From NCBI GenBank assembly GCA_050946195.1, contig JBMNUI010000003.1:1-61228 (forward strand): 61,228 nucleotides of DNA, read 5' to 3'. The notes under the pieces were generated by a model. That model saw nothing but the letters and a program-made list of their open reading frames with translations. It had not been told where the DNA came from and made no database searches. The position numbers and the translations under genes were made by a program. Below are positions 1 to 61,228 of the stretch, in pieces; positions within the stretch are counted from its first letter, which is position 1; each line of letters opens with the position of its first letter. The stretch is from Eubacteriales bacterium (GTDB taxonomy: Bacteria; Bacillota; Clostridia; Oscillospirales; CAG-272).

Positions 1-64
1 CAAAGTTGCCGCGAGAAAAATGCAATGTCTGGAAACCCTTTATTTATCAGTGTTTTGAATACCC

Positions 65-1465
65 CTATTTCTCAACCCTCGACATCAATGTCACGCACTC
101 AACATGCCCCGTTCTTGGGAACATATCAACCGGGGTAACCTCTCCTATTTGATATCCGAGCTCGGCGAAGAGGGCGCAGTCACGGGCGAGCGTGTCGGGG
201 GCGCAGGAGACGTAGACCACCCGGCCAATGCCGCGGCCGGCCAAATATTCAATCAGCTCAGGAGCCACACCCTTTCGCGGCGGGTCGATGACTGCAGTCA
301 CATCACCCTCAATTTCCCGCCCCAGCTCACGCTCGGCCATACCGAGCAGTCCCCCGGCATCGGCTGCGTCGCCACAATAGAATGAGGCATTCTCAATGCC
401 GTTGAGCTTTGCGTTAAATCTCGCACAGCCAACCGCCGAGGGCACGATTTCAATCCCGATTACCTCATCAAAATCGCCCGCCATCACAAGCCCGATGGTC
501 CCCGCGCCGCAGTAAAGGTCGAGCAGGGTGCCGCGGTTGGTGCCTTTGGCGCCGGTTGCCTTCTCCCGGGCAATTGTGTATAGCAACTCGGCCCCCGCAT
601 GGTTTACCTGATAAAAGGAATCGGGCGCAATTCTAAAACGCAGCCCGCATAGTACATCTTCGATATAGTCCCGCCCGGCGACAGTCACGAATTCTCGGCC
701 TAACACGACATTTGTGCGCTCTTTGTTAATATTGAGCAGCACCCCGACAATGCCCGGAAATTCTGCCATGAGCATTGAGGCGAGCTTTCTGGCACCCGGG
801 AGGAAGTCCTGATTTATAACAAGACAAACCATAATCTCGCCGGTAGCCTCGGCCAGACGCAGATATATATGCCGAAGAACTCCCTCTCCGGTAGTCTCGT
901 CATATGCGGTAATTCTGTGCTCGGTCCCGAAATTGCATATTCTGTCTGCAATATCAGCAAAGACAGCCGGCTGCAGCGGGCAGTCGACCCCGCCGGCTAT
1001 CCGGTGTGTGCCGGCAGCGTACATCCCGGCAAGCAGCCTGCCGTCAGGAGTCGAGCCGACCGGATACTGCGCCTTGTTGCGGTATCCGGTTATTGCCCCG
1101 GTCGGGCGCACCTGCTCAACTCTGACATCGGGCAGCCCGACACGCCGAAAGCAGCTTGCCACAAAGTCGCGCTTGAGTTTAAGCTCGTACTCATATATTA
1201 TATTTCTGTAAACGCAGCCTCCGCAGCCCGCGGGCGCCGTGCAAAAGGCGCGGCTTGTCCTGTGCGGCGAGGGGGTGATTATTTTCTCGCACCGCCCGAT
1301 GCAGTAGCTTTTATTCACCTTGATAATCCGGCACTCAATCACATCCCCCGCCGCAGCACCGCGCACAAAAACAACAATGCCAGAGTGGCGCCCGATGCCG
1401 TAACCCAGGTTGTTCATGTCGTTTATCTCAAGCGGTATGACGTCGTTTTTTCTCAGATCACACAT
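65..1465 (-). CDS. 23S rRNA (uracil-5-)-methyltransferase, RumA/RlmD (TrmA) family
   Basis: ORF 65..1600. TRAM-like N-terminus (VIPLEINDMNNLGYGIGRH), Cys cluster CTAPAGCGGCVY, SAM motif LLDLYCGAGTIGL, catalytic VYVSCAPDTLARD. Start moved to the internal ATG at 1465 (MCDLRKND), giving an ATGTGTGA overlap with the upstream stop. Confidence 0.85.
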   Translation of the reverse strand: MCDLRKNDVIPLEINDMNNLGYGIGRHSGIVVFVRGAAAGDVIECRIIKVNKSYCIGRCEKIITPSPHRTSRAFCTAPAGCGGCVYRNIIYEYELKLKRDFVASCFRRVGLPDVRVEQVRPTGAITGYRNKAQYPVGSTPDGRLLAGMYAAGTHRIAGGVDCPLQPAVFADIADRICNFGTEHRITAYDETTGEGVLRHIYLRLAEATGEIMVCLVINQDFLPGARKLASMLMAEFPGIVGVLLNINKERTNVVLGREFVTVAGRDYIEDVLCGLRFRIAPDSFYQVNHAGAELLYTIAREKATGAKGTNRGTLLDLYCGAGTIGLVMAGDFDEVIGIEIVPSAVGCARFNAKLNGIENASFYCGDAADAGGLLGMAERELGREIEGDVTAVIDPPRKGVAPELIEYLAGRGIGRVVYVSCAPDTLARDCALFAELGYQIGEVTPVDMFPRTGHVECVTLMSRVEK

Positions 1466-2138
1466 AAAACTCCGCGCCGTCCTCAAGCCGCAGACAGCCG
1501 ACTCTCCCGCCCCGCGCCGCGCCGCAGTCAAGCGCGATGCAGCCCTCGGTCTTAAATATTCTCCCCGGGACCGCCCCCGGGATTTTTTCGGTCGGCACAT
1601 GTCCGGCGATTATAATCTTGTTGTCGAAGTATTTTTTGTTCCAGTCCAGCGGGTCCGCGAACATCTCGTCGGGGGTAGGCTGACCTCCCGAGGCAAGGCT
1701 GCCCAGTCCGGCATGGACCAGCAGGTATTCCCTTCCCTTGACCTTGATGTTGTCGTAGAGCAGCATATCCGAGAGATAGTCCAAAACTCCCTCCTTCATC
1801 TCGCTGTCGAGTTTCCGGTAGCCGTCAAGCGTGGGCTTGCCGCCGTCGGCCACCCAGTCGTTCATCTGCCTGACAAAGGCCGAATCGGGAGTTTTACCCT
1901 GTTGAATCAACTTCTCAAAATTCGAGAGCAGCCGCGCGGCGGTGTAGTCGTGTTCTCCGGCAATGGCATAAACATTGTATCTCATGCTCAGGTCGCAGAT
2001 AAGCTCGATCGGCTCCTCGCCGTAGTCGACAATATCCCCCAGTACATACAAAACATCGCTGCTTTTGAACTTAATCTGCCTGAGCAGCTCCATGAATTCG
2101 GAGTAGCACCCGTGAAGGTTAGCCGTAAGGTAGGTCAT
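1458..2138 (-). CDS. Metallophosphoesterase (calcineurin-like Ser/Thr phosphatase / Ap4A hydrolase type)
   Basis: Motifs VLGDIVDYG, AGEHD, LLVHAGL, IIIAGHVP. Tightly packed in a minus-strand operon. Confidence 0.8.
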   Translation of the reverse strand: MTYLTANLHGCYSEFMELLRQIKFKSSDVLYVLGDIVDYGEEPIELICDLSMRYNVYAIAGEHDYTAARLLSNFEKLIQQGKTPDSAFVRQMNDWVADGGKPTLDGYRKLDSEMKEGVLDYLSDMLLYDNIKVKGREYLLVHAGLGSLASGGQPTPDEMFADPLDWNKKYFDNKIIIAGHVPTEKIPGAVPGRIFKTEGCIALDCGAARGGRVGCLRLEDGAEFYV

Positions 2139-2173
2139 AAATGTTCCTTTCTTTTGCCTGTCAGGCCGCCGGG

Positions 2174-2941
2174 CTATATCAGCTCAATCCGGCAGCTTTT
2201 CATATAAACTGTTTCAATGGTACCGTCGGCCTGTGATATAAGCTCGGCCAGCCGGCGGCAGACCGGGTCCTCGGTATAGAAATGCCCGGCTTCGATAAGG
2301 TTCAGCCCCACCTCCCCGGCAGCCATCATCTCATGATAACCTATCCGGCCGCTGACAAGCGTGTCGGCCCCCGCCGCAAGAGCCGCCGGGATGTAGTCCC
2401 CTCCGCTGCCCCCGACTACAGCCACCTTTGACACCGGACGCCCGCAGCCCGAGACCAGCAGCGACGGGGCGGCAAGTGCCGATTTGACCATCTCGGCAAA
2501 GACCCAAAGCTCAAGAGGATGTTCGGTTTTACCTATCCGCCCGAGGTTGTCGTTCTCAATTCCGAAGGGTGTGATGTCGGACAGCCTCAGCAGGCCGGCG
2601 AGGATTTCGTTAACCCCGCCGGGGATGGCGTCAAGCCGCGTGTGAAAGGACATGACCGAAATCCCGGCACGTGTGAGTTTTATCACCTTTGCGGCAGTCG
2701 CGTCGTCGGGTGTGATTGCACCAAGCGGCCTGAATATCAGCGGGTGGTGGGTGATAATGAGGTCAAAACCTCCTCTTATAGCCTCGTCTGCCACCTCGCT
2801 GGTGACATCGAGCGCGACAAGCACCCGCCGCACCTCGCGTCCCGGGTCGGGGCAAACCATCAGCCCGTCACGGTCGCCCACGAGCGTGTATGACGGGGGT
2901 ATTGTTTTGTCAAGATAATTGTAAAGTTCCTTGATATTCAT
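2174..2941 (-). CDS. Nif3-like dinuclear metal centre protein (YqfO family)
   Basis: Motifs LIITHHPLIFRP, VVGGSGGDY, IEAGHFYTEDP. Sits downstream of trmK, as in the B. subtilis yqfN-yqfO arrangement. Confidence 0.85.
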   Translation of the reverse strand: MNIKELYNYLDKTIPPSYTLVGDRDGLMVCPDPGREVRRVLVALDVTSEVADEAIRGGFDLIITHHPLIFRPLGAITPDDATAAKVIKLTRAGISVMSFHTRLDAIPGGVNEILAGLLRLSDITPFGIENDNLGRIGKTEHPLELWVFAEMVKSALAAPSLLVSGCGRPVSKVAVVGGSGGDYIPAALAAGADTLVSGRIGYHEMMAAGEVGLNLIEAGHFYTEDPVCRRLAELISQADGTIETVYMKSCRIELI

Positions 2942-2971
2942 ATAAACCTCGCACGAGTTTAATACTTCTGT

Positions 2972-3667
2972 TTAAAATCCAAGCGAGTCGAGAGCGGCGA
3001 GCACCTCATCTTCCTCAGATGTGTCAAGTCCCCCCCTTGCTTTGGCAGATTTGCGGCGGCTGTATTTTGCTTTGAGTTGCCCGACGTACCGGCGGGTAAG
3101 CTCGTCGCCGCGCGCGATGTTGTGCCTGCCTAAAAGCAGCTCGGCGGTATTATATATGTCCCCGCGGCCATCGTATTCGGCGCAGATTGTCTGGTAAATC
3201 CGCCTGGCGGCCTCGCTCATGGCCTCGTCGATTATGTTAAAGCCGTTGCCGAGCAGGTATTCACGCAGCTCGGCACGCCGAGTCATGGGCTGGAGTATCA
3301 GGCGGATTTGAGAATCTCTGACCCACACAGCCCTGTCAATTATCGAGGTTATAAGCTCGCCGCCCATACCGAAAACAATAATGTCCTGTGGGCGATATTT
3401 TTCAATTCCCGCAAGACCATCTGCCAGAACTAAAGAAATTTTGCCTGAGAGGCCGTATCTCTCAACCGTTTTGGCGGCCGAGCGCAGCGGTCCTTCTCTG
3501 ATGTCGGTCGCCACGGCGCCTTGAGCCCTGCCGGTGAGCAGCAGCCAGACCGGAAGGTAGGCATGGTCGGTCCCTATATCTGCTATAACGCCGCCCCGCA
3601 CAAACGGGGCGGCGCTCATGAGCCGCCCGTCGGGCTTCGGCGGCGTCATTGGAATATTCTGCTTCAT
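2972..3667 (-). CDS. trmK: tRNA (adenine22-N1)-methyltransferase TrmK
   Basis: ORF 2972..3787. Motifs VIADIGTDHAYLPVWLL and IIVFGMGGELI. Start placed at the ATG at 3667 (MKQNIP), which forms an ATGA overlap with the upstream stop. Confidence 0.8.
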   Translation of the reverse strand: MKQNIPMTPPKPDGRLMSAAPFVRGGVIADIGTDHAYLPVWLLLTGRAQGAVATDIREGPLRSAAKTVERYGLSGKISLVLADGLAGIEKYRPQDIIVFGMGGELITSIIDRAVWVRDSQIRLILQPMTRRAELREYLLGNGFNIIDEAMSEAARRIYQTICAEYDGRGDIYNTAELLLGRHNIARGDELTRRYVGQLKAKYSRRKSAKARGGLDTSEEDEVLAALDSLGF

Positions 3668-3873
3668 TTCTTTCCGGCGTCTGCCAGATATTCGTTGATC
3701 TTCTTTACCAGCTCGTCGGGGTCGGTGCCGTGAACCTCGCAGGCCTCGGCAATGCTCTCGCCGCGTGAGGCCGGGCAGCCCAGACAATGCATCCCGATTT
3801 CAAAAAAGAATTTTGCGGTGTTGATGTCATGGTCGAGGACATCCCCTATCAGCGAATCCTTGGTTACCTGCAT
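3664..3873 (-). CDS. DUF1858 / hybrid-cluster-protein-associated redox disulfide domain protein
   Basis: 69 aa with IGMHCLGCPASRGESIAEAC, typical of the family. First gene of the 3873->65 operon. Confidence 0.7.
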   Translation of the reverse strand: MQVTKDSLIGDVLDHDINTAKFFFEIGMHCLGCPASRGESIAEACEVHGTDPDELVKKINEYLADAGKK

Positions 3874-3909
3874 GATAATTTATCTCCTTTATATTTATTT
3901 CCAATTGAT

Positions 3910-3938
3910 ATTATAAATCCAAAAGGGTCGGTTGTCAA
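3910..3938 (-). promoter_or_regulatory. Sigma-A type promoter for the DUF1858-trmK-nif3-phosphoesterase-rumA operon
   Basis: Minus strand reads TTGACA, a 17-nt spacer, then TATAAT. About 35 nt upstream of RBS AAAGGAG and the ATG at 3873. Confidence 0.7.
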
Positions 3939-3980
3939 CAGAAAGCTCAATTAGTCTCTGAAGCATACATGAAAAAGCTA

Positions 3981-4010
3981 TTGCAAAGCCGGGGCGGCAT
4001 ATGGTATAAT
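3981..4010 (+). promoter_or_regulatory. Sigma-A type promoter upstream of prfB
   Basis: TTGCAA, an 18-nt spacer, then TATAAT (4005..4010). Divergent from the 3910..3938 promoter. Confidence 0.55.
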
Positions 4011-4122
4011 GAAACGCCGGCAGACCAAAAAAGCACCGGCAACTGCGATTATTTTTCTGCCTTATCGGCACAATTTAACCGGCATAACATATGAAATTTA
4101 AGCAAAGGATTTGACATAAACC

Positions 4123-5241
4123 ATGATTATTGCGCTTGAAGAAGCAAAATACAAACTTGAGGCGCTGCGCGACGAACTGAAGGAGCTCGGTTCGGCGCTG
4201 CGGGTTGACGATCTGAGGACCGAGGTCGCCGAGCTTGAGCAGGAGACGCTAAAGCAGGATTTCTGGGCGAGCAAGGAGAATTCCTCAAGCGTGCTGCGGG
4301 CAATAAAACAGAAAAAAGACCGGGTCGAGGGTTACGATTTACTATGCGCACGGCTTGAGGACGCTATTGCGCTCTGCGAGATGGCTATAGAGGAAAACGA
4401 CGAGAGCTCTGTGGAGGACGTGCTCGGGGAACTTCGCGCAATCGAGCGCGAGTGTGAACAGAAGCGGATTGAGGTGCTCCTCTCGGGCGAATACGACAAG
4501 AACAACGCCATAGTCTCCTTCCACCCGGGCGCCGGCGGCACCGAGGCACAGGACTGGGCGCAGATGCTCTACCGGATGATCTGCCGCTGGACCGAGCGCC
4601 ACAATTACAAGGTCAAGCTCACCGACTGGCTGGACGGCGAGGAGGCCGGGCTCAAGAGTGCGACTATTGTGGTCGAAGGGCCTAATGCATACGGGTATTT
4701 GAAAAGCGAGCACGGTATTCACAGACTGGTCAGGGTCTCGCCCTTCGATGCCTCGGGCCGCAGGCATACCTCGTTTGCCTCGATTGAGGTAATCCCTGAA
4801 TTTGAAGAGCTTGACGAGATTGTCATACGCGACGAGGACATTGATTTTGAAACCTACCACTCGAGCGGCGCCGGCGGGCAGAATGTCAATAAGGTCAGCT
4901 CGGCAGTCCGGATAACTCATATCCCTACCGGAATTGTCGTCACCTGTCAGACCGAGCGGTCGCAGCTTCAGAACAGGGAAACCGCGCTGCGGATGCTCAA
5001 GGCAAGGCTGATGGAAATTAAGATACGCGAGCGGCTTGAGACAATCGAGGATATCCGCGGCGTCAAGACCAACATCGAATGGGGCAACCAGATACGCTCA
5101 TATGTATTTATGCCCTACACGCTGGTCAAGGATACACGCACCGGTTATGAGGACGCTGATATAAACGCAGTAATGGACGGCGAAATAGACGGCTTTATCA
5201 ACGCTTATCTGAAAATGATTGTAAAACAAAACGAAAAATAG
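4123..5241 (+). CDS. prfB: Peptide chain release factor 2 (single uninterrupted ORF)
   Basis: RF2-specific SPF (RVSPFDASGRRHTSF) and GGQ (SGAGGQNVNKVSSAVRITHIPTG) motifs. Full length, 372 aa. Confidence 0.92.
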   Translation: MIIALEEAKYKLEALRDELKELGSALRVDDLRTEVAELEQETLKQDFWASKENSSSVLRAIKQKKDRVEGYDLLCARLEDAIALCEMAIEENDESSVEDVLGELRAIERECEQKRIEVLLSGEYDKNNAIVSFHPGAGGTEAQDWAQMLYRMICRWTERHNYKVKLTDWLDGEEAGLKSATIVVEGPNAYGYLKSEHGIHRLVRVSPFDASGRRHTSFASIEVIPEFEELDEIVIRDEDIDFETYHSSGAGGQNVNKVSSAVRITHIPTGIVVTCQTERSQLQNRETALRMLKARLMEIKIRERLETIEDIRGVKTNIEWGNQIRSYVFMPYTLVKDTRTGYEDADINAVMDGEIDGFINAYLKMIVKQNEK

Positions 5242-5251
5242 CACAATGAAT

Positions 5252-5287
5252 CAGCCGCCGGCGGGATGTAAAACCCGCCGGCGGCTG
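5252..5287. terminator. GC-rich hairpin between convergent prfB and the acyl-CoA ligase gene
   Basis: CAGCCGCCGGCGGG-atgtaaaa-CCCGCCGGCGGCTG. No clear U-tract on either side. Confidence 0.45.
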
Positions 5288-5317
5288 AACAGTCAGCTTC
5301 GGTTTCAGCTATTCAAA

Positions 5318-5366
5318 GGCTTTGAAAGTTTTTGAAGGGGGCCGGGGGATACTTTTTCCCCCGGCG
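5318..5366 (+). repeat. Intergenic repeat family, copy A (internally deleted)
   Basis: GGCTTTGAAAGTTTTTGAAG followed by the GC hairpin GGGGCCGGGGG...CCCCCGG. Matches the 5' and 3' modules of copies B-E and lacks the middle hairpin. Confidence 0.55.
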
Positions 5367-5373
5367 TTCCTTT

Positions 5374-7011
5374 TCATTCAAGCTCAATCTGCGTAGCGAC
5401 AATTCTCTTGCCGCAGTATTTTTCGCGCAGTCTGGGCTTTTCTATTTTCCCGGTCGGGTTGCGCGGAATCTTATCAAAGATTATCTTTCTCGGGCGCTTG
5501 TATCTCGGCAGTCTGAGGCAGAACTTGTTCAGCTCGGCTTCTGTAAGACTGCACCCCGGCTTTGCCTCGACAATTGCCGCGGCAATCTCGCCCAGCCTGT
5601 GGTCGGGCAGCCCGATTACCGCCACATCCTTGACGGCGTCATGCCTGCGGATGTAGTTTTCGATTTCAACCGGGTAGATATTCTCGCCCCCCGTGATAAT
5701 GACGTCTTTCTTGCGGTCGACAAGGAATATAAAGCCGTCCTCGTCCTCGAAGGCCATGTCCCCGGTCAGCAGCCAGCCGTCCTTCAGCACCTCGTCGGTG
5801 GCGGCCTGATTCTTGTAGTAGCAGACCATGACCCCCGGGCCCTTCACGCAGAGCTCGCCGATTTCCCCCCGCGGCAGGGTGTTGCCGTTGCTGTCGATGA
5901 TTTTTGTCTCCCAGCCGTACCCGGCTTTGCCTATCGCACCGACCTTGTGGATGTTCTCGATTCCCAGATGTACGCAGCCCGGTCCGGTGGACTCCGAGAG
6001 GCCGTAATTCGTGTCGTAATCGTGGCTCGGGAAATGCCGCTTCCAGCGCTTTATAAGTGAAGGCGGCACCGGCTGGGCGCCGATGTGCATCAGGCGCCAC
6101 TGGGCGAGGGTGTAGTCCTCAAGATTTATCTGCCCGCTCTCGATGCTGTCGAGTATGTCCTGCGCCCAGGGTACAAGCAGCCAGACGATGGTGCACCTCT
6201 CCTCGGAAACCGTGCGGATAATCCACTCGGGCTTGACACCTTTGAGGAGCACCGTGCGCCCGCCGACAAGCAGGTTGCCGAACCAGTGCATTTTGGCGCC
6301 GGTATGGTAGAGCGGCGGGATGCATAGGAAAACATCCTCGTGTGTCTGGCCGTGGTGCGCCTGCTCTGTGAGGCAGGCATGCATCAGCGCCCGGTGGGTG
6401 TGAAGTATGGCCTTTGGGAATCCGGTTGTCCCTGAGGAAAAATATATCGCCGCCAAGTTGTCGTCCGAGAGCTTTATGTCGGGTGCGCGGGAGGTCGTGT
6501 AGGTGATGAGCTTGTTGTAGCTCTCGGCGAAGGTCGGGCAGTCGTCGCCGACATAAAAGCGGTATTTCACGCGCGTCAGGCAGTCGAAGATCTGCTCGAC
6601 TCGCCCGACAAACTCGGGACCGAAGACCAGTACGTCGACGTCGGCAAGTTCGGCGCAGTATTTGATTTCCTCGGCGGTATAGCGGAAGTTCATCGGCACG
6701 GCGAGCGCACCTGTCTTGAGAATCCCGAAATAGATAGGCAGCCACTCAAGGCAGTTCATGAGCAGAATTGCTACCTTGTCGCCTTTTTTTATTCCGCGCG
6801 AGAGCAAAAGATTTGCAAAGCGGTTTGCCCGCTGCTCAAATTCCCCCCAGGTAAGCTCGGTGCGGAAGGGGCGGTAGAAACTCGCTTCAATCAGCGAATA
6901 TTCCTTCCATGTCACCTGTTTTTCCTCGGGCAGCGCGGGGTTTATCTCGACAATCGCCACCTCATCGCGGTAGAGCGCAGCATTCTGCGCCAAGAGTTCG
7001 GTAATAGGCAT
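5374..7011 (-). CDS. AMP-forming acyl-CoA synthetase/ligase (class I adenylate-forming enzyme), substrate unknown
   Basis: Motifs YFSSGTTGFPKAI, TGDMAFEDEDGFIFLVDRKKDVIITGGENIYP, PRNPTGKIEK. RBS GGAAGGA. Only 19 nt after the symporter stop. Confidence 0.9.
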   Translation of the reverse strand: MPITELLAQNAALYRDEVAIVEINPALPEEKQVTWKEYSLIEASFYRPFRTELTWGEFEQRANRFANLLLSRGIKKGDKVAILLMNCLEWLPIYFGILKTGALAVPMNFRYTAEEIKYCAELADVDVLVFGPEFVGRVEQIFDCLTRVKYRFYVGDDCPTFAESYNKLITYTTSRAPDIKLSDDNLAAIYFSSGTTGFPKAILHTHRALMHACLTEQAHHGQTHEDVFLCIPPLYHTGAKMHWFGNLLVGGRTVLLKGVKPEWIIRTVSEERCTIVWLLVPWAQDILDSIESGQINLEDYTLAQWRLMHIGAQPVPPSLIKRWKRHFPSHDYDTNYGLSESTGPGCVHLGIENIHKVGAIGKAGYGWETKIIDSNGNTLPRGEIGELCVKGPGVMVCYYKNQAATDEVLKDGWLLTGDMAFEDEDGFIFLVDRKKDVIITGGENIYPVEIENYIRRHDAVKDVAVIGLPDHRLGEIAAAIVEAKPGCSLTEAELNKFCLRLPRYKRPRKIIFDKIPRNPTGKIEKPRLREKYCGKRIVATQIELE

Positions 7012-7030
7012 TTTTTTATCCTTCCTTGGC

Positions 7031-8581
7031 TTATGTGTTGATTTTTACAGCTTTTTCTTTACTCCCATATCCCGCAAAGGCCGACTCGACCACCGCCTTG
7101 TCGGGTGCCCTGGTCAGAAGGCTCACTATCGGCACGATTAAGAGGCCGGCAAGCATGGCAAACACGCCGCAGTTAATGGGAGACCTGAGCAGGGCCGGGA
7201 AATGGTTCCTGAAAAGCATGTTCAGCACCATAATACCGACCGCAAACCCGAAGGATGCCCATGCGGCGGCCTTGGTTGTACGCTTCCAGTAGAGGCAGTA
7301 GAGGAAGGGTGCCAGAAACGCGCCGGCGAGCGCTCCCCAGGAAATTCCCATGAGCTGAGCTATGTACTCGTAATTATACTTATACTGAAGAATGGCTATT
7401 GCGGCCGACAACGAAATGAAGACGACTATCAGCAGGCGCATGATGCCTATCTGCTGCCGCTCGCTCATGCGCTTTATCAGGTTGCCCCTGATAAGGTCGA
7501 TGGTCACGGTCGAGCTCGAGGCCATTACAAGAGACGAGAGGGTCGACATCGAGGCAGAGAGCACAAGAATCACCACAACGCCGATAAGCACCGGGCTGAA
7601 GTTGCTGAGCATTGTCGGAACAATCGAATCGAATCCTGAGACCGGGTTGCCGTCGGGACCGACCTCGATATCAAACAGGCGCCCGAAGCCGCCGAGGAAA
7701 TAGCAGCCGCCGGCAACAAAAAGGGCAAATACAGTCGAGATGACCGCCCCTCTTTTTATGGCGCCCTCATCCCTTATCGAGTAGAATTTGTTGACCATCT
7801 GGGGCAGCCCCCAGGTGCCGAGCGAGGTCAGAAGGACGACAAAAAGCAGCGTTTTGGGATCGGGCCCGAATACCGACGCAAAGGCCCCAGGCCCGGCGCC
7901 TTCGACAGAGATTTCAGACATCTTTGAGACCGCCTCGACAAGCCCTCCTTGGGACTTGAGCACCGCAGAAACAACCGCGATAATGCCCCCCAGCATGATT
8001 GTTGCCTGTATCGAATCGTTGATAACCTGCGCCATATACCCGCCGAGCACCACATACACGCAGGTGAGGGCCGACATGAGGATAATGCACCAGACATAGT
8101 CGATGCCGAAGGCCATGCCGAACAGGCGTGACAGGCCGTTGTAAAGCGAGGCGGAATAGGGAATCAGGAAAATAAATACTATTATCGACGCCCCGATTTT
8201 AAGGCCTTTGCTCGCAAGACGCTTGCCGAAAAATTCGGGCATCGTTCTTGAGTCAAGCAGCTGGGTCATAATGCGGGTCCTGCGGCCGAGGATCATCCAG
8301 GCAAGCAGCGAGCCGATAATGGCGTTTCCGATCCCAATCCAGACCGCAGATAGTCCGAATCTCCACCCGAACTGTCCGGCATAACCCACAAAGATAACCG
8401 CCGAAAAATAGGTCGTACCGTATGACAGAGCGGTAAGCCAGGGGCCGACCGCTCGCCCGCCCAGCACAAAACTGTTGACATTAACCGAATGGCGGCGGCA
8501 ACGTACGCCGACATAGACCATGACGGCAAAGAACACCACCACCATCGAGATTTTGACAAGCATTGCAAGTTGGTCTGACAT
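7031..8581 (-). CDS. Sodium:solute symporter (SSS family) permease
   Basis: ORF 7031..8668. Multi-TM protein with the SSS-like motif GGRAVGPWLTALSYGTTYFSAVIFVGYAGQFG. Start set at the ATG at 8581 (MSDQLAM), preceded by GAAAGGAAGGA. The longer ORF would run into the T-box terminator. Confidence 0.85.
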   Translation of the reverse strand: MSDQLAMLVKISMVVVFFAVMVYVGVRCRRHSVNVNSFVLGGRAVGPWLTALSYGTTYFSAVIFVGYAGQFGWRFGLSAVWIGIGNAIIGSLLAWMILGRRTRIMTQLLDSRTMPEFFGKRLASKGLKIGASIIVFIFLIPYSASLYNGLSRLFGMAFGIDYVWCIILMSALTCVYVVLGGYMAQVINDSIQATIMLGGIIAVVSAVLKSQGGLVEAVSKMSEISVEGAGPGAFASVFGPDPKTLLFVVLLTSLGTWGLPQMVNKFYSIRDEGAIKRGAVISTVFALFVAGGCYFLGGFGRLFDIEVGPDGNPVSGFDSIVPTMLSNFSPVLIGVVVILVLSASMSTLSSLVMASSSTVTIDLIRGNLIKRMSERQQIGIMRLLIVVFISLSAAIAILQYKYNYEYIAQLMGISWGALAGAFLAPFLYCLYWKRTTKAAAWASFGFAVGIMVLNMLFRNHFPALLRSPINCGVFAMLAGLLIVPIVSLLTRAPDKAVVESAFAGYGSKEKAVKINT

Positions 8582-8599
8582 CGCTATCCTTCCTTTCAG

Positions 8600-8932
8600 G
8601 CTTTGGCGTCGGAGGACCATAAAAAAAGTCCTCCGTATCGCTTGATACAGAGGACGACACAAAAGCAAAGTGCCGTGTTACCACCTCAATTCGCTGCAGT
8701 CTCGCGGCTGCAACCTCGCCGGGTACGTGAACCACAGTTCATTATACCCCTCCGCGCTAACGGGCGGTCCCGTCGCACCCTACTGATACCCCGGGGCTCT
8801 GCCCGGGTACTTTCAGGCCGCTGCTCTCGGGATGTATTCAGTCAGCCTGTCCCTGCCGCCTCGCACCACCCGGCGGCTCTCTGCCCCGGACCAGGGCTGA
8901 CTTACTTCTTCCCGGTCATCGCATTTAATTTG
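8600..8932 (-). promoter_or_regulatory. T-box riboswitch leader, specifier UAC (Tyr)
   Basis: Minus strand reads TGCGATGA (GA/K-turn), AGTA box, CAGAGAG (AG bulge) and GGTGGTGCGA (distal loop). Specifier loop is TGAA-TAC-A, with the codon at 8836..8834. T-box sequence is AATTGAGGTGGTAACACGG (8691..8673), followed by a terminator. Confidence 0.85.
8621..8655 (-). terminator. T-box attenuator terminator
   Basis: Minus strand reads GTCCTCTGTATC-AAGC-GATACGGAGGAC (12 bp including one G-U) followed by TTTTTTT, about 40 nt before the symporter ATG. Confidence 0.85.
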
Positions 8933-8938
8933 GCATAC

Positions 8939-8967
8939 ATTATATCATCAGTCAAAGCACTTGTCAA
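8939..8967 (-). promoter_or_regulatory. Sigma-A promoter of the T-box operon
   Basis: Minus strand reads TTGACA, a 17-nt spacer, then TATAAT, immediately upstream of the T-box 5' end. Confidence 0.75.
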
Positions 8968-9081
8968 CTGCAAATCTTAATTTTTACGAATTTTTTTAGC
9001 CCACCCTGTCTGTAAGAAGTTCGGGTGCCGGCCTCAGTAAAAAATTCCCCGGTGGGAGTATGTAAAATATCTTTAAAGGTA

Positions 9082-9110
9082 TTGACAACCCGGCAATTTC
9101 GGGCTATAAT
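9082..9110 (+). promoter_or_regulatory. Sigma-A promoter of the tRNA gene
   Basis: TTGACA, a 17-nt spacer, then TATAAT, 18 nt before the tRNA 5' end. Confidence 0.8.
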
Positions 9111-9128
9111 GTTTAAGCTGCAAAAGTC

Positions 9129-9205
9129 GGGCCATTAGCTCAGTTGGTCAGAGCTACCGGCTCATAACCGGTTGGTCCGGGGTTCGAGTCCCTGATGGCC
9201 CACCA
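9129..9205 (+). tRNA. tRNA with CAT anticodon, probably tRNA-Ile2 (lysidine type) rather than elongator or initiator Met
   Basis: Cloverleaf GGGCCAT/ATGGCCC acceptor, anticodon arm ACCGG-CTCATAA-CCGGT, TTCGAGT T-loop, encoded CCA. The GGCTCATAACC anticodon arm, TGGTC variable loop and G1-C72 pair resemble tRNA-Ile(CAU) as I recall it. The initiator C1:A72 mismatch is absent. Confidence 0.9.
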
Positions 9206-9212
9206 TGAAAAA

Positions 9213-9245
9213 AGCCTTTATTCATAAAGAGATAAGGGCTTTTTT
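9213..9245 (+). terminator. Rho-independent terminator after the tRNA
   Basis: AGCCTTTAT...ATAAGGGCT stem followed by TTTTT. Confidence 0.7.
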
Positions 9246-9314
9246 ACTTTTTATTGCAACCAGCAAGATTGCTGGTCTTATGGAATTTTATCGAACATTT
9301 ATCGAACCCGCAGC

Positions 9315-10736
9315 TTAATTTCTATTCTGCCGCGACTTCAGCGCTTCAAGCTGCCCGAATGCGCCGACAAGGCAATCGTACAGTTCCCTACGATTTACAA
9401 GCAGCATAATCAGCATGAACCCCGTACCATAAGCCCACCAGAGCGGGACGGCGGCCACCGTCACGGCACAGATTCCTGCAAGCAGCAATGCGTTGACCGA
9501 AAGTTTCAGATAATTCACTTCAAACCGGATATATTTCTGAACCGTCACTGCGCGGATTACAAACACCAAAGTATAGCTGATAAGCGTCGCTATCGCCGCG
9601 CCCTGTGCGCCCCAGAGCGGGATCAGCATAGCGTTGAGTACAAGATTTGCGAGCGCGCCGGTCATTGAGGTCAGGAAGGACATCTGGGTTTTTTTCTTAA
9701 CCATATAAACGCTTCCCATGAACATGGTCAGCGCCGAGGCGACCGCCGCCGCGGTCAGCACCGGGATGTATACCCATGAGTCGGCATAGCTTGACGCAAA
9801 CAGCAGCCTGACAAACACGCGGCAGAAGAGCACAATTCCCGCGCCTGCAAGGAACATCAGCCCCGAATAATAACCGAAAACCCTGCCGAAAAATTCGGAC
9901 TGCGCCTTCTCCTCCGCATCCCTGACCGCCGAAAACTGCCATGCCTCATAAAAGACCATGCAGACGAGCGTCAGCAGGGTCGGGATTTTGTAAGCGGCGG
10001 CATAAAGCCCGCTGATACTGTCGCCGCAGAGCCAGGTCACAAAATAGCGGTCGGACACGTTGGTAATCCACCAGAAAATCGTGGTGGGTATCATCGGCAG
10101 GCTGTAGCGCAGCAGCTCGCGCATGAGCCCGCGGTCAAGTCTACCCCGGGCAAGGTCGCGGTACAGCCCGGCGTATACCAGCAGCATAACCCCGACTATG
10201 AAGTCTGCGACCACCACCGAGAACACGAATCCGACAACTCCCATGTCAAAAAGGAGTAGGAACAAGAGATTGAAGCCGATGACCAGCGCGGTGTTGATTA
10301 TCCCCTGCACCGCAAAGAGCTTCGGGCGGTCATTGGCACGAACATACTGGGCGCAGACCGAGTGGAAATTCGACGCGAGTACGTATAAAATTATCAGCCA
10401 GACATAACCGGTAAAATAGTCAACCAGAAAAAGCAGCGGCGACAGAATCAGAAACCCCGCCGACGCGGCGGCCAGTACCCCGACCCCGGTTCTCAGTACC
10501 GTCGGCTTGTCGGCCCTTGAGTCGATCGCAAAGCGGAACACCCCGTCGGTGACCCCGAGGCAGGCCAGCGGGATGAGCAGGTTTGCGGTCTGCGAGATGA
10601 GCTCGGCGGTGTTGTATTGCTCCGGCAAAAGACAAGCAGTATACAGCGGCATGAGCAAAAGTACCAGGGCCTTCGACGCGAAGGTCCCGATGCCGAGTAT
10701 TATTGTGTCCGACATCAGCTTGCGGTATTGGTTCAT
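9315..10736 (-). CDS. Polysaccharide/oligosaccharide flippase (MOP superfamily, Wzx/SpoVB-like)
   Basis: ORF 9315..10754, about 14 predicted TM segments. N-terminus MNQYRKLMSDTIILGIGTFASKALVLLLMPLYT is typical of polysaccharide biosynthesis proteins. Start placed at the ATG at 10736. Confidence 0.8.
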   Translation of the reverse strand: MNQYRKLMSDTIILGIGTFASKALVLLLMPLYTACLLPEQYNTAELISQTANLLIPLACLGVTDGVFRFAIDSRADKPTVLRTGVGVLAAASAGFLILSPLLFLVDYFTGYVWLIILYVLASNFHSVCAQYVRANDRPKLFAVQGIINTALVIGFNLLFLLLFDMGVVGFVFSVVVADFIVGVMLLVYAGLYRDLARGRLDRGLMRELLRYSLPMIPTTIFWWITNVSDRYFVTWLCGDSISGLYAAAYKIPTLLTLVCMVFYEAWQFSAVRDAEEKAQSEFFGRVFGYYSGLMFLAGAGIVLFCRVFVRLLFASSYADSWVYIPVLTAAAVASALTMFMGSVYMVKKKTQMSFLTSMTGALANLVLNAMLIPLWGAQGAAIATLISYTLVFVIRAVTVQKYIRFEVNYLKLSVNALLLAGICAVTVAAVPLWWAYGTGFMLIMLLVNRRELYDCLVGAFGQLEALKSRQNRN

Positions 10737-10775
10737 GCAACTTCCCGAGGGCACTGCCCGGCCCCTGCTAATTTT

Positions 10776-10858
10776 CCCCGGGGACTCTACCCCCGGACCC
10801 CCGCCAAAGGAACTATTTTGAAAAAAGTTCCTTTGGAATCTTCAAAAAACTTTCAAAC
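10776..10858 (-). repeat. Intergenic repeat family, copy B
   Basis: Minus strand reads GTTTGAAAGTTTTTTGAAGATTCCAAAGGAAC-TTTTTTCAAAATA-GTTCCTTTGGCGGGGGTCCGGGGGTAGAGTCCCCGGGG. Lies in the 5' region of the flippase gene. Confidence 0.75.
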
Positions 10859-11195
10859 AAAAATTAAGTAAGCTTATCCTATGTAATTATAGCCCACAGG
10901 GGAATTATAATCAATAGCTTTGCCAAAATTGAGAAATATATTGCATAAATAAGGAAGCGCCGGGATTTCTACCTGCAAAGCCGGGCGTGATGCTGAACCC
11001 CGCATGCGTCCCCTCTTCAAGTCGACCGGCAGACTGATGGCAGCAAAGAGCGGGACATGGAGCCCGCACTACTTATTTTGCGAATGGTTATAGTATGGGC
11101 CCGCAACCAGACATTAGCGGATGCGGGATATGCAAGAGCGGGGCTGCCGCAAACAATTGCAGCAGCCCCTAATTTAAGCGTTAACCTTTTAAGTG

Positions 11196-11396
11196 TCAAC
11201 CTTGATTATCCTCGTTGGAGTTGTCTTCTCCGCCCGGGCCGTCCCGGCGCTCGCGGTTATCGTTTTCATACCTCAGCCCTGTTGACACCCATTGGTTGTT
11301 TGTCGCGCTCTTTTTGTTCTTCCCGGGGTCATTTTCCGGGGGTTTTTTGTCTGTGCCCGGCGGGATGAAATTAATAGATTTGAAGTCCTTCCCCAT
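11196..11396 (-). CDS. Hypothetical small hydrophilic protein (66 aa; low-complexity, K/N/D/E/G/P-rich)
   Basis: ORF from the track, with an AGGAAA-type RBS about 9 nt upstream. No recognisable domain. An 8-bp GC hairpin (11140..11169) lies downstream. Confidence 0.3.
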   Translation of the reverse strand: MGKDFKSINFIPPGTDKKPPENDPGKNKKSATNNQWVSTGLRYENDNRERRDGPGGEDNSNEDNQG

Positions 11397-11552
11397 TTTC
11401 TTTATTTCCTTTCCGGCCTTCGGGCCTTTTTCATTAGTATATCCATGTTAAATATTAAATATCTGTGGGATTGTATCCGAAAAATGTTGACAAAGCTCGG
11501 TGTATACTATAATATTTAATCAAGTCAATTTAAATTCAGAAGGGATATAAAT

Positions 11553-11763
11553 ATGTCTGACAAATCAAGGCTTGTGGCCGCGCTGCTTTGCTTTTTCTTC
11601 GGAGCCCTCGGAATACACAGGTTTTATGTGGGAAAAATCGGAACAGGCATACTCTTGGCTGCTGACCGGAGGGGTTTTAGGATTCGGTGCGCTGATTGAC
11701 TTTATTGTAATACTATGCGGATACTTCAAGGATAAAGAGGGAGCATACTTAAAGAGGTGGTGA
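11553..11763 (+). pseudogene. TM2-domain protein gene interrupted by a 1-nt frameshift
   Basis: ATG at 11553 gives MSDKSRLVAALLCFFFGALGIHRFYVGKIGTGIL, then goes out of frame to a stop at 11697..11699. The +1 frame (track ORF 11572..11763) continues WLLTGGVLGFGALIDFIVILCGYFKD. Removing one T at 11655/11656 restores a ~69-aa TM2 protein. Confidence 0.75.
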
Positions 11764-11847
11764 ATACAGCCCATCCGGACCGGGACGGGCTTTTTCTTTG
11801 TTCACATATTACTTAGTTCATCAGTTAAAAATTAAAAAAAACGGGTT

Positions 11848-11962
11848 ATTGATATTTTAAACTCATACTGATATATACTGCAAATCATATCAAAAAGAAG
11901 CCGGACTTCTGAATGTGCAGTAACTATGACCGGAAAGGCGCAGCGCCACGCTGCGCCTTTTT
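11848..11962 (+). ncRNA. Candidate small RNA (orphan promoter plus terminator, about 80-nt transcript)
   Basis: TTGATA (11848), a 17-nt spacer, TATATA (11871). The terminator is GGCGCAGCG-CCA-CGCTGCGCC plus TTTTT (11937..11962). No RBS-preceded ORF lies between them. Confidence 0.3.
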
Positions 11963-12023
11963 AATGTTCTTCTGTAGAGCTTGCCAGCCCAGCACGCCCC
12001 GCTCTACTTTACTTGTGATGTGG

Positions 12024-12105
12024 GTTTGAAAGTTTTTTTGAGGATTCTCAAGAAACATTTTTACAAAAAGTTCCTTGAGCGGGGACTCGGGGGCAGAGCG
12101 CCCCC
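12024..12105 (+). repeat. Intergenic repeat family, copy C (reference copy)
   Basis: GTTTGAAAGTTTTTTTGAGGATTCTCAAGAAAC-ATTTTTACAAAAA-GTTCCTTGAGCGGGGACTCGGGGGCAGAGCGCCCCC. Confidence 0.8.
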
Positions 12106-12111
12106 TGAAAT

Positions 12112-12816
12112 TTAATCAAGAATTTCGCCTTCGGTTGAGAGGGTGACCACCTGCCAGGGGATGAATTTGCCGCTCCGGCGAAGGGCAGCTTTTGCGGCCT
12201 CCTCGATACCACCGCAGCAGGGCACTTCCATCCGCACGATGGTAAGGCTCTTTATATTGTTGTTTTTTAGGATCTCGGTCAGCTTTTCGGAGTAGTCCAC
12301 CATATCGAGTTTCGGGCAGCCGATTATGGTTATTCTGTTGCGCATGAAGTCGGAATGGAAGCTCCCGTGGGCATAGGCCGCGCAGTCGGCGGCAATGAGC
12401 AGGTTCGCACCGTCAAAATACGGAGCGTTGACCGGCACCAGTTTTATCTGCACCGGCCACTGTGCCAGCATGCTGGGGCGGGGCGCTGTCTCGTGCGGTT
12501 CTTTGTCGGGCTGATTTCTTATTATCTGCCTTGACCGCGTCCCGGGGCAGCCGCAGGGCAGGGTGTTGTCTGCCTTTTTGCTCTGCTTGTTTGCAAGAAC
12601 GGCGGCTTCGTCGAAGGGTACCGCTTCGCGCTCGACAATGCTGATAGCGTCGGTCGGGCAGGCCGGCAGGCAGTTGCCCAGCCCGTCGCAGTAATCGTCG
12701 CGGAGCAGCTTGGCTTTGCCGTCCACAAGGCCGATTGCCCCCTCGTGGCAGGCCGTAACACAGGCACCGCAGCCGTTGCACTTCTCCTCGTCGATCTGAA
12801 TTATCTTTCTTTTCAT
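12112..12816 (-). CDS. 4Fe-4S dicluster ferredoxin-domain protein with a C-terminal Cys-containing domain
   Basis: Cluster motifs CNGCGACVTAC and CDGLGNCLPACP. C-terminal VRMEVPCCGGIEEA. Divergent from a Crp/Fnr regulator gene. Confidence 0.8.
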   Translation of the reverse strand: MKRKIIQIDEEKCNGCGACVTACHEGAIGLVDGKAKLLRDDYCDGLGNCLPACPTDAISIVEREAVPFDEAAVLANKQSKKADNTLPCGCPGTRSRQIIRNQPDKEPHETAPRPSMLAQWPVQIKLVPVNAPYFDGANLLIAADCAAYAHGSFHSDFMRNRITIIGCPKLDMVDYSEKLTEILKNNNIKSLTIVRMEVPCCGGIEEAAKAALRRSGKFIPWQVVTLSTEGEILD

Positions 12817-12843
12817 ATTTTGTATTCTCCTTCTTTCGGACTA

Positions 12844-12872
12844 TTGACTTTCCGGTCATATTATAATATAAT
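12844..12872 (+). promoter_or_regulatory. Sigma-A promoter of the Crp/Fnr gene, with TGAC-N6-GTCA dyad over the -35
   Basis: TTGACT, a 17-nt spacer, then TATAAT. The dyad TGACTTTCCGGTCA lies at 12845..12858. Confidence 0.55.
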
Positions 12873-12915
12873 AAATATAACAATTCTGTTGCAATAACAA
12901 CAAAAGGAGATTTTT

Positions 12916-13581
12916 ATGACCAATAAAGATATCGCAATAATAAAAAAATCACAGCTCTTCTCGGGGATGGAGGACAACGAGGTTGACCATGTACTCGGCT
13001 GCCTGAGCGCTATGGGTCGGGACTATAAGAAAAACCAAATAATCCTGCATTCCGGTGACTCGACAAACTCGATAGGGATGGTCATCTCGGGCCGCGTCCA
13101 TATACTCAAAGAGGATTTCTGGGGAAACCGCAACATAATAACCGAAGCGCTGCCCGGCGACGTGTTTGCCGAGGGCTACGCCTGCACGCAGGGGGCTGAG
13201 CTTGAGATAAGCGCGGTGGCCGCCGAGGATTCGAGGATTCTCTTCCTTGAGGTGAAGCGGCTCATAACCACCTGTCCGAATTCCTGCGTCTTCCATGTCA
13301 AGCTTATCCGAAACCTGCTCTCGGTGATGGCCCGAAAGAACCTTATGATGGATGAAAAGCTCACGCATCTGACGCAGCGGACCACAAGGGAAAAGCTCTT
13401 GTCATACCTTTCAAGCGAATCAAGGCGGCAGGGGAGCGCGTCGTTTGAAATCCCGTATAACCGCCAGCAGCTTGCCGACTATCTCTCGGTCGACAGGAGC
13501 GCCATGTCCAGCGAACTCAGCCGCATGCGCGACGAGGGGCTTATCACCTTTGAAAAAAACCGTTTTAGGCTGCTGATATGA
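12916..13581 (+). CDS. Crp/Fnr family transcriptional regulator
   Basis: cNMP-binding-like N-terminal domain and C-terminal HTH (NRQQLADYLSVDRSAMSSELSRMRDEGLI). RBS AAAGGAGA. Confidence 0.88.
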   Translation: MTNKDIAIIKKSQLFSGMEDNEVDHVLGCLSAMGRDYKKNQIILHSGDSTNSIGMVISGRVHILKEDFWGNRNIITEALPGDVFAEGYACTQGAELEISAVAAEDSRILFLEVKRLITTCPNSCVFHVKLIRNLLSVMARKNLMMDEKLTHLTQRTTREKLLSYLSSESRRQGSASFEIPYNRQQLADYLSVDRSAMSSELSRMRDEGLITFEKNRFRLLI

Positions 13582-13585
13582 ATAC

Positions 13586-13615
13586 GGGGAGCTTCATTTG
13601 CGAAGCTCCCCTTTT
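13586..13615. terminator. Terminator hairpin between convergent genes
   Basis: GGGGAGCTTC-atttgc-GAAGCTCCCC followed by TTTTG on the + strand. Confidence 0.7.
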
Positions 13616-13627
13616 GCGGTATGTGCA

Positions 13628-14437
13628 TTATGATCTTGACTTTCCGCCCGATATATTTATCGTGACCCCGTGGATGTAGCCCGAGCGCTCGCTGGCAAGA
13701 AAGGCTACAGTGTTTGCCACCTCGCTCAGCTTTCCTGCCCGGTTGAGCGGAATGGTGCTGGTCTTGGCATAATTTGCGCGAAGCTGCTCGACCGTGATAC
13801 CTCTTGTATATGCCAGCGCCGATTCATACTCAAGTGTGCGCAACCCGGTAGCCTCCATGATGCCGGGGGCTATTCCGACCACTCGGATTCCCTTCTTGCC
13901 GAGTTCCTTGGCCCATGAGCGGGTGAGCAGGTTTACCGCGCCCTTTGAGGCCGCGTACACGCTCTGCCCCTCGGAGCCCTCGGACCCCGACTCGGAGGAC
14001 ATGTTGATGATAACGCCGCCGCTTTTCTGCTTTATCATCACCCTTGCCGCCGCCTGGGAACAGAAGAACACGCCCTTTACGTTGACGTTCATCACCTTAT
14101 CCCAGATTTCCTCGGTCAGCTCCTGCTGTCCTGCCTCGTCGACAAGCAGGCGCGGGATGTTGATTCCGGCATTGTTTACTAAAACGTCTATCCGGCCGAA
14201 GGTCTCAAGCACCTTGGCAATCATGTTGTCAACGCTTTTTTTGTCTGAAACGTCGGTTTGAACATACAGGTATTTGCCGGACGAGACGTCAAATTCCGGG
14301 GCATTGGGTGCAATATCGCAAACCGTGACATAAGCGCCGTCGTGGAGCAATTCCTGGGCGGTCGCATATCCGATGCCCGAGGCGCCACCGGTGACGATAA
14401 TCGATTTCCCCTCAAGATTCAGCCAAGATTTTTCCAC
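13628..14437 (-). CDS. SDR family oxidoreductase (sorbitol-6-phosphate dehydrogenase-like)
   Basis: Motifs VTGGASGIGYA, NNAG, YAASKGAV (YxxxK). Confidence 0.88.
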   Translation of the reverse strand: MEKSWLNLEGKSIIVTGGASGIGYATAQELLHDGAYVTVCDIAPNAPEFDVSSGKYLYVQTDVSDKKSVDNMIAKVLETFGRIDVLVNNAGINIPRLLVDEAGQQELTEEIWDKVMNVNVKGVFFCSQAAARVMIKQKSGGVIINMSSESGSEGSEGQSVYAASKGAVNLLTRSWAKELGKKGIRVVGIAPGIMEATGLRTLEYESALAYTRGITVEQLRANYAKTSTIPLNRAGKLSEVANTVAFLASERSGYIHGVTINISGGKSRS

Positions 14438-14619
14438 TGATTCGTATCTCCTTTGTCGAAAATTTTCCCTCAGATGCTATTATAGCAAAACCACCGGTGG
14501 TTGTCAATGGGATATGGTCTAAACCCGGCCACCCCGATCCCGCAGTTTTGCGGGGCCGGGGAAGACCGGTGATGTGGTCTATCCTGCGGGACTACTCCTG
14601 CAGGATAGGCCGGGGGAGG

Positions 14620-15069
14620 TCAGACTCCCTCCTTGCAGCGGTGTGCCTTGCAGGCAAAGCAGAGTAAAAATCCGACTGTTTCGGTCAGCATCAGCACATA
14701 GAAGAAGGCCACAACCGCCACGGCTATTGCAGAGCTGACAAGTCCGGGCACAATCAGAATTGACAGCGCGATTGTAGCGGCCACTATTGTGCCGATGATG
14801 CCGGCCAGAAGGCAGGCGGCGTGCCTGCACAGGCATCTTGAGAGATAATAGCTTGGTTTAGCCTCGGAGAGATATGCTCCGACAAACAGGAGGACCAGCA
14901 GAACAACCGCCAGCTCCAGCACTATTAATATGCCGCCTAACGCTTCGGGGATAAGGCCGAAGAAGAAGAGTATCCCGAAAATAACGGCGGCGATAACCCC
15001 GAGCACAAGGCCAAGACAGCAGGTGCTGAGCCCGCAGTTCTCATTGTTATAGCTGCTCATAAATCCCAT
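14620..15069 (-). CDS. Hypothetical Cys-rich integral membrane protein
   Basis: ORF 14620..15171, 4-5 hydrophobic segments. Start uncertain (ATG at 15075, 15069 or 15060, after AAAAGGATGG). Confidence 0.5.
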   Translation of the reverse strand: MGFMSSYNNENCGLSTCCLGLVLGVIAAVIFGILFFFGLIPEALGGILIVLELAVVLLVLLFVGAYLSEAKPSYYLSRCLCRHAACLLAGIIGTIVAATIALSILIVPGLVSSAIAVAVVAFFYVLMLTETVGFLLCFACKAHRCKEGV

Positions 15070-15191
15070 ATCCATCCTTTTCTGAATGTTGAGGGTTTTT
15101 CCTGCTACCATAATATGATTTGCGACAGTATTATGTGACAAAATACACATTCTTTCGATGGTTTTCGTCAATCCCTATCCCTGCAGAAGAA

Positions 15192-15222
15192 ATAAAAAAG
15201 CTCCGTTTCACATGAAACGAAG
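15192..15222 (-). terminator. Rho-independent terminator after the MBL hydrolase gene
   Basis: Minus strand reads CTTCGTTTC-ATGT-GAAACGGAG followed by CTTTTTTATTT. Confidence 0.75.
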
Positions 15223-15243
15223 CAATCAGGCTATGGAAAATGA

Positions 15244-15963
15244 TCAGATTTCGGCCTCAAACCCGTCGGTGACGGCAATCAGCTCATAGGGCGGGTTTGA
15301 ATCTCTGAGCGCTTTGATGCTGTCTGTGCGGTGTGGCGCTATGTGGTTGAGAAAAATACGCTTTGTTCGACACTTCTCAAATGTCGGGGCGGCCGCCTCA
15401 GCCGAAAAATGCGCGGCTTCGCAGATAATGGCGTCGCAGTCGAGCTCAAAGCAGACCGCGGGGAAATCCTTGTCGGGGCCGGCAAGGTCGCCGGTGAAGA
15501 CCACCCGACGTTCACCGGTCTCAAGAAGAAAGGCATAGGACAGGCTTGTGTGTTTGGTTTTTATCGCGCTGACCCGCAGAGTGCCGTCGTTGTAGATTAT
15601 GCCCTCCTCGTATGCACTGTAATTGAGAAGGCGGGGTTCGCGCCCGTGGATTGCGGTGTTCCAGAGCCGCAGCGCGTCAATTCCACGCGGGTCGGGCAGA
15701 TAAATAGAGGGTACGGCGGCCTTGAAATACCAGGATATCAGGTCGGTAAAGGCCGGCAGTCCGTTTGTGTGATCGCCGTGCATATGCGTGACGAAAATTG
15801 CGGCAATGTCGGCAGGGTCAACTCCCCTGTGTATCAGTATATCCATGACCGGCCCGCCGGCATCGACCAGGTATTTCCGGCTACCGGCCTCGACCAGTGT
15901 ACAGGAGCAGTACCTGTCGGCTTCGGGTACTCCGTGGCTTGTCCCGAGAAATGTGATTTTCAT
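15244..15963 (-). CDS. MBL-fold metallo-hydrolase
   Basis: HxHxDH motif (THMHGDHTNG). N-terminus MKITFLGTSHGVP resembles RNase Z. Confidence 0.85.
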   Translation of the reverse strand: MKITFLGTSHGVPEADRYCSCTLVEAGSRKYLVDAGGPVMDILIHRGVDPADIAAIFVTHMHGDHTNGLPAFTDLISWYFKAAVPSIYLPDPRGIDALRLWNTAIHGREPRLLNYSAYEEGIIYNDGTLRVSAIKTKHTSLSYAFLLETGERRVVFTGDLAGPDKDFPAVCFELDCDAIICEAAHFSAEAAAPTFEKCRTKRIFLNHIAPHRTDSIKALRDSNPPYELIAVTDGFEAEI

Positions 15964-16192
15964 TTTTATATTAACCTTCCGTTTATGGATTGACAGGGTA
16001 CCGGCTTTGCGTAAAGGCTACTTATTATTATATCACAGCAAATATGCCGGTTCAATCGTGGATATTTACAAAAAATAAATGGCAGAGACCCCGGCCTCTG
16101 TCATTTATTTTGTATTGGGGAAGGCATCTGCCGTTTCCGGAAAGCGATATGCGGTTTTGGCTATGTGCTGCCGGGCGCCCGGCAGGCCAAAT

Positions 16193-16975
16193 TCAGGCAA
16201 AGAGGACCGGTTCGTCTGGGTCGGCGACAAGTATGCGCACCTCATTGTCGGGCACCGCAGCGCGCACGGCGGCGCGGGCCAGCTCGGGGCGGTTGTTTTC
16301 ACGGCTGAGGTGGGCGAGCAGGATATGCCGGGTACCCGCCTCGGTCAGCTTTGCCGAGAGCGCCGCGCAGTCGTCGTTTGAAAGATGGCCGTACCTTGAT
16401 AGTATGCGGGTCTTGAGAAAATCGGGGTAGGGGCCTTGCCTGAGCATTTCTGTGTCGTGATTGGACTCGAGCACAACAGCCTCGCAGCCCGTAAGACCCT
16501 CGACAATATTTCTTGTGATGCAGCCGGTGTCGGTCAGGCAGCCGAGGGCGCGCAAAACGCCGCCGTCGTAAAACTCAATCCGGTAGCCGACACAGCAGGC
16601 GCTGTCGTGCGAGGTGGGGAAGGAGGTTATACTGAGCCTGCCAAGAGACACCGAAAACTCGGTCGGGTGTGTGGTGAGCGGCCCGTCAAGAAAGGCGCGG
16701 CAGCGCGGCGGAACATAGGCGGCAGACGCCTCTGTCATATGTACGGGTATGCGGTACTTCTTTGAGAGGGTCTCGAGCGCGCCGATGTGGTCGGTATGCT
16801 CGTGCGTGATGAAAATCGCATCGATTTTTCGAATGTCCGAGCCTACCGCACAAAGTGACCGGCAGAGCGTGCGGGCGCTCTTGCCGGCATCTATCAATAT
16901 ATTGGCTCCCCCGGCGCAGATAAGAAGCGAATTGCCGCCCGAGCCCGAATAAAGAGATATGATTCTGTAGGTCAT
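16193..16975 (-). CDS. MBL-fold metallo-hydrolase (YycJ/WalJ-like)
   Basis: Motifs SGSGGNS and THEHTDHIGAL. C-terminal LLAHLSRENN is typical of the YycJ family. Confidence 0.85.
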   Translation of the reverse strand: MTYRIISLYSGSGGNSLLICAGGANILIDAGKSARTLCRSLCAVGSDIRKIDAIFITHEHTDHIGALETLSKKYRIPVHMTEASAAYVPPRCRAFLDGPLTTHPTEFSVSLGRLSITSFPTSHDSACCVGYRIEFYDGGVLRALGCLTDTGCITRNIVEGLTGCEAVVLESNHDTEMLRQGPYPDFLKTRILSRYGHLSNDDCAALSAKLTEAGTRHILLAHLSRENNRPELARAAVRAAVPDNEVRILVADPDEPVLFA

Positions 16976-16983
16976 CTTAAGTC

Positions 16984-17394
16984 TCAGTTGAACAGTCTGA
17001 AGAGCTGGTCGCCGACAAACAACTCCAGAACATCAAAAGTAAAAGTGAAAATAAACGGAAACAGCAGGGTCAGCATCCACTTGGATTTTTCCATCCGCCG
17101 CTCGCCGTCGTCGATGAAGGCCTGTTTTTCCTCGTCGGTCATCGTGTCGGGCAGCATGTCTTTGGTCTCTCCCCGGCGCGAAAAACCGCGGTTGTAGACG
17201 ACATAGCCTATCGCCAGAGCCGAGGTTGCCGCCATGTAAGCCCACATCACATAAAAATAATATTTCTGGGTTATCGCAAAGCGGTAAAACCCGAATATTA
17301 CGGTTGTGTTCAGTATCAGAATTAATAGCAGCTTCCAGTTGATTTTGCCGGAGGTCTCCGGCCGGTTGCGGTCATCGCCGTGTTTTGTTTTCAT
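16984..17394 (-). CDS. Hypothetical membrane protein
   Basis: 136-aa ORF with 3 hydrophobic segments. Only 8 nt gap to the downstream MBL gene. Confidence 0.6.
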   Translation of the reverse strand: MKTKHGDDRNRPETSGKINWKLLLILILNTTVIFGFYRFAITQKYYFYVMWAYMAATSALAIGYVVYNRGFSRRGETKDMLPDTMTDEEKQAFIDDGERRMEKSKWMLTLLFPFIFTFTFDVLELFVGDQLFRLFN

Positions 17395-17434
17395 AGTTTT
17401 CTCTCTCTTTTTTATTTAGGAGGTCATGCACTTG

Positions 17435-18718
17435 TCAGCAGAGGCGGAGCGCACCCTCCCGGCGTATGTAGAGCACCGAGCATGCCCCGCGGCCGAACAC
17501 CCCGTCCATGAGCTGCCTGAACCCTTCGACATCGTCTGACTGGACATATGCCTGTATCGAGCCGGCAAAGCCCCCGCCGTGAACCCGCCATGCAGCGGTC
17601 TTTCCGGCAAGGTATTTCTCGGCAAGGCAGAGGGCCAATGACAGCCCCTGCTCCCTGACGTTTTTGGGGGAGTATACATTCTGAAGGTAGCAGAAGGACG
17701 AGCGCCCCGAGGCAACGACGCCGGCAAAATACCGGCCGAGGTCACCCTCGCGCAGTGCCTGTTTCTGCTCGGCAACCCGCTTGTTTTCCTCCATGAAGTG
17801 CAGCGCCCGCAGGACAGCGCGGTCGCCGTATTTTACTCTGAGCTCGGTCATTGCCGCCATGAGCTCTCTTTCGTCGACCTCGCGCAGGTAGGTCCGCCCG
17901 AAGTGAGTTGCCACCGCCTTCATTTCGCCGGGGATTGCAGCATATTCGTCGGTGAGCCCGGCATGGCTGCCCCGGGTGTCGACAATACAGAGGTTATAGC
18001 CCCTTAAGGTCAGGTCGAAGTCCAGCTGCTCAATTAGGGGATTTGCGGGGCTGGCAAAGTCAATTGCCACAATGCCCCCGACGGCGCAGGCTATCTGGTC
18101 CATGAGCCCGCAGGGCTTGCCGAAGAATTCGTTTTCAGCATACTGCGCGATTTTTGCGATTTCGACATTGTCGACTTTTCCGCTATTGTAGAGGTGGCTT
18201 AAAATTGTCCCGACCATCACCTCAAAAGCGGCAGAAGAAGAGAGTCCCGCCCCTTTGGGGATTGTTGAGGTGGTGTATGCGTCAAACCCGCCGACAGCAT
18301 ACCCCGATTTTGAAAACCCGGCGCACATGCCTGCGATGAGCGAGTCGGAGTTGCCGAATTTCGCCGGGTCAGGCATGGTGTATCCGTCTATATCGACGCT
18401 GTTTTGCGGAAGTCCCTCGCTTTTGAGCCTTATCTGCCGGTCGGGCCGGGGAGAGGCTATGGCTATTATGTCGAGGTCGACAGACGAGGCGATGACGCAG
18501 CCGCGGTTGTGGTCGGTGTGGTTGCCCGACAGCTCGCTGCGCCCCGGGACCGAAAAGAGCATTACCTCCCGCTCCGAGCCGAACATGCCGAGGAAATTTT
18601 CTGCCGCGTCAAGATAGCGTCTGCGCACATCAAGAATATTCGCTCCGGGGTAAAGGGAGGTAAATTTATCGTCAAGTCCTCCGGTCTCGATTGTTTCTAT
18701 CAGACGGTTGATGTTCAT
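17435..18718 (-). CDS. GHMP-family sugar kinase (galactokinase family)
   Basis: Galactokinase-like motif PGRSELSGNHTDHNRG and GHMP ATP motif PKGAGLSSSAAFEV. Confidence 0.8.
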   Translation of the reverse strand: MNINRLIETIETGGLDDKFTSLYPGANILDVRRRYLDAAENFLGMFGSEREVMLFSVPGRSELSGNHTDHNRGCVIASSVDLDIIAIASPRPDRQIRLKSEGLPQNSVDIDGYTMPDPAKFGNSDSLIAGMCAGFSKSGYAVGGFDAYTTSTIPKGAGLSSSAAFEVMVGTILSHLYNSGKVDNVEIAKIAQYAENEFFGKPCGLMDQIACAVGGIVAIDFASPANPLIEQLDFDLTLRGYNLCIVDTRGSHAGLTDEYAAIPGEMKAVATHFGRTYLREVDERELMAAMTELRVKYGDRAVLRALHFMEENKRVAEQKQALREGDLGRYFAGVVASGRSSFCYLQNVYSPKNVREQGLSLALCLAEKYLAGKTAAWRVHGGGFAGSIQAYVQSDDVEGFRQLMDGVFGRGACSVLYIRREGALRLC

Positions 18719-18980
18719 TGCGCCTCCGGAAAATAGAAAAACTTAAGTTGCCGTGCAACTCAAATACTGCCAGTGCCTAAATTATAGCATAAAAAATCAC
18801 GCCCTGCAATACGGTTTGTCGAGAAATACTTGAAATGAGGCATCCTGTATGATAGAATAAATCCGAAAAGTTCAGAGCCTGCTATGGGCGGTCGCAGCTG
18901 ACGCAGACAAAAAGCCGGTTATGACATGACAACCGGGGCATATGTCTTTAGCATAAAACAGTCGCCTTCGTCCGGCGGGG

Positions 18981-19433
18981 GTGACGGTACCGGAGGTCGT
19001 TTTGAAAAACTGCAAGAGATTCACCGAGGGGTTAGGGTATTTTGTTTGCTTTCTCATATTGCTTTTTATTTTATATTCATACTTTACGTTCGGAGACCCT
19101 GTTGTCGATGAGGAGACCGGCGAGGTTCAGACCGTTCTTACCAGTGTGAGGGGCTTTCGCGAGTACCTGGTGCTTTTCGGGATTTTTCTGGTCAGCTCGG
19201 TTTTCTGCTCGGCGACAGACCGGCTGCCCTTTGTCGGCATTGTCGTCTCGGCGGTCCCGGTTTACTATGTTGTGAGGCTTTATTATGACAAAAAGCTTGT
19301 GTACATGCCTATGATAATCATGCTGCTCGCACTCTTTTTCTTTGCGGGGGAGATTATTGCAACTATTCAATGGGCATCTGAAAAACTAAAAGCAACCCGC
19401 GGTAATTCTCGCATAAGTCAATCTAAAGACTAA
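18981..19433 (+). CDS. Hypothetical membrane protein
   Basis: 150-aa ORF with 4 hydrophobic segments. Start uncertain. Confidence 0.5.
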   Translation: MTVPEVVLKNCKRFTEGLGYFVCFLILLFILYSYFTFGDPVVDEETGEVQTVLTSVRGFREYLVLFGIFLVSSVFCSATDRLPFVGIVVSAVPVYYVVRLYYDKKLVYMPMIIMLLALFFFAGEIIATIQWASEKLKATRGNSRISQSKD

Positions 19434-19482
19434 TGGCAAAAGGCCCGCATACGGAGTCCGCGCTAATTTGTTTGCGATTTAG

Positions 19483-19557
19483 GTTTGAAGTTTTTGAGGA
19501 TTCTCAAGACCCTGTTTTCAAAAAGGGTCCTGAGCGGGATTTGGAGGCGGAGCCCCC
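19483..19557 (+). repeat. Intergenic repeat family, copy D
   Basis: GTTTGAAGTTTTTGAGGATTCTCAAGACCC-TGTTTTCAAAAA-GGGTCCTGAGCGGGATTTGGAGGCGGAGCCCCC. Confidence 0.75.
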
Positions 19558-19569
19558 ACACAAATCCCG

Positions 19570-19613
19570 AAAATAAAAACATAACGGCAGGCCGCGCTGC
19601 GCGGCCCGCCGTT
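19570..19613 (-). terminator. Rho-independent terminator of abrB
   Basis: Minus strand reads AACGGCGGGCCGCG-CA-GCGCGGCCTGCCGTT followed by ATGTTTTTATTTT. Confidence 0.75.
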
Positions 19614-19641
19614 ATATTTTGGGAATTGCCGAAATAGAATA

Positions 19642-19887
19642 TTAGAGCATAGTCTTCAGCTTTTCGAGGCACTCGGTGCAAATGCGCTTGCCGTTGAAGA
19701 ATATGACCTGATCGGCATTTCCACAGAAGATACACGCAGGCAGATATTTCGACAGAATAATTCTGTCACCGTCGGTGAATATTTCTACCGAATCCTTCGG
19801 ATTGATGTCGAAGGTTGTGCGTATTTCCTTCGGCAGAACTATCCGCCCCAGTTCATCCACCGGACGTACCATTCCTGTAGATTTCAT
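19642..19887 (-). CDS. abrB: AbrB-family transition-state regulator (SpoVT-AbrB domain plus C-terminal CxxC...CxxC)
   Basis: MKSTGMVRPVDELGRIVLPKEIR matches the AbrB N-terminal domain. C-terminal CIFCGN...CTEC. RBS AAAGGAG. Confidence 0.9.
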   Translation of the reverse strand: MKSTGMVRPVDELGRIVLPKEIRTTFDINPKDSVEIFTDGDRIILSKYLPACIFCGNADQVIFFNGKRICTECLEKLKTML

Positions 19888-20089
19888 TGGCTTTTACAAC
19901 TCCTTTCATAGAGCACAATAATCCCCTACGGGACAGCTCCGTGGTATTTATGCCATTATTATACACCATCTTTTAAGGTTTGTCAATACCATATAATGGT
20001 TATTTTTGTTGGTTTGTGACTTATTTTTTTAAGAAATGTCACAATACCGTAGATTATGTCGAATACTGTTATATCGGGAGGATAAAAAA

Positions 20090-20812
20090 ATGCTCGGCAG
20101 GGTGTTTGGCATCATCTGTCTGCTATCACTTATTTTTGCCATAGCGACAGGGAACACGGCCGACCTGTCCAACGCGGTGCTCGACGGCGCGGCACAGGCG
20201 GTGGAGCTTGTACTGACCCTTGGCGGAATCATGTGCCTGTGGTGCGGGATTATGCAGGTGCTCGAGGATGCCGGGCTTATAAGGCGCCTTTCGGCACTCA
20301 TGTCCCCGTTTTTGCGGGTCTTTTTCCCGACCGCTTACAGGACCCGGCAGGGGGCTGAGGAAATCGCCGCCAACATCAGCGCAAACCTGCTGGGGCTGGG
20401 TAACGCCGCCACCCCGCTCGGCATACGCGCGATGCAGAAGATGCAGGCAGTAAATCCCGACCCGACCTCTGCCTCGGACGACATGATAACGCTCGCCGTC
20501 CTCAATACCGCGTCGGTATCAATTCTCCCCTCGACGGTAATTGCCCTGCGGCGCGCGGCCGGCTCGGCGCAGCCATATATGATTGTGGTCCCGGTCTGGA
20601 TTTGCTCGGCCTGCTGTGCCGTCTTTGCTCTCCTGCTCTCAAGGGCGGTTGCGGCGGCGGGAAGGCGGCCGGCGGTGCGCCGGTCGGCAGGCGGCAAACC
20701 CAAAGCTGCCGGTAATGTGGTTTCCGGGGCGACGGCAGCCGTAGCGGGTAAAGCTGCCGGGGGTGTAACCTCGGGGGCAGGGGCAGCTTCACCGGGGAGA
20801 CGGGGAGGTTAG
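20090..20812 (+). CDS. spmA: Spore maturation protein A (nucleoside-recognition/Gate domain)
   Basis: ORF 20036..20812. Start at the ATG at 20090 after GGGAGGA. The SpmA-like core is followed by a ~50-aa Ala/Gly/Arg-rich tail. Confidence 0.85.
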   Translation: MLGRVFGIICLLSLIFAIATGNTADLSNAVLDGAAQAVELVLTLGGIMCLWCGIMQVLEDAGLIRRLSALMSPFLRVFFPTAYRTRQGAEEIAANISANLLGLGNAATPLGIRAMQKMQAVNPDPTSASDDMITLAVLNTASVSILPSTVIALRRAAGSAQPYMIVVPVWICSACCAVFALLLSRAVAAAGRRPAVRRSAGGKPKAAGNVVSGATAAVAGKAAGGVTSGAGAASPGRRGG

Positions 20813-20814
20813 TT

Positions 20815-21345
20815 GTGGCCGGGCTTTTCTCCTCGCTCATAATTCCGGTCATAGTGTGTGCTGCCGGGCTTATAATGATTGCAGGCGGCAGCCGGTTTTT
20901 CGACAGCTTCATCAAGGGCGCAAAAACAGGACTCAATACCGCCGTGGGGCTGCTTCCAACGCTTGTCGCGCTGGTTTGCGCGGTCAGTATGCTCAATGCC
21001 TCGGGGGCGGTCGACTTTGTCTGCGAAAAAATCGCGCCGGCCGCCGCAATTCTCGGGATACCCGAAGGGCTGCTCCCGCTACTGCTCACCCGCCCGGTTT
21101 CGGGAAGCGCTTCGACCGCGGTTTTTTCGGCGCTGCTTGAAAAATACGGCGCCGACAGCTTTGAAGCCTTCTGCGCCTCGGTGATGATGGGCAGCACCGA
21201 TACCCTGATTTATGTCATTACCGTTTACTTTTCGGCCGCCGGGGTCAGGCGGAGCAGGCATGCCTTTCCGGTAGCCGTCGCGGTCATGATTTTCGGCATA
21301 TTCCTCTCGTGCCTTGTCTGCCGTTTGTTTTTCCCCCGTGTTTAG
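20815..21345 (+). CDS. spmB: Spore maturation protein B
   Basis: GTG start 2 nt after the spmA stop. Hydrophobic Gate-domain protein in the canonical spmA-spmB pair. Confidence 0.85.
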   Translation: MAGLFSSLIIPVIVCAAGLIMIAGGSRFFDSFIKGAKTGLNTAVGLLPTLVALVCAVSMLNASGAVDFVCEKIAPAAAILGIPEGLLPLLLTRPVSGSASTAVFSALLEKYGADSFEAFCASVMMGSTDTLIYVITVYFSAAGVRRSRHAFPVAVAVMIFGIFLSCLVCRLFFPRV

Positions 21346-21489
21346 AGCTTCCTTCCCCGGGAAATAATAGGAGTGTACATATCGTCTGTTCCCGGCAAAA
21401 GGCTCGGCAGCCTTTCGGGAAGTATTTATAAGTTTTGAGCATCCTGGCGCAATTCGGGATGCCGGAGCATTTTGGAAGGAGGAAAAACA

Positions 21490-21780
21490 ATGGCAATCAA
21501 GGGCTGTTCAAGGCAGATGATCGTGCTCAACGGAACCGGAAGCAGCATGTTTGAAACCGCATATTTTATTGTCAAACCCGACGCCGACATAAGGCCGCAC
21601 ACGCACGGCGACCTGCTTCGCGAAGCCAACCGGATAGTTGAGGAAAACAGCTTTTCGTATTGCGACAGAAGGCGGAAAACTCCGGGCCGGGCTGTGCGGG
21701 TATGGCTCTTTGTTGCCGGACTGCTCAGCGGGTCGCTTGTCACCGGGCTGGCATGGTTATTGTCGGCCATAATACGCTGA
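21490..21780 (+). CDS. Hypothetical protein with C-terminal TM helix
   Basis: ORF 21472..21780. ATG at 21490 preceded by GGAAGGAGGA. No domain recognised. Confidence 0.55.
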   Translation: MAIKGCSRQMIVLNGTGSSMFETAYFIVKPDADIRPHTHGDLLREANRIVEENSFSYCDRRRKTPGRAVRVWLFVAGLLSGSLVTGLAWLLSAIIR

Positions 21781-21836
21781 TACTTGCCGCTGCAGGTATG
21801 AGGCCTGCCCGGGAAACCTGTGCCCGAAAAAATGAG

Positions 21837-21865
21837 TTGACAAGATTTACAATGTGATGTATAAT
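21837..21865 (+). promoter_or_regulatory. Sigma-A promoter of the RNase J gene
   Basis: TTGACA, a 17-nt spacer, then TATAAT. Leaves a ~140-nt leader with nested stems (AGCCTC...CCGCGG...CCGCGG...GAGGCT). Confidence 0.75.
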
Positions 21866-22009
21866 AAATCAGTTTATGTGGCCGCTTTTTGCTTTAGCCT
21901 CACAAACTCCGCGGGTGGTCGTTGCCGCGGGGGAAGGAGAGGCTGTGTTTGTATGTCTTGCTGAAAAAACAGCTTAACAGACGGGAACATTAAATACGAA
22001 AGGATAATT

Positions 22010-23752
22010 ATGGATAAAAACGAAAACGGAAAATTACTGCGTGCGACAAGGGTCAGAAAGCCCGGGCGACCGGGCAGGGGAGCACGGGAAACCTCAAAGC
22101 TGCGGGTAATCCCGCTCGGCGGGGTTAATGAAATCGGGAAAAACATGACGATGCTCGAGTACGGCAACGACATTATAGTTATCGACTGCGGGCTCAGCTT
22201 TCCCGACGAGGACATGCTTGGAATTGACCTTGTTATCCCCGACATAACCTATCTTGAGGAGCGGCGGGACAAGATACGAGGAATACTCCTCACGCACGGA
22301 CACGAGGACCACATCGGAGCCATGCCCTATGTGCTGCGCTCGATAAACCCGCCTGTCTACGGAACCAAGCTCACGCTCGGAATTCTGAAAAACAAGCTCA
22401 GGGAGTTCAAGCTGCCCTGGGAGCCGAATCTTATCTGTGTGAGCGCCGGGGATACAGTAAAGCTCGGCGTCTTTACGGTCGAGTTCATCCGGGTGAACCA
22501 CTCGATTGCCGACGCCTGCTGCCTCGCCATCACCACCCCGCGCGGCGTGGTCATACATTCGGGCGACTTCAAGCTCGATACCTCGCCCTATGACGGCGAG
22601 ATGATGGACCTCACGCGCCTGGGCGAGCTGGGGCGCAAGGGGGTACTGCTCCTGATGTGCGATTCGACCAACGCCGAGCGTCCGGGATATACCCCCTCCG
22701 AGAGCAAGGTGGGGAAATCGCTTGAATACATCTTTACGGTAAACAACGACAAGAGGATAATCATCGCCACCTTTTCCTCAAACGTTCACCGCGTCAAGCA
22801 GATTATCGACATCAGCGTGCGCCGCGGGCGAAAGGTGGCAATAACCGGGCGGAGCATGCTCAATATAGTCGGGGCTGCGACAGAGCTCGGCTATATGGAC
22901 ATTCCCCCCGGAGTGCTCATCGACATCAACGAAATCAAGCGCTACTCACCCGAGCAGCTTACGCTGATAACGACCGGAACCCAGGGCGAGCCGATGTCGG
23001 CGCTCTACCGCATGGCCTACTCCGACCACAACCAGGTCACGCTCGGCCCCGGGGATTTGGTGGTGCTCTCGTCGAGCGCAATCCCGGGGAACGAAAAGCT
23101 CATCGGCCGGGTGATAAACGAGCTTTGCCGCAACGGTGTGAAGGTGCTGCACGACAGCATATTTGAGGTCCATGTGTCGGGGCACGCATGCCAGGAGGAG
23201 CTCAAGCTTATTCAGGCGCTGGTGAAGCCGAAATACTTCATGCCGATTCACGGTGAGTACCGGCACCTTTATGCCAACCGCGAGCTCGCCCTCTCGCTGG
23301 GCATGGATGGCGCGAATATCTTCATACCCGAGTTGGGGCGGGTGCTTGAAATCGGCAGCCGGGGGGCGGCGCTGACCGAGACCGTGCAGGCAGGGAAAGT
23401 GCTGGTCGACGGCAACAGCGTGGGTGACATCGGAAACATCGTTCTGCGCGACCGCAGGCATCTGGCGCAGGACGGGCTTGTGGTGGTGGTGGCCTCTATT
23501 GACCCCGACGAGCGGATGCTGCTCTCCGGGCCGGATATCGTGTCCCGCGGGTTTGTGTATGTCCGCGAGTCGGACGAGCTCATGGAGCAGCTTCGGGAGG
23601 TTGCCGCAAATGCCCTTTTTGCCGGCATCAACACAAGGGGGAAAATCGACAATGTCTCTCTCAAGGGCAGGGTAAGGGACGATATATCGAAGTTCCTATA
23701 CGCCAAGACCAAGCGCCGGCCGATGGTTCTCCCGGTAATTATGTATATCTGA
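22010..23752 (+). CDS. rnj: Ribonuclease J
   Basis: Motifs GGVNEIGKNMTMLEY and LTHGHEDHIGAMPY (MBL), with beta-CASP architecture. 580 aa. Confidence 0.92.
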   Translation: MDKNENGKLLRATRVRKPGRPGRGARETSKLRVIPLGGVNEIGKNMTMLEYGNDIIVIDCGLSFPDEDMLGIDLVIPDITYLEERRDKIRGILLTHGHEDHIGAMPYVLRSINPPVYGTKLTLGILKNKLREFKLPWEPNLICVSAGDTVKLGVFTVEFIRVNHSIADACCLAITTPRGVVIHSGDFKLDTSPYDGEMMDLTRLGELGRKGVLLLMCDSTNAERPGYTPSESKVGKSLEYIFTVNNDKRIIIATFSSNVHRVKQIIDISVRRGRKVAITGRSMLNIVGAATELGYMDIPPGVLIDINEIKRYSPEQLTLITTGTQGEPMSALYRMAYSDHNQVTLGPGDLVVLSSSAIPGNEKLIGRVINELCRNGVKVLHDSIFEVHVSGHACQEELKLIQALVKPKYFMPIHGEYRHLYANRELALSLGMDGANIFIPELGRVLEIGSRGAALTETVQAGKVLVDGNSVGDIGNIVLRDRRHLAQDGLVVVVASIDPDERMLLSGPDIVSRGFVYVRESDELMEQLREVAANALFAGINTRGKIDNVSLKGRVRDDISKFLYAKTKRRPMVLPVIMYI

Positions 23753-23887
23753 GACTAAAACGAGAAAAGTTTGTATTAAGTTCATATTATGTTCATATAA
23801 CTATCAAGGTTACAGGATATAATATAGGCTACTGTTTTTGAATTGGGACATTCCCGCATCATATTACAGCTAAAGGAAGTCATTCAC

Positions 23888-25594
23888 ATGGGAAAAGGCA
23901 ACAGAGAAAAACTCAGAAAAACACAACAGCTGGCCGAGAGTTCGGCAAGCATGGGCTTATATGCCCCCAAAAAGCGGAAAAAGCAGACCCCCACATGGGT
24001 ATGGACGCTCACTGTCGTACTTATCCTCGCCCTTTTGGTTGTACTTGTAGTGCTCAGCGCCCTGTCCGACAGCGGGTATTTCCTCCGCTGGACGACCGTG
24101 GCGAGAAGTGAGAACTATTCGATAAATGGCACGACTCTGTCCTATTATTTCTATTCCAATTACAACATTTTCGGAAATTACGCGAAGTATCTCGGGCTTG
24201 ACACAAGTAAGTCGCTCAAACTTCAGGAGTATGATAAGGAAAAGAGTACCACATGGTTTGACTATTTCATGGATATGACACTTGAGCAGCTCAAGACTAT
24301 GTTGGTTTACTGCGAGGAGGCGCACGCGCGGGGGATTAAGCTTGACGACGAGGATTATAAGCTTATCGACGAGAACATCGAAACGCTGAAAACCAAGGCC
24401 GCCGAAGAGGGATACCCGGTTCATACCTTTACCGCCCTGATGTACGGCCCCGGTGTGAAAATCAAGGACATCCGCCGGGCGCTTGAGTTGTCTCAGCTTG
24501 CCGCCAAATGCGCCGAAATAATCGAAGAAGAGATTTCCGACGGGGTAACCGACGAGGATGTCGATGCCTATTATGAGGAGCATAAGACAGATTTCTGGAC
24601 CGCCGATTTCCTTTCATATACCTTTTCGGCATCAAAGGTAAGTGACGACCCCTCATACGATTTTGAGGCTGAAAAGGCCAAGGTGGGAAAATATGCAAAT
24701 GAACTTTTTGCCTGCACGACCGAGGAAGCCTTCAGGCGGTATGTCGCCGAGTATGAGGCCGACACATACTTTGATAATCTTTACGAAAAGAAGTCCGAGG
24801 AATACAGCGAAGACGTGCTCCCCGACGAGGCTGAACTTGCGACCCGCAAGGCGGCGGTGGTTGCCGATGCCGTCGAGAAGGCACTTGCCGGGGAAAGTGT
24901 CGAGCTGCCCGACAGCTCCGAGACACTTGATAAAATATTCAACTCGATTGAAACAGAGCTTGTAAGCTATCTGGACACAAAGCTTGAGAATCTTAAGAAA
25001 GAAAAGTATGCCTACAGCGACCCGACCGCCGAGGGTGCTTCCGACGAAGTAAAGTGGGTATGCGACAGCTCGAGGGCAACCGGCGACATGACCAAAATCG
25101 AGAAGAGCGACGACAACGGCTTTTCGGTCACGGTCAATTACATGCTCTCTCCCATGAGCCGCGACGAGCAGATAACCAGAAATGTCGGGCATATCCTCTT
25201 CAAGTATGACAACCACGATGACCCCGAGGCGGAAGCCGAGCGCGTGCTTGATCTGTACAAGAGCGGCGAGATGACAAAAGAGGCCTTCGAAGCGCTTGCC
25301 GACGAGTACAACGAGGACTCAAACAACTTCTACACCGACGTCGTCCGCGGGCAGATGGTCGAGGAATTCGAAGAGTGGCTCTTTGACGAATCACGGAAGG
25401 TCGGGGATGTGGGCATCGTCGAGACCGAATACGGCTATCATATCATGTATTATGACGGCGAGGGCAAGCCGGCGTGGTATGTAAGCGTCAAGAACGAGAT
25501 AATCACCGAGAGAACCGAGAGCTGGGTGGCCGAAAAGACCGAGCAGTACGGTGTCGACATCAACGAAAATGCCGCAAACAAGATAAAGGCGTAA
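23888..25594 (+). CDS. Membrane-anchored parvulin-type peptidyl-prolyl isomerase (PrsA/SurA-like)
   Basis: ORF 23843..25594. ATG at 23888 after AAGGAAG. N-terminal TM anchor. C-terminal rotamase-like region VGHILF...VRGQMVEEFEEWLF...GYHIMYY. Confidence 0.8.
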   Translation: MGKGNREKLRKTQQLAESSASMGLYAPKKRKKQTPTWVWTLTVVLILALLVVLVVLSALSDSGYFLRWTTVARSENYSINGTTLSYYFYSNYNIFGNYAKYLGLDTSKSLKLQEYDKEKSTTWFDYFMDMTLEQLKTMLVYCEEAHARGIKLDDEDYKLIDENIETLKTKAAEEGYPVHTFTALMYGPGVKIKDIRRALELSQLAAKCAEIIEEEISDGVTDEDVDAYYEEHKTDFWTADFLSYTFSASKVSDDPSYDFEAEKAKVGKYANELFACTTEEAFRRYVAEYEADTYFDNLYEKKSEEYSEDVLPDEAELATRKAAVVADAVEKALAGESVELPDSSETLDKIFNSIETELVSYLDTKLENLKKEKYAYSDPTAEGASDEVKWVCDSSRATGDMTKIEKSDDNGFSVTVNYMLSPMSRDEQITRNVGHILFKYDNHDDPEAEAERVLDLYKSGEMTKEAFEALADEYNEDSNNFYTDVVRGQMVEEFEEWLFDESRKVGDVGIVETEYGYHIMYYDGEGKPAWYVSVKNEIITERTESWVAEKTEQYGVDINENAANKIKA

Positions 25595-25697
25595 ATAAAG
25601 CGGGCGTATCCACGCCCGCTTGTATCTCCAAAGTAAAGGTCAGATCCGGCCCTGTAGAACATGAGGCAGCCAAAAAAAACAAGGAAGGCTTTTGGTC

Positions 25698-26762
25698 ATG
25701 AAAACTTACGCAAGATTATTGTGTGTCCTGCTTGCGCTGTGCTGTATCTTTGTCCTTGCTTCCTGCAAGGGCGGCGGCAAGGGGGATAATGACACAGATA
25801 AGACAGAAGACACCGGGGACATGACGGAGTTAAAGTTCAAGGCTTCGGAGGGACTGCTTGTCTATTACATCTATAAGGCGGCCTATGAGTTTACCGAGGA
25901 GGATTTGATCGAACATAATTTCGACATCGAAAAATCGCTCAAAGACCAGATGTACGACGACCAGCACACCTGGTACGACATACTTGTCATGCGGGCGACA
26001 GATACACTGGCCTCGCTTCTTGTATGGTGCAACGCCGCCGTGGCCGACGGGGTTGAGCTCGACGCGGCAGACCTTCAGTCAATCGAGAACGCGCTTATCC
26101 AGCATCGGATAATCGCCGCGGCTGAGGGACGTACGCTCGACGATTATCTGGCCAAAGAAATTAATCCGTACATCACCGAGGCGGTGCTGCAGGCTGCATA
26201 CGAACTCGAACACCTCTCGCAGAAGTATTCCGGAATACTCGAGGAAAGGTTCGCCGGCTCGATTACCGACGAGATGATTCAGGAGCAGATAACACAAAAT
26301 AGCAGCACAGACACCACGCCGACCAAGAATATCTGTGTTATTGTGCTGTCCTCCGAAGTATATGACTCTCCTGAGGATGCAGCGGCTGAGGCCGAGAACA
26401 TATTGAACCGGCTCAGAGCCGAGGAGCAGATGACATATGAGGTTTTTGAAAAGTATGCCGCTGAATATTCCCACGGCAAAGAGATTTATTTTGAGAATGT
26501 GGCAAAGGGTGATATGCGCTCCGAGATAGACGGCTGGCTTTACGGCGCCGAGGCACGCCAAGTAGGAGACATGGCCGTGATTTCCTCGGACTATGGCGCA
26601 TACATTGTCTATTACGAGTCTGACGGCGACCCGGTTAACGTGGTAAATGCAAAGACTGCCCTTGTCGACAAAATGTTCGAAGACTGGTTCAATCAGATGA
26701 AGGAGAAGTACGGCACCCTTGTTTCCGAGGAGCTTATTGAAGGGCTTGAGCTTGATTTTTGA
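25698..26762 (+). CDS. Lipoprotein paralog of the upstream PPIase, with a degenerate parvulin-like C-terminus
   Basis: Lipobox LASC. Shares TW(F/Y)D...L..L(L/V).(Y/W)C blocks with the upstream gene. C-terminus is ICVIVL...GDMRSEIDGWLY...GAYIVYY. Confidence 0.7.
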   Translation: MKTYARLLCVLLALCCIFVLASCKGGGKGDNDTDKTEDTGDMTELKFKASEGLLVYYIYKAAYEFTEEDLIEHNFDIEKSLKDQMYDDQHTWYDILVMRATDTLASLLVWCNAAVADGVELDAADLQSIENALIQHRIIAAAEGRTLDDYLAKEINPYITEAVLQAAYELEHLSQKYSGILEERFAGSITDEMIQEQITQNSSTDTTPTKNICVIVLSSEVYDSPEDAAAEAENILNRLRAEEQMTYEVFEKYAAEYSHGKEIYFENVAKGDMRSEIDGWLYGAEARQVGDMAVISSDYGAYIVYYESDGDPVNVVNAKTALVDKMFEDWFNQMKEKYGTLVSEELIEGLELDF

Positions 26763-27052
26763 CCCGGTTTAACAGACAGGTCTGCGGACAAGCCTGGCAT
26801 ACATCAGAACGGCAATTACAGGCAATAATAATGGTGTTCTATCCGCAAAATGCTATCTGCCCGGCCGGACTTATTGCATTAGGCACCCGTAAGTCATATA
26901 ATGGTAGCAGGCAGCCGGCCGTCGGCGCAGCCGAACAAGCCGAATTGAAGGGTGAAACTTTCATGCTCTGATTATCATTTTCCCGGTATGAATCCGACCG
27001 GGAATACCGCGGGTGCCAGCCCGGGGTATTGAGAAAGGGATGGATACAACAT

Positions 27053-27694
27053 ATGGTTCTTGATGCAAAACAGACTACCGTAGCATACCGCTGTCCTTAC
27101 TGCGGGGCCGGTATACTGAGCGCTGTAGGTCTGTTTTCTTTATCTGCAGACATAATAAAGCTAAAATGTGACTGCGGGCACAGTGAAATGTCGGTTGCCT
27201 ACTCAAAGGACGGGAAGGTGAGGCTGACAGTGCCCTGCATATTCTGCCCGAGACCCCATAACTTTACAATAAGCTCAACCCTGTTCTTCGGGCGGGATTT
27301 GTTTGCGCTGGCCTGCCCTTACTCTGACATAAACATCAGTTTTACCGGCGACGCCGAACGCATACAGACCGAGCTGGCGCGGTCCGAGCTCGAGCTGCTC
27401 GATATTCTTCGGGCAAACGGCATCAGCAGCTTTGCCTCGCTGCACGGCGAGGAGGAAAAAATCCTCTCCGACCCGCAGATATTCGATATAATAATGTTCG
27501 TGATTCACGACCTTGAGGCCGAAAACAAAATTTTCTGTCGCTGCAAAACAGGAGACGGCGAATATAACGCCGAGGTGCTCGATGATGCAATACGTATAAG
27601 CTGCAAGAAGTGCGGCGCTGTGCGCGATGTGCCGACCGACTCGCTGCTGGGAGCGCACGCCTTCCTCAATTGCGATAGCCTGCACCTTGAATAA
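27053..27694 (+). CDS. Hypothetical Cys-rich (multi zinc-ribbon-like) protein
   Basis: ORF 27029..27694. Cys pairs CPYCG, CDCG, CIFCP, CRCK, CKKCG. No known domain recalled. Confidence 0.6.
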   Translation: MVLDAKQTTVAYRCPYCGAGILSAVGLFSLSADIIKLKCDCGHSEMSVAYSKDGKVRLTVPCIFCPRPHNFTISSTLFFGRDLFALACPYSDINISFTGDAERIQTELARSELELLDILRANGISSFASLHGEEEKILSDPQIFDIIMFVIHDLEAENKIFCRCKTGDGEYNAEVLDDAIRISCKKCGAVRDVPTDSLLGAHAFLNCDSLHLE

Positions 27695-27982
27695 TAACCA
27701 GCGGGAGCCCGGCCGGGCTCCCGAATTTTATGGGGCTCCGTCCCACGCCCCGCTTAAGCCCCTTTTTGACCGCCCGCGCGCTTCCCCGCATCCACTAATT
27801 TCTAATACCTAATAACTACATCTACACAAACCCCCATTGTGCGCCGTGATTTTACAATTTACCCCTTGTAAATATCACATTCTGACTTTTCCCGCATAAT
27901 ATGATACCGAGGAGCAAGCTTCAGCAATCCTCGTGAAAAGATTCGGGCAAGGAGCCACGGCGCCCGGAAGGGAGGTCATGTA

Positions 27983-28075
27983 ATGAACTGCTTATGCAAT
28001 ATTTTTGATGATGAGTGCATTTGGATCATCATCATTGCGCTCCTGATAATTTGCTGCTGCTGTGGTGGCAGATAA
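27983..28075 (+). CDS. Cys-rich hydrophobic micropeptide (30 aa): MNCLCNIFDDECIWIIIIALLIICCCCGGR
   Basis: Too short for the ORF track. SD AAGGGAGGT lies 7 nt before the ATG. A perfect GC hairpin AGAGGGGGCCGG/CCGGCCCCCTCT (28107..28130) lies downstream. Resembles the small clostridial peptides that get annotated as high-cysteine chorion-like. Confidence 0.55.
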   Translation: MNCLCNIFDDECIWIIIIALLIICCCCGGR

Positions 28076-28163
28076 GTATACGTATAAAAGACGGGAGTAA
28101 CAATAAAGAGGGGGCCGGCCGGCCCCCTCTGCTGCGCTATTCCGGAAAATGAATAAAACTCTA

Positions 28164-28192
28164 TTGTGAAAATGCCTGTTTTGTTATATAAT
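28164..28192 (+). promoter_or_regulatory. Sigma-A promoter of lepA
   Basis: TTGTGA, a 17-nt spacer, then TATAAT. Confidence 0.55.
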
Positions 28193-28252
28193 AAATTGAA
28201 ATTGTTCGGGACACCCCCTTGACTAAAACACAGGATACTCAAAGGAGGCCAA

Positions 28253-30073
28253 ATGGATAAGACCGCCCGGCAAAAGCGCATACGGAATTTCTCGATTATA
28301 GCCCATATCGACCACGGAAAGTCGACGCTTGCCGACCGGCTGCTTGAGGCAACCTCGACGGTCTCAAAACGCGAGATAAAGGAACAGCTGCTCGACAGCA
28401 TGGACCTTGAGCGCGAGCGCGGGATCACAATCAAGGCGCACGCCGTGAGGCTCAACTACACCGCGCCCGACGGCGAAGTTTACACCCTGAACCTGATAGA
28501 CACCCCGGGGCATGTCGACTTCAACTACGAGGTGTCGCGCTCGCTCAATGCTTGCGAGGGCGCGCTTCTGATTGTCGACGCCACGCAGGGAATTGAGGCA
28601 CAGACCCTGGCAAACGCCTATCTTGCGGTTGATGCAAATCTTGAAATTGTGCCGGTGATAAACAAAATCGACCTGCCGGCCGCCAACGTCGAGCAGGTCA
28701 GGAATGAAATAGAAGAAATAATCGGCATACCCGCCGCCGACTGCCCGGCAATTTCGGCAAAGCTGGGGGTGGGTATCGATCAGGTGCTCGAGCGGATAGT
28801 CAGGGACATCCCGCCACCCGGCGGAGATGAGGACGCCCCGCTCCGCTGTCTGATTTTCGACTCTTACTACGACAGCTACCTCGGGGTGGTGGTTTACGTC
28901 AGGGTGATGGACGGCCGCGTGCGCCCGGGGGACAGGATAATGATGATGTCAAGCAGGAAAACCTTTGAGGTGATCGACGTCGGGATTATGGAGCCCTTCG
29001 GCCTTGCGCGGCGCGAATGCCTTGCGGCGGGTGATGTCGGGTACATCACGGCGTCAATAAAGAATGTCGGCGACACACGCGTCGGTGACACCGTAACCTC
29101 GGCCGACCGGCCCTGCGCCGAGCCGCTGCCGGGCTTTAAGAAGGTCAATCCGATGGTTTTCGCCGGTATATACCCTGCCGACGGTGCCAGATACGAGGAC
29201 CTGCGCGATGCGCTTGAGAAGCTCAAGCTCAACGATGCCTCGCTGGTCTTTGAGCCCGAGACCTCGGTGGCGCTGGGGTACGGCTTCCGCTGCGGCTTCC
29301 TCGGCCTGCTCCACATGGAAATCATTGAGGAGCGGCTCGAGCGCGAGTTCAATCTCGACCTTATAACCACCGCACCGAGCGTCATCTATGAGGTAGAGTG
29401 CAAAAACAGGGGCAGAGTAAAGATAGACAACCCCACCGACTTCCCCCCGGCAGACGAAATCGAGAAGGCATATGAACCGATTGTCAAGGCCAATATAATC
29501 GCGCCGAGCGAGTATGTCGGCGGGCTTATGGAGCTTTGTCAGGAGCGTCGGGGGGTGTTTATCGACATGAAATACCTCGACCCCACGCGGGTGGAGCTTG
29601 TCTACCGCCTGCCGCTGAGCGAAATTATATTTGATTTTTTCGACGCCCTCAAGAGCCGCTCTCGGGGATATGCCTCGCTCGATTACGAGTTTGACGGCTA
29701 TGCCGAGAGCAACCTGGTCAAGCTCGATTTCCTGATTAACGGCGAGCAGGTCGACGCGCTCACATTTATCGTCCATGCGGACAAGGTCTATTCCATGGCA
29801 CGCAGGATTGCCGAAAAGCTCAAGGAAAACATACCCCGCCAGCTTTTCGAGGTGCCGATACAGGCGGCGGTCGGCAGGCGCATTATCGCGCGCGAGACCG
29901 TCAAGGCGCTGCGCAAGGACGTGCTTGCCAAATGCTACGGCGGTGACATAACCCGAAAGAAAAAGCTGCTCGAAAAGCAGAAGGAAGGCAAAAAGAAGAT
30001 GCGTCAGCTCGGCTCGGTCCAGATTGAGCCCGAGGCTTTCATGGCGGTCTTCAGGCTCAGCGACGAGGATTGA
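28253..30073 (+). CDS. lepA: Translation elongation factor 4 (LepA)
   Basis: G motifs [18 protein letters not shown]. Conserved LepA C-terminal domain. 606 aa. Confidence 0.95.
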
Positions 30074-30164
30074 CCGGACTTGTCAGAACCCACAAAGCCT
30101 TTGTGCAGTTCCTACAAAAGCAATAGGCTTGTCCGACTGACGCCGGGATGAGGTTTTTCATAAA

Positions 30165-31295
30165 ATGAAAAAGAAACTCGGCATATATATACACATACCC
30201 TTCTGCCGGAGCAGGTGCCCCTACTGCGATTTTTACTCCAATGCCGGCTGCCAAAAGGAGGATATCAGCCGGTATGCCGCGGCGGTGGCGGGGCAGCTCA
30301 GGGTATGGAGCCGTATGTGCGGGGAATACACCGTCGACACGGTGTATTTCGGCGGCGGCACGCCGACCCTGCTTGCGCTGCGCGATTTCGGACTGCTTTT
30401 TGACGCGCTGCAGGGCAATTATGATATTGCCCCCGATGCCGAAATATCCTGCGAGTGCAATCCGGCGACGGCCGGCGCTGAGTATCTGCATGAGTTGCGC
30501 GCACTGGGGGTCAACCGGCTGAGCATCGGCGCCCAGAGCCTTGATGACGGCGAGTTGCTCTCTCTCGGCAGAATCCACACCGCGTCGGATTTTTTCAGGA
30601 CCTTTCATGACGCGCGCGACGCGGGGTTTGAGAATATCAGCGCCGATATCATGATGGGAATCCCGAGCCAGAGCACAAAAAGCCTGATTATGACTCTCAA
30701 GCGGCTCTCGGAACTTGGGCCCGAGCATGTCTCGGCCTACTGTCTTAAAATCGAGGAGGGTACGCCCTTCGGAAAGGCGGCCGGCCGGCTGCTGCTGCCC
30801 GGCGAGGACGAGGTTGCCGAAATGTATCTTGGCATAATTCAGTTTTTGGCCGGGTGCGGATTTGTTCAATACGAAATCAGCAATTTTGCGCGGGCCGGGT
30901 ATGAATGCCGGCATAACATAAAATACTGGAGCTGTGACGAGTACCTCGGCTTCGGGGCGTCTGCCCACTCCTGCTTCGGCGGCGAGCGCTTTGCCTGCCC
31001 CGCAAGCCTTGAGCGGTTCTGCCGCGGCGAATATGTGGACGAATCCGGCCGGATAAAGCTGACCGACACCGACCTTGAGACCGAATATGTCATGCTCACC
31101 ATGCGCCGGACAACCGGGCTTGTCGCCGGCGAGTATGCAAGGCGCTTCGGGTCTGACCCCCGTAAAAAATACGACGCAAGGTTCCGTGGGTTCGTACGCC
31201 TCGGGCTTGTTGTTGCCGATGAGTCAGGCTACAGGTTCACCCCGCGAGGGATGCTTGTGAGCAATTCGATTTTGTCAAGCATACTCGACCTCTGA
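30165..31295 (+). CDS. hemW: Radical SAM heme chaperone HemW (HemN-like, oxygen-independent coproporphyrinogen oxidase family)
   Basis: YIHIPFCRSRCPYCDF (CxxxCxxC). Canonical lepA-hemW synteny. Confidence 0.9.
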   Translation: MKKKLGIYIHIPFCRSRCPYCDFYSNAGCQKEDISRYAAAVAGQLRVWSRMCGEYTVDTVYFGGGTPTLLALRDFGLLFDALQGNYDIAPDAEISCECNPATAGAEYLHELRALGVNRLSIGAQSLDDGELLSLGRIHTASDFFRTFHDARDAGFENISADIMMGIPSQSTKSLIMTLKRLSELGPEHVSAYCLKIEEGTPFGKAAGRLLLPGEDEVAEMYLGIIQFLAGCGFVQYEISNFARAGYECRHNIKYWSCDEYLGFGASAHSCFGGERFACPASLERFCRGEYVDESGRIKLTDTDLETEYVMLTMRRTTGLVAGEYARRFGSDPRKKYDARFRGFVRLGLVVADESGYRFTPRGMLVSNSILSSILDL

Positions 31296-31492
31296 CCCCG
31301 CGACAGATTTCGAGCCGGCCCGACATGATTTGCCGCGTGAGCAATACCGGCCGCGATTAATGGACGCTGCTGCTACTGAAAAAGTAAATAATTTCTTTGC
31401 ATTTTCGTATTGACTTTTTATGAGCGATAAGATACAATAAAATCAGAAAAGTGAATCCCGATTAAGGATTTACTGAAAGGACTTTATAATAT

Positions 31493-31801
31493 ATGGAGTT
31501 TGGCGACGAATACTACACGCTGACAGACGAGGAAGGCAACGAGTACAACTTCGAGTTGATCGGGCGCTGCGAGCTTGACGGAAATGTTTATTACGCCTTG
31601 ATTCCGATTGACGATGTGAAAGGCAATGACGAATATGCCGAGTATACCATACTCAAGGAGATAATCGGAGAGGACGGCGAGCCCGAATGGGTGACTATAG
31701 AGGATAACGACGAGTTTGACGATGTCGCCGATTATTTCGACGACCTCTTTTCCCGGGAAATGGACTTTGACAACCCGGACGCCGGTAGTGAGGAAGAATA
31801 A
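31493..31801 (+). CDS. DUF1292 (UPF0473) acidic protein
   Basis: YTLTDEEGNEYNFELIGRCELDGNVYYAL is typical of DUF1292. Confidence 0.8.
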   Translation: MEFGDEYYTLTDEEGNEYNFELIGRCELDGNVYYALIPIDDVKGNDEYAEYTILKEIIGEDGEPEWVTIEDNDEFDDVADYFDDLFSREMDFDNPDAGSEEE

Positions 31802-32044
31802 AGAATAAATCATTAACATATCGTTATTCCTGCGTGGTGCGTGATATCGTGCGTTAAGACCCACAACAGAATAAAGGAGTCCGAAATAAATTCCGAAGGG
31901 TTTGCAGACCTCCCTCCCCTCGCCTCGATTGACTTGTCTCGACACGGGGGGCAGGACGTTGGGAGCAGAAAAACGGAGGATAGGACACCGCCCTTGCAGA
32001 GAGCAGGGTTTCTAAATGCCGGTACACGGCCATGCGGGGTATAT

Positions 32045-32066
32045 AAAAGGGGCTTGCGCCCCTTTT
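32045..32066. terminator. Bidirectional rho-independent terminator
   Basis: AAAAGGGGC-TTGC-GCCCCTTTT, with T-runs on both strands. Confidence 0.8.
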
Positions 32067-32130
32067 ATGTTTTCGTTTTTTGTGGACGCCGCCCCCAATG
32101 AAAAGTCCGGGGCAGAACCCATGAAGCACG

Positions 32131-32976
32131 TTATACATTCCCCACGATAACCGTGTCAAGGTATTCCCCTGCCACCGCGGCAAGGCGGTAGAGGAGCGAG
32201 ACATCGGTCGGGTTGCTGCCGGCCATTTTGCGGCGGGGAAAAAAGCGCGTGATATGCAGGGGTATTTTGCGGTCGACCGACGCCACCCATTCAGAGAGCT
32301 CCCGCATTCCGTCGAGCGAGTCGTTTCCGCCGGGGACAATCAGGGTAGTCAGCTCGACATGCGAGCACTTTGCGGCAGCCCTGATGAAATCAAGCACGAT
32401 GTCGAGGTCCCCGCCAAGCCTCCTATACCATTCGTGCGTGAACCCCTTGAGGTCGATATTGAAGGCGTCGATATAGGGCAGTAGCTGCTCAAGGTACGGC
32501 AGGGTGATTGAGCCGTTGGTGACCACCACGTTTTTCATGCCCCGCCGCCGCACCTCGGCAGCCGTATCTCGCACATATTCCCAGCCCACCAGCGGCTCGT
32601 TGTAGGTGTATGCGACGCCGATATTCCGGTATTTGCGCTGTGCCTCGGCAAGAGAGGCGAGCAGGTCGGGCGGGTAATATTCCCACCCCACCGACTGGTC
32701 GACGGCACAGGAAATTTGGTAGTTCTGACAGAAGGGGCAGTCGAGGTTGCACCCGAAACTGCCCACAGATAAAACATATGTGCCGGGATAAAACCTTGCG
32801 AGCGGCTTTTTTTCTATCGGGTCAAGAGCTATTGAGGTGATTTTGCCGTAATTTATGCAGACACTCGCCCCGCCCTCGTTTCTGCGCGCGCGACAAAACC
32901 CGGTCTGCCCCTCGCGCAGGCGGCAGTGCCTGAAGCACACCTCGCAGGTGATAGTGCCAAGGCTCTCGTCAGACAT
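32131..32976 (-). CDS. AmmeMemoRadiSam system radical SAM enzyme
   Basis: ORF 32131..33021. N-terminal CEVCFRHCRLREGQTGFC and radical SAM motif CNLDCPFCQN. Start placed at the ATG at 32976, giving an ATGTCTGA overlap with the upstream stop. Confidence 0.85.
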   Translation of the reverse strand: MSDESLGTITCEVCFRHCRLREGQTGFCRARRNEGGASVCINYGKITSIALDPIEKKPLARFYPGTYVLSVGSFGCNLDCPFCQNYQISCAVDQSVGWEYYPPDLLASLAEAQRKYRNIGVAYTYNEPLVGWEYVRDTAAEVRRRGMKNVVVTNGSITLPYLEQLLPYIDAFNIDLKGFTHEWYRRLGGDLDIVLDFIRAAAKCSHVELTTLIVPGGNDSLDGMRELSEWVASVDRKIPLHITRFFPRRKMAGSNPTDVSLLYRLAAVAGEYLDTVIVGNV

Positions 32977-34357
32977 GCCGCACAACCTCAAAGCGCTGCA
33001 GGCGGATTTTATCTCGCTCACTGGGGAATATCCCGGCTTTTTTCATTGCAATAGATATCTGCTCCTCGACCGTGTCGACTCCTTCAAGGTCGGGAAGAAG
33101 CAGCCCGCGGCGGTAGCCGCAGGATACTATGACGCCGTAGCGCCTGACGTCAAGCTCGTCGGGCGAGGATATATCTTCGGGCTTACCGAGCACGTCGACG
33201 CTGTATTCGAGCAGCGGGAGTTCGTCCTCGCGCACCGGCAGAAAGCGGGGGTCGCGTAAGCAGGAGCTGATGCCGTTCTGTATGATTTCGTGGGCGATGC
33301 TCGGTGTGGTAGGCTCTGTCGTGCCGATACAACCGCGCAGCCGGCCATAGAGGTGCAGGGTCACAAACACGCCGGCCCGGTTTTTTGTCATCTCCCCGGG
33401 CAGGTCGGCCGGGGGCGATATCTTTTTGCCGGTCTTAACATATGTTTCGACGGTCAGGCGTGCGAGGTGCACATACGGGTCCTCCTTGTCGGCGAGGGGT
33501 CTTTGAGGCCGCAGCGCGTCGAGATACCGGCGTCCGGGGTCGGGGTCGCCCGGCTCAAATGTAGAGATGCCGTAGCCCACGCCGAAGGGCCCCTCGTATG
33601 ACAGCCTTTTGGCTCTGACCGCAACCCCGTCGAAGCAGCCGGCCATCATTGCAAATGAACGGTGGCCGCACTCGCCGGCAGCCTGACAGAAGGATTCGCT
33701 CATTTTGAGCAGGCTGCTAAAATCACCCTCGCCCATAATGTCCATTATCTGTCTGTCGTACTGCGGGCCTTCCTTCCGGTATCCGTACGGCCCGCTGCGG
33801 GTGAGATAATGCGACAGGTCGCCGCTGGCGACAACCGAGGCCCGGCGGCCGAGTTTTTCTGCTGCCTCTTTTATCATCATTCCAAGGCTGTAGTGCTCGG
33901 CAAACGAAAGCCCCGATATGCCAATCCGCACGACCGGCGGGAGCTTTGCGCCGCCATAGGCATTTCCGAGGAAATAAAGCGGCACCAGCGCCCCGTGGTC
34001 AATCTCGGGGCTCCGCTCGCCCTCCGTGCCGGCCGGAAAACTCCTGCTGCGGGCAAGACCGGAAAGCTCGCGTACAAACTCCTCATCGTAGTCAACCGAT
34101 ATCGAGGTGGCATCGCCAAAGGCCGCAAAGCTGCCCCGGCCGCCTGTCCCCGGCGAGATGTGGAACCAGTCAGCGTACATTGCGCTGTGCGGCGAGATAA
34201 TGACAATGGTGTCGGGGCGGGATTTCGCGACAAAGCCGGCGGCCTCATTGTATGCATCTGTGGTCGCCTGAATTTTCTTCTCCTCCCCGCGCCCGATGCC
34301 GGGTATAATTATCGGCGGATGAGGAACCATGATTGCATTAATTATACTCACCAACAA
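32969..34357 (-). CDS. Fusion of a LigB/Memo-type (class III extradiol dioxygenase-like) domain and an AMMECR1 domain
   Basis: N-terminal MVPHPPIIIPG...IVIISPHS...SGDLSHYL (LigB/Memo fold family). C-terminal AGVFVTLHLYGRLRGCIGT...RGLLLPDL (AMMECR1). Start ambiguous (TTG 34357, GTG 34351 or ATG 34330). Confidence 0.85.
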   Translation of the reverse strand: MLVSIINAIMVPHPPIIIPGIGRGEEKKIQATTDAYNEAAGFVAKSRPDTIVIISPHSAMYADWFHISPGTGGRGSFAAFGDATSISVDYDEEFVRELSGLARSRSFPAGTEGERSPEIDHGALVPLYFLGNAYGGAKLPPVVRIGISGLSFAEHYSLGMMIKEAAEKLGRRASVVASGDLSHYLTRSGPYGYRKEGPQYDRQIMDIMGEGDFSSLLKMSESFCQAAGECGHRSFAMMAGCFDGVAVRAKRLSYEGPFGVGYGISTFEPGDPDPGRRYLDALRPQRPLADKEDPYVHLARLTVETYVKTGKKISPPADLPGEMTKNRAGVFVTLHLYGRLRGCIGTTEPTTPSIAHEIIQNGISSCLRDPRFLPVREDELPLLEYSVDVLGKPEDISSPDELDVRRYGVIVSCGYRRGLLLPDLEGVDTVEEQISIAMKKAGIFPSERDKIRLQRFEVVRHV

Positions 34358-34369
34358 TCACCTCTTTAT

Positions 34370-34445
34370 GGGGGCGCTGCCCCCAAACCCCTGCTCAAGG
34401 AACTTTTTTGAAAAAAATTCCGAATCCTCAAAAACTTTTTTCACC
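34370..34445 (-). repeat. Intergenic repeat family, copy E
   Basis: Minus strand reads GGTGAAAAAAGTTTTTGAGGATTCGGAAT-TTTTTTCAAAAAA-GTTCCTTGAGCAGGGGTTTGGGGGCAGCGCCCCC. Confidence 0.75.
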
Positions 34446-34468
34446 GGTTGCCATATTAGGTGTGGCAG

Positions 34469-35314
34469 CTATCTTAGTATCTCGCGTTCAATGATGTCGG
34501 CGACACCGCACTCTTTACAGGTGTATCTGGTCACATTTTTTGCCTTTGACTTCTGCGCGGCTTCGCTGCCGAGCAGCGCATAGCCACATCCGGCGTTCTC
34601 AATCATCAAAAAATCGTTCCACATATCGCCAAAGGCATAGATATCCTCATTCGGTATGCCGTAAAACCTTGCTATCCGCTCAATCGCATACCATTTGTCA
34701 GCTCCGGCCGAGCAGAGGCTCATGCGGATGTGGCTTACATCCTCGGTTGCCGGCATGAAATCCCATGAGGCGGCTATCACCTCGTCCGGTCCGGCAGCCG
34801 TAGCTACGGCCTCAATCGCCCGCACCGCCTCATTGTCGGGAGGCATTATGATTATTCTTGAGGCCGGCGTATCGGGGATATTGCTCTTGTCGAAAATTGT
34901 CGCCGGCTCTGAGGTCCTTATCCTCTCCCTGTAATATTTCCCGTGATGCCCCTCGGTATACCACAGGGCATTTTTATGTTCGACATACATGGGTATGTGG
35001 CACCTGTACTCGAAGGCGGCTTCGATTATGCGCCTTGTCATCTTGGGGCTGATGCTGCATTCCGAGGGGGCGAAGGTCTCGTCATACGGGTGGAACACAT
35101 GGGCGCCGTTGAGGGCGCAGACCGGGGAATCAAGTCCCATTGCCTCATAAACCCACCGCATCATGTTGAAATGCCTTGCCGAGGCTATCACCGGGATATG
35201 CCCCTGCTCGCGCGCCATGCGAAAGGCCTTAACGGTCCGCTCGTCAATTTCGTCAACCTTGGGCAGCACGGTGCAGTCAAGGTCGAAGGCTATAAGATAT
35301 CTTTTTTGTTGCAC
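34469..35314 (-). CDS. Cof-type HAD-IIB family hydrolase
   Basis: ORF 34469..35449. Motifs IAFDLDCT and FGDMWND. Preferred start is the GTG at 35314, 8 nt after AAAGAGG. An alternative ATG at 35365 forms a TAATG overlap with the upstream stop. Confidence 0.8.
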   Translation of the reverse strand: MQQKRYLIAFDLDCTVLPKVDEIDERTVKAFRMAREQGHIPVIASARHFNMMRWVYEAMGLDSPVCALNGAHVFHPYDETFAPSECSISPKMTRRIIEAAFEYRCHIPMYVEHKNALWYTEGHHGKYYRERIRTSEPATIFDKSNIPDTPASRIIIMPPDNEAVRAIEAVATAAGPDEVIAASWDFMPATEDVSHIRMSLCSAGADKWYAIERIARFYGIPNEDIYAFGDMWNDFLMIENAGCGYALLGSEAAQKSKAKNVTRYTCKECGVADIIEREILR

Positions 35315-35364
35315 GAAAGCAGCCTCTTTTTCCTGATGGTTGTTCACTCTTCCACCCGGGCGCA

Positions 35365-36624
35365 TTATATTATTGCTCCTGGGGATATCAGGGTTTCCCG
35401 CAGCTCGGTAATGTTTATCTTGCCGACCGGGAGGTTGTTTTTGGAGCATATGGCCGTCGCCGTGCCCGCGGCCTGCCCGAGAGCCATGCAGGTAGCCTGA
35501 ACCCGGATCGAGGCGATTGCCTCTCTCGTCGCCGAAATCGTCCTCCCCGCGACCAGAAGGTTCTCAGAGCCCTTCGGTATTAGCGTACGGTACGGGATAT
35601 TGTAGCCCTCGTCCACCCTCCTTAAGTCCTGTTCCCGGCTGTCGGGCTTGTGTATGTCAATCGGGTGCCCGCCCTTGGCAATCGTGTCGGGAAAGTCCTT
35701 CGGGCTGAGTATGTCGTCGGCGGTCATTTCATACAGCCCGTCAATCCTGCGCGTCTCGCGTATACCCACCTGGGTGCCGGTATCGATTATATAGCAGTTT
35801 CTGAACTCCTCGAAATTCTCCCGAAGAAGCGCAACCAGCCTGAATACATCCTCGCGCAGCCGGCACTCGGCCTCGGTAAGGCTGAGCACGTCGGTCCCGT
35901 CGCCGGCAAAGCGCGACATATTGACCGAGGCCTCCCCCCGCCGCAGGGTTGTAAGCATCCAAGGGCCGCCGAACTTCGGCACCTCCCCGCCCAGCGAGAG
36001 AAGCTTCTCGCGAATGCGCGTGTTGACATGCCGCCTGCCGCTCTCGCGCATCTCCATGTTCTCAAGCCGGTCGGTATCCACCCCGCCGAGCCTGAACCAA
36101 AGCGTCATGGGCTGCAGCTCTTTGCGCTCGTCGCCTATTCTGAAGGGGAAGCCCGCATACTTCACCAGATCGGCGTCGCCGGTGCAGTCGATAAAATACC
36201 CTGCCTCAAGTGTCTGGCGCCCGCTTTTGTTCTCAAGCGTAATGCTTGTTACCCTGCCGCCTTCCCTTTTGCAGCCGGTTATATATGAATGGAGCAGCAG
36301 CGTCGCCCCCGAGCCGAGGACCATCCTCTGGGCAACGAGCTTATAAATCTCGGGGTCAAAGTGGATATTTCCGCTGGGAAAGCTGGTGTCGGCACCCCCC
36401 AGCCTCTCCATTTCTTCGGCAAATTCAAGCGGTATGCCGGCAATAATCCTTTTGCCCTTCTTGTTAAAGACGCTGATAGGGCTGACCAGAGAGAGGGTGG
36501 CCATTCCCCCGAGAAAGCCGTATTTCTCAATCAGTATGGTTTTGGCCCCGTTTCGTGCCGCGGCCACCGCCGCAATTATTCCGGCCGGTCCTCCGCCGCA
36601 GACCGCAACATCATATTTCGCCAC
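35365..36624 (-). CDS. FAD-dependent oxidoreductase (FAD_oxidored family)
   Basis: YDVAVCGGGPAGIIAAVAAARNG dinucleotide-binding motif. 419 aa. Confidence 0.82.
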   Translation of the reverse strand: MAKYDVAVCGGGPAGIIAAVAAARNGAKTILIEKYGFLGGMATLSLVSPISVFNKKGKRIIAGIPLEFAEEMERLGGADTSFPSGNIHFDPEIYKLVAQRMVLGSGATLLLHSYITGCKREGGRVTSITLENKSGRQTLEAGYFIDCTGDADLVKYAGFPFRIGDERKELQPMTLWFRLGGVDTDRLENMEMRESGRRHVNTRIREKLLSLGGEVPKFGGPWMLTTLRRGEASVNMSRFAGDGTDVLSLTEAECRLREDVFRLVALLRENFEEFRNCYIIDTGTQVGIRETRRIDGLYEMTADDILSPKDFPDTIAKGGHPIDIHKPDSREQDLRRVDEGYNIPYRTLIPKGSENLLVAGRTISATREAIASIRVQATCMALGQAAGTATAICSKNNLPVGKINITELRETLISPGAII

Positions 36625-36795
36625 AACAATACCTCCAAAAAGTAATCTGATTATAATCTATATGAAAAATTGCCAATTGTCAATATGATTCGATGATATA
36701 ATCCTGGCGCCTGCTTGCCCCCAAGTCATTTCCGGGCAATTCCGCCCTTGCAAATAAAAAACGCCGGGCGACGCAGAGTCTCCCGAACGCTTTTA

Positions 36796-37035
36796 TTATG
36801 CTACAACCAGATACGCAAACACCACAAGCAGCGTGAAAATTATCGCAATCGGCGGGGTTATCCTTGCGAGCAGCTTGTCTTTTGTGCCGGTCCTTTGCTT
36901 TGAGAAAAACGTCTCGGCCCCGCCGGTTATTGTGCCAATCTTTTTTTCCTTGCCGGTCTGCAGCAGAACCAGAATCATAATTACCACGCTCAAGACAAGA
37001 ATAATTATGCCTACAACAAGTTCAAGTGTTTCCAT
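36796..37035 (-). CDS. secG: Preprotein translocase subunit SecG
   Basis: 79 aa, two TM helices separated by the Gly-rich GKEKKIGTITGGAETFF loop. Confidence 0.85.
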   Translation of the reverse strand: METLELVVGIIILVLSVVIMILVLLQTGKEKKIGTITGGAETFFSKQRTGTKDKLLARITPPIAIIFTLLVVFAYLVVA

Positions 37036-37169
37036 TATATTAACCTCCGTGATTTATTCCACAAATCAATCAACGCCGTATAAACCACATAACGTGCATG
37101 TTATTTTAACACAAACCTATAATAAATGCAATAGCAAAATGAAAAATAATGAAAGAAGAGCGAAGAATC

Positions 37170-37198
37170 TTGACATCCCGGAAGCTTTATGATAATAT
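37170..37198 (+). promoter_or_regulatory. Sigma-A promoter of tRNA-Ser
   Basis: TTGACA, a 17-nt spacer, then TAATAT. Confidence 0.65.
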
Positions 37199-37242
37199 AA
37201 TGAGGCCGGCAGACGGTTTTACCGAAGGTCGGCAAAAGACAC

Positions 37243-37331
37243 GGAGGAATAGCGAAGTGGTCATAACGCGGCGGTCTTGAAAACCGTTTGAGAGCAATCT
37301 CACGGGGGTTCGAATCCCTCTTCCTCCGCCA
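37243..37331 (+). tRNA. tRNA-Ser (TGA anticodon)
   Basis: GGAGGAA/TTCCTCC acceptor, anticodon loop CT-TGA-AA, long variable arm TGAGAGCAATCTCACG, GGTTCGAATCC T-loop, encoded CCA. Confidence 0.93.
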
Positions 37332-37335
37332 TGAA

Positions 37336-37362
37336 GCTGTCGCAGTTTGCGGCAGCCTTTTT
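37336..37362 (+). terminator. Rho-independent terminator after tRNA-Ser
   Basis: GCTGTCGCA-gtt-TGCGGCAGC followed by CTTTTT. Confidence 0.7.
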
Positions 37363-37402
37363 ATATCCAGCAGGGAGCGTCAATCCGATAACCGCCCCTT
37401 TT

Positions 37403-38233
37403 TCAGCATGATTTCAGGAATTCAATGGCCTCGAGTATATTCCCGCCGCATTTTTCAAGTGCCTCGCGGGCAAGTTCTGCATCAACCCCAGTTTCATGGC
37501 TGATTATCCGGGCGGCACGGTCAAGAAGCTTGCGGTTTGTCGGCTTCATGCAGACCATCATGTTGTGCCAGACCCTGCCGAGCTTTATCATGACCCCGGT
37601 TGATATCATGTTGAGCACCATCTTCTGCGCGGTGCCGGCCTTCATCCTGGTCGAGCCGGCGATAACCTCGGGACCTGTGAGAGGGGTTATCGCAATATCC
37701 GCAAGCGCCGCCGAGCGAGCCCCCTCGCTGCAGCAGAGGGCAACCGTGAGCGCCCCGAGACTCTTTGCATATTTTATGGCGCTGACAACATACTCGGCAC
37801 TCCCGCTTGCCGATATCCCGAAGCAGACGTCAGCCGCCGAAAATCCGATGCTCATGAGGTCCGAGACCGCCGCCTCCCCGTTGTCCTCGGCCCCCTCTGC
37901 AGCCCTGAACATAGCCTCGCGCCTCCCGGCAATCAGCCCCTGAATCAGCCCGGGGGAAACCCCGTATGTCGGAGGGCACTCGGCCGCATCCAACACGCCG
38001 AGCCGGCCCGAGGTCCCGGCACCTATATAAATAAGCCTCCCGCCCACCGCGAGCCGGGCTGCAATCTCGTCAACGGCTTTGGCGACACTGTCAAGAACCT
38101 GCGAAACCGCCCCGGCTACAGTTTTGTCTTCCTCGTTTATGAGCCTGACAATTTCCGCCGACGACATTTTATCGATATTATAGCTTATTTCATTAACTGC
38201 CTCGGTCAGAAGGCTTTTGTAATCATACGACAT
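37403..38233 (-). CDS. murQ: N-acetylmuramic acid 6-phosphate etherase
   Basis: ORF 37403..38314. SIS-domain motif YIGAGTSGRLGVLDAAECPPTYG. Start at the ATG at 38233 after GGAGGG. Confidence 0.88.
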   Translation of the reverse strand: MSYDYKSLLTEAVNEISYNIDKMSSAEIVRLINEEDKTVAGAVSQVLDSVAKAVDEIAARLAVGGRLIYIGAGTSGRLGVLDAAECPPTYGVSPGLIQGLIAGRREAMFRAAEGAEDNGEAAVSDLMSIGFSAADVCFGISASGSAEYVVSAIKYAKSLGALTVALCCSEGARSAALADIAITPLTGPEVIAGSTRMKAGTAQKMVLNMISTGVMIKLGRVWHNMMVCMKPTNRKLLDRAARIISHETGVDAELAREALEKCGGNILEAIEFLKSC

Positions 38234-38250
38234 AATGCCCTCCGGGGAGC

Positions 38251-38868
38251 TTAAAATTCTATATCCTCGCCGATTCCCGCCAGAATACATTTGCGCAGGT
38301 GCGCAAGCTCGCACATCACCCGCGTTTTGCGGTATTCATCCTTGAACCACTCGTCGGGGGTGTCAAAAGGCGGCCGCGCAGGCACCGCGTGAATAATGTA
38401 ATGATCCGGCAGATAGTATCTTGCCAGCATCATGCTCCGCATTATATGAAATGCCGAGGTCACTATAGATATGACTTTTATGTTTTCATCTCCCAGGCGG
38501 CGCTCTATGAGTTCCGCGCCGCAGGTCATATTTTCCTTTGTGGTAGTGGCCTGGTTTTCCTTTATGATTGCCTCCTCGGGAACCCCCCTGCGGACAAGAT
38601 AAATGCTCATCTGGTCGGCTTCGCTGAGATGTCCGAGCGGCGAATCCCATAACACGCCTCCTGTCGGCATGATAAATCTTGTTTTGCCCTCGTGATATAT
38701 TTTCGCCGCCTTGTCAGCCCTCGGCTCACATTCCACCGGGCGGCCGCCGAGCAGCAGCACAAGGTCGGATTTTCCGTCGTATTCCTCGACGCCGCCGTAC
38801 ACTATTCGTGTTATTTCGTCAATTGACAGGTTTTGAAAGTCTTTTACGTCCACTTTAGAGAGATACAT
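38251..38868 (-). CDS. YdcF/DUF218 (ElyC/SanA-like) family protein
   Basis: LVLLLGGRP...IVTSAFHIMRS pattern of DUF218. Confidence 0.75.
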   Translation of the reverse strand: MYLSKVDVKDFQNLSIDEITRIVYGGVEEYDGKSDLVLLLGGRPVECEPRADKAAKIYHEGKTRFIMPTGGVLWDSPLGHLSEADQMSIYLVRRGVPEEAIIKENQATTTKENMTCGAELIERRLGDENIKVISIVTSAFHIMRSMMLARYYLPDHYIIHAVPARPPFDTPDEWFKDEYRKTRVMCELAHLRKCILAGIGEDIEF

Positions 38869-38961
38869 TATAACCTTCTTACTCCTTTGCTTTTATGTTG
38901 ACAGAACGCGATAAATCCATTAAATTATAACGATATTTATTCTATAATTAAAAAGCAGGGT

Positions 38962-40245
38962 ATGACAATGTTGAAAACCATTTCCTTCCCCTACGGGCAC
39001 AAGACAAAACAGCTTACTGTGAGCGAAGAATACATAAACGCTGTTCTTCAGTCGAAAATTCACGATTTTCGCCCCGCCGCCCCCGAGGTCGAGTTGGTAC
39101 GGGAGGCACTCAAAAACCCGATTGACTCACCGCGCCTCTCGGAACTCTCCCGCGGGAAAAACAAGGTGGTCATAATTGCCAGCGACCACACCCGACCGGT
39201 GCCAAGCAAGGTAATCATCCCCCCGATGCTCGAGGAAATACGCGCAGGTAATCCGCATGCCGAGATTACCATCCTGATTTCCACCGGCTGCCACAGGGAA
39301 ACGACCCGGGAGGAGCTTGTCCGGAAATTCGGCGAGGAAATCGTTGAGCGCGAGAGAATAGTAATACACGACTGCGACGACACGGCAAATCTTACAGATA
39401 TCGGCAGGCTGCCTTCTGGGGGCAGGTGTATCATCAACCGGCTGGCATATGAGGCCGACCTGCTTGTCGCCGAAGGGTTTATAGAGCCGCATTTCTTCGC
39501 CGGCTTCTCGGGCGGGCGCAAGAGCGTTCTCCCGGGCACTGCGGCGCGCAAAACCGTGCTGGCAAACCACTGCTCGGAGTTTATAAACTCCAAATTTGCC
39601 CGCACCGGAAACCTTGAGAACAACCCCATTCACGCAGACATGCTCTGGGCGGCAAAGCAAGCCGGGCTTGCCTTTATCGTCAATGTGGTGATTAACTCAA
39701 AAAAAGAAGTCATTTACGCCGTCGCCGGCAACACCGAAACCGCCCACCTTGCCGGGTGCAGGTTTTTGTCGGGTCTTTGTCGGGTGGAGCCGGTATTCTC
39801 GGACATCGTCATCTCCTCAAACGGCGGGTATCCGCTCGACCAGAATATCTATCAGGCGGTCAAGGGCATGACGGCCGCCGAGGCTACGGTAAACGAGGGC
39901 GGGGTTATAATAATGCTGGCAGAATCCGAGGACGGGCACGGCGGAGAGGATTTTTATCACCAGCTGGCCGATGAGCCTGATATTCTGAAAACCGAAGCCA
40001 AGTTTTTAAGCCGCGGCCGGGAGGAAACCGTTCCCGACCAGTGGCAGTCTCAGATACTTATCCGGATCTTAAAGCGGGCACGGGTAATATACATTTCAGA
40101 CGCTCCCGACGACATGGTGCGCGCCATGCACATGATACCTGCTCACTCGATTGAAGAAGCGCTCGACATGGCCCGGCGCATCCTGGGCAATCCCCATGCT
40201 AAAATCACGGCAATCCCCGACGGGGTGTCTGTTATAGTCGGCTGA
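38962..40245 (+). CDS. larA: Nickel-pincer-dependent lactate racemase homolog (LarA family, DUF2088)
   Basis: Motifs IIASDHTRPVP and HFFAGFSGGRKSVLPG (NPN-binding Lys region). 427 aa. Confidence 0.85.
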   Translation: MTMLKTISFPYGHKTKQLTVSEEYINAVLQSKIHDFRPAAPEVELVREALKNPIDSPRLSELSRGKNKVVIIASDHTRPVPSKVIIPPMLEEIRAGNPHAEITILISTGCHRETTREELVRKFGEEIVERERIVIHDCDDTANLTDIGRLPSGGRCIINRLAYEADLLVAEGFIEPHFFAGFSGGRKSVLPGTAARKTVLANHCSEFINSKFARTGNLENNPIHADMLWAAKQAGLAFIVNVVINSKKEVIYAVAGNTETAHLAGCRFLSGLCRVEPVFSDIVISSNGGYPLDQNIYQAVKGMTAAEATVNEGGVIIMLAESEDGHGGEDFYHQLADEPDILKTEAKFLSRGREETVPDQWQSQILIRILKRARVIYISDAPDDMVRAMHMIPAHSIEEALDMARRILGNPHAKITAIPDGVSVIVG

Positions 40246-40300
40246 CCTTCATGCAGCGCCATACCCCCGGTCGGTGTGGCGCCGTTTTTTTGTCCGCCTC

Positions 40301-40699
40301 TCAGCCTTCAATTATCTTCACATAAAATTCCCTGTCCCTCGGCCCGTCAAATTCGCAGAAGTATATTCCCTGCCAGGTGCCGAGCATAAGCCTCCTGTCG
40401 CGGATTATAACGGTGCAGGAGGAACCCATAAGTGAAGCCTTTATATGGGCGTGTGAATTCCCTTCTATGTGAAGATACTCCCCCTCGGCGGGAAATGCCT
40501 TGTTCAGTGCATAAATCATGTCGCGCACGACATCGGGGTCGGCGTTTTCATTTATCGTTACCCCGGCGGTTGTGTGGGGTACATATATTACGGCGATGCC
40601 GTTTTCAACATTGCTGCTTCTGACCTCGTCGGCAACCCTCTGGGTTATGTTGATGAACTGCTGGGGTTTTGTGGTCTGAATTCTGTGACGCATTGTCAA
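40301..40699 (-). CDS. YjbQ/UPF0047 family protein (secondary thiamine-phosphate synthase)
   Basis: VYVPHTTAGVTINENADPDV...NSHAHIKASL is typical of UPF0047. Confidence 0.85.
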   Translation of the reverse strand: MTMRHRIQTTKPQQFINITQRVADEVRSSNVENGIAVIYVPHTTAGVTINENADPDVVRDMIYALNKAFPAEGEYLHIEGNSHAHIKASLMGSSCTVIIRDRRLMLGTWQGIYFCEFDGPRDREFYVKIIEG

Positions 40700-40726
40700 C
40701 CCTCCTTTCGCTTGTAGTCCGGCAAA

Positions 40727-41098
40727 TTACAGTTTCGCGCCGCAATAGGGACAGTAACTAAACTCTGCCGGCACTTCAGCCCTGCAACTCGGACAATGCC
40801 CGAAGGGGGAATAGCCGTCGACAGACCGTAGGTCTTCTTTTCTGATTTCGGTGCCGGAATTCTTCTCAAACTCCCTGCCGAGGGCGCCGTTAAGCTCGTA
40901 GATGCGGCCGCAGCATGAGGTTCTTACAAAATACCTGACATTCCACCTTGCAAGCGGTATAAAAAACACATGAAAATACCTGTACGACTTGCGGACCTCA
41001 TATCCTGTCGCCATCCCGCAGGAGGGACATACGCCGTCTTTGTATGTCCCCAAATGTTTGTCTTTGTCCTCTATTCCGAAAAAAGCTATGAAAAACAT
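40727..41098 (-). CDS. Zinc-ribbon domain membrane protein, probably leaderless
   Basis: ORF 40727..41257. The conserved-looking part begins MFFIAFFGIEDKDK...CPSCG...SCCGRIYEL...CPSCRAEVPAEFSYCPYCGAKL. The ATG at 41098 sits 7 nt after a consensus -10. Confidence 0.6.
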   Translation of the reverse strand: MFFIAFFGIEDKDKHLGTYKDGVCPSCGMATGYEVRKSYRYFHVFFIPLARWNVRYFVRTSCCGRIYELNGALGREFEKNSGTEIRKEDLRSVDGYSPFGHCPSCRAEVPAEFSYCPYCGAKL

Positions 41099-41104
41099 AA
41101 GTAT

Positions 41105-41133
41105 ATTATACCTGCCGAGTCGCTTTATTTCAA
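41105..41133 (-). promoter_or_regulatory. Sigma-A promoter placing the transcription start at or near the ATG at 41098
   Basis: Minus strand reads TTGAAA, a 17-nt spacer, TATAAT, then ATACTT-ATG. No SD sequence. Confidence 0.55.
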
Positions 41134-41303
41134 TATCTTTCCCGATATAATAAGAAATAACCCGAATACAGTCATCCCAAAATACTCCAGACCGAATCTG
41201 ACCGGCGGTCCGCCGGTCAGATTCTTCAGCGGTGGTTTTTAGCTTTGCATAAGCCACTGGCGGTATTTAATTAAAACAATAATGAATAAAATTTTGACAC
41301 CTC

Positions 41304-41331
41304 TTGACATGACATCTTCATGTTGTATAAT
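41304..41331 (+). promoter_or_regulatory. Sigma-A promoter of the permease-PRTase operon
   Basis: TTGACA, a 16-nt spacer, then TATAAT preceded by TGTTG. About 35-nt leader with AAGGAGGA. Confidence 0.75.
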
Positions 41332-41372
41332 GTATATCGTAGACATCCAGTTTTTCAAGGAGGAAAAAACAC

Positions 41373-42518
41373 ATGGAGTTCTTCAGTAATCTCGTCCCGT
41401 TCATTCTGGCGGTAGTGGCTGTAATTATCAACGGCGTACCCCAGCTCCTCTATGCCCAAGCCCGCGGATTTGCTTTAAAGCCCGCAGGATTTGCTTTCCT
41501 CATCGGTGGTTTTGGCAACCTGTTTACCGGTTCGGTGACCCCGATTTCGGCTCAGGCCGAGACAATCACCGTGGCGAGCGTCAAGAAAAACGCAAGAGAT
41601 AATGTCAGCGCCATTCTTCTTGCGGCGATTCTCATGACTATACTCGCCGCCTTCGGCGGAATCACCAAAATCTCGGACTTTGCGGGCGTGGCGGTAGTCT
41701 CGGGCATGATGAGCGGCGTCGGCCTGATTCTTGCCAGCGTATCACTGGACATGTTCAATCAGGAAAAGCGCACCGCGCTGATTTCGATTATTACTGCCAT
41801 CGCTGCCTATGCCATCTTTTTCAACAGCCCCAACAAGGTCGTATGGACAATCTTTATCTCGGTTGTTGTGTCCACCGCCGACTTTTTACTCCTGCAGAAA
41901 CGCAGAGTAAATATATCCGCCTCGGTTGAAGAGGGACGGGATTACTTGCAGTCAAGCAACGAATGGCGCTTTTGGAAAAAGGAATACTGGTCTGAATTCA
42001 AGCTTATCAAACCGAGAGTTAACTTAAATGTTATTCTGGGCGCCCTGAGCCTGGTTATGCTCAACATCGGCGCGAACATTTCGTTTGGCGGCATTACCGC
42101 GAGCATTGCCGGCACCACGCAGAATTACGACCATCTCTCGTTCATAAACTCGCTGGCCGACTTCCCCAGCGCCCTGTTCGGCGGCCCGCCGATTGAAGCC
42201 ATCATTTCGGGTACCGCCGGCGCTCCCTGGCCGGTTGCCTGCGGCATAGCATTTATGTTAGCAATGGGTATTTTAATCCTCCTCGGAGTAATCGGCCGGC
42301 TGGGCAGGTACCTTCCGAGCCAGAGCATTGCAGGCTTTTTGCTTGTCATCGGCTTTGCCCTCACCTTTGCCCCCAACCTGAGCACGGTGGCAAGTTCCGA
42401 GAATCCGATGAGCGGATATATTGCCCTCGGCGTCACGGCCTGGTCCAAGAACCCGTTTATCGGCATGGTGGTGGGGATTCTGGTTCGCTATCTCGGTTCA
42501 TATGTCGGTTTGGTTTAA
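41373..42518 (+). CDS. Integral membrane permease of unassigned family (about 10-11 TM)
   Basis: 381-aa hydrophobic ORF with a strong RBS. Co-operonic with a phosphoribosyltransferase. Confidence 0.7.
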   Translation: MEFFSNLVPFILAVVAVIINGVPQLLYAQARGFALKPAGFAFLIGGFGNLFTGSVTPISAQAETITVASVKKNARDNVSAILLAAILMTILAAFGGITKISDFAGVAVVSGMMSGVGLILASVSLDMFNQEKRTALISIITAIAAYAIFFNSPNKVVWTIFISVVVSTADFLLLQKRRVNISASVEEGRDYLQSSNEWRFWKKEYWSEFKLIKPRVNLNVILGALSLVMLNIGANISFGGITASIAGTTQNYDHLSFINSLADFPSALFGGPPIEAIISGTAGAPWPVACGIAFMLAMGILILLGVIGRLGRYLPSQSIAGFLLVIGFALTFAPNLSTVASSENPMSGYIALGVTAWSKNPFIGMVVGILVRYLGSYVGLV

Positions 42519-42545
42519 TAAATCTGATACTACCTGAAGAAAGAA

Positions 42546-43139
42546 ATGATGAACATGCAAAACTCCAAATGGCCTTCTGTCTGGAAAATACGCATTGACG
42601 AAGAGCTTGAAATCGAACTGCCGCTGGTTGAGATTGGAAACGGCTTTTATATCTATTCCTTTGACATGACCGGCGAATCAAAATGGAACAGGCACGCGGC
42701 GGCGGCGCTGAAAAAAAAGCTGGCAGAATACAGCTTTGACGGCTTTGTCACGGTGCAGACCAAATCCTCGGGCCTCTCCCAGGAGATGGCGCGGGATATG
42801 GACTGCTATCTTGAGCTGCGCAAGTCCCGCAAGTCCTTTATGCGCGACCCCAGGCATATAACCTATGAGTCGATCACGACTCAGGGCAAGCAGGAGCTTT
42901 GGGTCGGCCGGGAGAAATACGAGCGCTTTGTGGGAAAGCGGCTTTGCTTTATCGACGACGTGGTGTCAACCGGCGGCACGGTCGATGCGGTCCTTGGCAT
43001 GGCTAAGGAAATCGGGTTTGAGGTATCGGTGATTGCCTGTGTCCTCACCGAAGGCGACGAGCGCACAGATTACAAGGGCATCCCGCTGGTCTCGCTCGGG
43101 CTCATTCCCCTGCCCGGCACGATTGCAAATAACGAATAG
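42546..43139 (+). CDS. Phosphoribosyltransferase family protein (type I PRTase)
   Basis: PRPP-binding motif RLCFIDDVVSTGGT. Confidence 0.8.
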   Translation: MMNMQNSKWPSVWKIRIDEELEIELPLVEIGNGFYIYSFDMTGESKWNRHAAAALKKKLAEYSFDGFVTVQTKSSGLSQEMARDMDCYLELRKSRKSFMRDPRHITYESITTQGKQELWVGREKYERFVGKRLCFIDDVVSTGGTVDAVLGMAKEIGFEVSVIACVLTEGDERTDYKGIPLVSLGLIPLPGTIANNE

Positions 43140-43147
43140 TCAAAAGA

Positions 43148-43186
43148 AAGCCGGAGGGGAATGAGCTCATTCCCCTCCGGCTTTTT
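43148..43186. terminator. Bidirectional terminator between the PRTase gene and pcm
   Basis: AAGCCGGAGGGGAATGA-GC-TCATTCCCCTCCGGCTT followed by TTT. Confidence 0.8.
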
Positions 43187-43773
43187 CATTCTCCCCAGCC
43201 ATACCGGCCTTTGAGTTCGACAAACCTCACCATCCCGGCGGACTCAACCTGCAACCTGCCGTCAGCTCTCTTTGTAATTACCTGAAGCTCCTGGACATCC
43301 GGCGGACCTATCGGTATCACCATCCTGCCGCCGGGGGCAAGCTGACCCATAAGCTCGTCGGGCACCACGCGCGCCGCGGCCGTGACCATAATCCTGTCAT
43401 ACGGGGCGTGCTCTACCCATCCCAGACTCCCGTCGCCTACCTTATAAAAAATGTTAGTGAAATTCATTGAATTAAGCCTTTCTTTGGCTTTCTGTGATAA
43501 TTTCGCAATTCTCTCAACAGTGAAAACCTTCCCTGACATTTTGGCGAGCAGGGCCGTCTGAAATCCCGAGCCTGTCCCTATCTCGATTACCTTGCTGTCA
43601 TGCTCGGGGGCAAGCAGCTTTGTCATCTCGAGCACAAGGCTCGGCTGTGAGATTGTCTGCCCGAAGCCTATAGGCAGCGGCGAGTCATAAGCCGCATACT
43701 CCTTCATGTCATTCTCAAGGAAAAACGAACGGTCAAGCGACCGAAAATATGCTTCAAGTTCCCGATAGTCCAC
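43186..43773 (-). CDS. pcm: Protein-L-isoaspartate O-methyltransferase
   Basis: Motifs GQTISQPS and VIEIGTGSGFQTALLA. Confidence 0.9.
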   Translation of the reverse strand: MDYRELEAYFRSLDRSFFLENDMKEYAAYDSPLPIGFGQTISQPSLVLEMTKLLAPEHDSKVIEIGTGSGFQTALLAKMSGKVFTVERIAKLSQKAKERLNSMNFTNIFYKVGDGSLGWVEHAPYDRIMVTAAARVVPDELMGQLAPGGRMVIPIGPPDVQELQVITKRADGRLQVESAGMVRFVELKGRYGWGE

Positions 43774-43847
43774 TTCCCATCACCTCACCTGCATTATGTT
43801 CGTATATTTCATTATAATGACCGCAAGTATTTTTAGCTTGCTCAGGG

Positions 43848-44046
43848 TTGACAAAAAGCATGCGGCGGTGTATTATTAGGATTTAAGCAACAACAGTAAG
43901 AGGAACACAAAGCATAACACAAGGAATTTTTCGGTCGCCCATCTGGCAAGCCGGCCGGTTACAAATCAAATGAAGGCTGTCATTAATTCACTTGTCGGCT
44001 AAGTGCAACAAGACAAAGGCACCGGTACCAGTGCCTTGTCTTGTTG
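43848..44046 (+). ncRNA. Candidate small RNA (orphan promoter plus long hairpin, about 165 nt)
   Basis: TTGACA (43848), a 17-nt spacer, TATTAT (43871). A ~16-bp hairpin CAACAAGACAAAGGCAC-CGGTAC-CAGTGCCTTGTCTTGTTG (44006..44046) is followed by TTAT. No plausible ORF. Confidence 0.3.
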
Positions 44047-44083
44047 TTATGAAACTGACCGGCAAACCGCCGTCAGTACTTAT

Positions 44084-46384
44084 TTATCTGACCTGGGAGC
44101 GCTGCTTTCTGCGTTTTGCAAGGAGCAGGGCAGCCAGCGAAACAGAGGAGACCGCCATTGCTATCACAGCATAGATTGTAGCATCGCCGGTAGCCGGCTC
44201 CTTATCGGGGGAAGCGGTATAGGCTTTCTCAAGGTCCATTTGCGTATACTCCATGAGCAAAAAGCCCATAACATCCCACTCGACAATGCCGGGCATGCTC
44301 TTGCCGTCGCCGCCGAGCGTACCGGTCGGGGTGATGACTATGCGGAGCATTTTTGTGTTGACGCTCTCAAACTTGTAGATGTTGTCCTGATTAGGAAGAT
44401 AAGAATATGTTCCGACCTTCTTGACCGATACAAACTGGCTGCCATCCCAGTACTGAATATCGATTGACTTGGGCACCCTGATGTTTTCGCCGTCGTCATA
44501 CCACCTGACCACGCAGCTGCTCACCGATATTTCGACCGGTAATTTATACTGCACCCACGGATTATCGGTGCCGGTGTAGCCGTATGCGCTCCAGTAGGCG
44601 TCGGTTTTGTCGTTCAGATTGAATATGAAGTCGGTCTTGTAGGAAAATGCCGCAGAGGGTTTCGCAAGGCTCGAAATACTGGGCAACTGGGGCTTCGGAA
44701 TCACCGTTCCCGCAGCCAACGAGCCTACCACATCCCACTCGGCAATTGCCGGCATGCCCTTGCCGTCGCCGCCGAGAGTTCCGGTCGGGGTGAAGACAAC
44801 ACGGAGGATATTTGTGTCAACAGGACTAAACTTATACATACTCTTTTCTCTGTTGTCAGTGATCATGTTAACCGGAACAAACTCACTGCCGTTCCAGTAC
44901 TGTATTTCAATTGACTTCGGTTCCTTGCTGCCGCTGCCGTCTTCATACCAAGTAAAGACACAACCTCTGAGCGTCAACTTGCAGGGGAACTCATACTGCA
45001 CCCAGGGCTTATCTTCGCCGGTGTAGCCGGCTGCATTCCAGTAAGCGAAGGTGCCGTCATTTAAGCACTTCGGATGGCTTTCTTCACTCGCGAATGAAAC
45101 GGCAGGGGTTGCAATTTCCTTTAAATTGACTACAGGATTGCCAAAGCCGTCTGTTACTCTCGGCACGTCAACGGTATTTATAGTAGCCTCTATTGCTTGG
45201 GCTGCAGCCACAATCGTGGCATAATCTGCGTCAGTCTCACTGACTATTTTTATATTGGTGCCGGCGGGTATAGTTATATTTGTTGTATTCTTTGAACCAT
45301 GAATGGCAAGGTTTCCGCACGGTGTTGAATAGCAATTCTCAAGTGTTACTGTCTTCGAAGCACAACCCAATACAAGCCCGGTCTGCGTGGTTTCGCCGCT
45401 ATAGCCTTCGATAGACCCGAAGTTATAGCAGTTCTTTATTTTCGTCCCGTTTGCATGGCTTTTACCGACAACGCCACCGATTCCGTTGTTGACTGTATTT
45501 GTATAATCTTTGTCTGTAAGTATTATGTTTCCATAATTAACGCAGTTTTCAACCGTCGTGTTGTTGGCAAATGCCACAATACCCGCGAGACCTATCTGGT
45601 TGGGATTATGGCCCCTGACTTTTCCGATTATATTGCCATAATTTATGCAGTTTCTAGTAACCGCATCATTTTCCATAAGCCCTGTAATCCCGCCGGCAAT
45701 AATGTTCCCGGTGCCGCTGGAGTTGGGGTTGCCGTATGCGAAGAGCGTGCCGTAGTTTATGCAGTATTCAATTGTGCCGAAAGACCGCCCGACAAGCATA
45801 CCGCAGGTATTGGTCTGGCTTTCGTAATAAGAATTGGCGTCAACAGTGCAATGGGACAGCTTCCCGCCAGCCAATAGTCTGCCGGCTATAATACCCGAAT
45901 TAAGTGGAGCCGTGTTGATGAAAACGGCGTTTGCAAAGTGAAGGTTCATTGCTGTGCCGCTAATCAATCCGAAAAAGCCGACATACGCGCCGTCCATGGT
46001 CTTCCTGGCAGCATCAACATAAAACGAAAGATTGCTGATGATGTGCCCCTGGCCGTCAAATGTTCCCCTGAATGCACCCGAAGAACCATCCCTGGTCCCG
46101 ATAGGCGTCCAGTCATATCCCCCTATGTCAATGTCAGCTCCGAGTTTGATGGTTTTGCCGGTAAAATCATCGGGGTCGATTCCGGTTGCGTTGCCGTTGA
46201 CGATAGCCGCAAGCCCGGCCAGCTCGGCAGCCGTGGTCAGCGTAAATTCGGTGTCGGTCGTGTTGTACCACGAGGTGTCTATCGACTTTCCGTCCCAAGC
46301 AGCCGCCGTGGTACCGACAGCATATGTAACCGTCAACATCAACAATGTTGTCAGGATCAGCAAATATGACGTAAGTTTTTTCAT
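44084..46384 (-). CDS. Secreted cell-surface protein with GLUG-motif repeats, two discoidin/F5-8-type-C-like domains and a C-terminal sorting-signal-like tail
   Basis: Signal peptide MKKLTSYLLILTTLLMLTVTYA. Repeated ENC(I/V/Y)N(Y/F)G..I units. Two paralogous ~150-aa domains end in GGDGK(G/S)MP.I.EWDV(V/M)G. Tail is EPATGD, a hydrophobic stretch, then KRRKQRSQVR. Confidence 0.8.
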   Translation of the reverse strand: MKKLTSYLLILTTLLMLTVTYAVGTTAAAWDGKSIDTSWYNTTDTEFTLTTAAELAGLAAIVNGNATGIDPDDFTGKTIKLGADIDIGGYDWTPIGTRDGSSGAFRGTFDGQGHIISNLSFYVDAARKTMDGAYVGFFGLISGTAMNLHFANAVFINTAPLNSGIIAGRLLAGGKLSHCTVDANSYYESQTNTCGMLVGRSFGTIEYCINYGTLFAYGNPNSSGTGNIIAGGITGLMENDAVTRNCINYGNIIGKVRGHNPNQIGLAGIVAFANNTTVENCVNYGNIILTDKDYTNTVNNGIGGVVGKSHANGTKIKNCYNFGSIEGYSGETTQTGLVLGCASKTVTLENCYSTPCGNLAIHGSKNTTNITIPAGTNIKIVSETDADYATIVAAAQAIEATINTVDVPRVTDGFGNPVVNLKEIATPAVSFASEESHPKCLNDGTFAYWNAAGYTGEDKPWVQYEFPCKLTLRGCVFTWYEDGSGSKEPKSIEIQYWNGSEFVPVNMITDNREKSMYKFSPVDTNILRVVFTPTGTLGGDGKGMPAIAEWDVVGSLAAGTVIPKPQLPSISSLAKPSAAFSYKTDFIFNLNDKTDAYWSAYGYTGTDNPWVQYKLPVEISVSSCVVRWYDDGENIRVPKSIDIQYWDGSQFVSVKKVGTYSYLPNQDNIYKFESVNTKMLRIVITPTGTLGGDGKSMPGIVEWDVMGFLLMEYTQMDLEKAYTASPDKEPATGDATIYAVIAMAVSSVSLAALLLAKRRKQRSQVR

Positions 46385-46506
46385 GGTATGCTTCCCCTTC
46401 CTCCTTACATTTCTGGAGAAATTGTGTTGTCATTATATCATGAGCTCTAAATCTTGTCAATGGATATTTTTGTTTTTATGACTATTTTGTAAACAAACCA
46501 TGAACT

Positions 46507-47382
46507 TTATTGTTCGGCCATTGCCAGAAGGGCCTCTCCCAGGTCGTGAACGAACCTGCACCAGGGCGCCCTTGTGGAATCGGGAAAGTTATGAGAGCCC
46601 AGCTCCAACGAAAAGTCACCGGTATAACCGATATGGGCGAAGGCCTTCATGGTGTCGGCCCAATCAATAGAGCCCATAAACGGAGGCAGATGCCTGTCGC
46701 CGTCGCGGTTGTTGTCACTTGTGTGTGTGCATTTCACGCGCGGCCCTGCCATGCGGATGAAGGACCCCACATGAATACCGCCAAAGTGTGCATGCCCGGT
46801 ATCAATGCAGATGCCCACGGAAGGGTCATTTATTGTATCGACCAGATCAATGAGCTCTTCCGGGTCCCCGCCGCAATAGCGGCGGCGATTGCCCTTGAAA
46901 TCCACCATATTCTCAATTGCAATACCGATACCTGCTTTCTTTGCAGCTTCGATATATGGTGCAAGATATCTGAGGTTGATCTCCTTGGCCTTTTGGCGGC
47001 TGTAAAGAGGGTCGTGCGGCAGGTTCCAGGGGTGCATTACCATCCATTGTGCCCCCAGAATTCTTGTTGTCTCGATGCAGCGGTAGTTCGTGGCCCACAC
47101 GAAGTCGGCGTCGGCATAGTTTGGGTCGTCCCACTGTTGCCCGGACAGGGTCTGGCGGAAGGATATTCTTATTGAATCGGCAAAAGCGCGGGTATTCTCT
47201 GCCCACTCGAGCCAGTTGTCCTGACCGAGAGGGGCGTCGCGGCCGCCCAGATTCCATAGATTTGCGTCGGCATAGTCAAACCCGGCGGCCTTCATGGCAC
47301 TCAGGCACTGTTCAATGGTATAGCGGCTTTGAGTTCCGGGAATGCGGCTCATCAGCCATGTGGAAGCAGAAAGCGTCATCAT
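46507..47382 (-). CDS. Sugar phosphate isomerase/epimerase (xylose isomerase-like TIM barrel)
   Basis: AP_endonuc_2-like pattern (GFDYAD..., IAIENM, CIDTGHAHF). 291 aa. Confidence 0.78.
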   Translation of the reverse strand: MMTLSASTWLMSRIPGTQSRYTIEQCLSAMKAAGFDYADANLWNLGGRDAPLGQDNWLEWAENTRAFADSIRISFRQTLSGQQWDDPNYADADFVWATNYRCIETTRILGAQWMVMHPWNLPHDPLYSRQKAKEINLRYLAPYIEAAKKAGIGIAIENMVDFKGNRRRYCGGDPEELIDLVDTINDPSVGICIDTGHAHFGGIHVGSFIRMAGPRVKCTHTSDNNRDGDRHLPPFMGSIDWADTMKAFAHIGYTGDFSLELGSHNFPDSTRAPWCRFVHDLGEALLAMAEQ

Positions 47383-47469
47383 AATGGTGTCTCCTCAGCA
47401 AAAGATTACCCTATATCGGGTCTAAGTCCCTGTGCCAACTGATGAACTGGTGCGGCAGGTGCTTTACAC

Positions 47470-48864
47470 TCAAATAATAACACACGGCAGCCCGCACAGC
47501 GAGGCGAAAAATTCAATCTGCTCCGGCTTTGCCCCGTAGACAAGCACGCTGTGATGTGTTGCCCCGGCATAGCTCAAAGCCTCCAAAAACTCCGATGTCG
47601 GCATGTGGGGCTTCATCCAGCCGCGCACCCTTGCCTCAAAATTGTCCTCGGGGACCTCAAGCATTTCAACCGGCGAGGCCAGCAGCCGAAATCCCCCGGC
47701 CGTGCGGTGAAGGTTTACGAATACCGCATCCCCGCCGCAGTAGCAGCCGTATGAGACCACCGGGTTCTCACCTTCTCCGAAAATGAAATTCATCTCCTTC
47801 ATCCCGGCCCGCCGGCAAATCAAATTAGGGTTGTACTCGCCCATGTGGCTGAGCAGCAGGGTATTCCCCTTCCAGTCGGGACAGAAAATCTCGACAAAGC
47901 TGCTGTCAGGAAAGCCCTGCAGCAACGCGCCGAGCAACGAGGCGGTGAGCACGTCGCCCTCCCCGGCGTATCCTATGCCGCGCGCCATAGCCTTACAGGC
48001 TTCCATAAAGGGCATGACAGTAAGCCCCGTGGCGACGACAGCCCTGAAATTTGCGGTGAAGGCACGGAGCTTGTGCCTCTCAATCCAGTGACGCACGGCA
48101 AGGCAGTTTTTTGCGGTCCTCAAATGAACAGCCGGGTCGAGAGGCTCTATTTCATAGCAGTTTTCCCGGTCGTACTCAACCTCGCGCGCCGCCTCCTCGT
48201 CGCTGATACCATCAAGGATTGAGGCAAGCTCGCCTTCCCCGGGGTATACCACAGTCACCCCGAAATGTGATTTCATCTCCTCGTCGGTGACAAAAAAGTC
48301 CCCCATGCCCTCAAAACTGCCGCCGATACTCCCTACCCTGCTGCCGTGCAGCGCCTGGGCGGCGACGGCTGCGCGGACAAAGCCCGCGGCCCTCTGCAGA
48401 ACATCCGACTCAGCGTAGTGCCCCGCGGCGATGGCAAATCTCTTGACATGGCGCAAAAGCAGGCTGCACATATCCATGACCCCGTGTATGCCGTGGCAAT
48501 AGCTTATCTCGCCCGGGTCCTGTGTGCTGCCGAAATCGTAGGTCTCGGTGGTGTCAAGCACCACAACAGGCAGGTCTGTCGCGCTCAGCGCGCCGACACA
48601 CTCAAGCGAGGGGGAGTATGCCGCGTGCCAAGTCACAATGCAGTCGACCCCTTCGCGCTCAAAGCGCTCGACCGCCGCCTCAAATTCACGAGCCACCCTG
48701 CAAAACTCCGAGCGGATAACCTCAAACCCGAGCTTTTCAAATTTTGCTGCCAGAGTTTCGTAAAACGCAGAAAGCCTGCCCCGGGCCTTTGCCCCGGTGC
48801 CGACATCGTCATATAGCTTAATGTAAAAAGGAAGAAAACCGATTTTTATTTTCTTGCCGCTCAT
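47470..48864 (-). CDS. L-fucose/L-arabinose isomerase family protein
   Basis: N-terminal KIKIGFLPFYIKLYDD and overall length and pattern resemble the arabinose/fucose isomerase-like family. Confidence 0.65.
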   Translation of the reverse strand: MSGKKIKIGFLPFYIKLYDDVGTGAKARGRLSAFYETLAAKFEKLGFEVIRSEFCRVAREFEAAVERFEREGVDCIVTWHAAYSPSLECVGALSATDLPVVVLDTTETYDFGSTQDPGEISYCHGIHGVMDMCSLLLRHVKRFAIAAGHYAESDVLQRAAGFVRAAVAAQALHGSRVGSIGGSFEGMGDFFVTDEEMKSHFGVTVVYPGEGELASILDGISDEEAAREVEYDRENCYEIEPLDPAVHLRTAKNCLAVRHWIERHKLRAFTANFRAVVATGLTVMPFMEACKAMARGIGYAGEGDVLTASLLGALLQGFPDSSFVEIFCPDWKGNTLLLSHMGEYNPNLICRRAGMKEMNFIFGEGENPVVSYGCYCGGDAVFVNLHRTAGGFRLLASPVEMLEVPEDNFEARVRGWMKPHMPTSEFLEALSYAGATHHSVLVYGAKPEQIEFFASLCGLPCVII

Positions 48865-48894
48865 AAACTGCCTTCCTTTCTGCTGCCGGGGTGT

Positions 48895-49911
48895 TCACAG
48901 TTCTATGCCAAAATACTCAGATGCGTTTTTATACATAATATCGTTTATTTCGTTTTGTGTGAGGCCGAGCCGCTCTGCCGCGCGTCTGAAGGCAAGCAGC
49001 TCCTCATACATAAAGAGCGTTATATCGGTCTCGTCGGTCTCGCGCATATGTCTGTCCCCCGACACGTCGCCGTACAGCCCGCGGGGCACCACATTGACAT
49101 AGTTCCCGTCCTCGCATGTGCGGTACATGCGCATTTTGGTGTAGGGCATGTCGGAGCCGAACATCACCCTCCCGACACCGACCGCCTCGATGCACTTCTC
49201 GATTGCCAGGTCAAGCGTGTTTGCCGAAAAGTCGAAGACAAGGTTTTTTGTCTTCCGAAGTATCTCGAAAGCCTCGCCGATGTCCTCGGGGCAATAGGCC
49301 CGCCCCACATGGGCGACAACAACCTTGGCACGGGGGTATTTTCGGTCTATCTCGACAAGCTGTGCCAGGTTGACCGGGTCGCGCAGCCGCCCGGCGCGCG
49401 GAATATGGAGCATGACTATGCCGCCAACCTCGTCCATGAATTTTAGCTGCTCATGGGTCAGAAAATCAAAAATACGGACCTCGGATGCCGGGATGTACGG
49501 CGGGGAATTGTTAAGATAGGGCTTTATGCCGACAAAGCCCGCGTCAAGCGCCCTCTCAATTTCGGCGGTGGTGGTGTCCCAGTTTGTGCAATAGAGCGCG
49601 CGGACCCGGTGCTCCTGTATTATTTTCTTCACATATGAATTTACAACATCGAGCCGGCAGGAGGGCGAGCCTAAAACCACCTTGGCTACCTTCTTGCCGG
49701 GGAAAAGCTGCTCAAAGGACCGCTCCATGTCCTCAAATGTCTGCGAGTCGGCCACAAGCGAGGGCCAGCGGGCAGCGCCCTTCCGCCCCGGCCTCTTTGT
49801 TCCCGGCTCCCAGAGATGCACATGGACATCGATAAACTTCGGCGGAAGAAAATCTTTGAGTTCCTCGTAGTATACCTTTTTATCGTAGTCGGTAAGTTTT
49901 ACTCCGAACAT
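48895..49911 (-). CDS. Amidohydrolase-2 family metal-dependent hydrolase (TIM barrel)
   Basis: ORF 48895..50073. HxH motif IDVHVHLW. Start at the ATG at 49911 after AAGGAGC. Confidence 0.75.
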   Translation of the reverse strand: MFGVKLTDYDKKVYYEELKDFLPPKFIDVHVHLWEPGTKRPGRKGAARWPSLVADSQTFEDMERSFEQLFPGKKVAKVVLGSPSCRLDVVNSYVKKIIQEHRVRALYCTNWDTTTAEIERALDAGFVGIKPYLNNSPPYIPASEVRIFDFLTHEQLKFMDEVGGIVMLHIPRAGRLRDPVNLAQLVEIDRKYPRAKVVVAHVGRAYCPEDIGEAFEILRKTKNLVFDFSANTLDLAIEKCIEAVGVGRVMFGSDMPYTKMRMYRTCEDGNYVNVVPRGLYGDVSGDRHMRETDETDITLFMYEELLAFRRAAERLGLTQNEINDIMYKNASEYFGIEL

Positions 49912-49927
49912 ACCAAAGCTCCTTGAA

Positions 49928-51361
49928 TCATCGTATAAAACAGCTGACGTACCGCCCGAATTTTTCGCGGTAAAAGCTAAGCAGGTCCGGCTGCGGGTAA
50001 AGCGGCTTTTTCCTGACAAAAAAGTCGAGACAGGCCGCATAATCTGAAAATGCGCCCGAGCCCACCGCGGCAATCACGGCCGCGCCCAGCGCCGGGGTGT
50101 CGGGCTCCTCGGTGAGCAGCAGCTTACAATTACAGACCGCGGCGACAATCGAGCTCCAGAGCCGGCTTTTTGCGGCGCCACCCGACATGGTAAGCGACCC
50201 GCCGCTGACCGGCATTACTCCCAAGTCTCTGAATTTATCAAGCACCAGCCGAACTTCGAAGGCCGCGCCTTCCATCATGGCAAGGGCAATGTCGTATTCG
50301 TCGTATTTCCGGGAGTCAATTGAACCTGTCCGGCGGTGGTCGATAAGCCCCCTGTCGGTGCTAAGCGGGCATATCAAAAGCTCTGCGGCTTCCCCGCGCC
50401 GTGCTTCGGCGACCCTGTCAATTTCCTGCAGGGAGAGTCCATAGCGGGCGGCATGGCTTTCTATCGCGGCCCCGATGCCGCCGAGCGAGGTCATGGCGCC
50501 ATATCTCCCCCCTGCCGGATGTATTCCCGGCGCGATGTGCCTGTCGACAAACCTCAGGCTCTCCAAAACCCCGAAAATCACCCACGCGGTGCCGGTTGCC
50601 AGCAGGATGTCGCCGGGGTTTATCACGCCGCTCCCGAGCGAGGCGCAGTACTGGTCATGCGCGCCGCAAAATATCACCACATGCTCCCCGAGCCCCAGCT
50701 CTCGGGCGGCCGATTTTGCAAGCCTTCCGACCACACTGCCGCAGGGCAACACCTCGGGCAGCATTTCCCCGCCGATTCCGAGAAAGCCAAGCAAGTCATC
50801 ATTCCAGCAAAGCTTGTTTATGTCGTAAAGCCGGGTGATGGCAGCACCCGTGGGGTCGGCCACCGCCCGGCCGGTGAGCTTGTAGTTGATATATTCCCCG
50901 GTAGTCAAAAACTTTGCGGCCCGGCCGAAAACCTCGGGTTGGTTGCGCTTCAGCCAGAGCAGCTTTGAGGCACAGTCGGCCGGCGAGGTCGGCCAGCCGC
51001 AGCTTTTGTAAATCTTATCGCCGAGAGCCCGAATTATTTCCTCAGCCTCGGCAAAAGCCCGCCTGTCCATCCAGGTCATGGCCTCTGTCATGGGGCAGAA
51101 GTCATGGTTGAGCGCAAATATGCTTCCGCCCTGTGCCGAGACGCCCATGGCGCAGACCTCGGCGGGGTCAGGCAGCGCGCCGGTAACCTGCCTCAGTGCG
51201 CCGACCGCCGCCCGCCACCAGTCGCCGGGGTTCTGGGTCGAATATGAACCCGAGACCCCGGTCGGGTATGTTTGCCTCCCCCTTGAGAGAATATTCCCGC
51301 ACCCGTCGACGGCCACCGCCTTGACTGCGGTGCTGCCTATGTCAAGCCCTATAAAAATCAT
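49928..51361 (-). CDS. FGGY-family carbohydrate kinase
   Basis: N-terminal IGLDIGSTAVKAV with FGGY N- and C-domain pattern. ATGA overlap with the upstream stop. Confidence 0.85.
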   Translation of the reverse strand: MIFIGLDIGSTAVKAVAVDGCGNILSRGRQTYPTGVSGSYSTQNPGDWWRAAVGALRQVTGALPDPAEVCAMGVSAQGGSIFALNHDFCPMTEAMTWMDRRAFAEAEEIIRALGDKIYKSCGWPTSPADCASKLLWLKRNQPEVFGRAAKFLTTGEYINYKLTGRAVADPTGAAITRLYDINKLCWNDDLLGFLGIGGEMLPEVLPCGSVVGRLAKSAARELGLGEHVVIFCGAHDQYCASLGSGVINPGDILLATGTAWVIFGVLESLRFVDRHIAPGIHPAGGRYGAMTSLGGIGAAIESHAARYGLSLQEIDRVAEARRGEAAELLICPLSTDRGLIDHRRTGSIDSRKYDEYDIALAMMEGAAFEVRLVLDKFRDLGVMPVSGGSLTMSGGAAKSRLWSSIVAAVCNCKLLLTEEPDTPALGAAVIAAVGSGAFSDYAACLDFFVRKKPLYPQPDLLSFYREKFGRYVSCFIR

Positions 51362-52899
51362 ATCTTCTCCAGAAGCCCGTCTATAATTTCGAGCAGCCTG
51401 TCAATCACCGCGTCGGAGGCAATTATCGGCGGCTTGAAAAGCACGGCCGGCAGGCAGTTGGGCTTGTAGAGCTGCGCGCTGGCGTCAACGCAGCTTGCGT
51501 TCAGCGCATTTGCAAATCCCGCCGCCTCACCAACTGTCTTGAAATGAAGCGCCGCAAGGTGCCCGAGCCCCTCGACCGCGACGATTATTGACGGGTGCTT
51601 TTCTTTGAGCTGCAGAAGTCCCTCAAAAAACCTTGAGCCAAGCCGCTCTATCTCAAAGCTATTTGCGCGGGCAAAGGCCATTGTGACAAGATATGAGAGG
51701 GAGGCCAGCTCCTCCTGCCCGTTTGTGACCAGCGCGCCGAACTGGTTTAAGTTGTCGTACTCGGCGGCGGTGACTATCCTGCTTGCCGGGTATTCTCCAC
51801 CCGGAAAGCCCTTGCCGAGGGCGACAAAATCGGGATTCAGGCCGTACTTGCGGAAGAGGAACATTCCGCCATACCACATGCAGGACTGTATCTCATCGAC
51901 CAGCACCGGCGTGTCGGTCTGCTCGCACAACCTGTAGGCATCCTGCAAATATTCGGCGGTAAGGCGTATGCCCCCGTAGTTCATCAGAATGATTTCGTGC
52001 AGAAAGCCCGCGGTCTTGTACCGCCCGCTGTTGTATTTACTTATTTTTTCGGCAAAATCCGAAATGTCGTTAATTCTCACCGGCACAACCTTATAGAGCC
52101 CGGCGGCCTCTGCCGCTTCGTAAAATTCCCTCCAGAGCCCCCTGAAGGTTTGGGTCAGCACCGTTGTGCCGTGATAATTTCCGGTTTTCTCTCCGGCATG
52201 GTCGGCCACCACAAAAAAGACGGGTATCCTTCCCGAGTATTTCGGCTCGGGGAACTCGGGCGAGAGCCGGTAAAACCTCGCCAGCATCATTTTCACGCCG
52301 GCCTCGACCGCGAGCGACCCGGTTTCAAGGTTTATAACCCGGTTGAGCACTTTGGGCTTGTCGGAGTTGATAATTTCGTCGGTTTTGGCGTCGTCCTCCC
52401 AGTCTATGCCATTGATGCTCTGAATTATCCGGCGCTCGCAGAGCCGGGTAATATAGCCGCGCGTGTTGTTGTGCGTGGCGTTGGGAATACTCAGCCGGCG
52501 CGCGTTGTCGACCAGCCGGTAGCCCCCGAAGCTGTGACCGATCGAGGCGTGATAGTGCTCGCTTTTCCCCAGAAGATAAAGCCTGCCGTCCTCGCCGACC
52601 CTGAAACACCCGAAACCCGACAGAGGCGCCGCGGCTTTATGGGTTGCAAGCCTGAACGAGTTGGTCGGGGCGCCGTCGTTTGAATTGTAAAAGGGCGGCA
52701 GCAGCTCTGCCCCGACTTTATCCAGCAGGGCGTCATTCCGCCTCTGCTCGGCCTCGGGGTAAAAATCCACCTTTTCATTGGCGATTTCAATTGCCTCGCG
52801 GTAATCGATACTCCCGAGAGCCGCGGCCGCCGTAGCTACCTTTTCGGTATAGTCCTGACCTATTATGTCGGATAGCGACATTCTTACATTGCAGAACAT
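51358..52899 (-). CDS. Divergent class-III (PLP) aminotransferase-like protein with an N-terminal extension
   Basis: DEIQSCMWYGG...PDFVALGKGFPGG aligns with the DE(V/I)Q.G.GR.G...AKG.GGG motif of class-III aminotransferases. Start is the ATG at 52899 after GAGGTGG, or the TTG at 52911. Confidence 0.6.
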   Translation of the reverse strand: MFCNVRMSLSDIIGQDYTEKVATAAAALGSIDYREAIEIANEKVDFYPEAEQRRNDALLDKVGAELLPPFYNSNDGAPTNSFRLATHKAAAPLSGFGCFRVGEDGRLYLLGKSEHYHASIGHSFGGYRLVDNARRLSIPNATHNNTRGYITRLCERRIIQSINGIDWEDDAKTDEIINSDKPKVLNRVINLETGSLAVEAGVKMMLARFYRLSPEFPEPKYSGRIPVFFVVADHAGEKTGNYHGTTVLTQTFRGLWREFYEAAEAAGLYKVVPVRINDISDFAEKISKYNSGRYKTAGFLHEIILMNYGGIRLTAEYLQDAYRLCEQTDTPVLVDEIQSCMWYGGMFLFRKYGLNPDFVALGKGFPGGEYPASRIVTAAEYDNLNQFGALVTNGQEELASLSYLVTMAFARANSFEIERLGSRFFEGLLQLKEKHPSIIVAVEGLGHLAALHFKTVGEAAGFANALNASCVDASAQLYKPNCLPAVLFKPPIIASDAVIDRLLEIIDGLLEKI

Positions 52900-52907
52900 T
52901 TGCCACC

Positions 52908-54047
52908 TCAATACTCAATTGCAACAGCTCTTTTTTCCCTGTATGACACAAGCGCCGCATCAAGCAGCCTATGCGAGAGCGCCGTCTCCTCGGGTCTCAC
53001 ACAGCCAAAGGGGATTTCAATACCAGAAACCTCAGAGACAAAGGCCGCTATCATCTGAAGGATGGCGTCGGGGAAACCGAATTCAAATATGCCGCCGGTG
53101 ATGGCCGGTATCATCGGTTTGTAGCCGATGTTCACCCGACACCAAGCCTGTTCCCTGCCGCAGTTCTCGGTAAACCAAAAGGCATTCGGGTCGTTTGTAC
53201 TGAATCTTGCGGAGACCGCCATTCCCAGGACCGTAAGCTCCCATTCGTTTGTCGAGCCGGGGGACATTCGCTTGGTCTCAAATATAAGGGGGAAGAGGTC
53301 CCCGCCGGTGTCGCGCGCCTCGCAAATGAGGGTCGCGTTGTCCCAGGTGAGGCAGGGGGCAAATCCCCCTCGGCCGTCGGGTCGCTCGGTGACAATTTTG
53401 GAAAGGCTCGCGTAGACATTCAAAGGCATCCAGCCTACCCTGAAGGGCACATGCTGGGTATGCAGCCCGAGGTCGCCCATACAGCCGTACTCGCCGTTGA
53501 ACTCAACCTGGCGCTTCCAGTTAATCGGCTTGTTTATGTCAAGGTCGCTTGAATGGCGGAAGGCCGCCCTGACCTCAATTATCCTGCCGAAACGGCCCTC
53601 GTCTACCCATTTAATAAGCTCCTGACAGGCCGGGAAAAATGGAAACTCACTCGAACACCGAACGGTCACCTCGGGGTGTGCCCGCACCGCCTTAAGTATC
53701 AAATCATTTGCGGCCTTATCAATCCCGAAGGGTTTCTCACCGAGCAGGTGCTTGCCGGCATTTATTATATCAACATAAAATCGTGCATGCAGGTTGTGGG
53801 GCACAGCACAGTATACCGCGTCTATGTCGGGTTTATCGATAAGCTCCCGGTAGTCGTCGGTGCCGTACTTTATGGTGCTGAAATTCCGCTCAAACCATGC
53901 CCGAGCCTCGGGGTTGATATCGCACACCCCGACAATCTCGGGTTTCGGGATATCTTTGGAAAGGTGGCACCACCGCGCGGCGGCCGACGCAAACTCCCGC
54001 CCCATCAGCCCGCAGCCGATAATGGCAAAACGAATCGTTTTTGACAT
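52908..54047 (-). CDS. Gfo/Idh/MocA family oxidoreductase
   Basis: Rossmann N-terminus IRFAIIGCGLMGREF and GEKP motif (LLGEKPFG). Confidence 0.85.
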   Translation of the reverse strand: MSKTIRFAIIGCGLMGREFASAAARWCHLSKDIPKPEIVGVCDINPEARAWFERNFSTIKYGTDDYRELIDKPDIDAVYCAVPHNLHARFYVDIINAGKHLLGEKPFGIDKAANDLILKAVRAHPEVTVRCSSEFPFFPACQELIKWVDEGRFGRIIEVRAAFRHSSDLDINKPINWKRQVEFNGEYGCMGDLGLHTQHVPFRVGWMPLNVYASLSKIVTERPDGRGGFAPCLTWDNATLICEARDTGGDLFPLIFETKRMSPGSTNEWELTVLGMAVSARFSTNDPNAFWFTENCGREQAWCRVNIGYKPMIPAITGGIFEFGFPDAILQMIAAFVSEVSGIEIPFGCVRPEETALSHRLLDAALVSYREKRAVAIEY

Positions 54048-54064
54048 CTTTCCCTCTTCTCGGC

Positions 54065-55276
54065 CTATTGCCTGCTTTTTGCCGTATTTTGGCTGCTGAA
54101 CGGCAGGGTATTCGGGGCGTCCTCAGAGGGGAAGGGTGTGAGATTGTCGTTTTCCCACTTTTTCCTTTCGCGCTCTTTGGTAAAGTCGGGAATATCAAAC
54201 CGCTTGGATTTCTGCAGTACGCTGCGCCAGCCGAGGATCGCCACCGCCGACATCGCCACTGCATGATACACGTCAAGCCGCTCATTAGATTTGCCCGATC
54301 TTATCGCGTCTATAAATTCCTTCACCACCCAATAGTCGCCGCCGCCGTGCCCGGCCTGCTTGGCCTTGTCGGCGTCGCTCTCCCACTGAGCTTCGTAAAT
54401 CTTTGAGGCCTCTGCACCCTCGGGGACCGACCAGGAGTTATATGCCAGCCGCATGCACTTTTCATTACCTCTGACAGTTTCGACCCCGCCGCAGGTGCAG
54501 CCGAGACGGTACCAGTTGCCCTGCGGTCCCATATTTGACGAGCCGTTGACCCGAAAAACCGCGCCGTTGTCCATCTGGACCAGCATGACCCCGACCGCGT
54601 CGGTTTTCAGCCTCTTGTATATTCTGATATTCTCCTCGGTATCGGGCGCCGCCATCCCCACCACATAGCGCGGCAGGGCACCCGTCATATACATCAGCGG
54701 AGCCAGCGCGTGCGAGGAGTAATAGGTCACCGGCAGATAGCGCCGCCAGTGATACTGCCCGTGGACCTCGGGGTTGTTGTATCTCCAGCTTTCTTCGGGG
54801 CTCATGGGGTGTACGTACTCGCCCTCGGCAAACAGGACCTTGCCTAAAGTCCCGCCCTCATATAGCCGCTTCATCTCAAGGCAGCCGCGCGAGAAGGGGT
54901 AGTTTTCACCCAGCATGTATATGCAGCCGCTCTTCTCGACCGCCCGGCAGAGCTCGACGCAAAGCGCCATGGTCGAGGCCGCCATGGTCTCGCTGAATAC
55001 ATGAATCCCGCGCTCGAGTGCCGGTATCGCATACTGGGCATGCTCGTGAAAGTAATTGCAGAGAAGTACGGCGTCAAATTTTCCCGAGTTGATGAATTCA
55101 TCAAAATTGTCATAGGTCGCAACATCGCCTTCGCACCGTGCTTTGGCTTCCTCAATCCGCTGGGGCATTTTCTCACAGAGTGCCGTCACCCGCACCCCGT
55201 CAATTAGTTTGAGCGACTTCATGTACGCCCGGCCCCTCCAGGTCCCGAACACGCCAATCCTGATTTCCCGATCCAT
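54065..55276 (-). CDS. Gfo/Idh/MocA family oxidoreductase
   Basis: ORF 54065..55294. IRIGVFGTWRG Rossmann start. ATG at 55276 after GAGAGGAG. Confidence 0.82.
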   Translation of the reverse strand: MDREIRIGVFGTWRGRAYMKSLKLIDGVRVTALCEKMPQRIEEAKARCEGDVATYDNFDEFINSGKFDAVLLCNYFHEHAQYAIPALERGIHVFSETMAASTMALCVELCRAVEKSGCIYMLGENYPFSRGCLEMKRLYEGGTLGKVLFAEGEYVHPMSPEESWRYNNPEVHGQYHWRRYLPVTYYSSHALAPLMYMTGALPRYVVGMAAPDTEENIRIYKRLKTDAVGVMLVQMDNGAVFRVNGSSNMGPQGNWYRLGCTCGGVETVRGNEKCMRLAYNSWSVPEGAEASKIYEAQWESDADKAKQAGHGGGDYWVVKEFIDAIRSGKSNERLDVYHAVAMSAVAILGWRSVLQKSKRFDIPDFTKERERKKWENDNLTPFPSEDAPNTLPFSSQNTAKSRQ

Positions 55277-55379
55277 GTTAAAGTCTCCTCTCAATTATTT
55301 TTCGGCAAGCTGAATTTCCGAACTCCGGGATTAAAGTAATGACTGATACCGCGGAAAATTATTCACATGACTTTACTAT

Positions 55380-55408
55380 ATTATAATACTAAATGGAGTT
55401 TATTTCAA
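55380..55408 (-). promoter_or_regulatory. Sigma-A promoter of the 7-gene catabolic operon
   Basis: Minus strand reads TTGAAA, a 17-nt spacer, then TATAAT. About 100-nt leader. Confidence 0.65.
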
Positions 55409-55430
55409 GGTGTTTAAGAGATATTGTGGC

Positions 55431-55465
55431 AAATAAAAACGGCAGGCCGCATTGACCTGCCGTTT
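55431..55465 (-). terminator. Rho-independent terminator of the abrB paralog
   Basis: Minus strand reads ACGGCAGG-TCAATGCGG-CCTGCCGT followed by TTTTATTT. Confidence 0.75.
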
Positions 55466-55484
55466 TGCTACAAAATCCAGCGCT

Positions 55485-55730
55485 CTACAGCATGGATTTC
55501 AAATTCCTTAAACATTCGTCGCAAATACGTTTTTCCATGAAGCATGCGATGTTTTCTGTGCTGCCGCAGAACACGCACGGGGGCACATACTTCTGCAGGA
55601 TGATTTTGTCATCCTCGGTGTATATGCACATAGTGTCATTCGGGTTTATGTTGTAAGCTTTGCGAAGCTTTTTTGGCAAAACAAACCTGCCGAGGTCGTC
55701 GACCTGACGGACCTTTACCGTTGTTTTCAT
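55485..55730 (-). CDS. AbrB-family regulator paralog (81 aa, C-terminal CxxC...CxxC)
   Basis: ORF 55485..55835. ATG at 55730 after CAGGAGA. MKTTVKVRQVDDLGRFVLPKKLR...CVFCGS...CDEC. Same length as the 19642 copy and roughly half-identical by eye. Confidence 0.85.
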   Translation of the reverse strand: MKTTVKVRQVDDLGRFVLPKKLRKAYNINPNDTMCIYTEDDKIILQKYVPPCVFCGSTENIACFMEKRICDECLRNLKSML

Positions 55731-55871
55731 TTTATTTCTCCTGTAAAAAAAGCGAAATGAAAGTTTATGAAAAAGCGAACAAGAAACCTCACACCCGCTA
55801 TTACCGCGAGCGCTTCCAAAAATATACAATATCATTAGCCAGTGGTCATGTCACAACTGGCCTAAATCGCC

Positions 55872-56303
55872 TCAATACTGAACCACAGGCTGGCAGGTAA
55901 TGACATCGGCCGGTCCGCCGCTGCCATAAACCTCATAGACTGAGGTTACCCTATATGTACCTCTTGAATCGAGCTGAACAGTATGGCCGCCTATATAAGT
56001 GAAATCAAAAACGTAGTCGACCCATTCGTTACCGGATACTCCAATGTCTACTCTGGTCCAGAAGAAAAGCAAAATTCTCTTTTCTACATATGTTGTTATA
56101 ACCGCGCATGTCGTGACGCCCTGAAAACCAATAAACCTGTTGGAAACCGTCAATAATCCTGTGTCTGATATACTTGCTACTGCATCGGCATATAGAGTAT
56201 TATTGAAACAAACAGAATAATCTGCTGCCGATAATAACACGGCAAGAAGCGAAGACATCAGAATTGCGGTAAGAAGAAAAGCAACAATCCTTGTTTTTCG
56301 CAT
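55872..56303 (-). CDS. Hypothetical exported or membrane-anchored protein
   Basis: ORF 55872..56324. N-terminal MRKTRIVAFLLTAILMSSLLAVLLSA signal or anchor. Start at 56303 or 56324. Confidence 0.6.
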   Translation of the reverse strand: MRKTRIVAFLLTAILMSSLLAVLLSAADYSVCFNNTLYADAVASISDTGLLTVSNRFIGFQGVTTCAVITTYVEKRILLFFWTRVDIGVSGNEWVDYVFDFTYIGGHTVQLDSRGTYRVTSVYEVYGSGGPADVITCQPVVQY

Positions 56304-56339
56304 TTTTTCGTCCCTTTCTTTCATTTTTTGGGGCCCTCA

Positions 56340-56388
56340 TATATACAACAAAATAAAATGGCAAAAAGGATACAATAATTAAAATTTT
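56340..56388 (-). promoter_or_regulatory. Promoter-like motif, copy 1 (upstream of the exported-protein gene)
   Basis: Minus strand reads TTGTATCCTTTTTGCCATTTTATTTTGTTGTATATA. About 40 of 48 positions match the copy upstream of the sigma gene. Confidence 0.5.
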
Positions 56389-57049
56389 ATTTCAAAGATC
56401 CGATAATTTTCTTAAGCACGGATGTCGGGCAATCCCCAGTAATTAAAATTGTGAAAAAATACTGATTTTCAACCCATTCGGCAACCGTAACATTACCACT
56501 GGTATAAACGTTGATTATTTTTCCATTAATGACTATTACATGATGCTTTATATTCTCTTTATCTATATAGATGTCTGCCTCACTGATGGCAGATTGCGTA
56601 TACTGAATCCTATTATCGTTATTATCCTTCCACTCTACATAATATCTTGTAATATCCGAATACTCACACACTTTTCTAAACCCCTCGGGCACATATGAAA
56701 AAGTGTATTTATATTCGATGGAATCGACCTTATCCCCAACAAAAGTGACATTAATTGATGTTTCGTATACTCTCCTGAAGAAATTAACCACTTTTGTTCT
56801 GATGGGGGTAATGCCGCAGGCGGCGGCACAAAGCGCGGCAATAATCACTGCAGCCACTACCAGACGTTTTTTTGCAGTGTTGACATATTTCCATGCAAAG
56901 CATTTTTCTTTGCGGATAAGCTTTGACATCTTCTTCTCAAATTGACTTGAGAAGGTCCACTCAACCATGTTCTCCTCGGGGACATTCCTGAATTCCTCGG
57001 AGGCCACCTGGCGAAAGGCGGCTTTTACATCGCAGATACTCATGCTCAT
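56387..57049 (-). CDS. DUF4367-type anti-sigma factor-like membrane protein
   Basis: Cytoplasmic N-terminus, one TM (LVVAAVIIAALCAAACGI), extracellular DUF4367-like C-terminus (YVEWKDNNDNRIQYTQ...). Starts 4 nt after the sigma gene. Confidence 0.7.
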   Translation of the reverse strand: MSMSICDVKAAFRQVASEEFRNVPEENMVEWTFSSQFEKKMSKLIRKEKCFAWKYVNTAKKRLVVAAVIIAALCAAACGITPIRTKVVNFFRRVYETSINVTFVGDKVDSIEYKYTFSYVPEGFRKVCEYSDITRYYVEWKDNNDNRIQYTQSAISEADIYIDKENIKHHVIVINGKIINVYTSGNVTVAEWVENQYFFTILITGDCPTSVLKKIIGSLK

Positions 57050-57053
57050 GACA

Positions 57054-57602
57054 TTATCTCATCTCTCTTTTCTTAAGTTTGGCAGCGGCAAGCTTTTTGC
57101 CTCTTGCAAGCTGTTGTTTTACGGTGGAGAGCTTGCGCCCCAGCAATTTCGCAACCTCAGGGAGGGTTAATTCCATTACGTAATGGTAATACAAAACATC
57201 AAAATAATCCCTGTTTATTTCACGCAGCACTTCAACCAGATCATCATATGAAAATTTGTCGGCAAGCGCCTGCATAAAGGAGTCGTCGGGAATATCGCTC
57301 ACGGAATCCAGGCCAATCACGCGTTCCCGCCTCTTTTTTTGAGACAGCATATTGAGCGAGGCATTCTTCGCTGTTTTCAGAAGATAGTTTCTCATGTCGG
57401 TTTCATTTGTGATTTTACTAACCACGGCCATATTGCGCGCAATACATAAAAAGGCCTCGTGAACCGCATCTTCGGCATCATGCGTGTTATGTAGTATCGA
57501 CAGAGCCAAAGCTAACATTTGTTTGCGGTATTTGTTATAGAGGCCTTCAAATCTGCGCTGGGACTGCTCGTCATCAAGCAGAGCCAAATAAAACGCAAGC
57601 AT
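57054..57602 (-). CDS. ECF-like sigma-70 family RNA polymerase sigma factor
   Basis: ORF 57054..57659. Start at the ATG at 57602 after GGGGAG. Region 2 (EDAVHEAFLCIARN) and region 4 HTH (TLPEVAKLLGRKLSTVKQQLARGKK). Confidence 0.85.
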   Translation of the reverse strand: MLAFYLALLDDEQSQRRFEGLYNKYRKQMLALALSILHNTHDAEDAVHEAFLCIARNMAVVSKITNETDMRNYLLKTAKNASLNMLSQKKRRERVIGLDSVSDIPDDSFMQALADKFSYDDLVEVLREINRDYFDVLYYHYVMELTLPEVAKLLGRKLSTVKQQLARGKKLAAAKLKKREMR

Positions 57603-57634
57603 GATACTCCCCTGCTTATGTTCTATTCGCCCTT

Positions 57635-57683
57635 TATATACAACAAAATTAAAGGGCAAATAGGATACATGAAATTAAATTTT
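57635..57683 (-). promoter_or_regulatory. Promoter-like motif, copy 2 (upstream of the sigma/anti-sigma operon)
   Basis: Minus strand reads ATGTATCCTATTTGCCCTTTAATTTTGTTGTATATA, about 30 nt before the sigma factor ATG. Confidence 0.5.
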
Positions 57684-58140
57684 GCAATATTCTCCGGGTA
57701 TTACCATGCAAATTATAACACAATAAAACAGTTAATTCAATAAAATAATACAAGTAATTGCTAAATATGACAAACCAAAAATAATATCCGGAATTATTGC
57801 AGCAGATCTCTGCTATTTTACCTACAAAAGGTAGACATGTAAGCCGGATTTGCGCCGCGCCGGTCCGGTGAGTCTGTCGAGCTCGGGTTTTATTAATAGC
57901 AAAACCACCCCGGACGGGGTGGTTTTAATTATCGTTTTTGTCGTGTGTGATGTACATTGCGCTAATACAATGCACGGATTTATCCGGGGTCTGTGCATTT
58001 CATTATGGCTGAAATCGGCACATTTTTTCAATCTTTTCACTTTATTATCAAAATACCGCTTGACTTTTTTTGCCTGTTTGATGATAATGTCTGTCCTGAG
58101 GGGGTGGAACTATGACCAAAGAACAGGCAGAAGCAGAAAA

Positions 58141-58620
58141 GCGCGATATGTACTGGCTCGTTGCATTTACCTGGAATTATACCGCAAGAACATCATCGAC
58201 CGGGATGGATTACAATACGCGCTGCGAGAGGCGTTCCAGGGAATAAACGGCTATTCAATTAGCAAAGTTCTAACAAAACGAGGCATTCCGACTCCATGTA
58301 GGAAAAAACAATGGCAAACCAGAGTTATATACAGCATCCTGACAAATGAAAAGTATAAAGGGGATGCTTTGCTTCAAAAAAGGGTACGAATCGATTTTTT
58401 GACACACAAAAGCAAGCCGAATACCAGTGAAGCTCCGCAGTATTACATTGAACATGACCATCCGGCAATTATCCGTAGGGACATTTGGAATGAGATTCAA
58501 GACAAGGTCACAATTCTATCCAATCACAAAAGTATCATTGACCCACTGCGCGGAAAAATAGTATGTAGAGAGTGCGGAGGATATTATGGTCGTAAAACTT
58601 GGCATTCCACCACTACTCGC
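58141..58620 (+). pseudogene. Large serine recombinase remnant (recombinase domain plus start of zinc ribbon, no catalytic N-terminal domain)
   Basis: Within ORF 57850..58707. Reads LARCIYLELY...GIPTP...WQTRVIYSILTNEKYKGDALLQKRV...PQYYIEHDHPAIIRRDIW...CRECGGYYGRKTWHS. The resolvase domain is absent and homology stops at about 58610. Confidence 0.75.
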
Positions 58621-58625
58621 GATAA

Positions 58626-59216
58626 GACCGAAAGCGCGGCAAGCTTGAGCCGTCTGCAGACACTTCAGGATCTCCGTTGGCTTCTTCTTCTGACATACAA
58701 CAACTGAAAGATCAGCTGTACGAAATGCAGATGGAAATTGATATTTTGAGGGCAACAATCGACGTGTTAAAAAAAGACCCCGGCATCAATCTGAACAAGC
58801 TGAAAAACAGCGAAAAGACAGTGGTGGTTGATGCCATACGGACAAAATATGCACTGTTTGATCTTCTGCGCAGGTTATCAATCCCAAGGAGTAGTTACTA
58901 TCTTTGTCGGATGATTCAGCGTAGAGAGGACAAATATCTCGAGCTGAAAGACAGTATTCGAAAAGTGTTTGCAGAAAGCCGGGAAACATACGGTTACAGA
59001 CGGATCAAGTCAGAACTTAAAAAAGCCGGCATCTGTATATCGGAAAAAGTGATACGGCGACTTATGAAAGAAATGAATCTCACCGTGAAGCAAACACAAC
59101 ATGCCAAATATAACTCCTATAAAGGAGAAATCACTCCCGCGATGGAAAATCTCCTAAATAGGGATTTCAAAGCAAATCGCCCGAATGAAAAGTGGCTTAC
59201 AGACATTACCGAATTT
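58626..59216 (+). mobile_element. IS3-family transposase fragment (OrfA C-terminus/leucine-zipper plus OrfB HTH_21 region, no DDE core)
   Basis: ORF 58677..59279. Reads QQLKDQLYEMQMEIDILRATIDVLKKDPG...LSIPRSSYY...RETYGYRRIKSELKK...NEKWLTDITEF, and similarity ends there. No inverted repeats seen. Confidence 0.75.
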
Positions 59217-59309
59217 GGGCTTCCGGCTGCGTTGATCACTTGTTTCCTTTGCTCGTTTCAGTTCATATTGCCCGTCTGACATACGCATTAAGCGTATATT
59301 TGCTCTACG

Positions 59310-59399
59310 CAATACACGTTCAAAATAAGAGGCTTGCAACAACGAGAATTCATGAACGGTTATACCTAAATGCAGATCAGATAAATGGATGAACTTCAT
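59310..59399 (-). pseudogene. 5' fragment of an SbcD/Mre11-type nuclease gene
   Basis: GGAGGG RBS followed by MKFIHLSDLHLGITVHEFSLLQASYFERVL, the typical SbcD N-terminus. The reading frame then runs into unrelated sequence facing the IS3 fragment. Confidence 0.6.
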
Positions 59400-59892
59400 T
59401 AATATCCCTCCTGCAATAGTTAACATTAAGGAATTTTGGCACAACATTCCTCTATTATTACATTTTAATTAAAATTTACAACAATGTCAAGAAAATTTGA
59501 TATTATTAGGATAATTTTGATAAATAATCTCCAGATATTACAACTTTGTGGGTTAAACTCTTCAACGCTGACATTTATTTGCTCTGCTTTGTTTTTAGTT
59601 ATTTATACAAAAAAGAGACTGGCGACTGTGAACAAGTCCATAAAAAACGGGTAACATAAAAAAGAAACTTCAATTTCTAAAATAATGAGCACTTTCATTA
59701 AAAATTAAACTGACTCCGTTTGAAAAACGGAATCAGTTTATTGCTTGAATTTATTTTCTACTATAGTTTCTCTTTTTTTGTTCTATCTGCATAATTTGGG
59801 CAGTTCGATTTCATGCTTTACAGAGATTATGCCTTAATAAAACTGAAGCACCGATCTCCTTGGCATTCAAGCCTTGGAAATCGGTGCTTTTC

Positions 59893-60210
59893 TTATTGTT
59901 CATTGCTTTTGAGCATACGCTGCTTTTCCCGTGTGCGCTGATACTTTGTCTTTTGACATGCCTTGCACAGGGTGTTATTCTTTCGCTTTTTCAGGAACGG
60001 TGCTCCGCATGCTGCGCAAACCCCAACTGAATAGCTGTCAGTCGACATGCATTCAAAGAACATCTGTGCCTTGGCAACCTCCAATAAATCATCGCACATT
60101 AAAAAGAAGGTTGGAGGGCTTACCGAGAAATCAGGAGGCTTGTATCTATGAAAATGAGCCTGCTTGTTAACTTTCGTCCTTTTTGTCCTTTTGTCCTTTA
60201 TGTAACGCAA
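59893..60210 (-). CDS. Hypothetical small zinc-ribbon protein (phage-like); start uncertain
   Basis: CAACGAPF...CKAC pair and a basic C-terminus. An internal ATG at 60063 has a better SD (GGAGGT/AAGG). Confidence 0.4.
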   Translation of the reverse strand: MRYIKDKRTKRTKVNKQAHFHRYKPPDFSVSPPTFFLMCDDLLEVAKAQMFFECMSTDSYSVGVCAACGAPFLKKRKNNTLCKACQKTKYQRTREKQRMLKSNEQ

Positions 60211-60401
60211 ATAAGCAATAAAAGAAAGAAAACAGCTTTTTCTTCTTTATATATATTCTCTGCTTCCTATAGGGACAGCGTGACAGAAAGGACAAAAGTG
60301 ACAGCAGCATCGTTAAATGCCGTAAATCTGAGACAACATGAAAATCCGCGCCGGATAATATCCGGTGATGATTGAATAAAAAAACAAGGAGGTTAGTTTT
60401 T

Positions 60402-60773
60402 ATGAACATTTCAAAACCCAGTCAGCACATGAAATCGCTGTGCAAAAAACTCGGGCCGGAATACAGAATTACGGTTATCGATTTATCGCAAGTAATTTAT
60501 CGTGATTTTGAAAACGGCTTTGACCTTGAGATTTCCGGTGTCAACACGTCAAGCTTGCGCAAAAGAGTTACGCTTTATCTCTGGTATGAAAAGAATCGCA
60601 TGATTAAGATTGTGAAATCCGTCCCTCAGGAGGATATTGGCAAGTGGGCTGAATGGCTCCGACAAAAGACTGAATCTATCAAACCTGAAGACTTTGACCG
60701 ATATGGTTATCTCAAGGGCGAAAAACGCACAATCTCTGCCAGAGGATGGTGCAGATGCCTCGTAAGCCTTTGA
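60402..60773 (+). CDS. Hypothetical phage-associated protein
   Basis: ORF 60372..60773. ATG at 60402 lies 8 nt after AAGGAGG. Overlaps the downstream HNH gene. Confidence 0.55.
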   Translation: MNISKPSQHMKSLCKKLGPEYRITVIDLSQVIYRDFENGFDLEISGVNTSSLRKRVTLYLWYEKNRMIKIVKSVPQEDIGKWAEWLRQKTESIKPEDFDRYGYLKGEKRTISARGWCRCLVSL

Positions 60774-61102
60774 AGCCATGCAGTTATCCCGGCTGTCCGA
60801 ATCTAACTGAGAGCCAGTACTGTGATGAGCATCGAATATCCGAGCGCAGGAAGTATGACAAATATGAGCGCAATCCGGATGTAATGAAGCAGTATCACGG
60901 TGCATGGCAGAAGATACGTGAACGGTATGTCAGAATGCATCCTCTTTGTGAGGACTGTCTTGAGTCCGGTCGGCTCACTCCGACGGCGGAGGTTCACCAC
61001 ATTCTTCCACTGTCCTGTGGCGGGACTCATGACGACAGTAACCTGTGTGCTCTCTGCCGCTCCTGTCATAACAAGAGGCATATTACTCTCGGTAACAGGT
61101 GA
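60755..61102 (+). CDS. Phage-type HNH endonuclease
   Basis: PLKPCSYPGCPNL...HHILPLSCGGTHDDSNLCALCRSCHNKRH (HNH/zinc-finger motif). In phages this type usually precedes terminase genes. Confidence 0.85.
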   Translation: MPRKPLKPCSYPGCPNLTESQYCDEHRISERRKYDKYERNPDVMKQYHGAWQKIRERYVRMHPLCEDCLESGRLTPTAEVHHILPLSCGGTHDDSNLCALCRSCHNKRHITLGNR

Positions 61103-61228
61103 AACAAGCGTTAAGCGATAGCTGTGACCGGGTAGGGCTGAAGTGCCCCCCAGGTATTGGACAACATAACGTTGTTTGAAATTTTATAGTGAGAAGTATG
61201 GTATAATAGAAGTGCTTTACTGACACGC

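Follow-up and report, generated by a model that had tools for sequence, protein, structure and literature searches.

The window (the whole stretch of DNA that was analysed, 61,228 nucleotides or 61 kb) carries on its minus strand a T-box leader followed by two genes, one for an SSS-family Na+/solute symporter (516 aa, 7031..8581) and one for a class I adenylate-forming (ANL) acyl-CoA ligase of 545 aa (5374..7011), here called lig545. A sigma-70 type promoter lies at 8939..8967 (minus strand). It is the consensus promoter named in the original prediction and matches at all 12 positions, with the -35 element TTGACA at 8967..8962, the -10 element TATAAT at 8944..8939, and a 17-nt spacer with a TG extension between them. 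The symporter begins at the ATG at 8581, the start named in the original prediction, which is preceded by the ribosome binding site GGAAGGA. A mechanical ORF list places a TTG start at 8668, inside the terminator, and the ATG is the credible start. The symporter stop and the ligase ATG are 19 nt apart, with a ribosome binding site inside the gap, and a scan of this interval found no promoter-like or terminator-like site on the minus strand. The proposed co-transcription of the two genes is thus consistent with the absence of any predicted boundary between them. By sequence and terminator scan, the operon ends at 5251..5365 (minus strand), where a hairpin directly past the ligase stop (5365..5341) is followed by a strong 15-bp hairpin (5288..5251), which is shared with the convergent gene at 4123..5241 on the plus strand.

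The leader (8647..8928, minus strand) is a full-length match to the T-box family RF00230 in cmscan, at 102.0 bits where the gathering score is 93 (E = 2.2e-21). The match spans model positions 1-219 and is not truncated; it includes Stem I, the Stem II region, Stem III, and the antiterminator. With a profile built from homologous leaders, nhmmer gives 185.8 bits. The T-box elements recognized earlier from the sequence are all present on the minus strand: the K-turn UGCGAUGA (8923..8916), AGUA (8906..8903), the AG bulge AGAGA (8882..8878), and the distal loop GGUGGUGCGA (8870..8861). The K-turn, the AGUA/S-turn specifier loop, the AG bulge, and the distal loop of Stem I align to the RF00230 model, and among 31 leaders 15 of the 16 pairs in the Stem I helices have compensatory changes. 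The T-box sequence AAUUGAGGUGGUAACACGG (8673..8691, minus strand) contains the UGGU bulge at 8683..8680 and is placed by the sequence, the cmscan antiterminator alignment, and the fold.

At the 3' end of the specifier loop lies the tyrosine codon UAC (8836..8834), followed by the conserved purine A (8833), both on the minus strand. In the cmscan alignment UAC-A falls on the specifier and purine positions, and in the minimum free energy fold GAAUACA is unpaired and adjoins a CGGGA/UCCCG helix. The triplet is invariant in homologous T-boxes from other genomes (65 of 65 unique sequences). A helix that begins one nucleotide past UAC-R covaries among the leaders: pair 18:103 is GC in 17, AU in 10, GU in 3, and UA in 1, and pair 19:102 is AU in 20 and GC in 9. 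Because this covarying helix comes right after UAC-R, it fixes the reading frame of the specifier, and UAC sits in the frame preferred under the TBDB rule (PMC7778990). The assignment to tRNA-Tyr proposed from the codon and the purine is therefore borne out by alignment, homologues, and covariation. The UGGU bulge would pair with A73, the discriminator base that bacterial tRNA-Tyr usually has (Grundy 1994, cited in PMC7778990). A search of the window and of 60 loci turned up no tRNA-Tyr gene.

An intrinsic terminator occupies 8621..8655 (minus strand), found by both the terminator scan and the fold. Its stem (8655..8628) has the 12 pairs read earlier, one of them G-U, closed by an AAGC loop and followed by U7 at 8627..8621. 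The 5' arm of the terminator shares sequence with the antiterminator's 3' strand; in the fold the T-box bulge of the antiterminator is 7 nt. The two structures are thus mutually exclusive, with -20.2 kcal/mol for the terminator hairpin and -12.6 kcal/mol for the weaker antiterminator.

The symporter matches PF00474 (SSF) with 179 bits over residues 38-442, the whole transmembrane core, and has about 12-13 hydrophobic segments in a crude scan. It falls below every NCBIfam cut-off. The nearest two curated families are PutP (192 vs 515) and PanF (156 vs 328), and not the carboxylate carriers ActP (40-44 bits against cut-offs of 750-1099) and MctC (64 bits); the sss superfamily model gives 161 against a cut-off of 184. 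By these scores the protein is a distinct SSS subfamily (TC 2.A.21). lig545 has the domains PF00501 (252 bits) and PF13193 (49 bits) and the ANL motifs A3, A5, A7, and A8 together with the A10 lysine (SSGTTGFPK at residue 192, YGLSE at 336, TGD at 416, DRKKD at 432, and PRNPTGK at 516-522). It lies below the cut-off of all 25 NCBIfam families listed, the best being PRK06187 (421 vs 476 bits), and reaches no curated cut-off of FadD, MenE, PaaK, 4CL, or other named acyl-CoA ligase families. Public names of its homologues are generic. The family is about 70% identical across at least 599 species genomes.

Many genomes have the symporter and the ligase paired behind a Tyr T-box. At 80 genome loci the recurrent neighbours of lig545 are the symporter (23), IorA (16), IorB (13), and a PaaK-like ligase (7), the last accompanied by an ACT protein, and no others recur. 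The full layout in relatives is T-box(Tyr)-sym-lig-iorA-iorB-paaK-ACT, and sym-lig-iorA-iorB(-paaK) is found behind at least 14 unique leaders. IorA and IorB in the same operon as lig545 pass NCBIfam equivalog cut-offs at several of these loci (L004, L083, L167, and others); at L004, for example, IorA scores 736 against 651 (TIGR03336) and IorB 286 against 230 (NF005325). At L083 the Tyr T-box is followed by lig545, iorA, and iorB, with a gap of 20 nt, and a second ligase is absent. A Tyr T-box also stands straight before the ligase alone at five loci (L007, L008, L032, L064, and L068), and leaders of the lig545 family have only the Tyr specifier. The closest relatives of the present operon (L154, L086, and L001) have sym-lig only, and the 61-kb window contains no IOR or POR homologue. 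The expected link to IOR is therefore seen directly after the ligase in operons of relatives but not in the window.

4-Hydroxyphenylacetate is a product of tyrosine fermentation and is abundant in the gut, the rumen, and digesters. The leader is best read as a T-box riboswitch for tRNA-Tyr that acts by transcription attenuation over a two-gene operon, and it is on balance probable that this operon helps restore tyrosine supply through uptake and CoA activation of 4-hydroxyphenylacetate. Starting from the consensus promoter, transcription would stop ahead of the symporter as long as most tRNA-Tyr is charged, with the 12-bp/U7 terminator formed. Once uncharged tRNA-Tyr builds up, its GUA anticodon would pair with the Stem I specifier UAC and its free ACCA end with the UGGU bulge, which would stabilise the weaker antiterminator and allow RNA polymerase to read through. 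The symporter would then import 4-hydroxyphenylacetate, most likely its substrate (tyrosine being the alternative), and lig545, as a putative 4-hydroxyphenylacetate (arylacetate)-CoA ligase, would use ATP to turn it into 4-hydroxyphenylacetyl-CoA. Reductive carboxylation by IOR would give 4-hydroxyphenylpyruvate, and an aminotransferase would give tyrosine. In this organism IOR would be encoded elsewhere, or another 2-oxoacid:ferredoxin oxidoreductase would perform that step.

AMP-forming ligases favour thioester formation, and induction of a T-box on tyrosine shortage argues for the direction of synthesis. All computational checks suggested with the original prediction favoured it. Its bolder idea, uptake and CoA activation of 4-hydroxyphenylacetate, gains from the presence of IorAB in the operons of relatives; iorA and iorB after the ligase are the strongest available support for its reductive carboxylation. 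The IOR and AMP-forming arylacetate-CoA ligase of Bacteroides have been proposed to work in biosynthesis (PMC13285125), and in Methanococcus maripaludis aryl acids are precursors of aromatic amino acids via IOR, according to work cited in PMC4162585. Against this reading stand the lack of an IOR or POR homologue in the window and of IOR genes beside sym-lig in the closest relatives, the symporters alone behind Tyr T-boxes, PutP and PanF as the symporter's nearest curated families, and the best matches of the ligase to fatty-acyl-CoA ligases. Many full operons also include a PaaK-type ligase, and a Burkholderia PaaK can produce 4-hydroxyphenylacetyl-CoA in vitro (PMC13285125), so lig545 could be redundant or act on another acid, and its specific job is one that we infer.

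The most serious alternative, though a rather unlikely one, is that the symporter is a Na+/tyrosine importer, while the ligase separately activates 4-hydroxyphenylacetate that enters otherwise and the leader is common to both for regulatory economy. The symporter stands alone behind 25 unique Tyr T-boxes, with unrelated genes downstream and no conserved partner, and so might import tyrosine itself, in line with the plainer reading of the original prediction, an uptake system induced by tyrosine starvation. Its nearest curated family, PutP, is that of a proline symporter, and as a rule a transporter under T-box control has as its substrate the amino acid named by the specifier (Wels et al., PMC2494555). 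The second-nearest family, PanF, however, carries a carboxylate anion. Against tyrosine, too, the symporter occurs within iorA-iorB-paaK-ACT-sym operons that have neither T-box nor lig545 (L116 and L119), and its adjacency to lig545 at 23 of the 80 ligase loci is found in both gene orders. At three loci (L183, L184, and L188) a distant SSS paralogue (40% identical) takes its operon position. In the symporter family tree, members with only a T-box interleave with those linked to the ligase or IOR.

It is improbable that lig545 activates some other 4-hydroxyphenyl acid on a route to tyrosine without IOR, e.g., 3-(4-hydroxyphenyl)propionate, 4-coumarate, 4-hydroxyphenyllactate, or 4-hydroxybenzoate, leaving the PaaK-type enzyme as the true arylacetate ligase. 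PaaK-like ligases are present in many of the same operons. Feruloyl-CoA synthetase and 4-coumarate-CoA ligases are among the solved relatives of lig545, and at two loci (L009 and L063) the symporter and ligase genes are separated by an Amidohydro_2 gene. At loci with iorAB such as L083, L169, L171, L210, and L216, however, PaaK is absent nearby and lig545 is the sole candidate supplier of the IOR substrate, and no dehydratase, hydratase, or reductase recurs beside the ligase at the 80 loci.

It is very improbable that the operon serves catabolism or has nothing to do with tyrosine supply, with the ligase run in reverse in tyrosine fermentation or serving fatty-acid uptake and activation and the T-box incidental. 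In favour of this reading, the best sequence matches of the ligase are fatty-acyl-CoA ligases, IOR is oxidative in amino-acid fermenters (PMC13285125), and a lig545 family member is found in a Smithella relative. AMP-forming ligases can also work backwards in syntrophs. But a T-box activates on uncharged cognate tRNA, and a tyrosine catabolic operon would need the opposite response. Moreover, each of the 65 leaders is specific for Tyr, including those directly before the ligase alone, and fermentative clusters employ Pta/kinase or ADP-forming ligases.

The riboswitch itself is ordinary, but its specificity is a strong functional label. It links two widespread unnamed protein families, the ligase and the SSS subfamily, to tyrosine supply. 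Where these genes stand in one operon with IorAB, the arrangement points to the route that starts from aryl acids and uses reductive carboxylation. This route has reportedly been recognized physiologically in rumen bacteria since the 1960s, through Allison's work, and to our knowledge it is known genetically in a methanogen only. We found no published description of a Tyr T-box-symporter-ligase regulon in the literature. lig545 and the SSS symporter could be the dedicated genes, missing until now, with which bacteria make tyrosine from 4-hydroxyphenylacetate that they scavenge, through ferredoxin-dependent reductive carboxylation and under induction by a tRNA-Tyr riboswitch, a possibility that we hold tentatively at somewhat short of an even chance. 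If so, many gut, rumen, and digester Clostridia would turn the end product of their neighbours' tyrosine fermentation back into tyrosine, and the ligase, with its 70% identity between phyla, would be the sign of a cross-feeding module that has spread horizontally. Predictions of amino-acid auxotrophy in gut and rumen Clostridia would have to be revised, and 4-hydroxyphenylacetate, the precursor of p-cresol, would have an added sink. Induction by uncharged tRNA-Tyr would also provide independent regulatory evidence for the biosynthetic direction of IOR in these bacteria, a question raised again for Bacteroides in 2026 (PMC13285125).

The leader resembles the tyrS T-box of Bacillus subtilis in its RF00230 architecture, UAC with a purine, UGGU bulge that would match A73, and terminator/antiterminator logic with uncharged tRNA-Tyr as the signal. 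The cargo differs. Here it is an SSS symporter and an acyl-CoA ligase (joined in relatives by IorAB, PaaK, and an ACT protein) and includes no tRNA synthetase, shikimate-pathway gene, or classical amino-acid permease, and the host belongs to an uncultured clostridial lineage of the gut or of digesters. A comparable Tyr T-box, that of the NhaC-family gene BA4353, likewise lies directly upstream of a secondary transporter whose substrate is predicted from the specifier (Wels et al. 2008, PMC2494555). The transporter families in that study (ABC, APC, DAACS, LIVCS, MFS, NHAC, and NSS) do not include SSS, and its text and supplements make no mention of a CoA ligase or IOR (PMC2494555). As with the clusters of iorAB and a PaaK-type AMP-forming arylacetate-CoA ligase in Methanococcus maripaludis and in Bacteroides (PMC13285125), the proposed pathway would take an aryl acid to its CoA thioester and on through reductive carboxylation by IOR and transamination to the aromatic amino acid. 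The operons of relatives contain the same IorA/IorB family, often with PaaK and an ACT protein. Unlike those clusters, they have an extra unrelated FadD-like ligase of 545 aa in front and a dedicated SSS importer, and a tyrosine-specific riboswitch controls all of these genes together; the window holds importer and ligase only. In Escherichia coli acs-actP, and with the SSS phenylacetate permease of Pseudomonas putida, a carboxylate importer of the SSS family is paired with an AMP-forming ligase that traps the acid as its CoA thioester. The present operon shows the same genetic pairing of an SSS importer with an AMP-forming ligase. In contrast to acs-actP, its symporter is closer to PutP and PanF than to ActP and its ligase is no orthologue of Acs or PaaK, and in place of the catabolic regulators of both systems it relies on tRNA sensing.

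The minus strand of the window carries a perfect consensus sigma-70 promoter (TTGACA-17-TATAAT, extended by a TG, 8967..8939). Downstream come a leader of some 310 nt and then the ATG of the symporter (8581). Rfam cmscan identifies the leader as a T-box (RF00230, 8647..8928, minus strand; 102 bits against a gathering score of 93, E = 2.2e-21). The match spans all 219 model positions and is the sole cis-regulatory Rfam match in the 61 kb. Promoter and riboswitch are as originally predicted, with every named element present on the minus strand: the K-turn (UGCGAUGA), the AGUA box, the AGAGA bulge, the distal loop (GGUGGUGCGA), the specifier loop (GAA-UAC-A), and the T-box sequence (AAUUGAGGUGGUAACACGG). 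A terminator follows, with a 12-bp stem (one G-U pair), the loop AAGC, and U7. Folding predicts both of the expected alternatives: the terminator hairpin at -20.2 kcal/mol and, in a transcript ending before the terminator 3' arm, the antiterminator GAGG[UGGUAAC bulge]ACGGCAC...GUGUCGUCCUC at -12.6 kcal/mol. They have the GUCCUC strand in common, and the predicted layout is the classical T-box arrangement. Because the antiterminator is the weaker of the two, uncharged tRNA would be required for it to win.

In the cmscan alignment, UAC-A falls on the specifier and purine columns. As ACA, AAU, and CAU overlap UAC, the reading frame needed testing. Homologous leaders were gathered from species-representative genomes in three scans, with the ligase, the symporter, and IorA of indolepyruvate:ferredoxin oxidoreductase (IOR) as the respective queries, and then by a profile search, which found 65 unique leaders. 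When 21 leader-bearing loci were checked with Rfam, 19 exceeded the RF00230 gathering score. UAC is at the specifier position in all 65 leaders, and the base 3' of it is A or G (C in a few). RNAalifold of a 31-sequence Stem I alignment starts the lower helix exactly 1 nt 3' of UAC-R. Compensatory changes are found in 15 of the 16 predicted Stem I pairs, with pair 18:103 being GC 17, AU 10, GU 3, and UA 1 times and pair 19:102 being AU 20 and GC 9 times. By the TBDB rule, a specifier preferably occupies positions 2-4 counted from the loop's 3' end (PMC7778990), and the covarying helix therefore places UAC in that frame. One leader (L135) has an additional U between GAA and UAC, and its UAC-G still adjoins the helix. 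The UGGU bulge, found in 59 of the 65 leaders (all those with a legible T-box core motif), would pair with A73, the usual discriminator base of bacterial tRNA-Tyr. No tRNA-Tyr gene for a check of the discriminator was found in the window or in 60 loci. The frames ACA (Thr), AAU (Asn), and CAU (His) are rejected by the covariation of the helix, the L135 insertion, and the fit of UGGU to A73. The leader can thus be assigned with very high confidence to the tRNA-Tyr T-boxes, as had been proposed, and it is virtually certain that a Tyr T-box attenuator controls the symporter-ligase operon.

The symporter (516 aa, SSF domain, 7031..8581, minus strand) and the ligase (545 aa, 5374..7011, minus strand) are separated by 19 nt including the RBS. 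No promoter-like or terminator-like site was found between them in a scan of the minus strand, and the bicistronic operon inferred earlier stands. Two hairpins (5365..5251, minus strand) end the operon, facing a convergent gene. The neighborhood was compared through a 95% identical relative; by synteny the convergent gene encodes a peptide chain release factor, and the remaining neighbors are housekeeping genes. Back-to-back with the T-box promoter is a second perfect promoter (TTGACA-17-TATAAT, 9082..9110, plus strand), which drives a tRNA-Met(CAU) gene (9129..9205, plus strand) followed by a 15-bp terminator (9208..9245, plus strand). The same tRNA-Met(CAU) is beside the operon in L081, the 95% identical relative. 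The window also has a tRNA-Ser(UGA) gene (37243..37331, plus strand).

The symporter scores below all curated NCBIfam cut-offs (nearest are PutP, 192 bits, and PanF, 156) and by these scores is distant from ActP and MctC. The only related solved structure is SGLT1, with weak scores. With PF00501 and PF13193 domains and complete core motifs, including the A10 lysine, the ligase belongs to the class I adenylate-forming enzymes. Its best family is PRK06187 (421 bits, under the cut-off of 476), its closest solved structures are FadD5, FadD13, feruloyl-CoA synthetase, and 4-coumarate ligases, and its homologues have only generic names in public databases. Fold matches could not settle the substrate of either protein, since both the ANL and the LeuT-like fold vary too little.

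Relatives of the ligase exist in at least 599 loci of species-representative genomes. The best 80 of these are 68-83% identical and come from gut, rumen, and digester Clostridia as well as Lentisphaeria, Planctomycetes, and Smithella MAGs. When every ORF up to three genes away from the ligase was clustered in these 80 loci, just four families recurred: the window-type symporter (23 loci, in either gene order), a ~577-aa protein that is IorA (16 loci), a ~187-aa protein that is IorB (13 loci), and a ~435-aa PaaK-like protein (7 loci). In locus L004, IorA (736 bits; TIGR03336 cut-off 651) and IorB (286 bits; NF005325 cut-off 230) both exceed their family thresholds. The PaaK-like protein scores 547 bits, under the cut-off of 646. 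An ACT-pair protein is encoded after the PaaK-like gene (paaK). Among the matches listed in the IorA-centered scan, the clade nearest that of L004 usually has the ligase upstream, and less similar iorA genes (62-65% identical) lack both the ligase and a T-box.

The gene orders after the 65 leaders (some of these orders are truncated at contig ends) are sym alone (25 leaders), sym-lig-iorA-iorB-paaK (10), sym-lig (6), lig-sym (5), lig-iorA-iorB, lig-iorA-iorB-paaK, and lig alone (4 each), sym-lig-iorA-iorB (3), lig-iorA (2), and sym-lig-iorA and lig-sym-iorA-iorB-paaK (1 each). Tyr leader, symporter, ligase, and IorAB are recurrently coupled, and symporter-ligase pairs recur behind T-boxes in many genomes. 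In locus L083, a T-box precedes lig-iorA-iorB with 20-nt spacing and no further ligase gene was found nearby, so that IOR there has no other candidate source of its substrate than this ligase.

The sequence data support a salvage route. Upon tyrosine shortage, 4-hydroxyphenylacetate would be imported and converted to its CoA thioester, which IOR may reductively carboxylate with reduced ferredoxin and CO2 to 4-hydroxyphenylpyruvate; transamination would then yield tyrosine. As a whole, we consider this mechanism moderately probable. A T-box induces its genes when the cognate tRNA is uncharged, and AMP-forming ligases favor thioester synthesis; both point to the biosynthetic direction. The argument from thioester synthesis was made for a Bacteroides IOR acting with an AMP-forming arylacetate-CoA ligase (Jiang et al., PMC13285125). 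The aryl-acid pathway of Methanococcus maripaludis, as cited in PMC4162585, and rumen synthesis of phenylalanine from phenylacetate (PMC7356843) are consistent with this direction. The ACT-pair protein beside PaaK would fit feedback control of a biosynthetic route. Tyr leaders are the only ones to which the ligase family is tied, which argues for a 4-hydroxyphenyl substrate over arylacetates in general.

By the usual rule for T-box transporters (PMC2494555), the symporter would instead carry tyrosine itself. The 25 leaders that control the symporter alone favor such a role, and no conserved partner of these symporters was found; their neighbors include F420-ligase-like, pseudouridine synthase, MatE, esterase, and glutamate synthase genes. 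In a neighbor-joining tree of 121 symporters, the T-box-only symporters are at four places among ligase- or IOR-linked clades, and the window symporter is in a T-box-plus-ligase clade, sister to the full-operon clade. In two loci the symporter lies within iorA-iorB-paaK-ACT-sym operons that have neither T-box nor ligase, and in three others its position is held by an SSS paralogue with 40% identity. We regard tyrosine transport as possible, with a probability of about a quarter. A further alternative, which we think doubtful, is that the ligase acts on a different 4-hydroxyphenyl acid: many operons also contain PaaK-type ligases, and one such enzyme forms 4-hydroxyphenylacetyl-CoA in vitro (PMC13285125). 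A catabolic or fatty-acid role is very improbable, being at odds with both T-box logic and the uniform Tyr specificity of the leaders.

For 4-hydroxyphenylacetate salvage, the expected oxidoreductase is present in relatives, where iorAB lies beside the ligase, but not in the window, where tblastn with IorA, IorB, and PaaK to E = 1 found no IOR/POR homologue and only a 23-residue ferredoxin-like fragment. Since the window and its three closest relatives have sym-lig only, the partner is putative for this lineage. The nearest relatives' assemblies (JAAYHB01, DURE01, and CAZMZJ01) are not among the best 80 IorA matches listed from species genomes. In MAG RUG12270, sym-lig and iorAB are on different contigs. 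A VOR-like hydroxyphenylpyruvate:ferredoxin oxidoreductase of the HpdDEFG type (PMC13285125) could stand in for IOR in the window lineage.

Other loci add further observations. Ligases ~70% identical to that of the window also occur in rumen, gut, and digester MAGs of Lentisphaeria/Victivallales, Planctomycetes, and Smithella, where they lack both a T-box and conserved neighbors; identity this high between different phyla suggests that a niche-specific function has spread horizontally. Amidohydro_2 genes (263-283 aa), of a family that includes reversible decarboxylases of hydroxyaromatic acids, lie between symporter and ligase in L009 (5208..5999) and beside the ligase in L063 (6367..7218). 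L009, a gut Clostridia MAG locus, also has an OLE RNA (RF01071, 487 bits, 12214..12849) ~1 kb downstream of its T-box(Tyr)-sym-lig-iorAB-paaK operon. Eight Spirochaetia-labelled rumen MAGs have a Tyr T-box before the symporter (RF00230 scores of 120.9 bits in L143 and 110.8 bits in L149). To our knowledge, reports of spirochaete T-boxes are unusual, and the explanation is either horizontal transfer or mis-binning.

In L040 (1969..4817), just upstream of a ligase gene without a T-box, another T-box (105.8 bits) has a loop reading CUC-A, hence Leu. The gene behind it encodes an 840-aa protein in which a xylose-isomerase-like TIM barrel (AP_endonuc_2) is fused to an AMP-binding ligase, which suggests that T-box control of acid-activating ligases extends beyond tyrosine. 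In L006 (6200..8067), the Tyr operon is followed by a second T-box-like leader (below the gathering score, specifier AUC or UUC). The gene after this leader, an HTH_19-Cupin_2-AMP-binding fusion that runs off the contig, was found in L006 only. In L185 (9412..10949), paaK is followed by a weak T-box-like match that scores 29 bits against the Tyr leader profile and includes a GC-rich hairpin and a U-run; this match precedes a 429-aa protein without a Pfam match.

The T-box surveys covered here name aminoacyl-tRNA synthetases, biosynthetic genes, and transporters of the ABC, APC, DAACS, LIVCS, MFS, NHAC, and NSS families. SSS transporters are absent from the families named, and CoA ligases and IOR from the text and supplements. 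No paper combining 'T-box riboswitch' with 'indolepyruvate' was found in the literature searched; the two main T-box reviews of 2008-2009 lay outside it, so an earlier mention is possible. As a T-box the riboswitch is ordinary for RF00230; what sets it apart is the cargo. We see here a standard T-box that has been recruited to a proposed module for aryl-acid salvage with a previously unassigned ligase and symporter.

Follow-up and report, generated by a model that had tools for sequence, protein, structure and literature searches.

The window analysed here, a 61,228-nt stretch of DNA from a Eubacteriales bacterium, contains a short palindromic repeat at five places between genes. Pfam names for the neighbouring genes are RF2, AMP-binding enzyme, polysaccharide flippase, 4Fe-4S protein, HAD hydrolase and LigB/AMMECR1 fusion. 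Copy A lies 8 nt past the stop codon of the AMP-binding gene (5374-7011, minus strand) and before a hairpin at 5251-5288. Copy B is situated in the 5′ leader of the polysaccharide-flippase gene (9315-10754, minus strand), and a promoter scan identified a promoter-like TTGATT-17-TATAAT arrangement upstream of it (10914-10886). Copy C is found 6 nt past the stop codon of the 4Fe-4S gene (12112-12816, minus strand), after a plus-strand terminator at 11932-11962. Copy D lies between the stop codon of a plus-strand gene (18981-19433) and a shared terminator (19577-19619); it is faced by an AbrB/MazE-like gene of 81 amino acids (19642-19887, minus strand), which was found via the gene calls of relatives. 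Copy E is intercistronic, between the HAD hydrolase gene (34469-35449, minus strand) and the LigB/AMMECR1 gene (32969-34357, minus strand), and the ribosome-binding site of the latter is located ~10 nt downstream of the copy. Convergent gene pairs flank copies A, C and D. All five copies lie outside called genes, and the strictly intergenic placement proposed in a first-pass annotation of this DNA is thereby confirmed. Unrelated mobile-element remnants are present at the right end of the window.

Four of the copies are full-length or nearly so, and are built from a linear head (module 1), an AT-rich palindrome (module 2) and a GC-rich hairpin (module 3). Copy B (10776..10858, minus strand) consists of module 1 at 10837-10858, a perfect palindrome (CCAAAGGAAC..GTTCCTTTGG) at 10804-10836 and the GC hairpin at 10776-10803. 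In copy C (12024..12105, plus strand), the corresponding parts are located at 12024-12046, 12047-12079 and 12080-12105, and the palindrome has one A.C mismatch. Copy D (19483..19574, plus strand, with the unit proper extending to 19557) has module 1 at 19483-19502, a palindrome with one A.C mismatch (CTCAAGACCC..GGGTCCTGAG) at 19503-19534 and the GC hairpin at 19535-19557, followed by a tail (ACACAAATCCCGAAAAT, 19558-19574) that resembles the end, ACAAACCCAAATTTGAA, of the doublets described below. Copy E (about 34370..34445, minus strand) is complete except for 4 nt of its 5′ arm, with module 1 at 34422-34444, a palindrome remnant at 34394-34421 and the GC hairpin at 34370-34393. Copy A (5320..5366, plus strand) is an A-type variant, in which the AT-rich palindrome is absent and the GC hairpin comes straight after the head; both parts were read from the sequence, the head as CTTTGAAAGTTTTTGAAGG (5320-5338) and the hairpin as GCCGGGGGA-TACTTTT-TCCCCCGGC (5341-5365). 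The exact 20-mer of copy A occurs once in the window. Copy A also aligns with the A-type halves of inverted doublets at five loci in other genomes (L041, L077, L094, L103 and L133).

The whole window was searched, with filters off, using a covariance model derived from 74 members of the family, which scored copies B, C, D and E at 77.2, 72.3, 77.0 and 63.5 bits, respectively (E-values of 1e-16 to 2e-13), and the head and GC hairpin of copy A at 12.5 bits (E-value 0.74). This search revealed no full copy in the window beyond B, C, D and E, and its other matches were the reverse-strand shadows of the palindromes at these same four copies. A degenerate pattern, comprising module 1 and the 3′ arm of module 2, likewise matches exactly copies B, C, D and E in the window, and the same pattern matched none of 100 dinucleotide shuffles. 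The window therefore contains four full copies and one variant in 61 kb.

The first-pass annotation had described five repeat places sharing three modules. Each of the five does hold a T-rich head together with an inverted repeat or GC hairpin, copy A only as a variant, and the three-module description applies to copies B, C, D and E and fails for copy A, which has no AT-rich palindrome. A head is present as claimed, but the literal module 1 string, when allowed up to three mismatches, matches copy D alone; it is too rigid because the lengths of the T-runs vary among copies. The middle stems quoted for copies B, C and D are correct, the first perfect and the other two interrupted by the single mismatches given above. 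Module 2, however, is not a hairpin around a TTTTTCAAAAA loop, since the T-run pairs with an A-run and TTTTTCAAAAA is therefore helix; module 2 is a palindrome of 28-34 nt with a centre of 1-3 nt, which is nearly always TC.

The copies in the window belong to a much larger family. A strict pattern, in which part of the 3′ arm is fixed, was applied to one genome per species and matched at least 108 loci from about 51 assemblies among the matches listed. The carrier assemblies are labelled Clostridia, Eubacteriales or Oscillospiraceae, the labels of metagenome-assembled genomes (MAGs) being coarse, and they derive from ruminant, deer, yak, human and mouse guts and from anaerobic digesters. Cultured carriers among the matches listed are Acutalibacter sp. 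1XD8-33 and Oscillospiraceae bacterium 42-9. The organism of the window inhabits digesters and bioreactors, and the window is ~90% identical to MAG AS09scLD_304 over 7.6 kb. A hidden Markov model of the core found 158 distinct copies in 0.83 Mb of fetched DNA, and the genes flanking different copies are unrelated to each other. The units occupy 5′ leaders, intercistronic gaps and the stretches between stop codons and terminators, and are found there in both orientations.

Throughout the family, the order of parts is a linear head (..GAAAGTTTTTGARGATTC), an AT-rich, perfect or nearly perfect palindrome of 13-17 bp and an exchangeable GC-rich hairpin, to which a tail or more hairpin modules are sometimes added. 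The head, the inner arm of the palindrome (..AAGGAAC/GTTCCTT..) and the TC centre are nearly invariant, whereas the outer arm positions covary. There are at least four kinds of 3′ module, namely GGGG..CCCC hairpins, which is the type carried by the window copies; TCGCCCTC-CGCA-GAGGGCGA followed by a multi-hairpin extension of ~130 nt; CAGAGCTCGAGAC..; and CCGCCGGAGGCGG. Tandem arrays occur in the family, as do head-to-head doublets of ~290 nt with inverted ends, each composed of an A-type and a B-type unit (JAZRIF and JAZRFR MAGs); the window has single units alone. Between species, the core is ~87-90% identical, compared with ~69% for the orthologous coding DNA of those genomes.

No match to a described family has emerged from the collections searched. 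In the window, the Rfam matches at gathering level are a T-box and two tRNAs, and none of them lies over a copy; at E-values up to 10 there is nothing credible over copies B or C, and at E-values up to 1 there is nothing over extended copies in five loci. A sub-threshold match to Gut-1 in one locus (L069) was set aside as part of another hairpin array. Plasmid and phage collections contained no match to the element, and 30 single matches of a first, looser pattern in viral contigs were attributed to chance. Literature searches by sequence and by keyword found no description of the family. The earlier statement that the element is not a named family is thus upheld on both counts, Rfam and literature. 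Its suggestion of a REP/MITE-like element also stands, the element being multi-copy, intergenic, hairpin-forming, modular and present in many genomes.

In an alignment of 74 copies, covariation was tested for the 15-bp palindrome and the inner 5 bp of the GC hairpin: 98.1% of the cells are paired, and changes on both sides were seen in 11 of the 20 pairs (110 cells). None of 500 shuffles equalled any measure of pairing or covariation, and slid controls paired at 30-71%. Because the scan pattern had fixed part of the 3′ arm, 35 copies outside this pattern were also inspected, and 33 of them carry palindromes of 13-18 bp with 0-2 mismatches and more than 12 different arm sequences between them. 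Palindromy is therefore maintained. In a related MAG (L084, ~90% nucleotide identity over 7.6 kb), the ortholog of copy C has a perfect stem, and the single mismatch in copy C is, judged from this comparison, a decay mutation.

The mismatches that do occur in the stems do not single out an RNA strand. Those compatible with G.U pairing number 11 on the forward strand and 10 on the reverse strand, and for the transcribed strand there are four mismatches of tolerated types against seven of types not tolerated, so there is no enrichment for G.U. A switch between module 1 and the 5′ arm, resembling a terminator/antiterminator arrangement, was considered and rejected, as this alternative helix is 83.1% paired compared with 82.7% in shuffles and has no covariation support. 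Folding z-scores are -2.9 to -3.9 for the reverse strands of copies B, C and D, and -3.6 and -4.6 for the two strands of copy A. The first-pass annotation had taken covariation of the middle stem as a sign of selection on structure. In the weak sense that palindromy is maintained, this is borne out; neither the mismatches nor the block change described next points to RNA, and covariation in a DNA palindrome does not, on its own, indicate a functional RNA.

Comparisons of orthologous sites reveal how the units change over time. Relatives whose neighbouring protein is 86% or 75% identical carry the element at the D site (orthologs in L204 and L207-L213). Where this identity falls to 66% and 62% (L214 and L217), the element is missing and the stop codon abuts the conserved terminator; these empty sites are too diverged to define junctions. 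No polymorphism within the species was detected, as every contig with an identical flanking protein carries copy D. The D-site stems in three lineages read TCAAGACCC, TTAAGGAAC and ATAAGAAAC, each matching its own 3′ arm, and four pairs differ simultaneously between the window and its nearest relative. The lineage with 75% identity retains an almost perfect palindrome beside a decayed module 1 and a reduced module 3. A metagenome scan with the LigB/AMMECR1 protein provided a sole informative ortholog of the E site (L139, neighbouring protein 91% identical), the other relatives lacking synteny. The GC hairpin and the ribosome-binding site are nearly unchanged there, and the palindrome is wholly different from that of the window (CTTAAGACCC..GGGTCTTAAG). 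DNA contigs of related digester strains, when placed on the window, gave no listed joint at a copy, the intergenic regions being too diverged.

Since the palindrome swaps as a block at the D and E sites, stepwise compensatory selection on an RNA is disfavoured. From the sequences compared, the change looks like either the replacement of a cassette or the templated correction of a quasi-palindrome. Templated correction of quasi-palindromes is a known mutational process.

The orientation of the copies was central to the earlier proposal, which held that the forward orientation matches a flanking gene in each case and that the element consequently acts in RNA. For copies A, C and D, such a match is automatically true, because convergent gene pairs offer both directions. 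Relative to the likeliest covering transcript, three of the window copies are sense and two antisense; the latter are A and C, which lie 6-8 nt past a minus-strand stop codon and beyond a plus-strand terminator. Across the family, 113 copies have both neighbours called, and they comprise 27 in sense orientation, 31 in antisense orientation, 30 between convergent and 25 between divergent genes, based on crude gene calls made in the fetched loci by a simple open reading frame (ORF) script. A first, cruder pass had given 30 versus 25, and the balance is alike in every subtype. These counts speak against an orientation bias, and the RNA role deduced from it is not supported.

Several copies are transcribed. 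The available RNA data are thin and consist of unstranded metatranscriptome contigs, possibly with some DNA. Copy B is joined to the flippase gene by two RNA contigs (10601-10850, X20; 10427-10826, X23) and copy C to the 3′ end of the 4Fe-4S gene by another (11969-12183, X14). Copy E is spanned, and both of its flanking genes joined, by contigs 33962-35200 (X23, 1423 nt) and 34201-34726 (X18, 526 nt). The units are carried inside mRNAs without stopping transcription. Inspection by eye showed no -10-like hexamer at the right spacing within the unit, and the promoter scan flagged nothing in the copies; a sigma-70 promoter inside the unit was accordingly rejected.

These observations bear directly on the idea that the copies are intrinsic or bidirectional terminators sharing sequence by chance. 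Their frequent position between convergent genes (three of five copies) is what such terminators would lead one to expect, and the GC hairpin of copy A, which is followed by GTTCCTTTTC, is flagged as terminator-like. This flag is unique to copy A, and copies B, C, D and E have no T-run after the unit on either strand and are unflagged. Copy E is read through in RNA contigs, copy B is joined by RNA to the gene in whose 5′ leader it lies, and copies A, C and D are each adjoined by a separate canonical terminator hairpin. Terminators sharing sequence by chance are thus an exceedingly improbable account of these repeats.

A dedicated cis-acting RNA element, such as a UTR stabiliser, an RNase processing site or an sRNA-like module that is selected to fold in the transcript, would be consistent with the location of copies in transcribed spacers, with the RNA contigs over copies B, C and E, with the stable predicted hairpins and covarying stems, and with the persistence of copies at orthologous sites over long divergence. 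Effects of REP elements on mRNA stability have also been reported (PMC3184786). Against this reading stand the random orientation of the family, with no subtype biased, the antisense position of copies A and C, and stem mismatches that favour neither strand, nor the transcribed one. Pairing between module 1 and the 5′ arm does not exceed that of shuffled controls, Rfam gives no match, the E locus has had its palindrome exchanged as a whole, and the RNA contigs are unstranded with possible DNA admixture. We consider such an element unlikely, and a dedicated RNA function is not supported. Because the copies are transcribed within mRNAs, they may act passively as RNA hairpins. Alternatively, the unit may be a host-domesticated DNA site, in which a conserved chromosomal protein (a single-copy RAYT-like enzyme, gyrase, a nucleoid protein or a recombinase) binds the head and a hairpin or cruciform, and the family serves chromosome-level functions. 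A near-invariant head and TC centre across the about 51 assemblies among the matches listed, combined with variable arms, would suit a protein-binding site, as would a core conserved above orthologous genes and an orientation independent of transcription. Precedents exist in the binding of IHF, DNA polymerase I and gyrase to BIMEs (PMC3184786), and RAYTs are described as typically domesticated single-copy transposases (PMC5581495). No candidate for the binding protein was found among 732 ORFs beside copies or the 30 window ORFs scanned, however, and more distant relatives are without copies at the corresponding sites. The decay of module 1 at the D site of one lineage, with its palindrome intact, is unexpected if the head is needed there. 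A domesticated DNA site is, on this evidence, quite unlikely.

A further alternative is that the single units are decayed halves of a cut-and-paste MITE, namely the ~290-nt doublet with ends TTCAAATTTGGGTTTGT...ACAAACCCAAATTTGAA, which would have been moved by the DDE transposase of a parent insertion sequence (IS) sharing these ends. Inverted-end doublets do exist in the JAZRIF and JAZRFR MAGs, their end motif has 31 occurrences within a subset of the loci, the tail of copy D resembles a doublet end and copy A is of the type that makes up the opposite half; the missing orientation bias could, moreover, be explained by a symmetric mobile unit. Yet the flanks of the doublets display no direct target duplication, and no parent IS was found near copies. 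The window has four B-type halves against one A-type half, and most sampled genomes carry single units with other 3′ modules. This origin is therefore very unlikely. Three other candidates were discarded. Differing arms among the copies of one genome ruled out a transcription-factor operator, and anatomy ruled out a CRISPR-like reading. The core sites R''/R' of integron attC elements read RYYYAAC / GTTRRRY, and in cassette arrays these elements all point the same way; an attC site was rejected on the arms (..AAGGAAC / GTTCCTT..), the spacing of copies (1-15 kb apart) and their mixed orientations.

The characteristics of the clostridial family can be compared with those of established repeats. 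REP, BIME and REPIN elements are high-copy, extragenic and transcribed, with hairpins that are compensated in both arms and an organisation as singles, clusters, mosaics or inverted doublets; REP-type elements often lie between convergent genes or inside operons and do not terminate transcription (PMC3184786). The clostridial units resemble these elements of Proteobacteria (E. coli, Pseudomonas, Stenotrophomonas) in their high copy number, extragenic and transcribed location and changes in both arms, in their arrangement as singles, clusters, mosaics of few module types and inverted doublets, in their frequent placement between convergent genes or within operons, and in the absence of termination. 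In structure they differ, since a REP is a single GC-rich palindrome of ~35 nt and the clostridial unit comprises ~80 nt, with an AT-rich hairpin, a GC-rich hairpin and a 20-nt head. The 5′ GT[AG]G tetranucleotide of REPs is absent from the clostridial head (..AAAGTTTTTGARGATTC; no GTAG or GTGG in 74 copies), and no cognate RAYT was found among the 30 window ORFs scanned, nor any recurrent family among the 732 ORFs near copies. In addition, REPs are species-specific and found in Proteobacteria, whereas the clostridial core is conserved across many species.

Among repeats of Gram-positive bacteria, the pneumococcal BOX (boxA-boxB-boxC), RUP and SPRITE elements and bcr1 of Bacillus cereus are, like the clostridial family, short, modular, transcribed, stably folding and intergenic. 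For BOX elements, mobilisation in trans is presumed (PMC3184786). Terminal inverted repeats and target duplications mark RUP and bcr1, and the clostridial single units are without these; as far as a comparison by description allows, the order of modules and the TC-centred, AT-rich perfect palindrome are specific to the clostridial family. Correia elements of Neisseria and the enterobacterial ERIC/RU sequences are similar to the ~290-nt doublets, being long imperfect palindromes with inverted ends that are co-transcribed. In contrast to these MITEs, no TA or other target duplication was seen, and single asymmetric units account for most copies and for every copy in the window.

The anatomy of the clostridial units is compatible with that of palindrome-associated elements derived from IS200/IS605, given that single units have no terminal inverted repeats, no visible target duplication, subterminal hairpins and a fixed polarity. 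In IS608, a short target/cleavage sequence lies directly 5′ of the element. The sequence ..AAAG is conserved immediately 5′ of the clostridial unit, where IS200/IS605 derivatives carry their target/cleavage site. Unlike these derivatives, however, the clostridial unit has two dissimilar hairpins, no TnpA was found near copies and there is no orientation bias; the last two points weigh against membership. The anatomy of the unit also bears a resemblance to HUH-type single-strand elements, with fixed polarity and a conserved sequence 5′ of the hairpin.

In its behaviour, the family has its nearest counterparts in REP/BIME/REPIN elements and in the modular BOX, SPRITE and bcr1 repeats of Firmicutes (PMC3184786). 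We have filed it outside every named family, because it has no GT[AG]G motif and, in single units, no inverted ends, and because no RAYT or target duplication could be shown. It is unusual in its combination of a unit with two hairpins and a head, an exchangeable palindrome, and a core that is conserved above coding DNA.

The surroundings of the copies gave few indications of how they have spread. Within the 8-kb loci, no recurrent transposase or other protein family was found among the 732 ORFs beside copies, and the only element-specific 'families' in this set are translations of the repeat itself. A Pfam scan of 30 window ORFs revealed no Y1/RAYT-type domain, no IS with the ends of the doublet was seen in the 8-kb loci around copies, and the doublet flanks carry no direct repeat. 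Single units have unlike ends, a linear head at one and a GC hairpin at the other, and thus no terminal inverted repeats.

Taking these lines of evidence together, we regard it as probable that the copies belong to a new family of non-coding, interspersed repeats in Clostridia (Oscillospiraceae and allies), modular and palindromic in build and similar in kind to REP/BIME elements or MITEs. Units of this family would spread, or may once have spread, as DNA via a trans-acting enzyme that reads the head and hairpin. Spread on the lagging strand, as for IS200/IS605-type elements, is disfavoured because the orientation bias expected in Firmicutes is missing; a symmetric doublet acting as the mobile unit, or recombination through the head and the GC module, may have served instead. 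Palindromy could then be kept by hairpin-dependent processes in the form of templated quasi-palindrome correction, and also by conversion between copies via the conserved head and GC module. After insertion, units would be passive passengers of mRNAs, folding into stable hairpins through which transcription continues, and would at most modulate the stability or processing of adjacent mRNA segments, as REP elements do. The conservation of the core above that of genes and the persistence of units at fixed sites would, as far as sequence comparison can tell, be as compatible with a host function as with continued activity.

Such a host function is spelled out in a reading that we put forward tentatively and consider rather unlikely. 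Instead of selfish DNA alone, the family would be a conserved genome-wide signal in Clostridia of the Oscillospirales type, in which a conserved protein reads the head and the TC-centred hairpin, either in single-stranded DNA or in RNA of either orientation, and the host uses the sites. If true, a host signal of this kind would explain why the core is conserved above orthologous genes across about 50 species, and why copies persist at fixed sites with intact palindromes; the uses made of it could be, for example, the processing or stabilising of mRNA, or the organisation of the chromosome.

A family of modular palindromic repeats, which we favour, has practical as well as biological consequences. 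These repeats fill many short spacers in abundant, mostly uncultured Clostridia of guts and digesters. Their palindromes break metagenome and metatranscriptome assemblies, and unitig breaks were observed at copies; they also generate spurious ORFs and spurious protein clusters. Because they covary, the repeats can be mistaken for regulatory RNAs, and a named family model would improve annotation. Finally, the family, with its conserved core, its exchangeable palindrome cassettes and two cultured carriers among the matches listed, would provide a Gram-positive counterpart to REP/BIME elements.

Recognition of an 81-aa AbrB/MazE-like gene (PF04014) on the minus strand at 19642-19887, which a 90-aa ORF filter easily misses, renders the context of the full-length repeat copy D (19483-19574, +) convergent. 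This gene is covered by two of the unstranded metatranscriptome contigs, possibly including some DNA, at 19629-19919 and 19712-19919, with a depth of up to 21. Near another full-length copy, C (12024-12105, +), sequence comparison with the related MAG AS09scLD_304 reveals a rearrangement breakpoint, involving window positions ~11380-11925 and positions 1-540 of the reverse-complemented locus L084. AS09scLD_304 carries a full membrane-transporter gene with the C-terminal end ..KEAGLLNVQ* before the terminator; in the window, the last ~38 nt (11886-11923) are the sole remainder of this gene. On the 5′ side of this remnant lie AT-rich DNA and a short ORF starting at ATG 11553, which the first-pass annotation had listed as a TM2 gene. 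The breakpoint is ~140 nt away from copy C, and the repeat is therefore not its obvious cause.

Rfam searches of the window also place a T-box leader at 8647-8928 (-; 102 bits, where the gathering threshold is 93), upstream of a 529-aa gene at 7031-8620 (-), as well as tRNA-Met (CAT) at 9129-9205 (+) and tRNA-Ser (TGA) at 37243-37331 (+). Depth over the tRNA-Met region is very high in all runs because this region is conserved. A direct repeat of 123 nt (44258-44380 and 44717-44839; 77% identity, 459 nt apart) sits within a 766-aa gene at 44084-46384 (-), and is probably an internal protein repeat. The right end of the window (55485-61102) is an AT-rich stretch that contains a second MazE-like gene (55485-55835), a DUF4367 protein (56387-56968) accompanying an ECF sigma factor (57054-57602), a serine-recombinase fragment (57919-58707), an IS3-type HTH_21 fragment (58764-59279) and an HNH endonuclease (60755-61102), with an AT-rich direct repeat of 49 nt at 56340, 57635 and 57710. 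This stretch looks like mobile-element remnants and has no relation to the repeat family.

Among loci fetched from other assemblies, ORF callers translate through the repeat in L091, L063 and related loci (e.g. ..ILKELFQKFLKRGPGAEP..), and spurious 'protein families' consequently cluster across genomes. The locus L069 contains more than 1 kb of non-coding DNA (100-1150) dense with hairpin repeats other than the family studied here, including about three repeats of a ~330-nt unit, and tandem GTTGCCTGCGGCAAAYGAT units that match Gut-1 RNA (RF01706) weakly, at 33.5 bits where the gathering threshold is 50 (E 0.006). The family also has clear members, at two to four per 8 kb, in assemblies with labels outside Clostridia, namely Desulfovibrionaceae (L062, on a 4.26 Mb contig) and Selenomonadaceae (L056), reflecting either mislabelled or mis-binned records or cross-phylum spread.

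Extended and tandem arrangements of the repeat have also been found. On the minus strand of L049 (~2450-2990), a 184-nt unit occurs three times in tandem, each unit combining one repeat copy with another conserved, GC-rich stretch (GGCAAACCCCGTGGGGCAGGGGCCCCACAATGGC..). In copies with a type ii 3′ module from several ruminant-gut MAGs (L046, L048, L053, L054, L063, L064, L067, L097, L138 and others), the head and palindrome lead into a chain of covarying GC hairpins, ~130 nt long and conserved, of which the final stem is terminator-like (..GGAAGGAGTAAAATCTCCCC..GGGAGATTTTTGCTCCTTCAC). A unit with the type iii module sometimes lies opposite this chain in inverted orientation. The chain had no match in an Rfam search, and could be a structured module in its own right or an sRNA-like unit.
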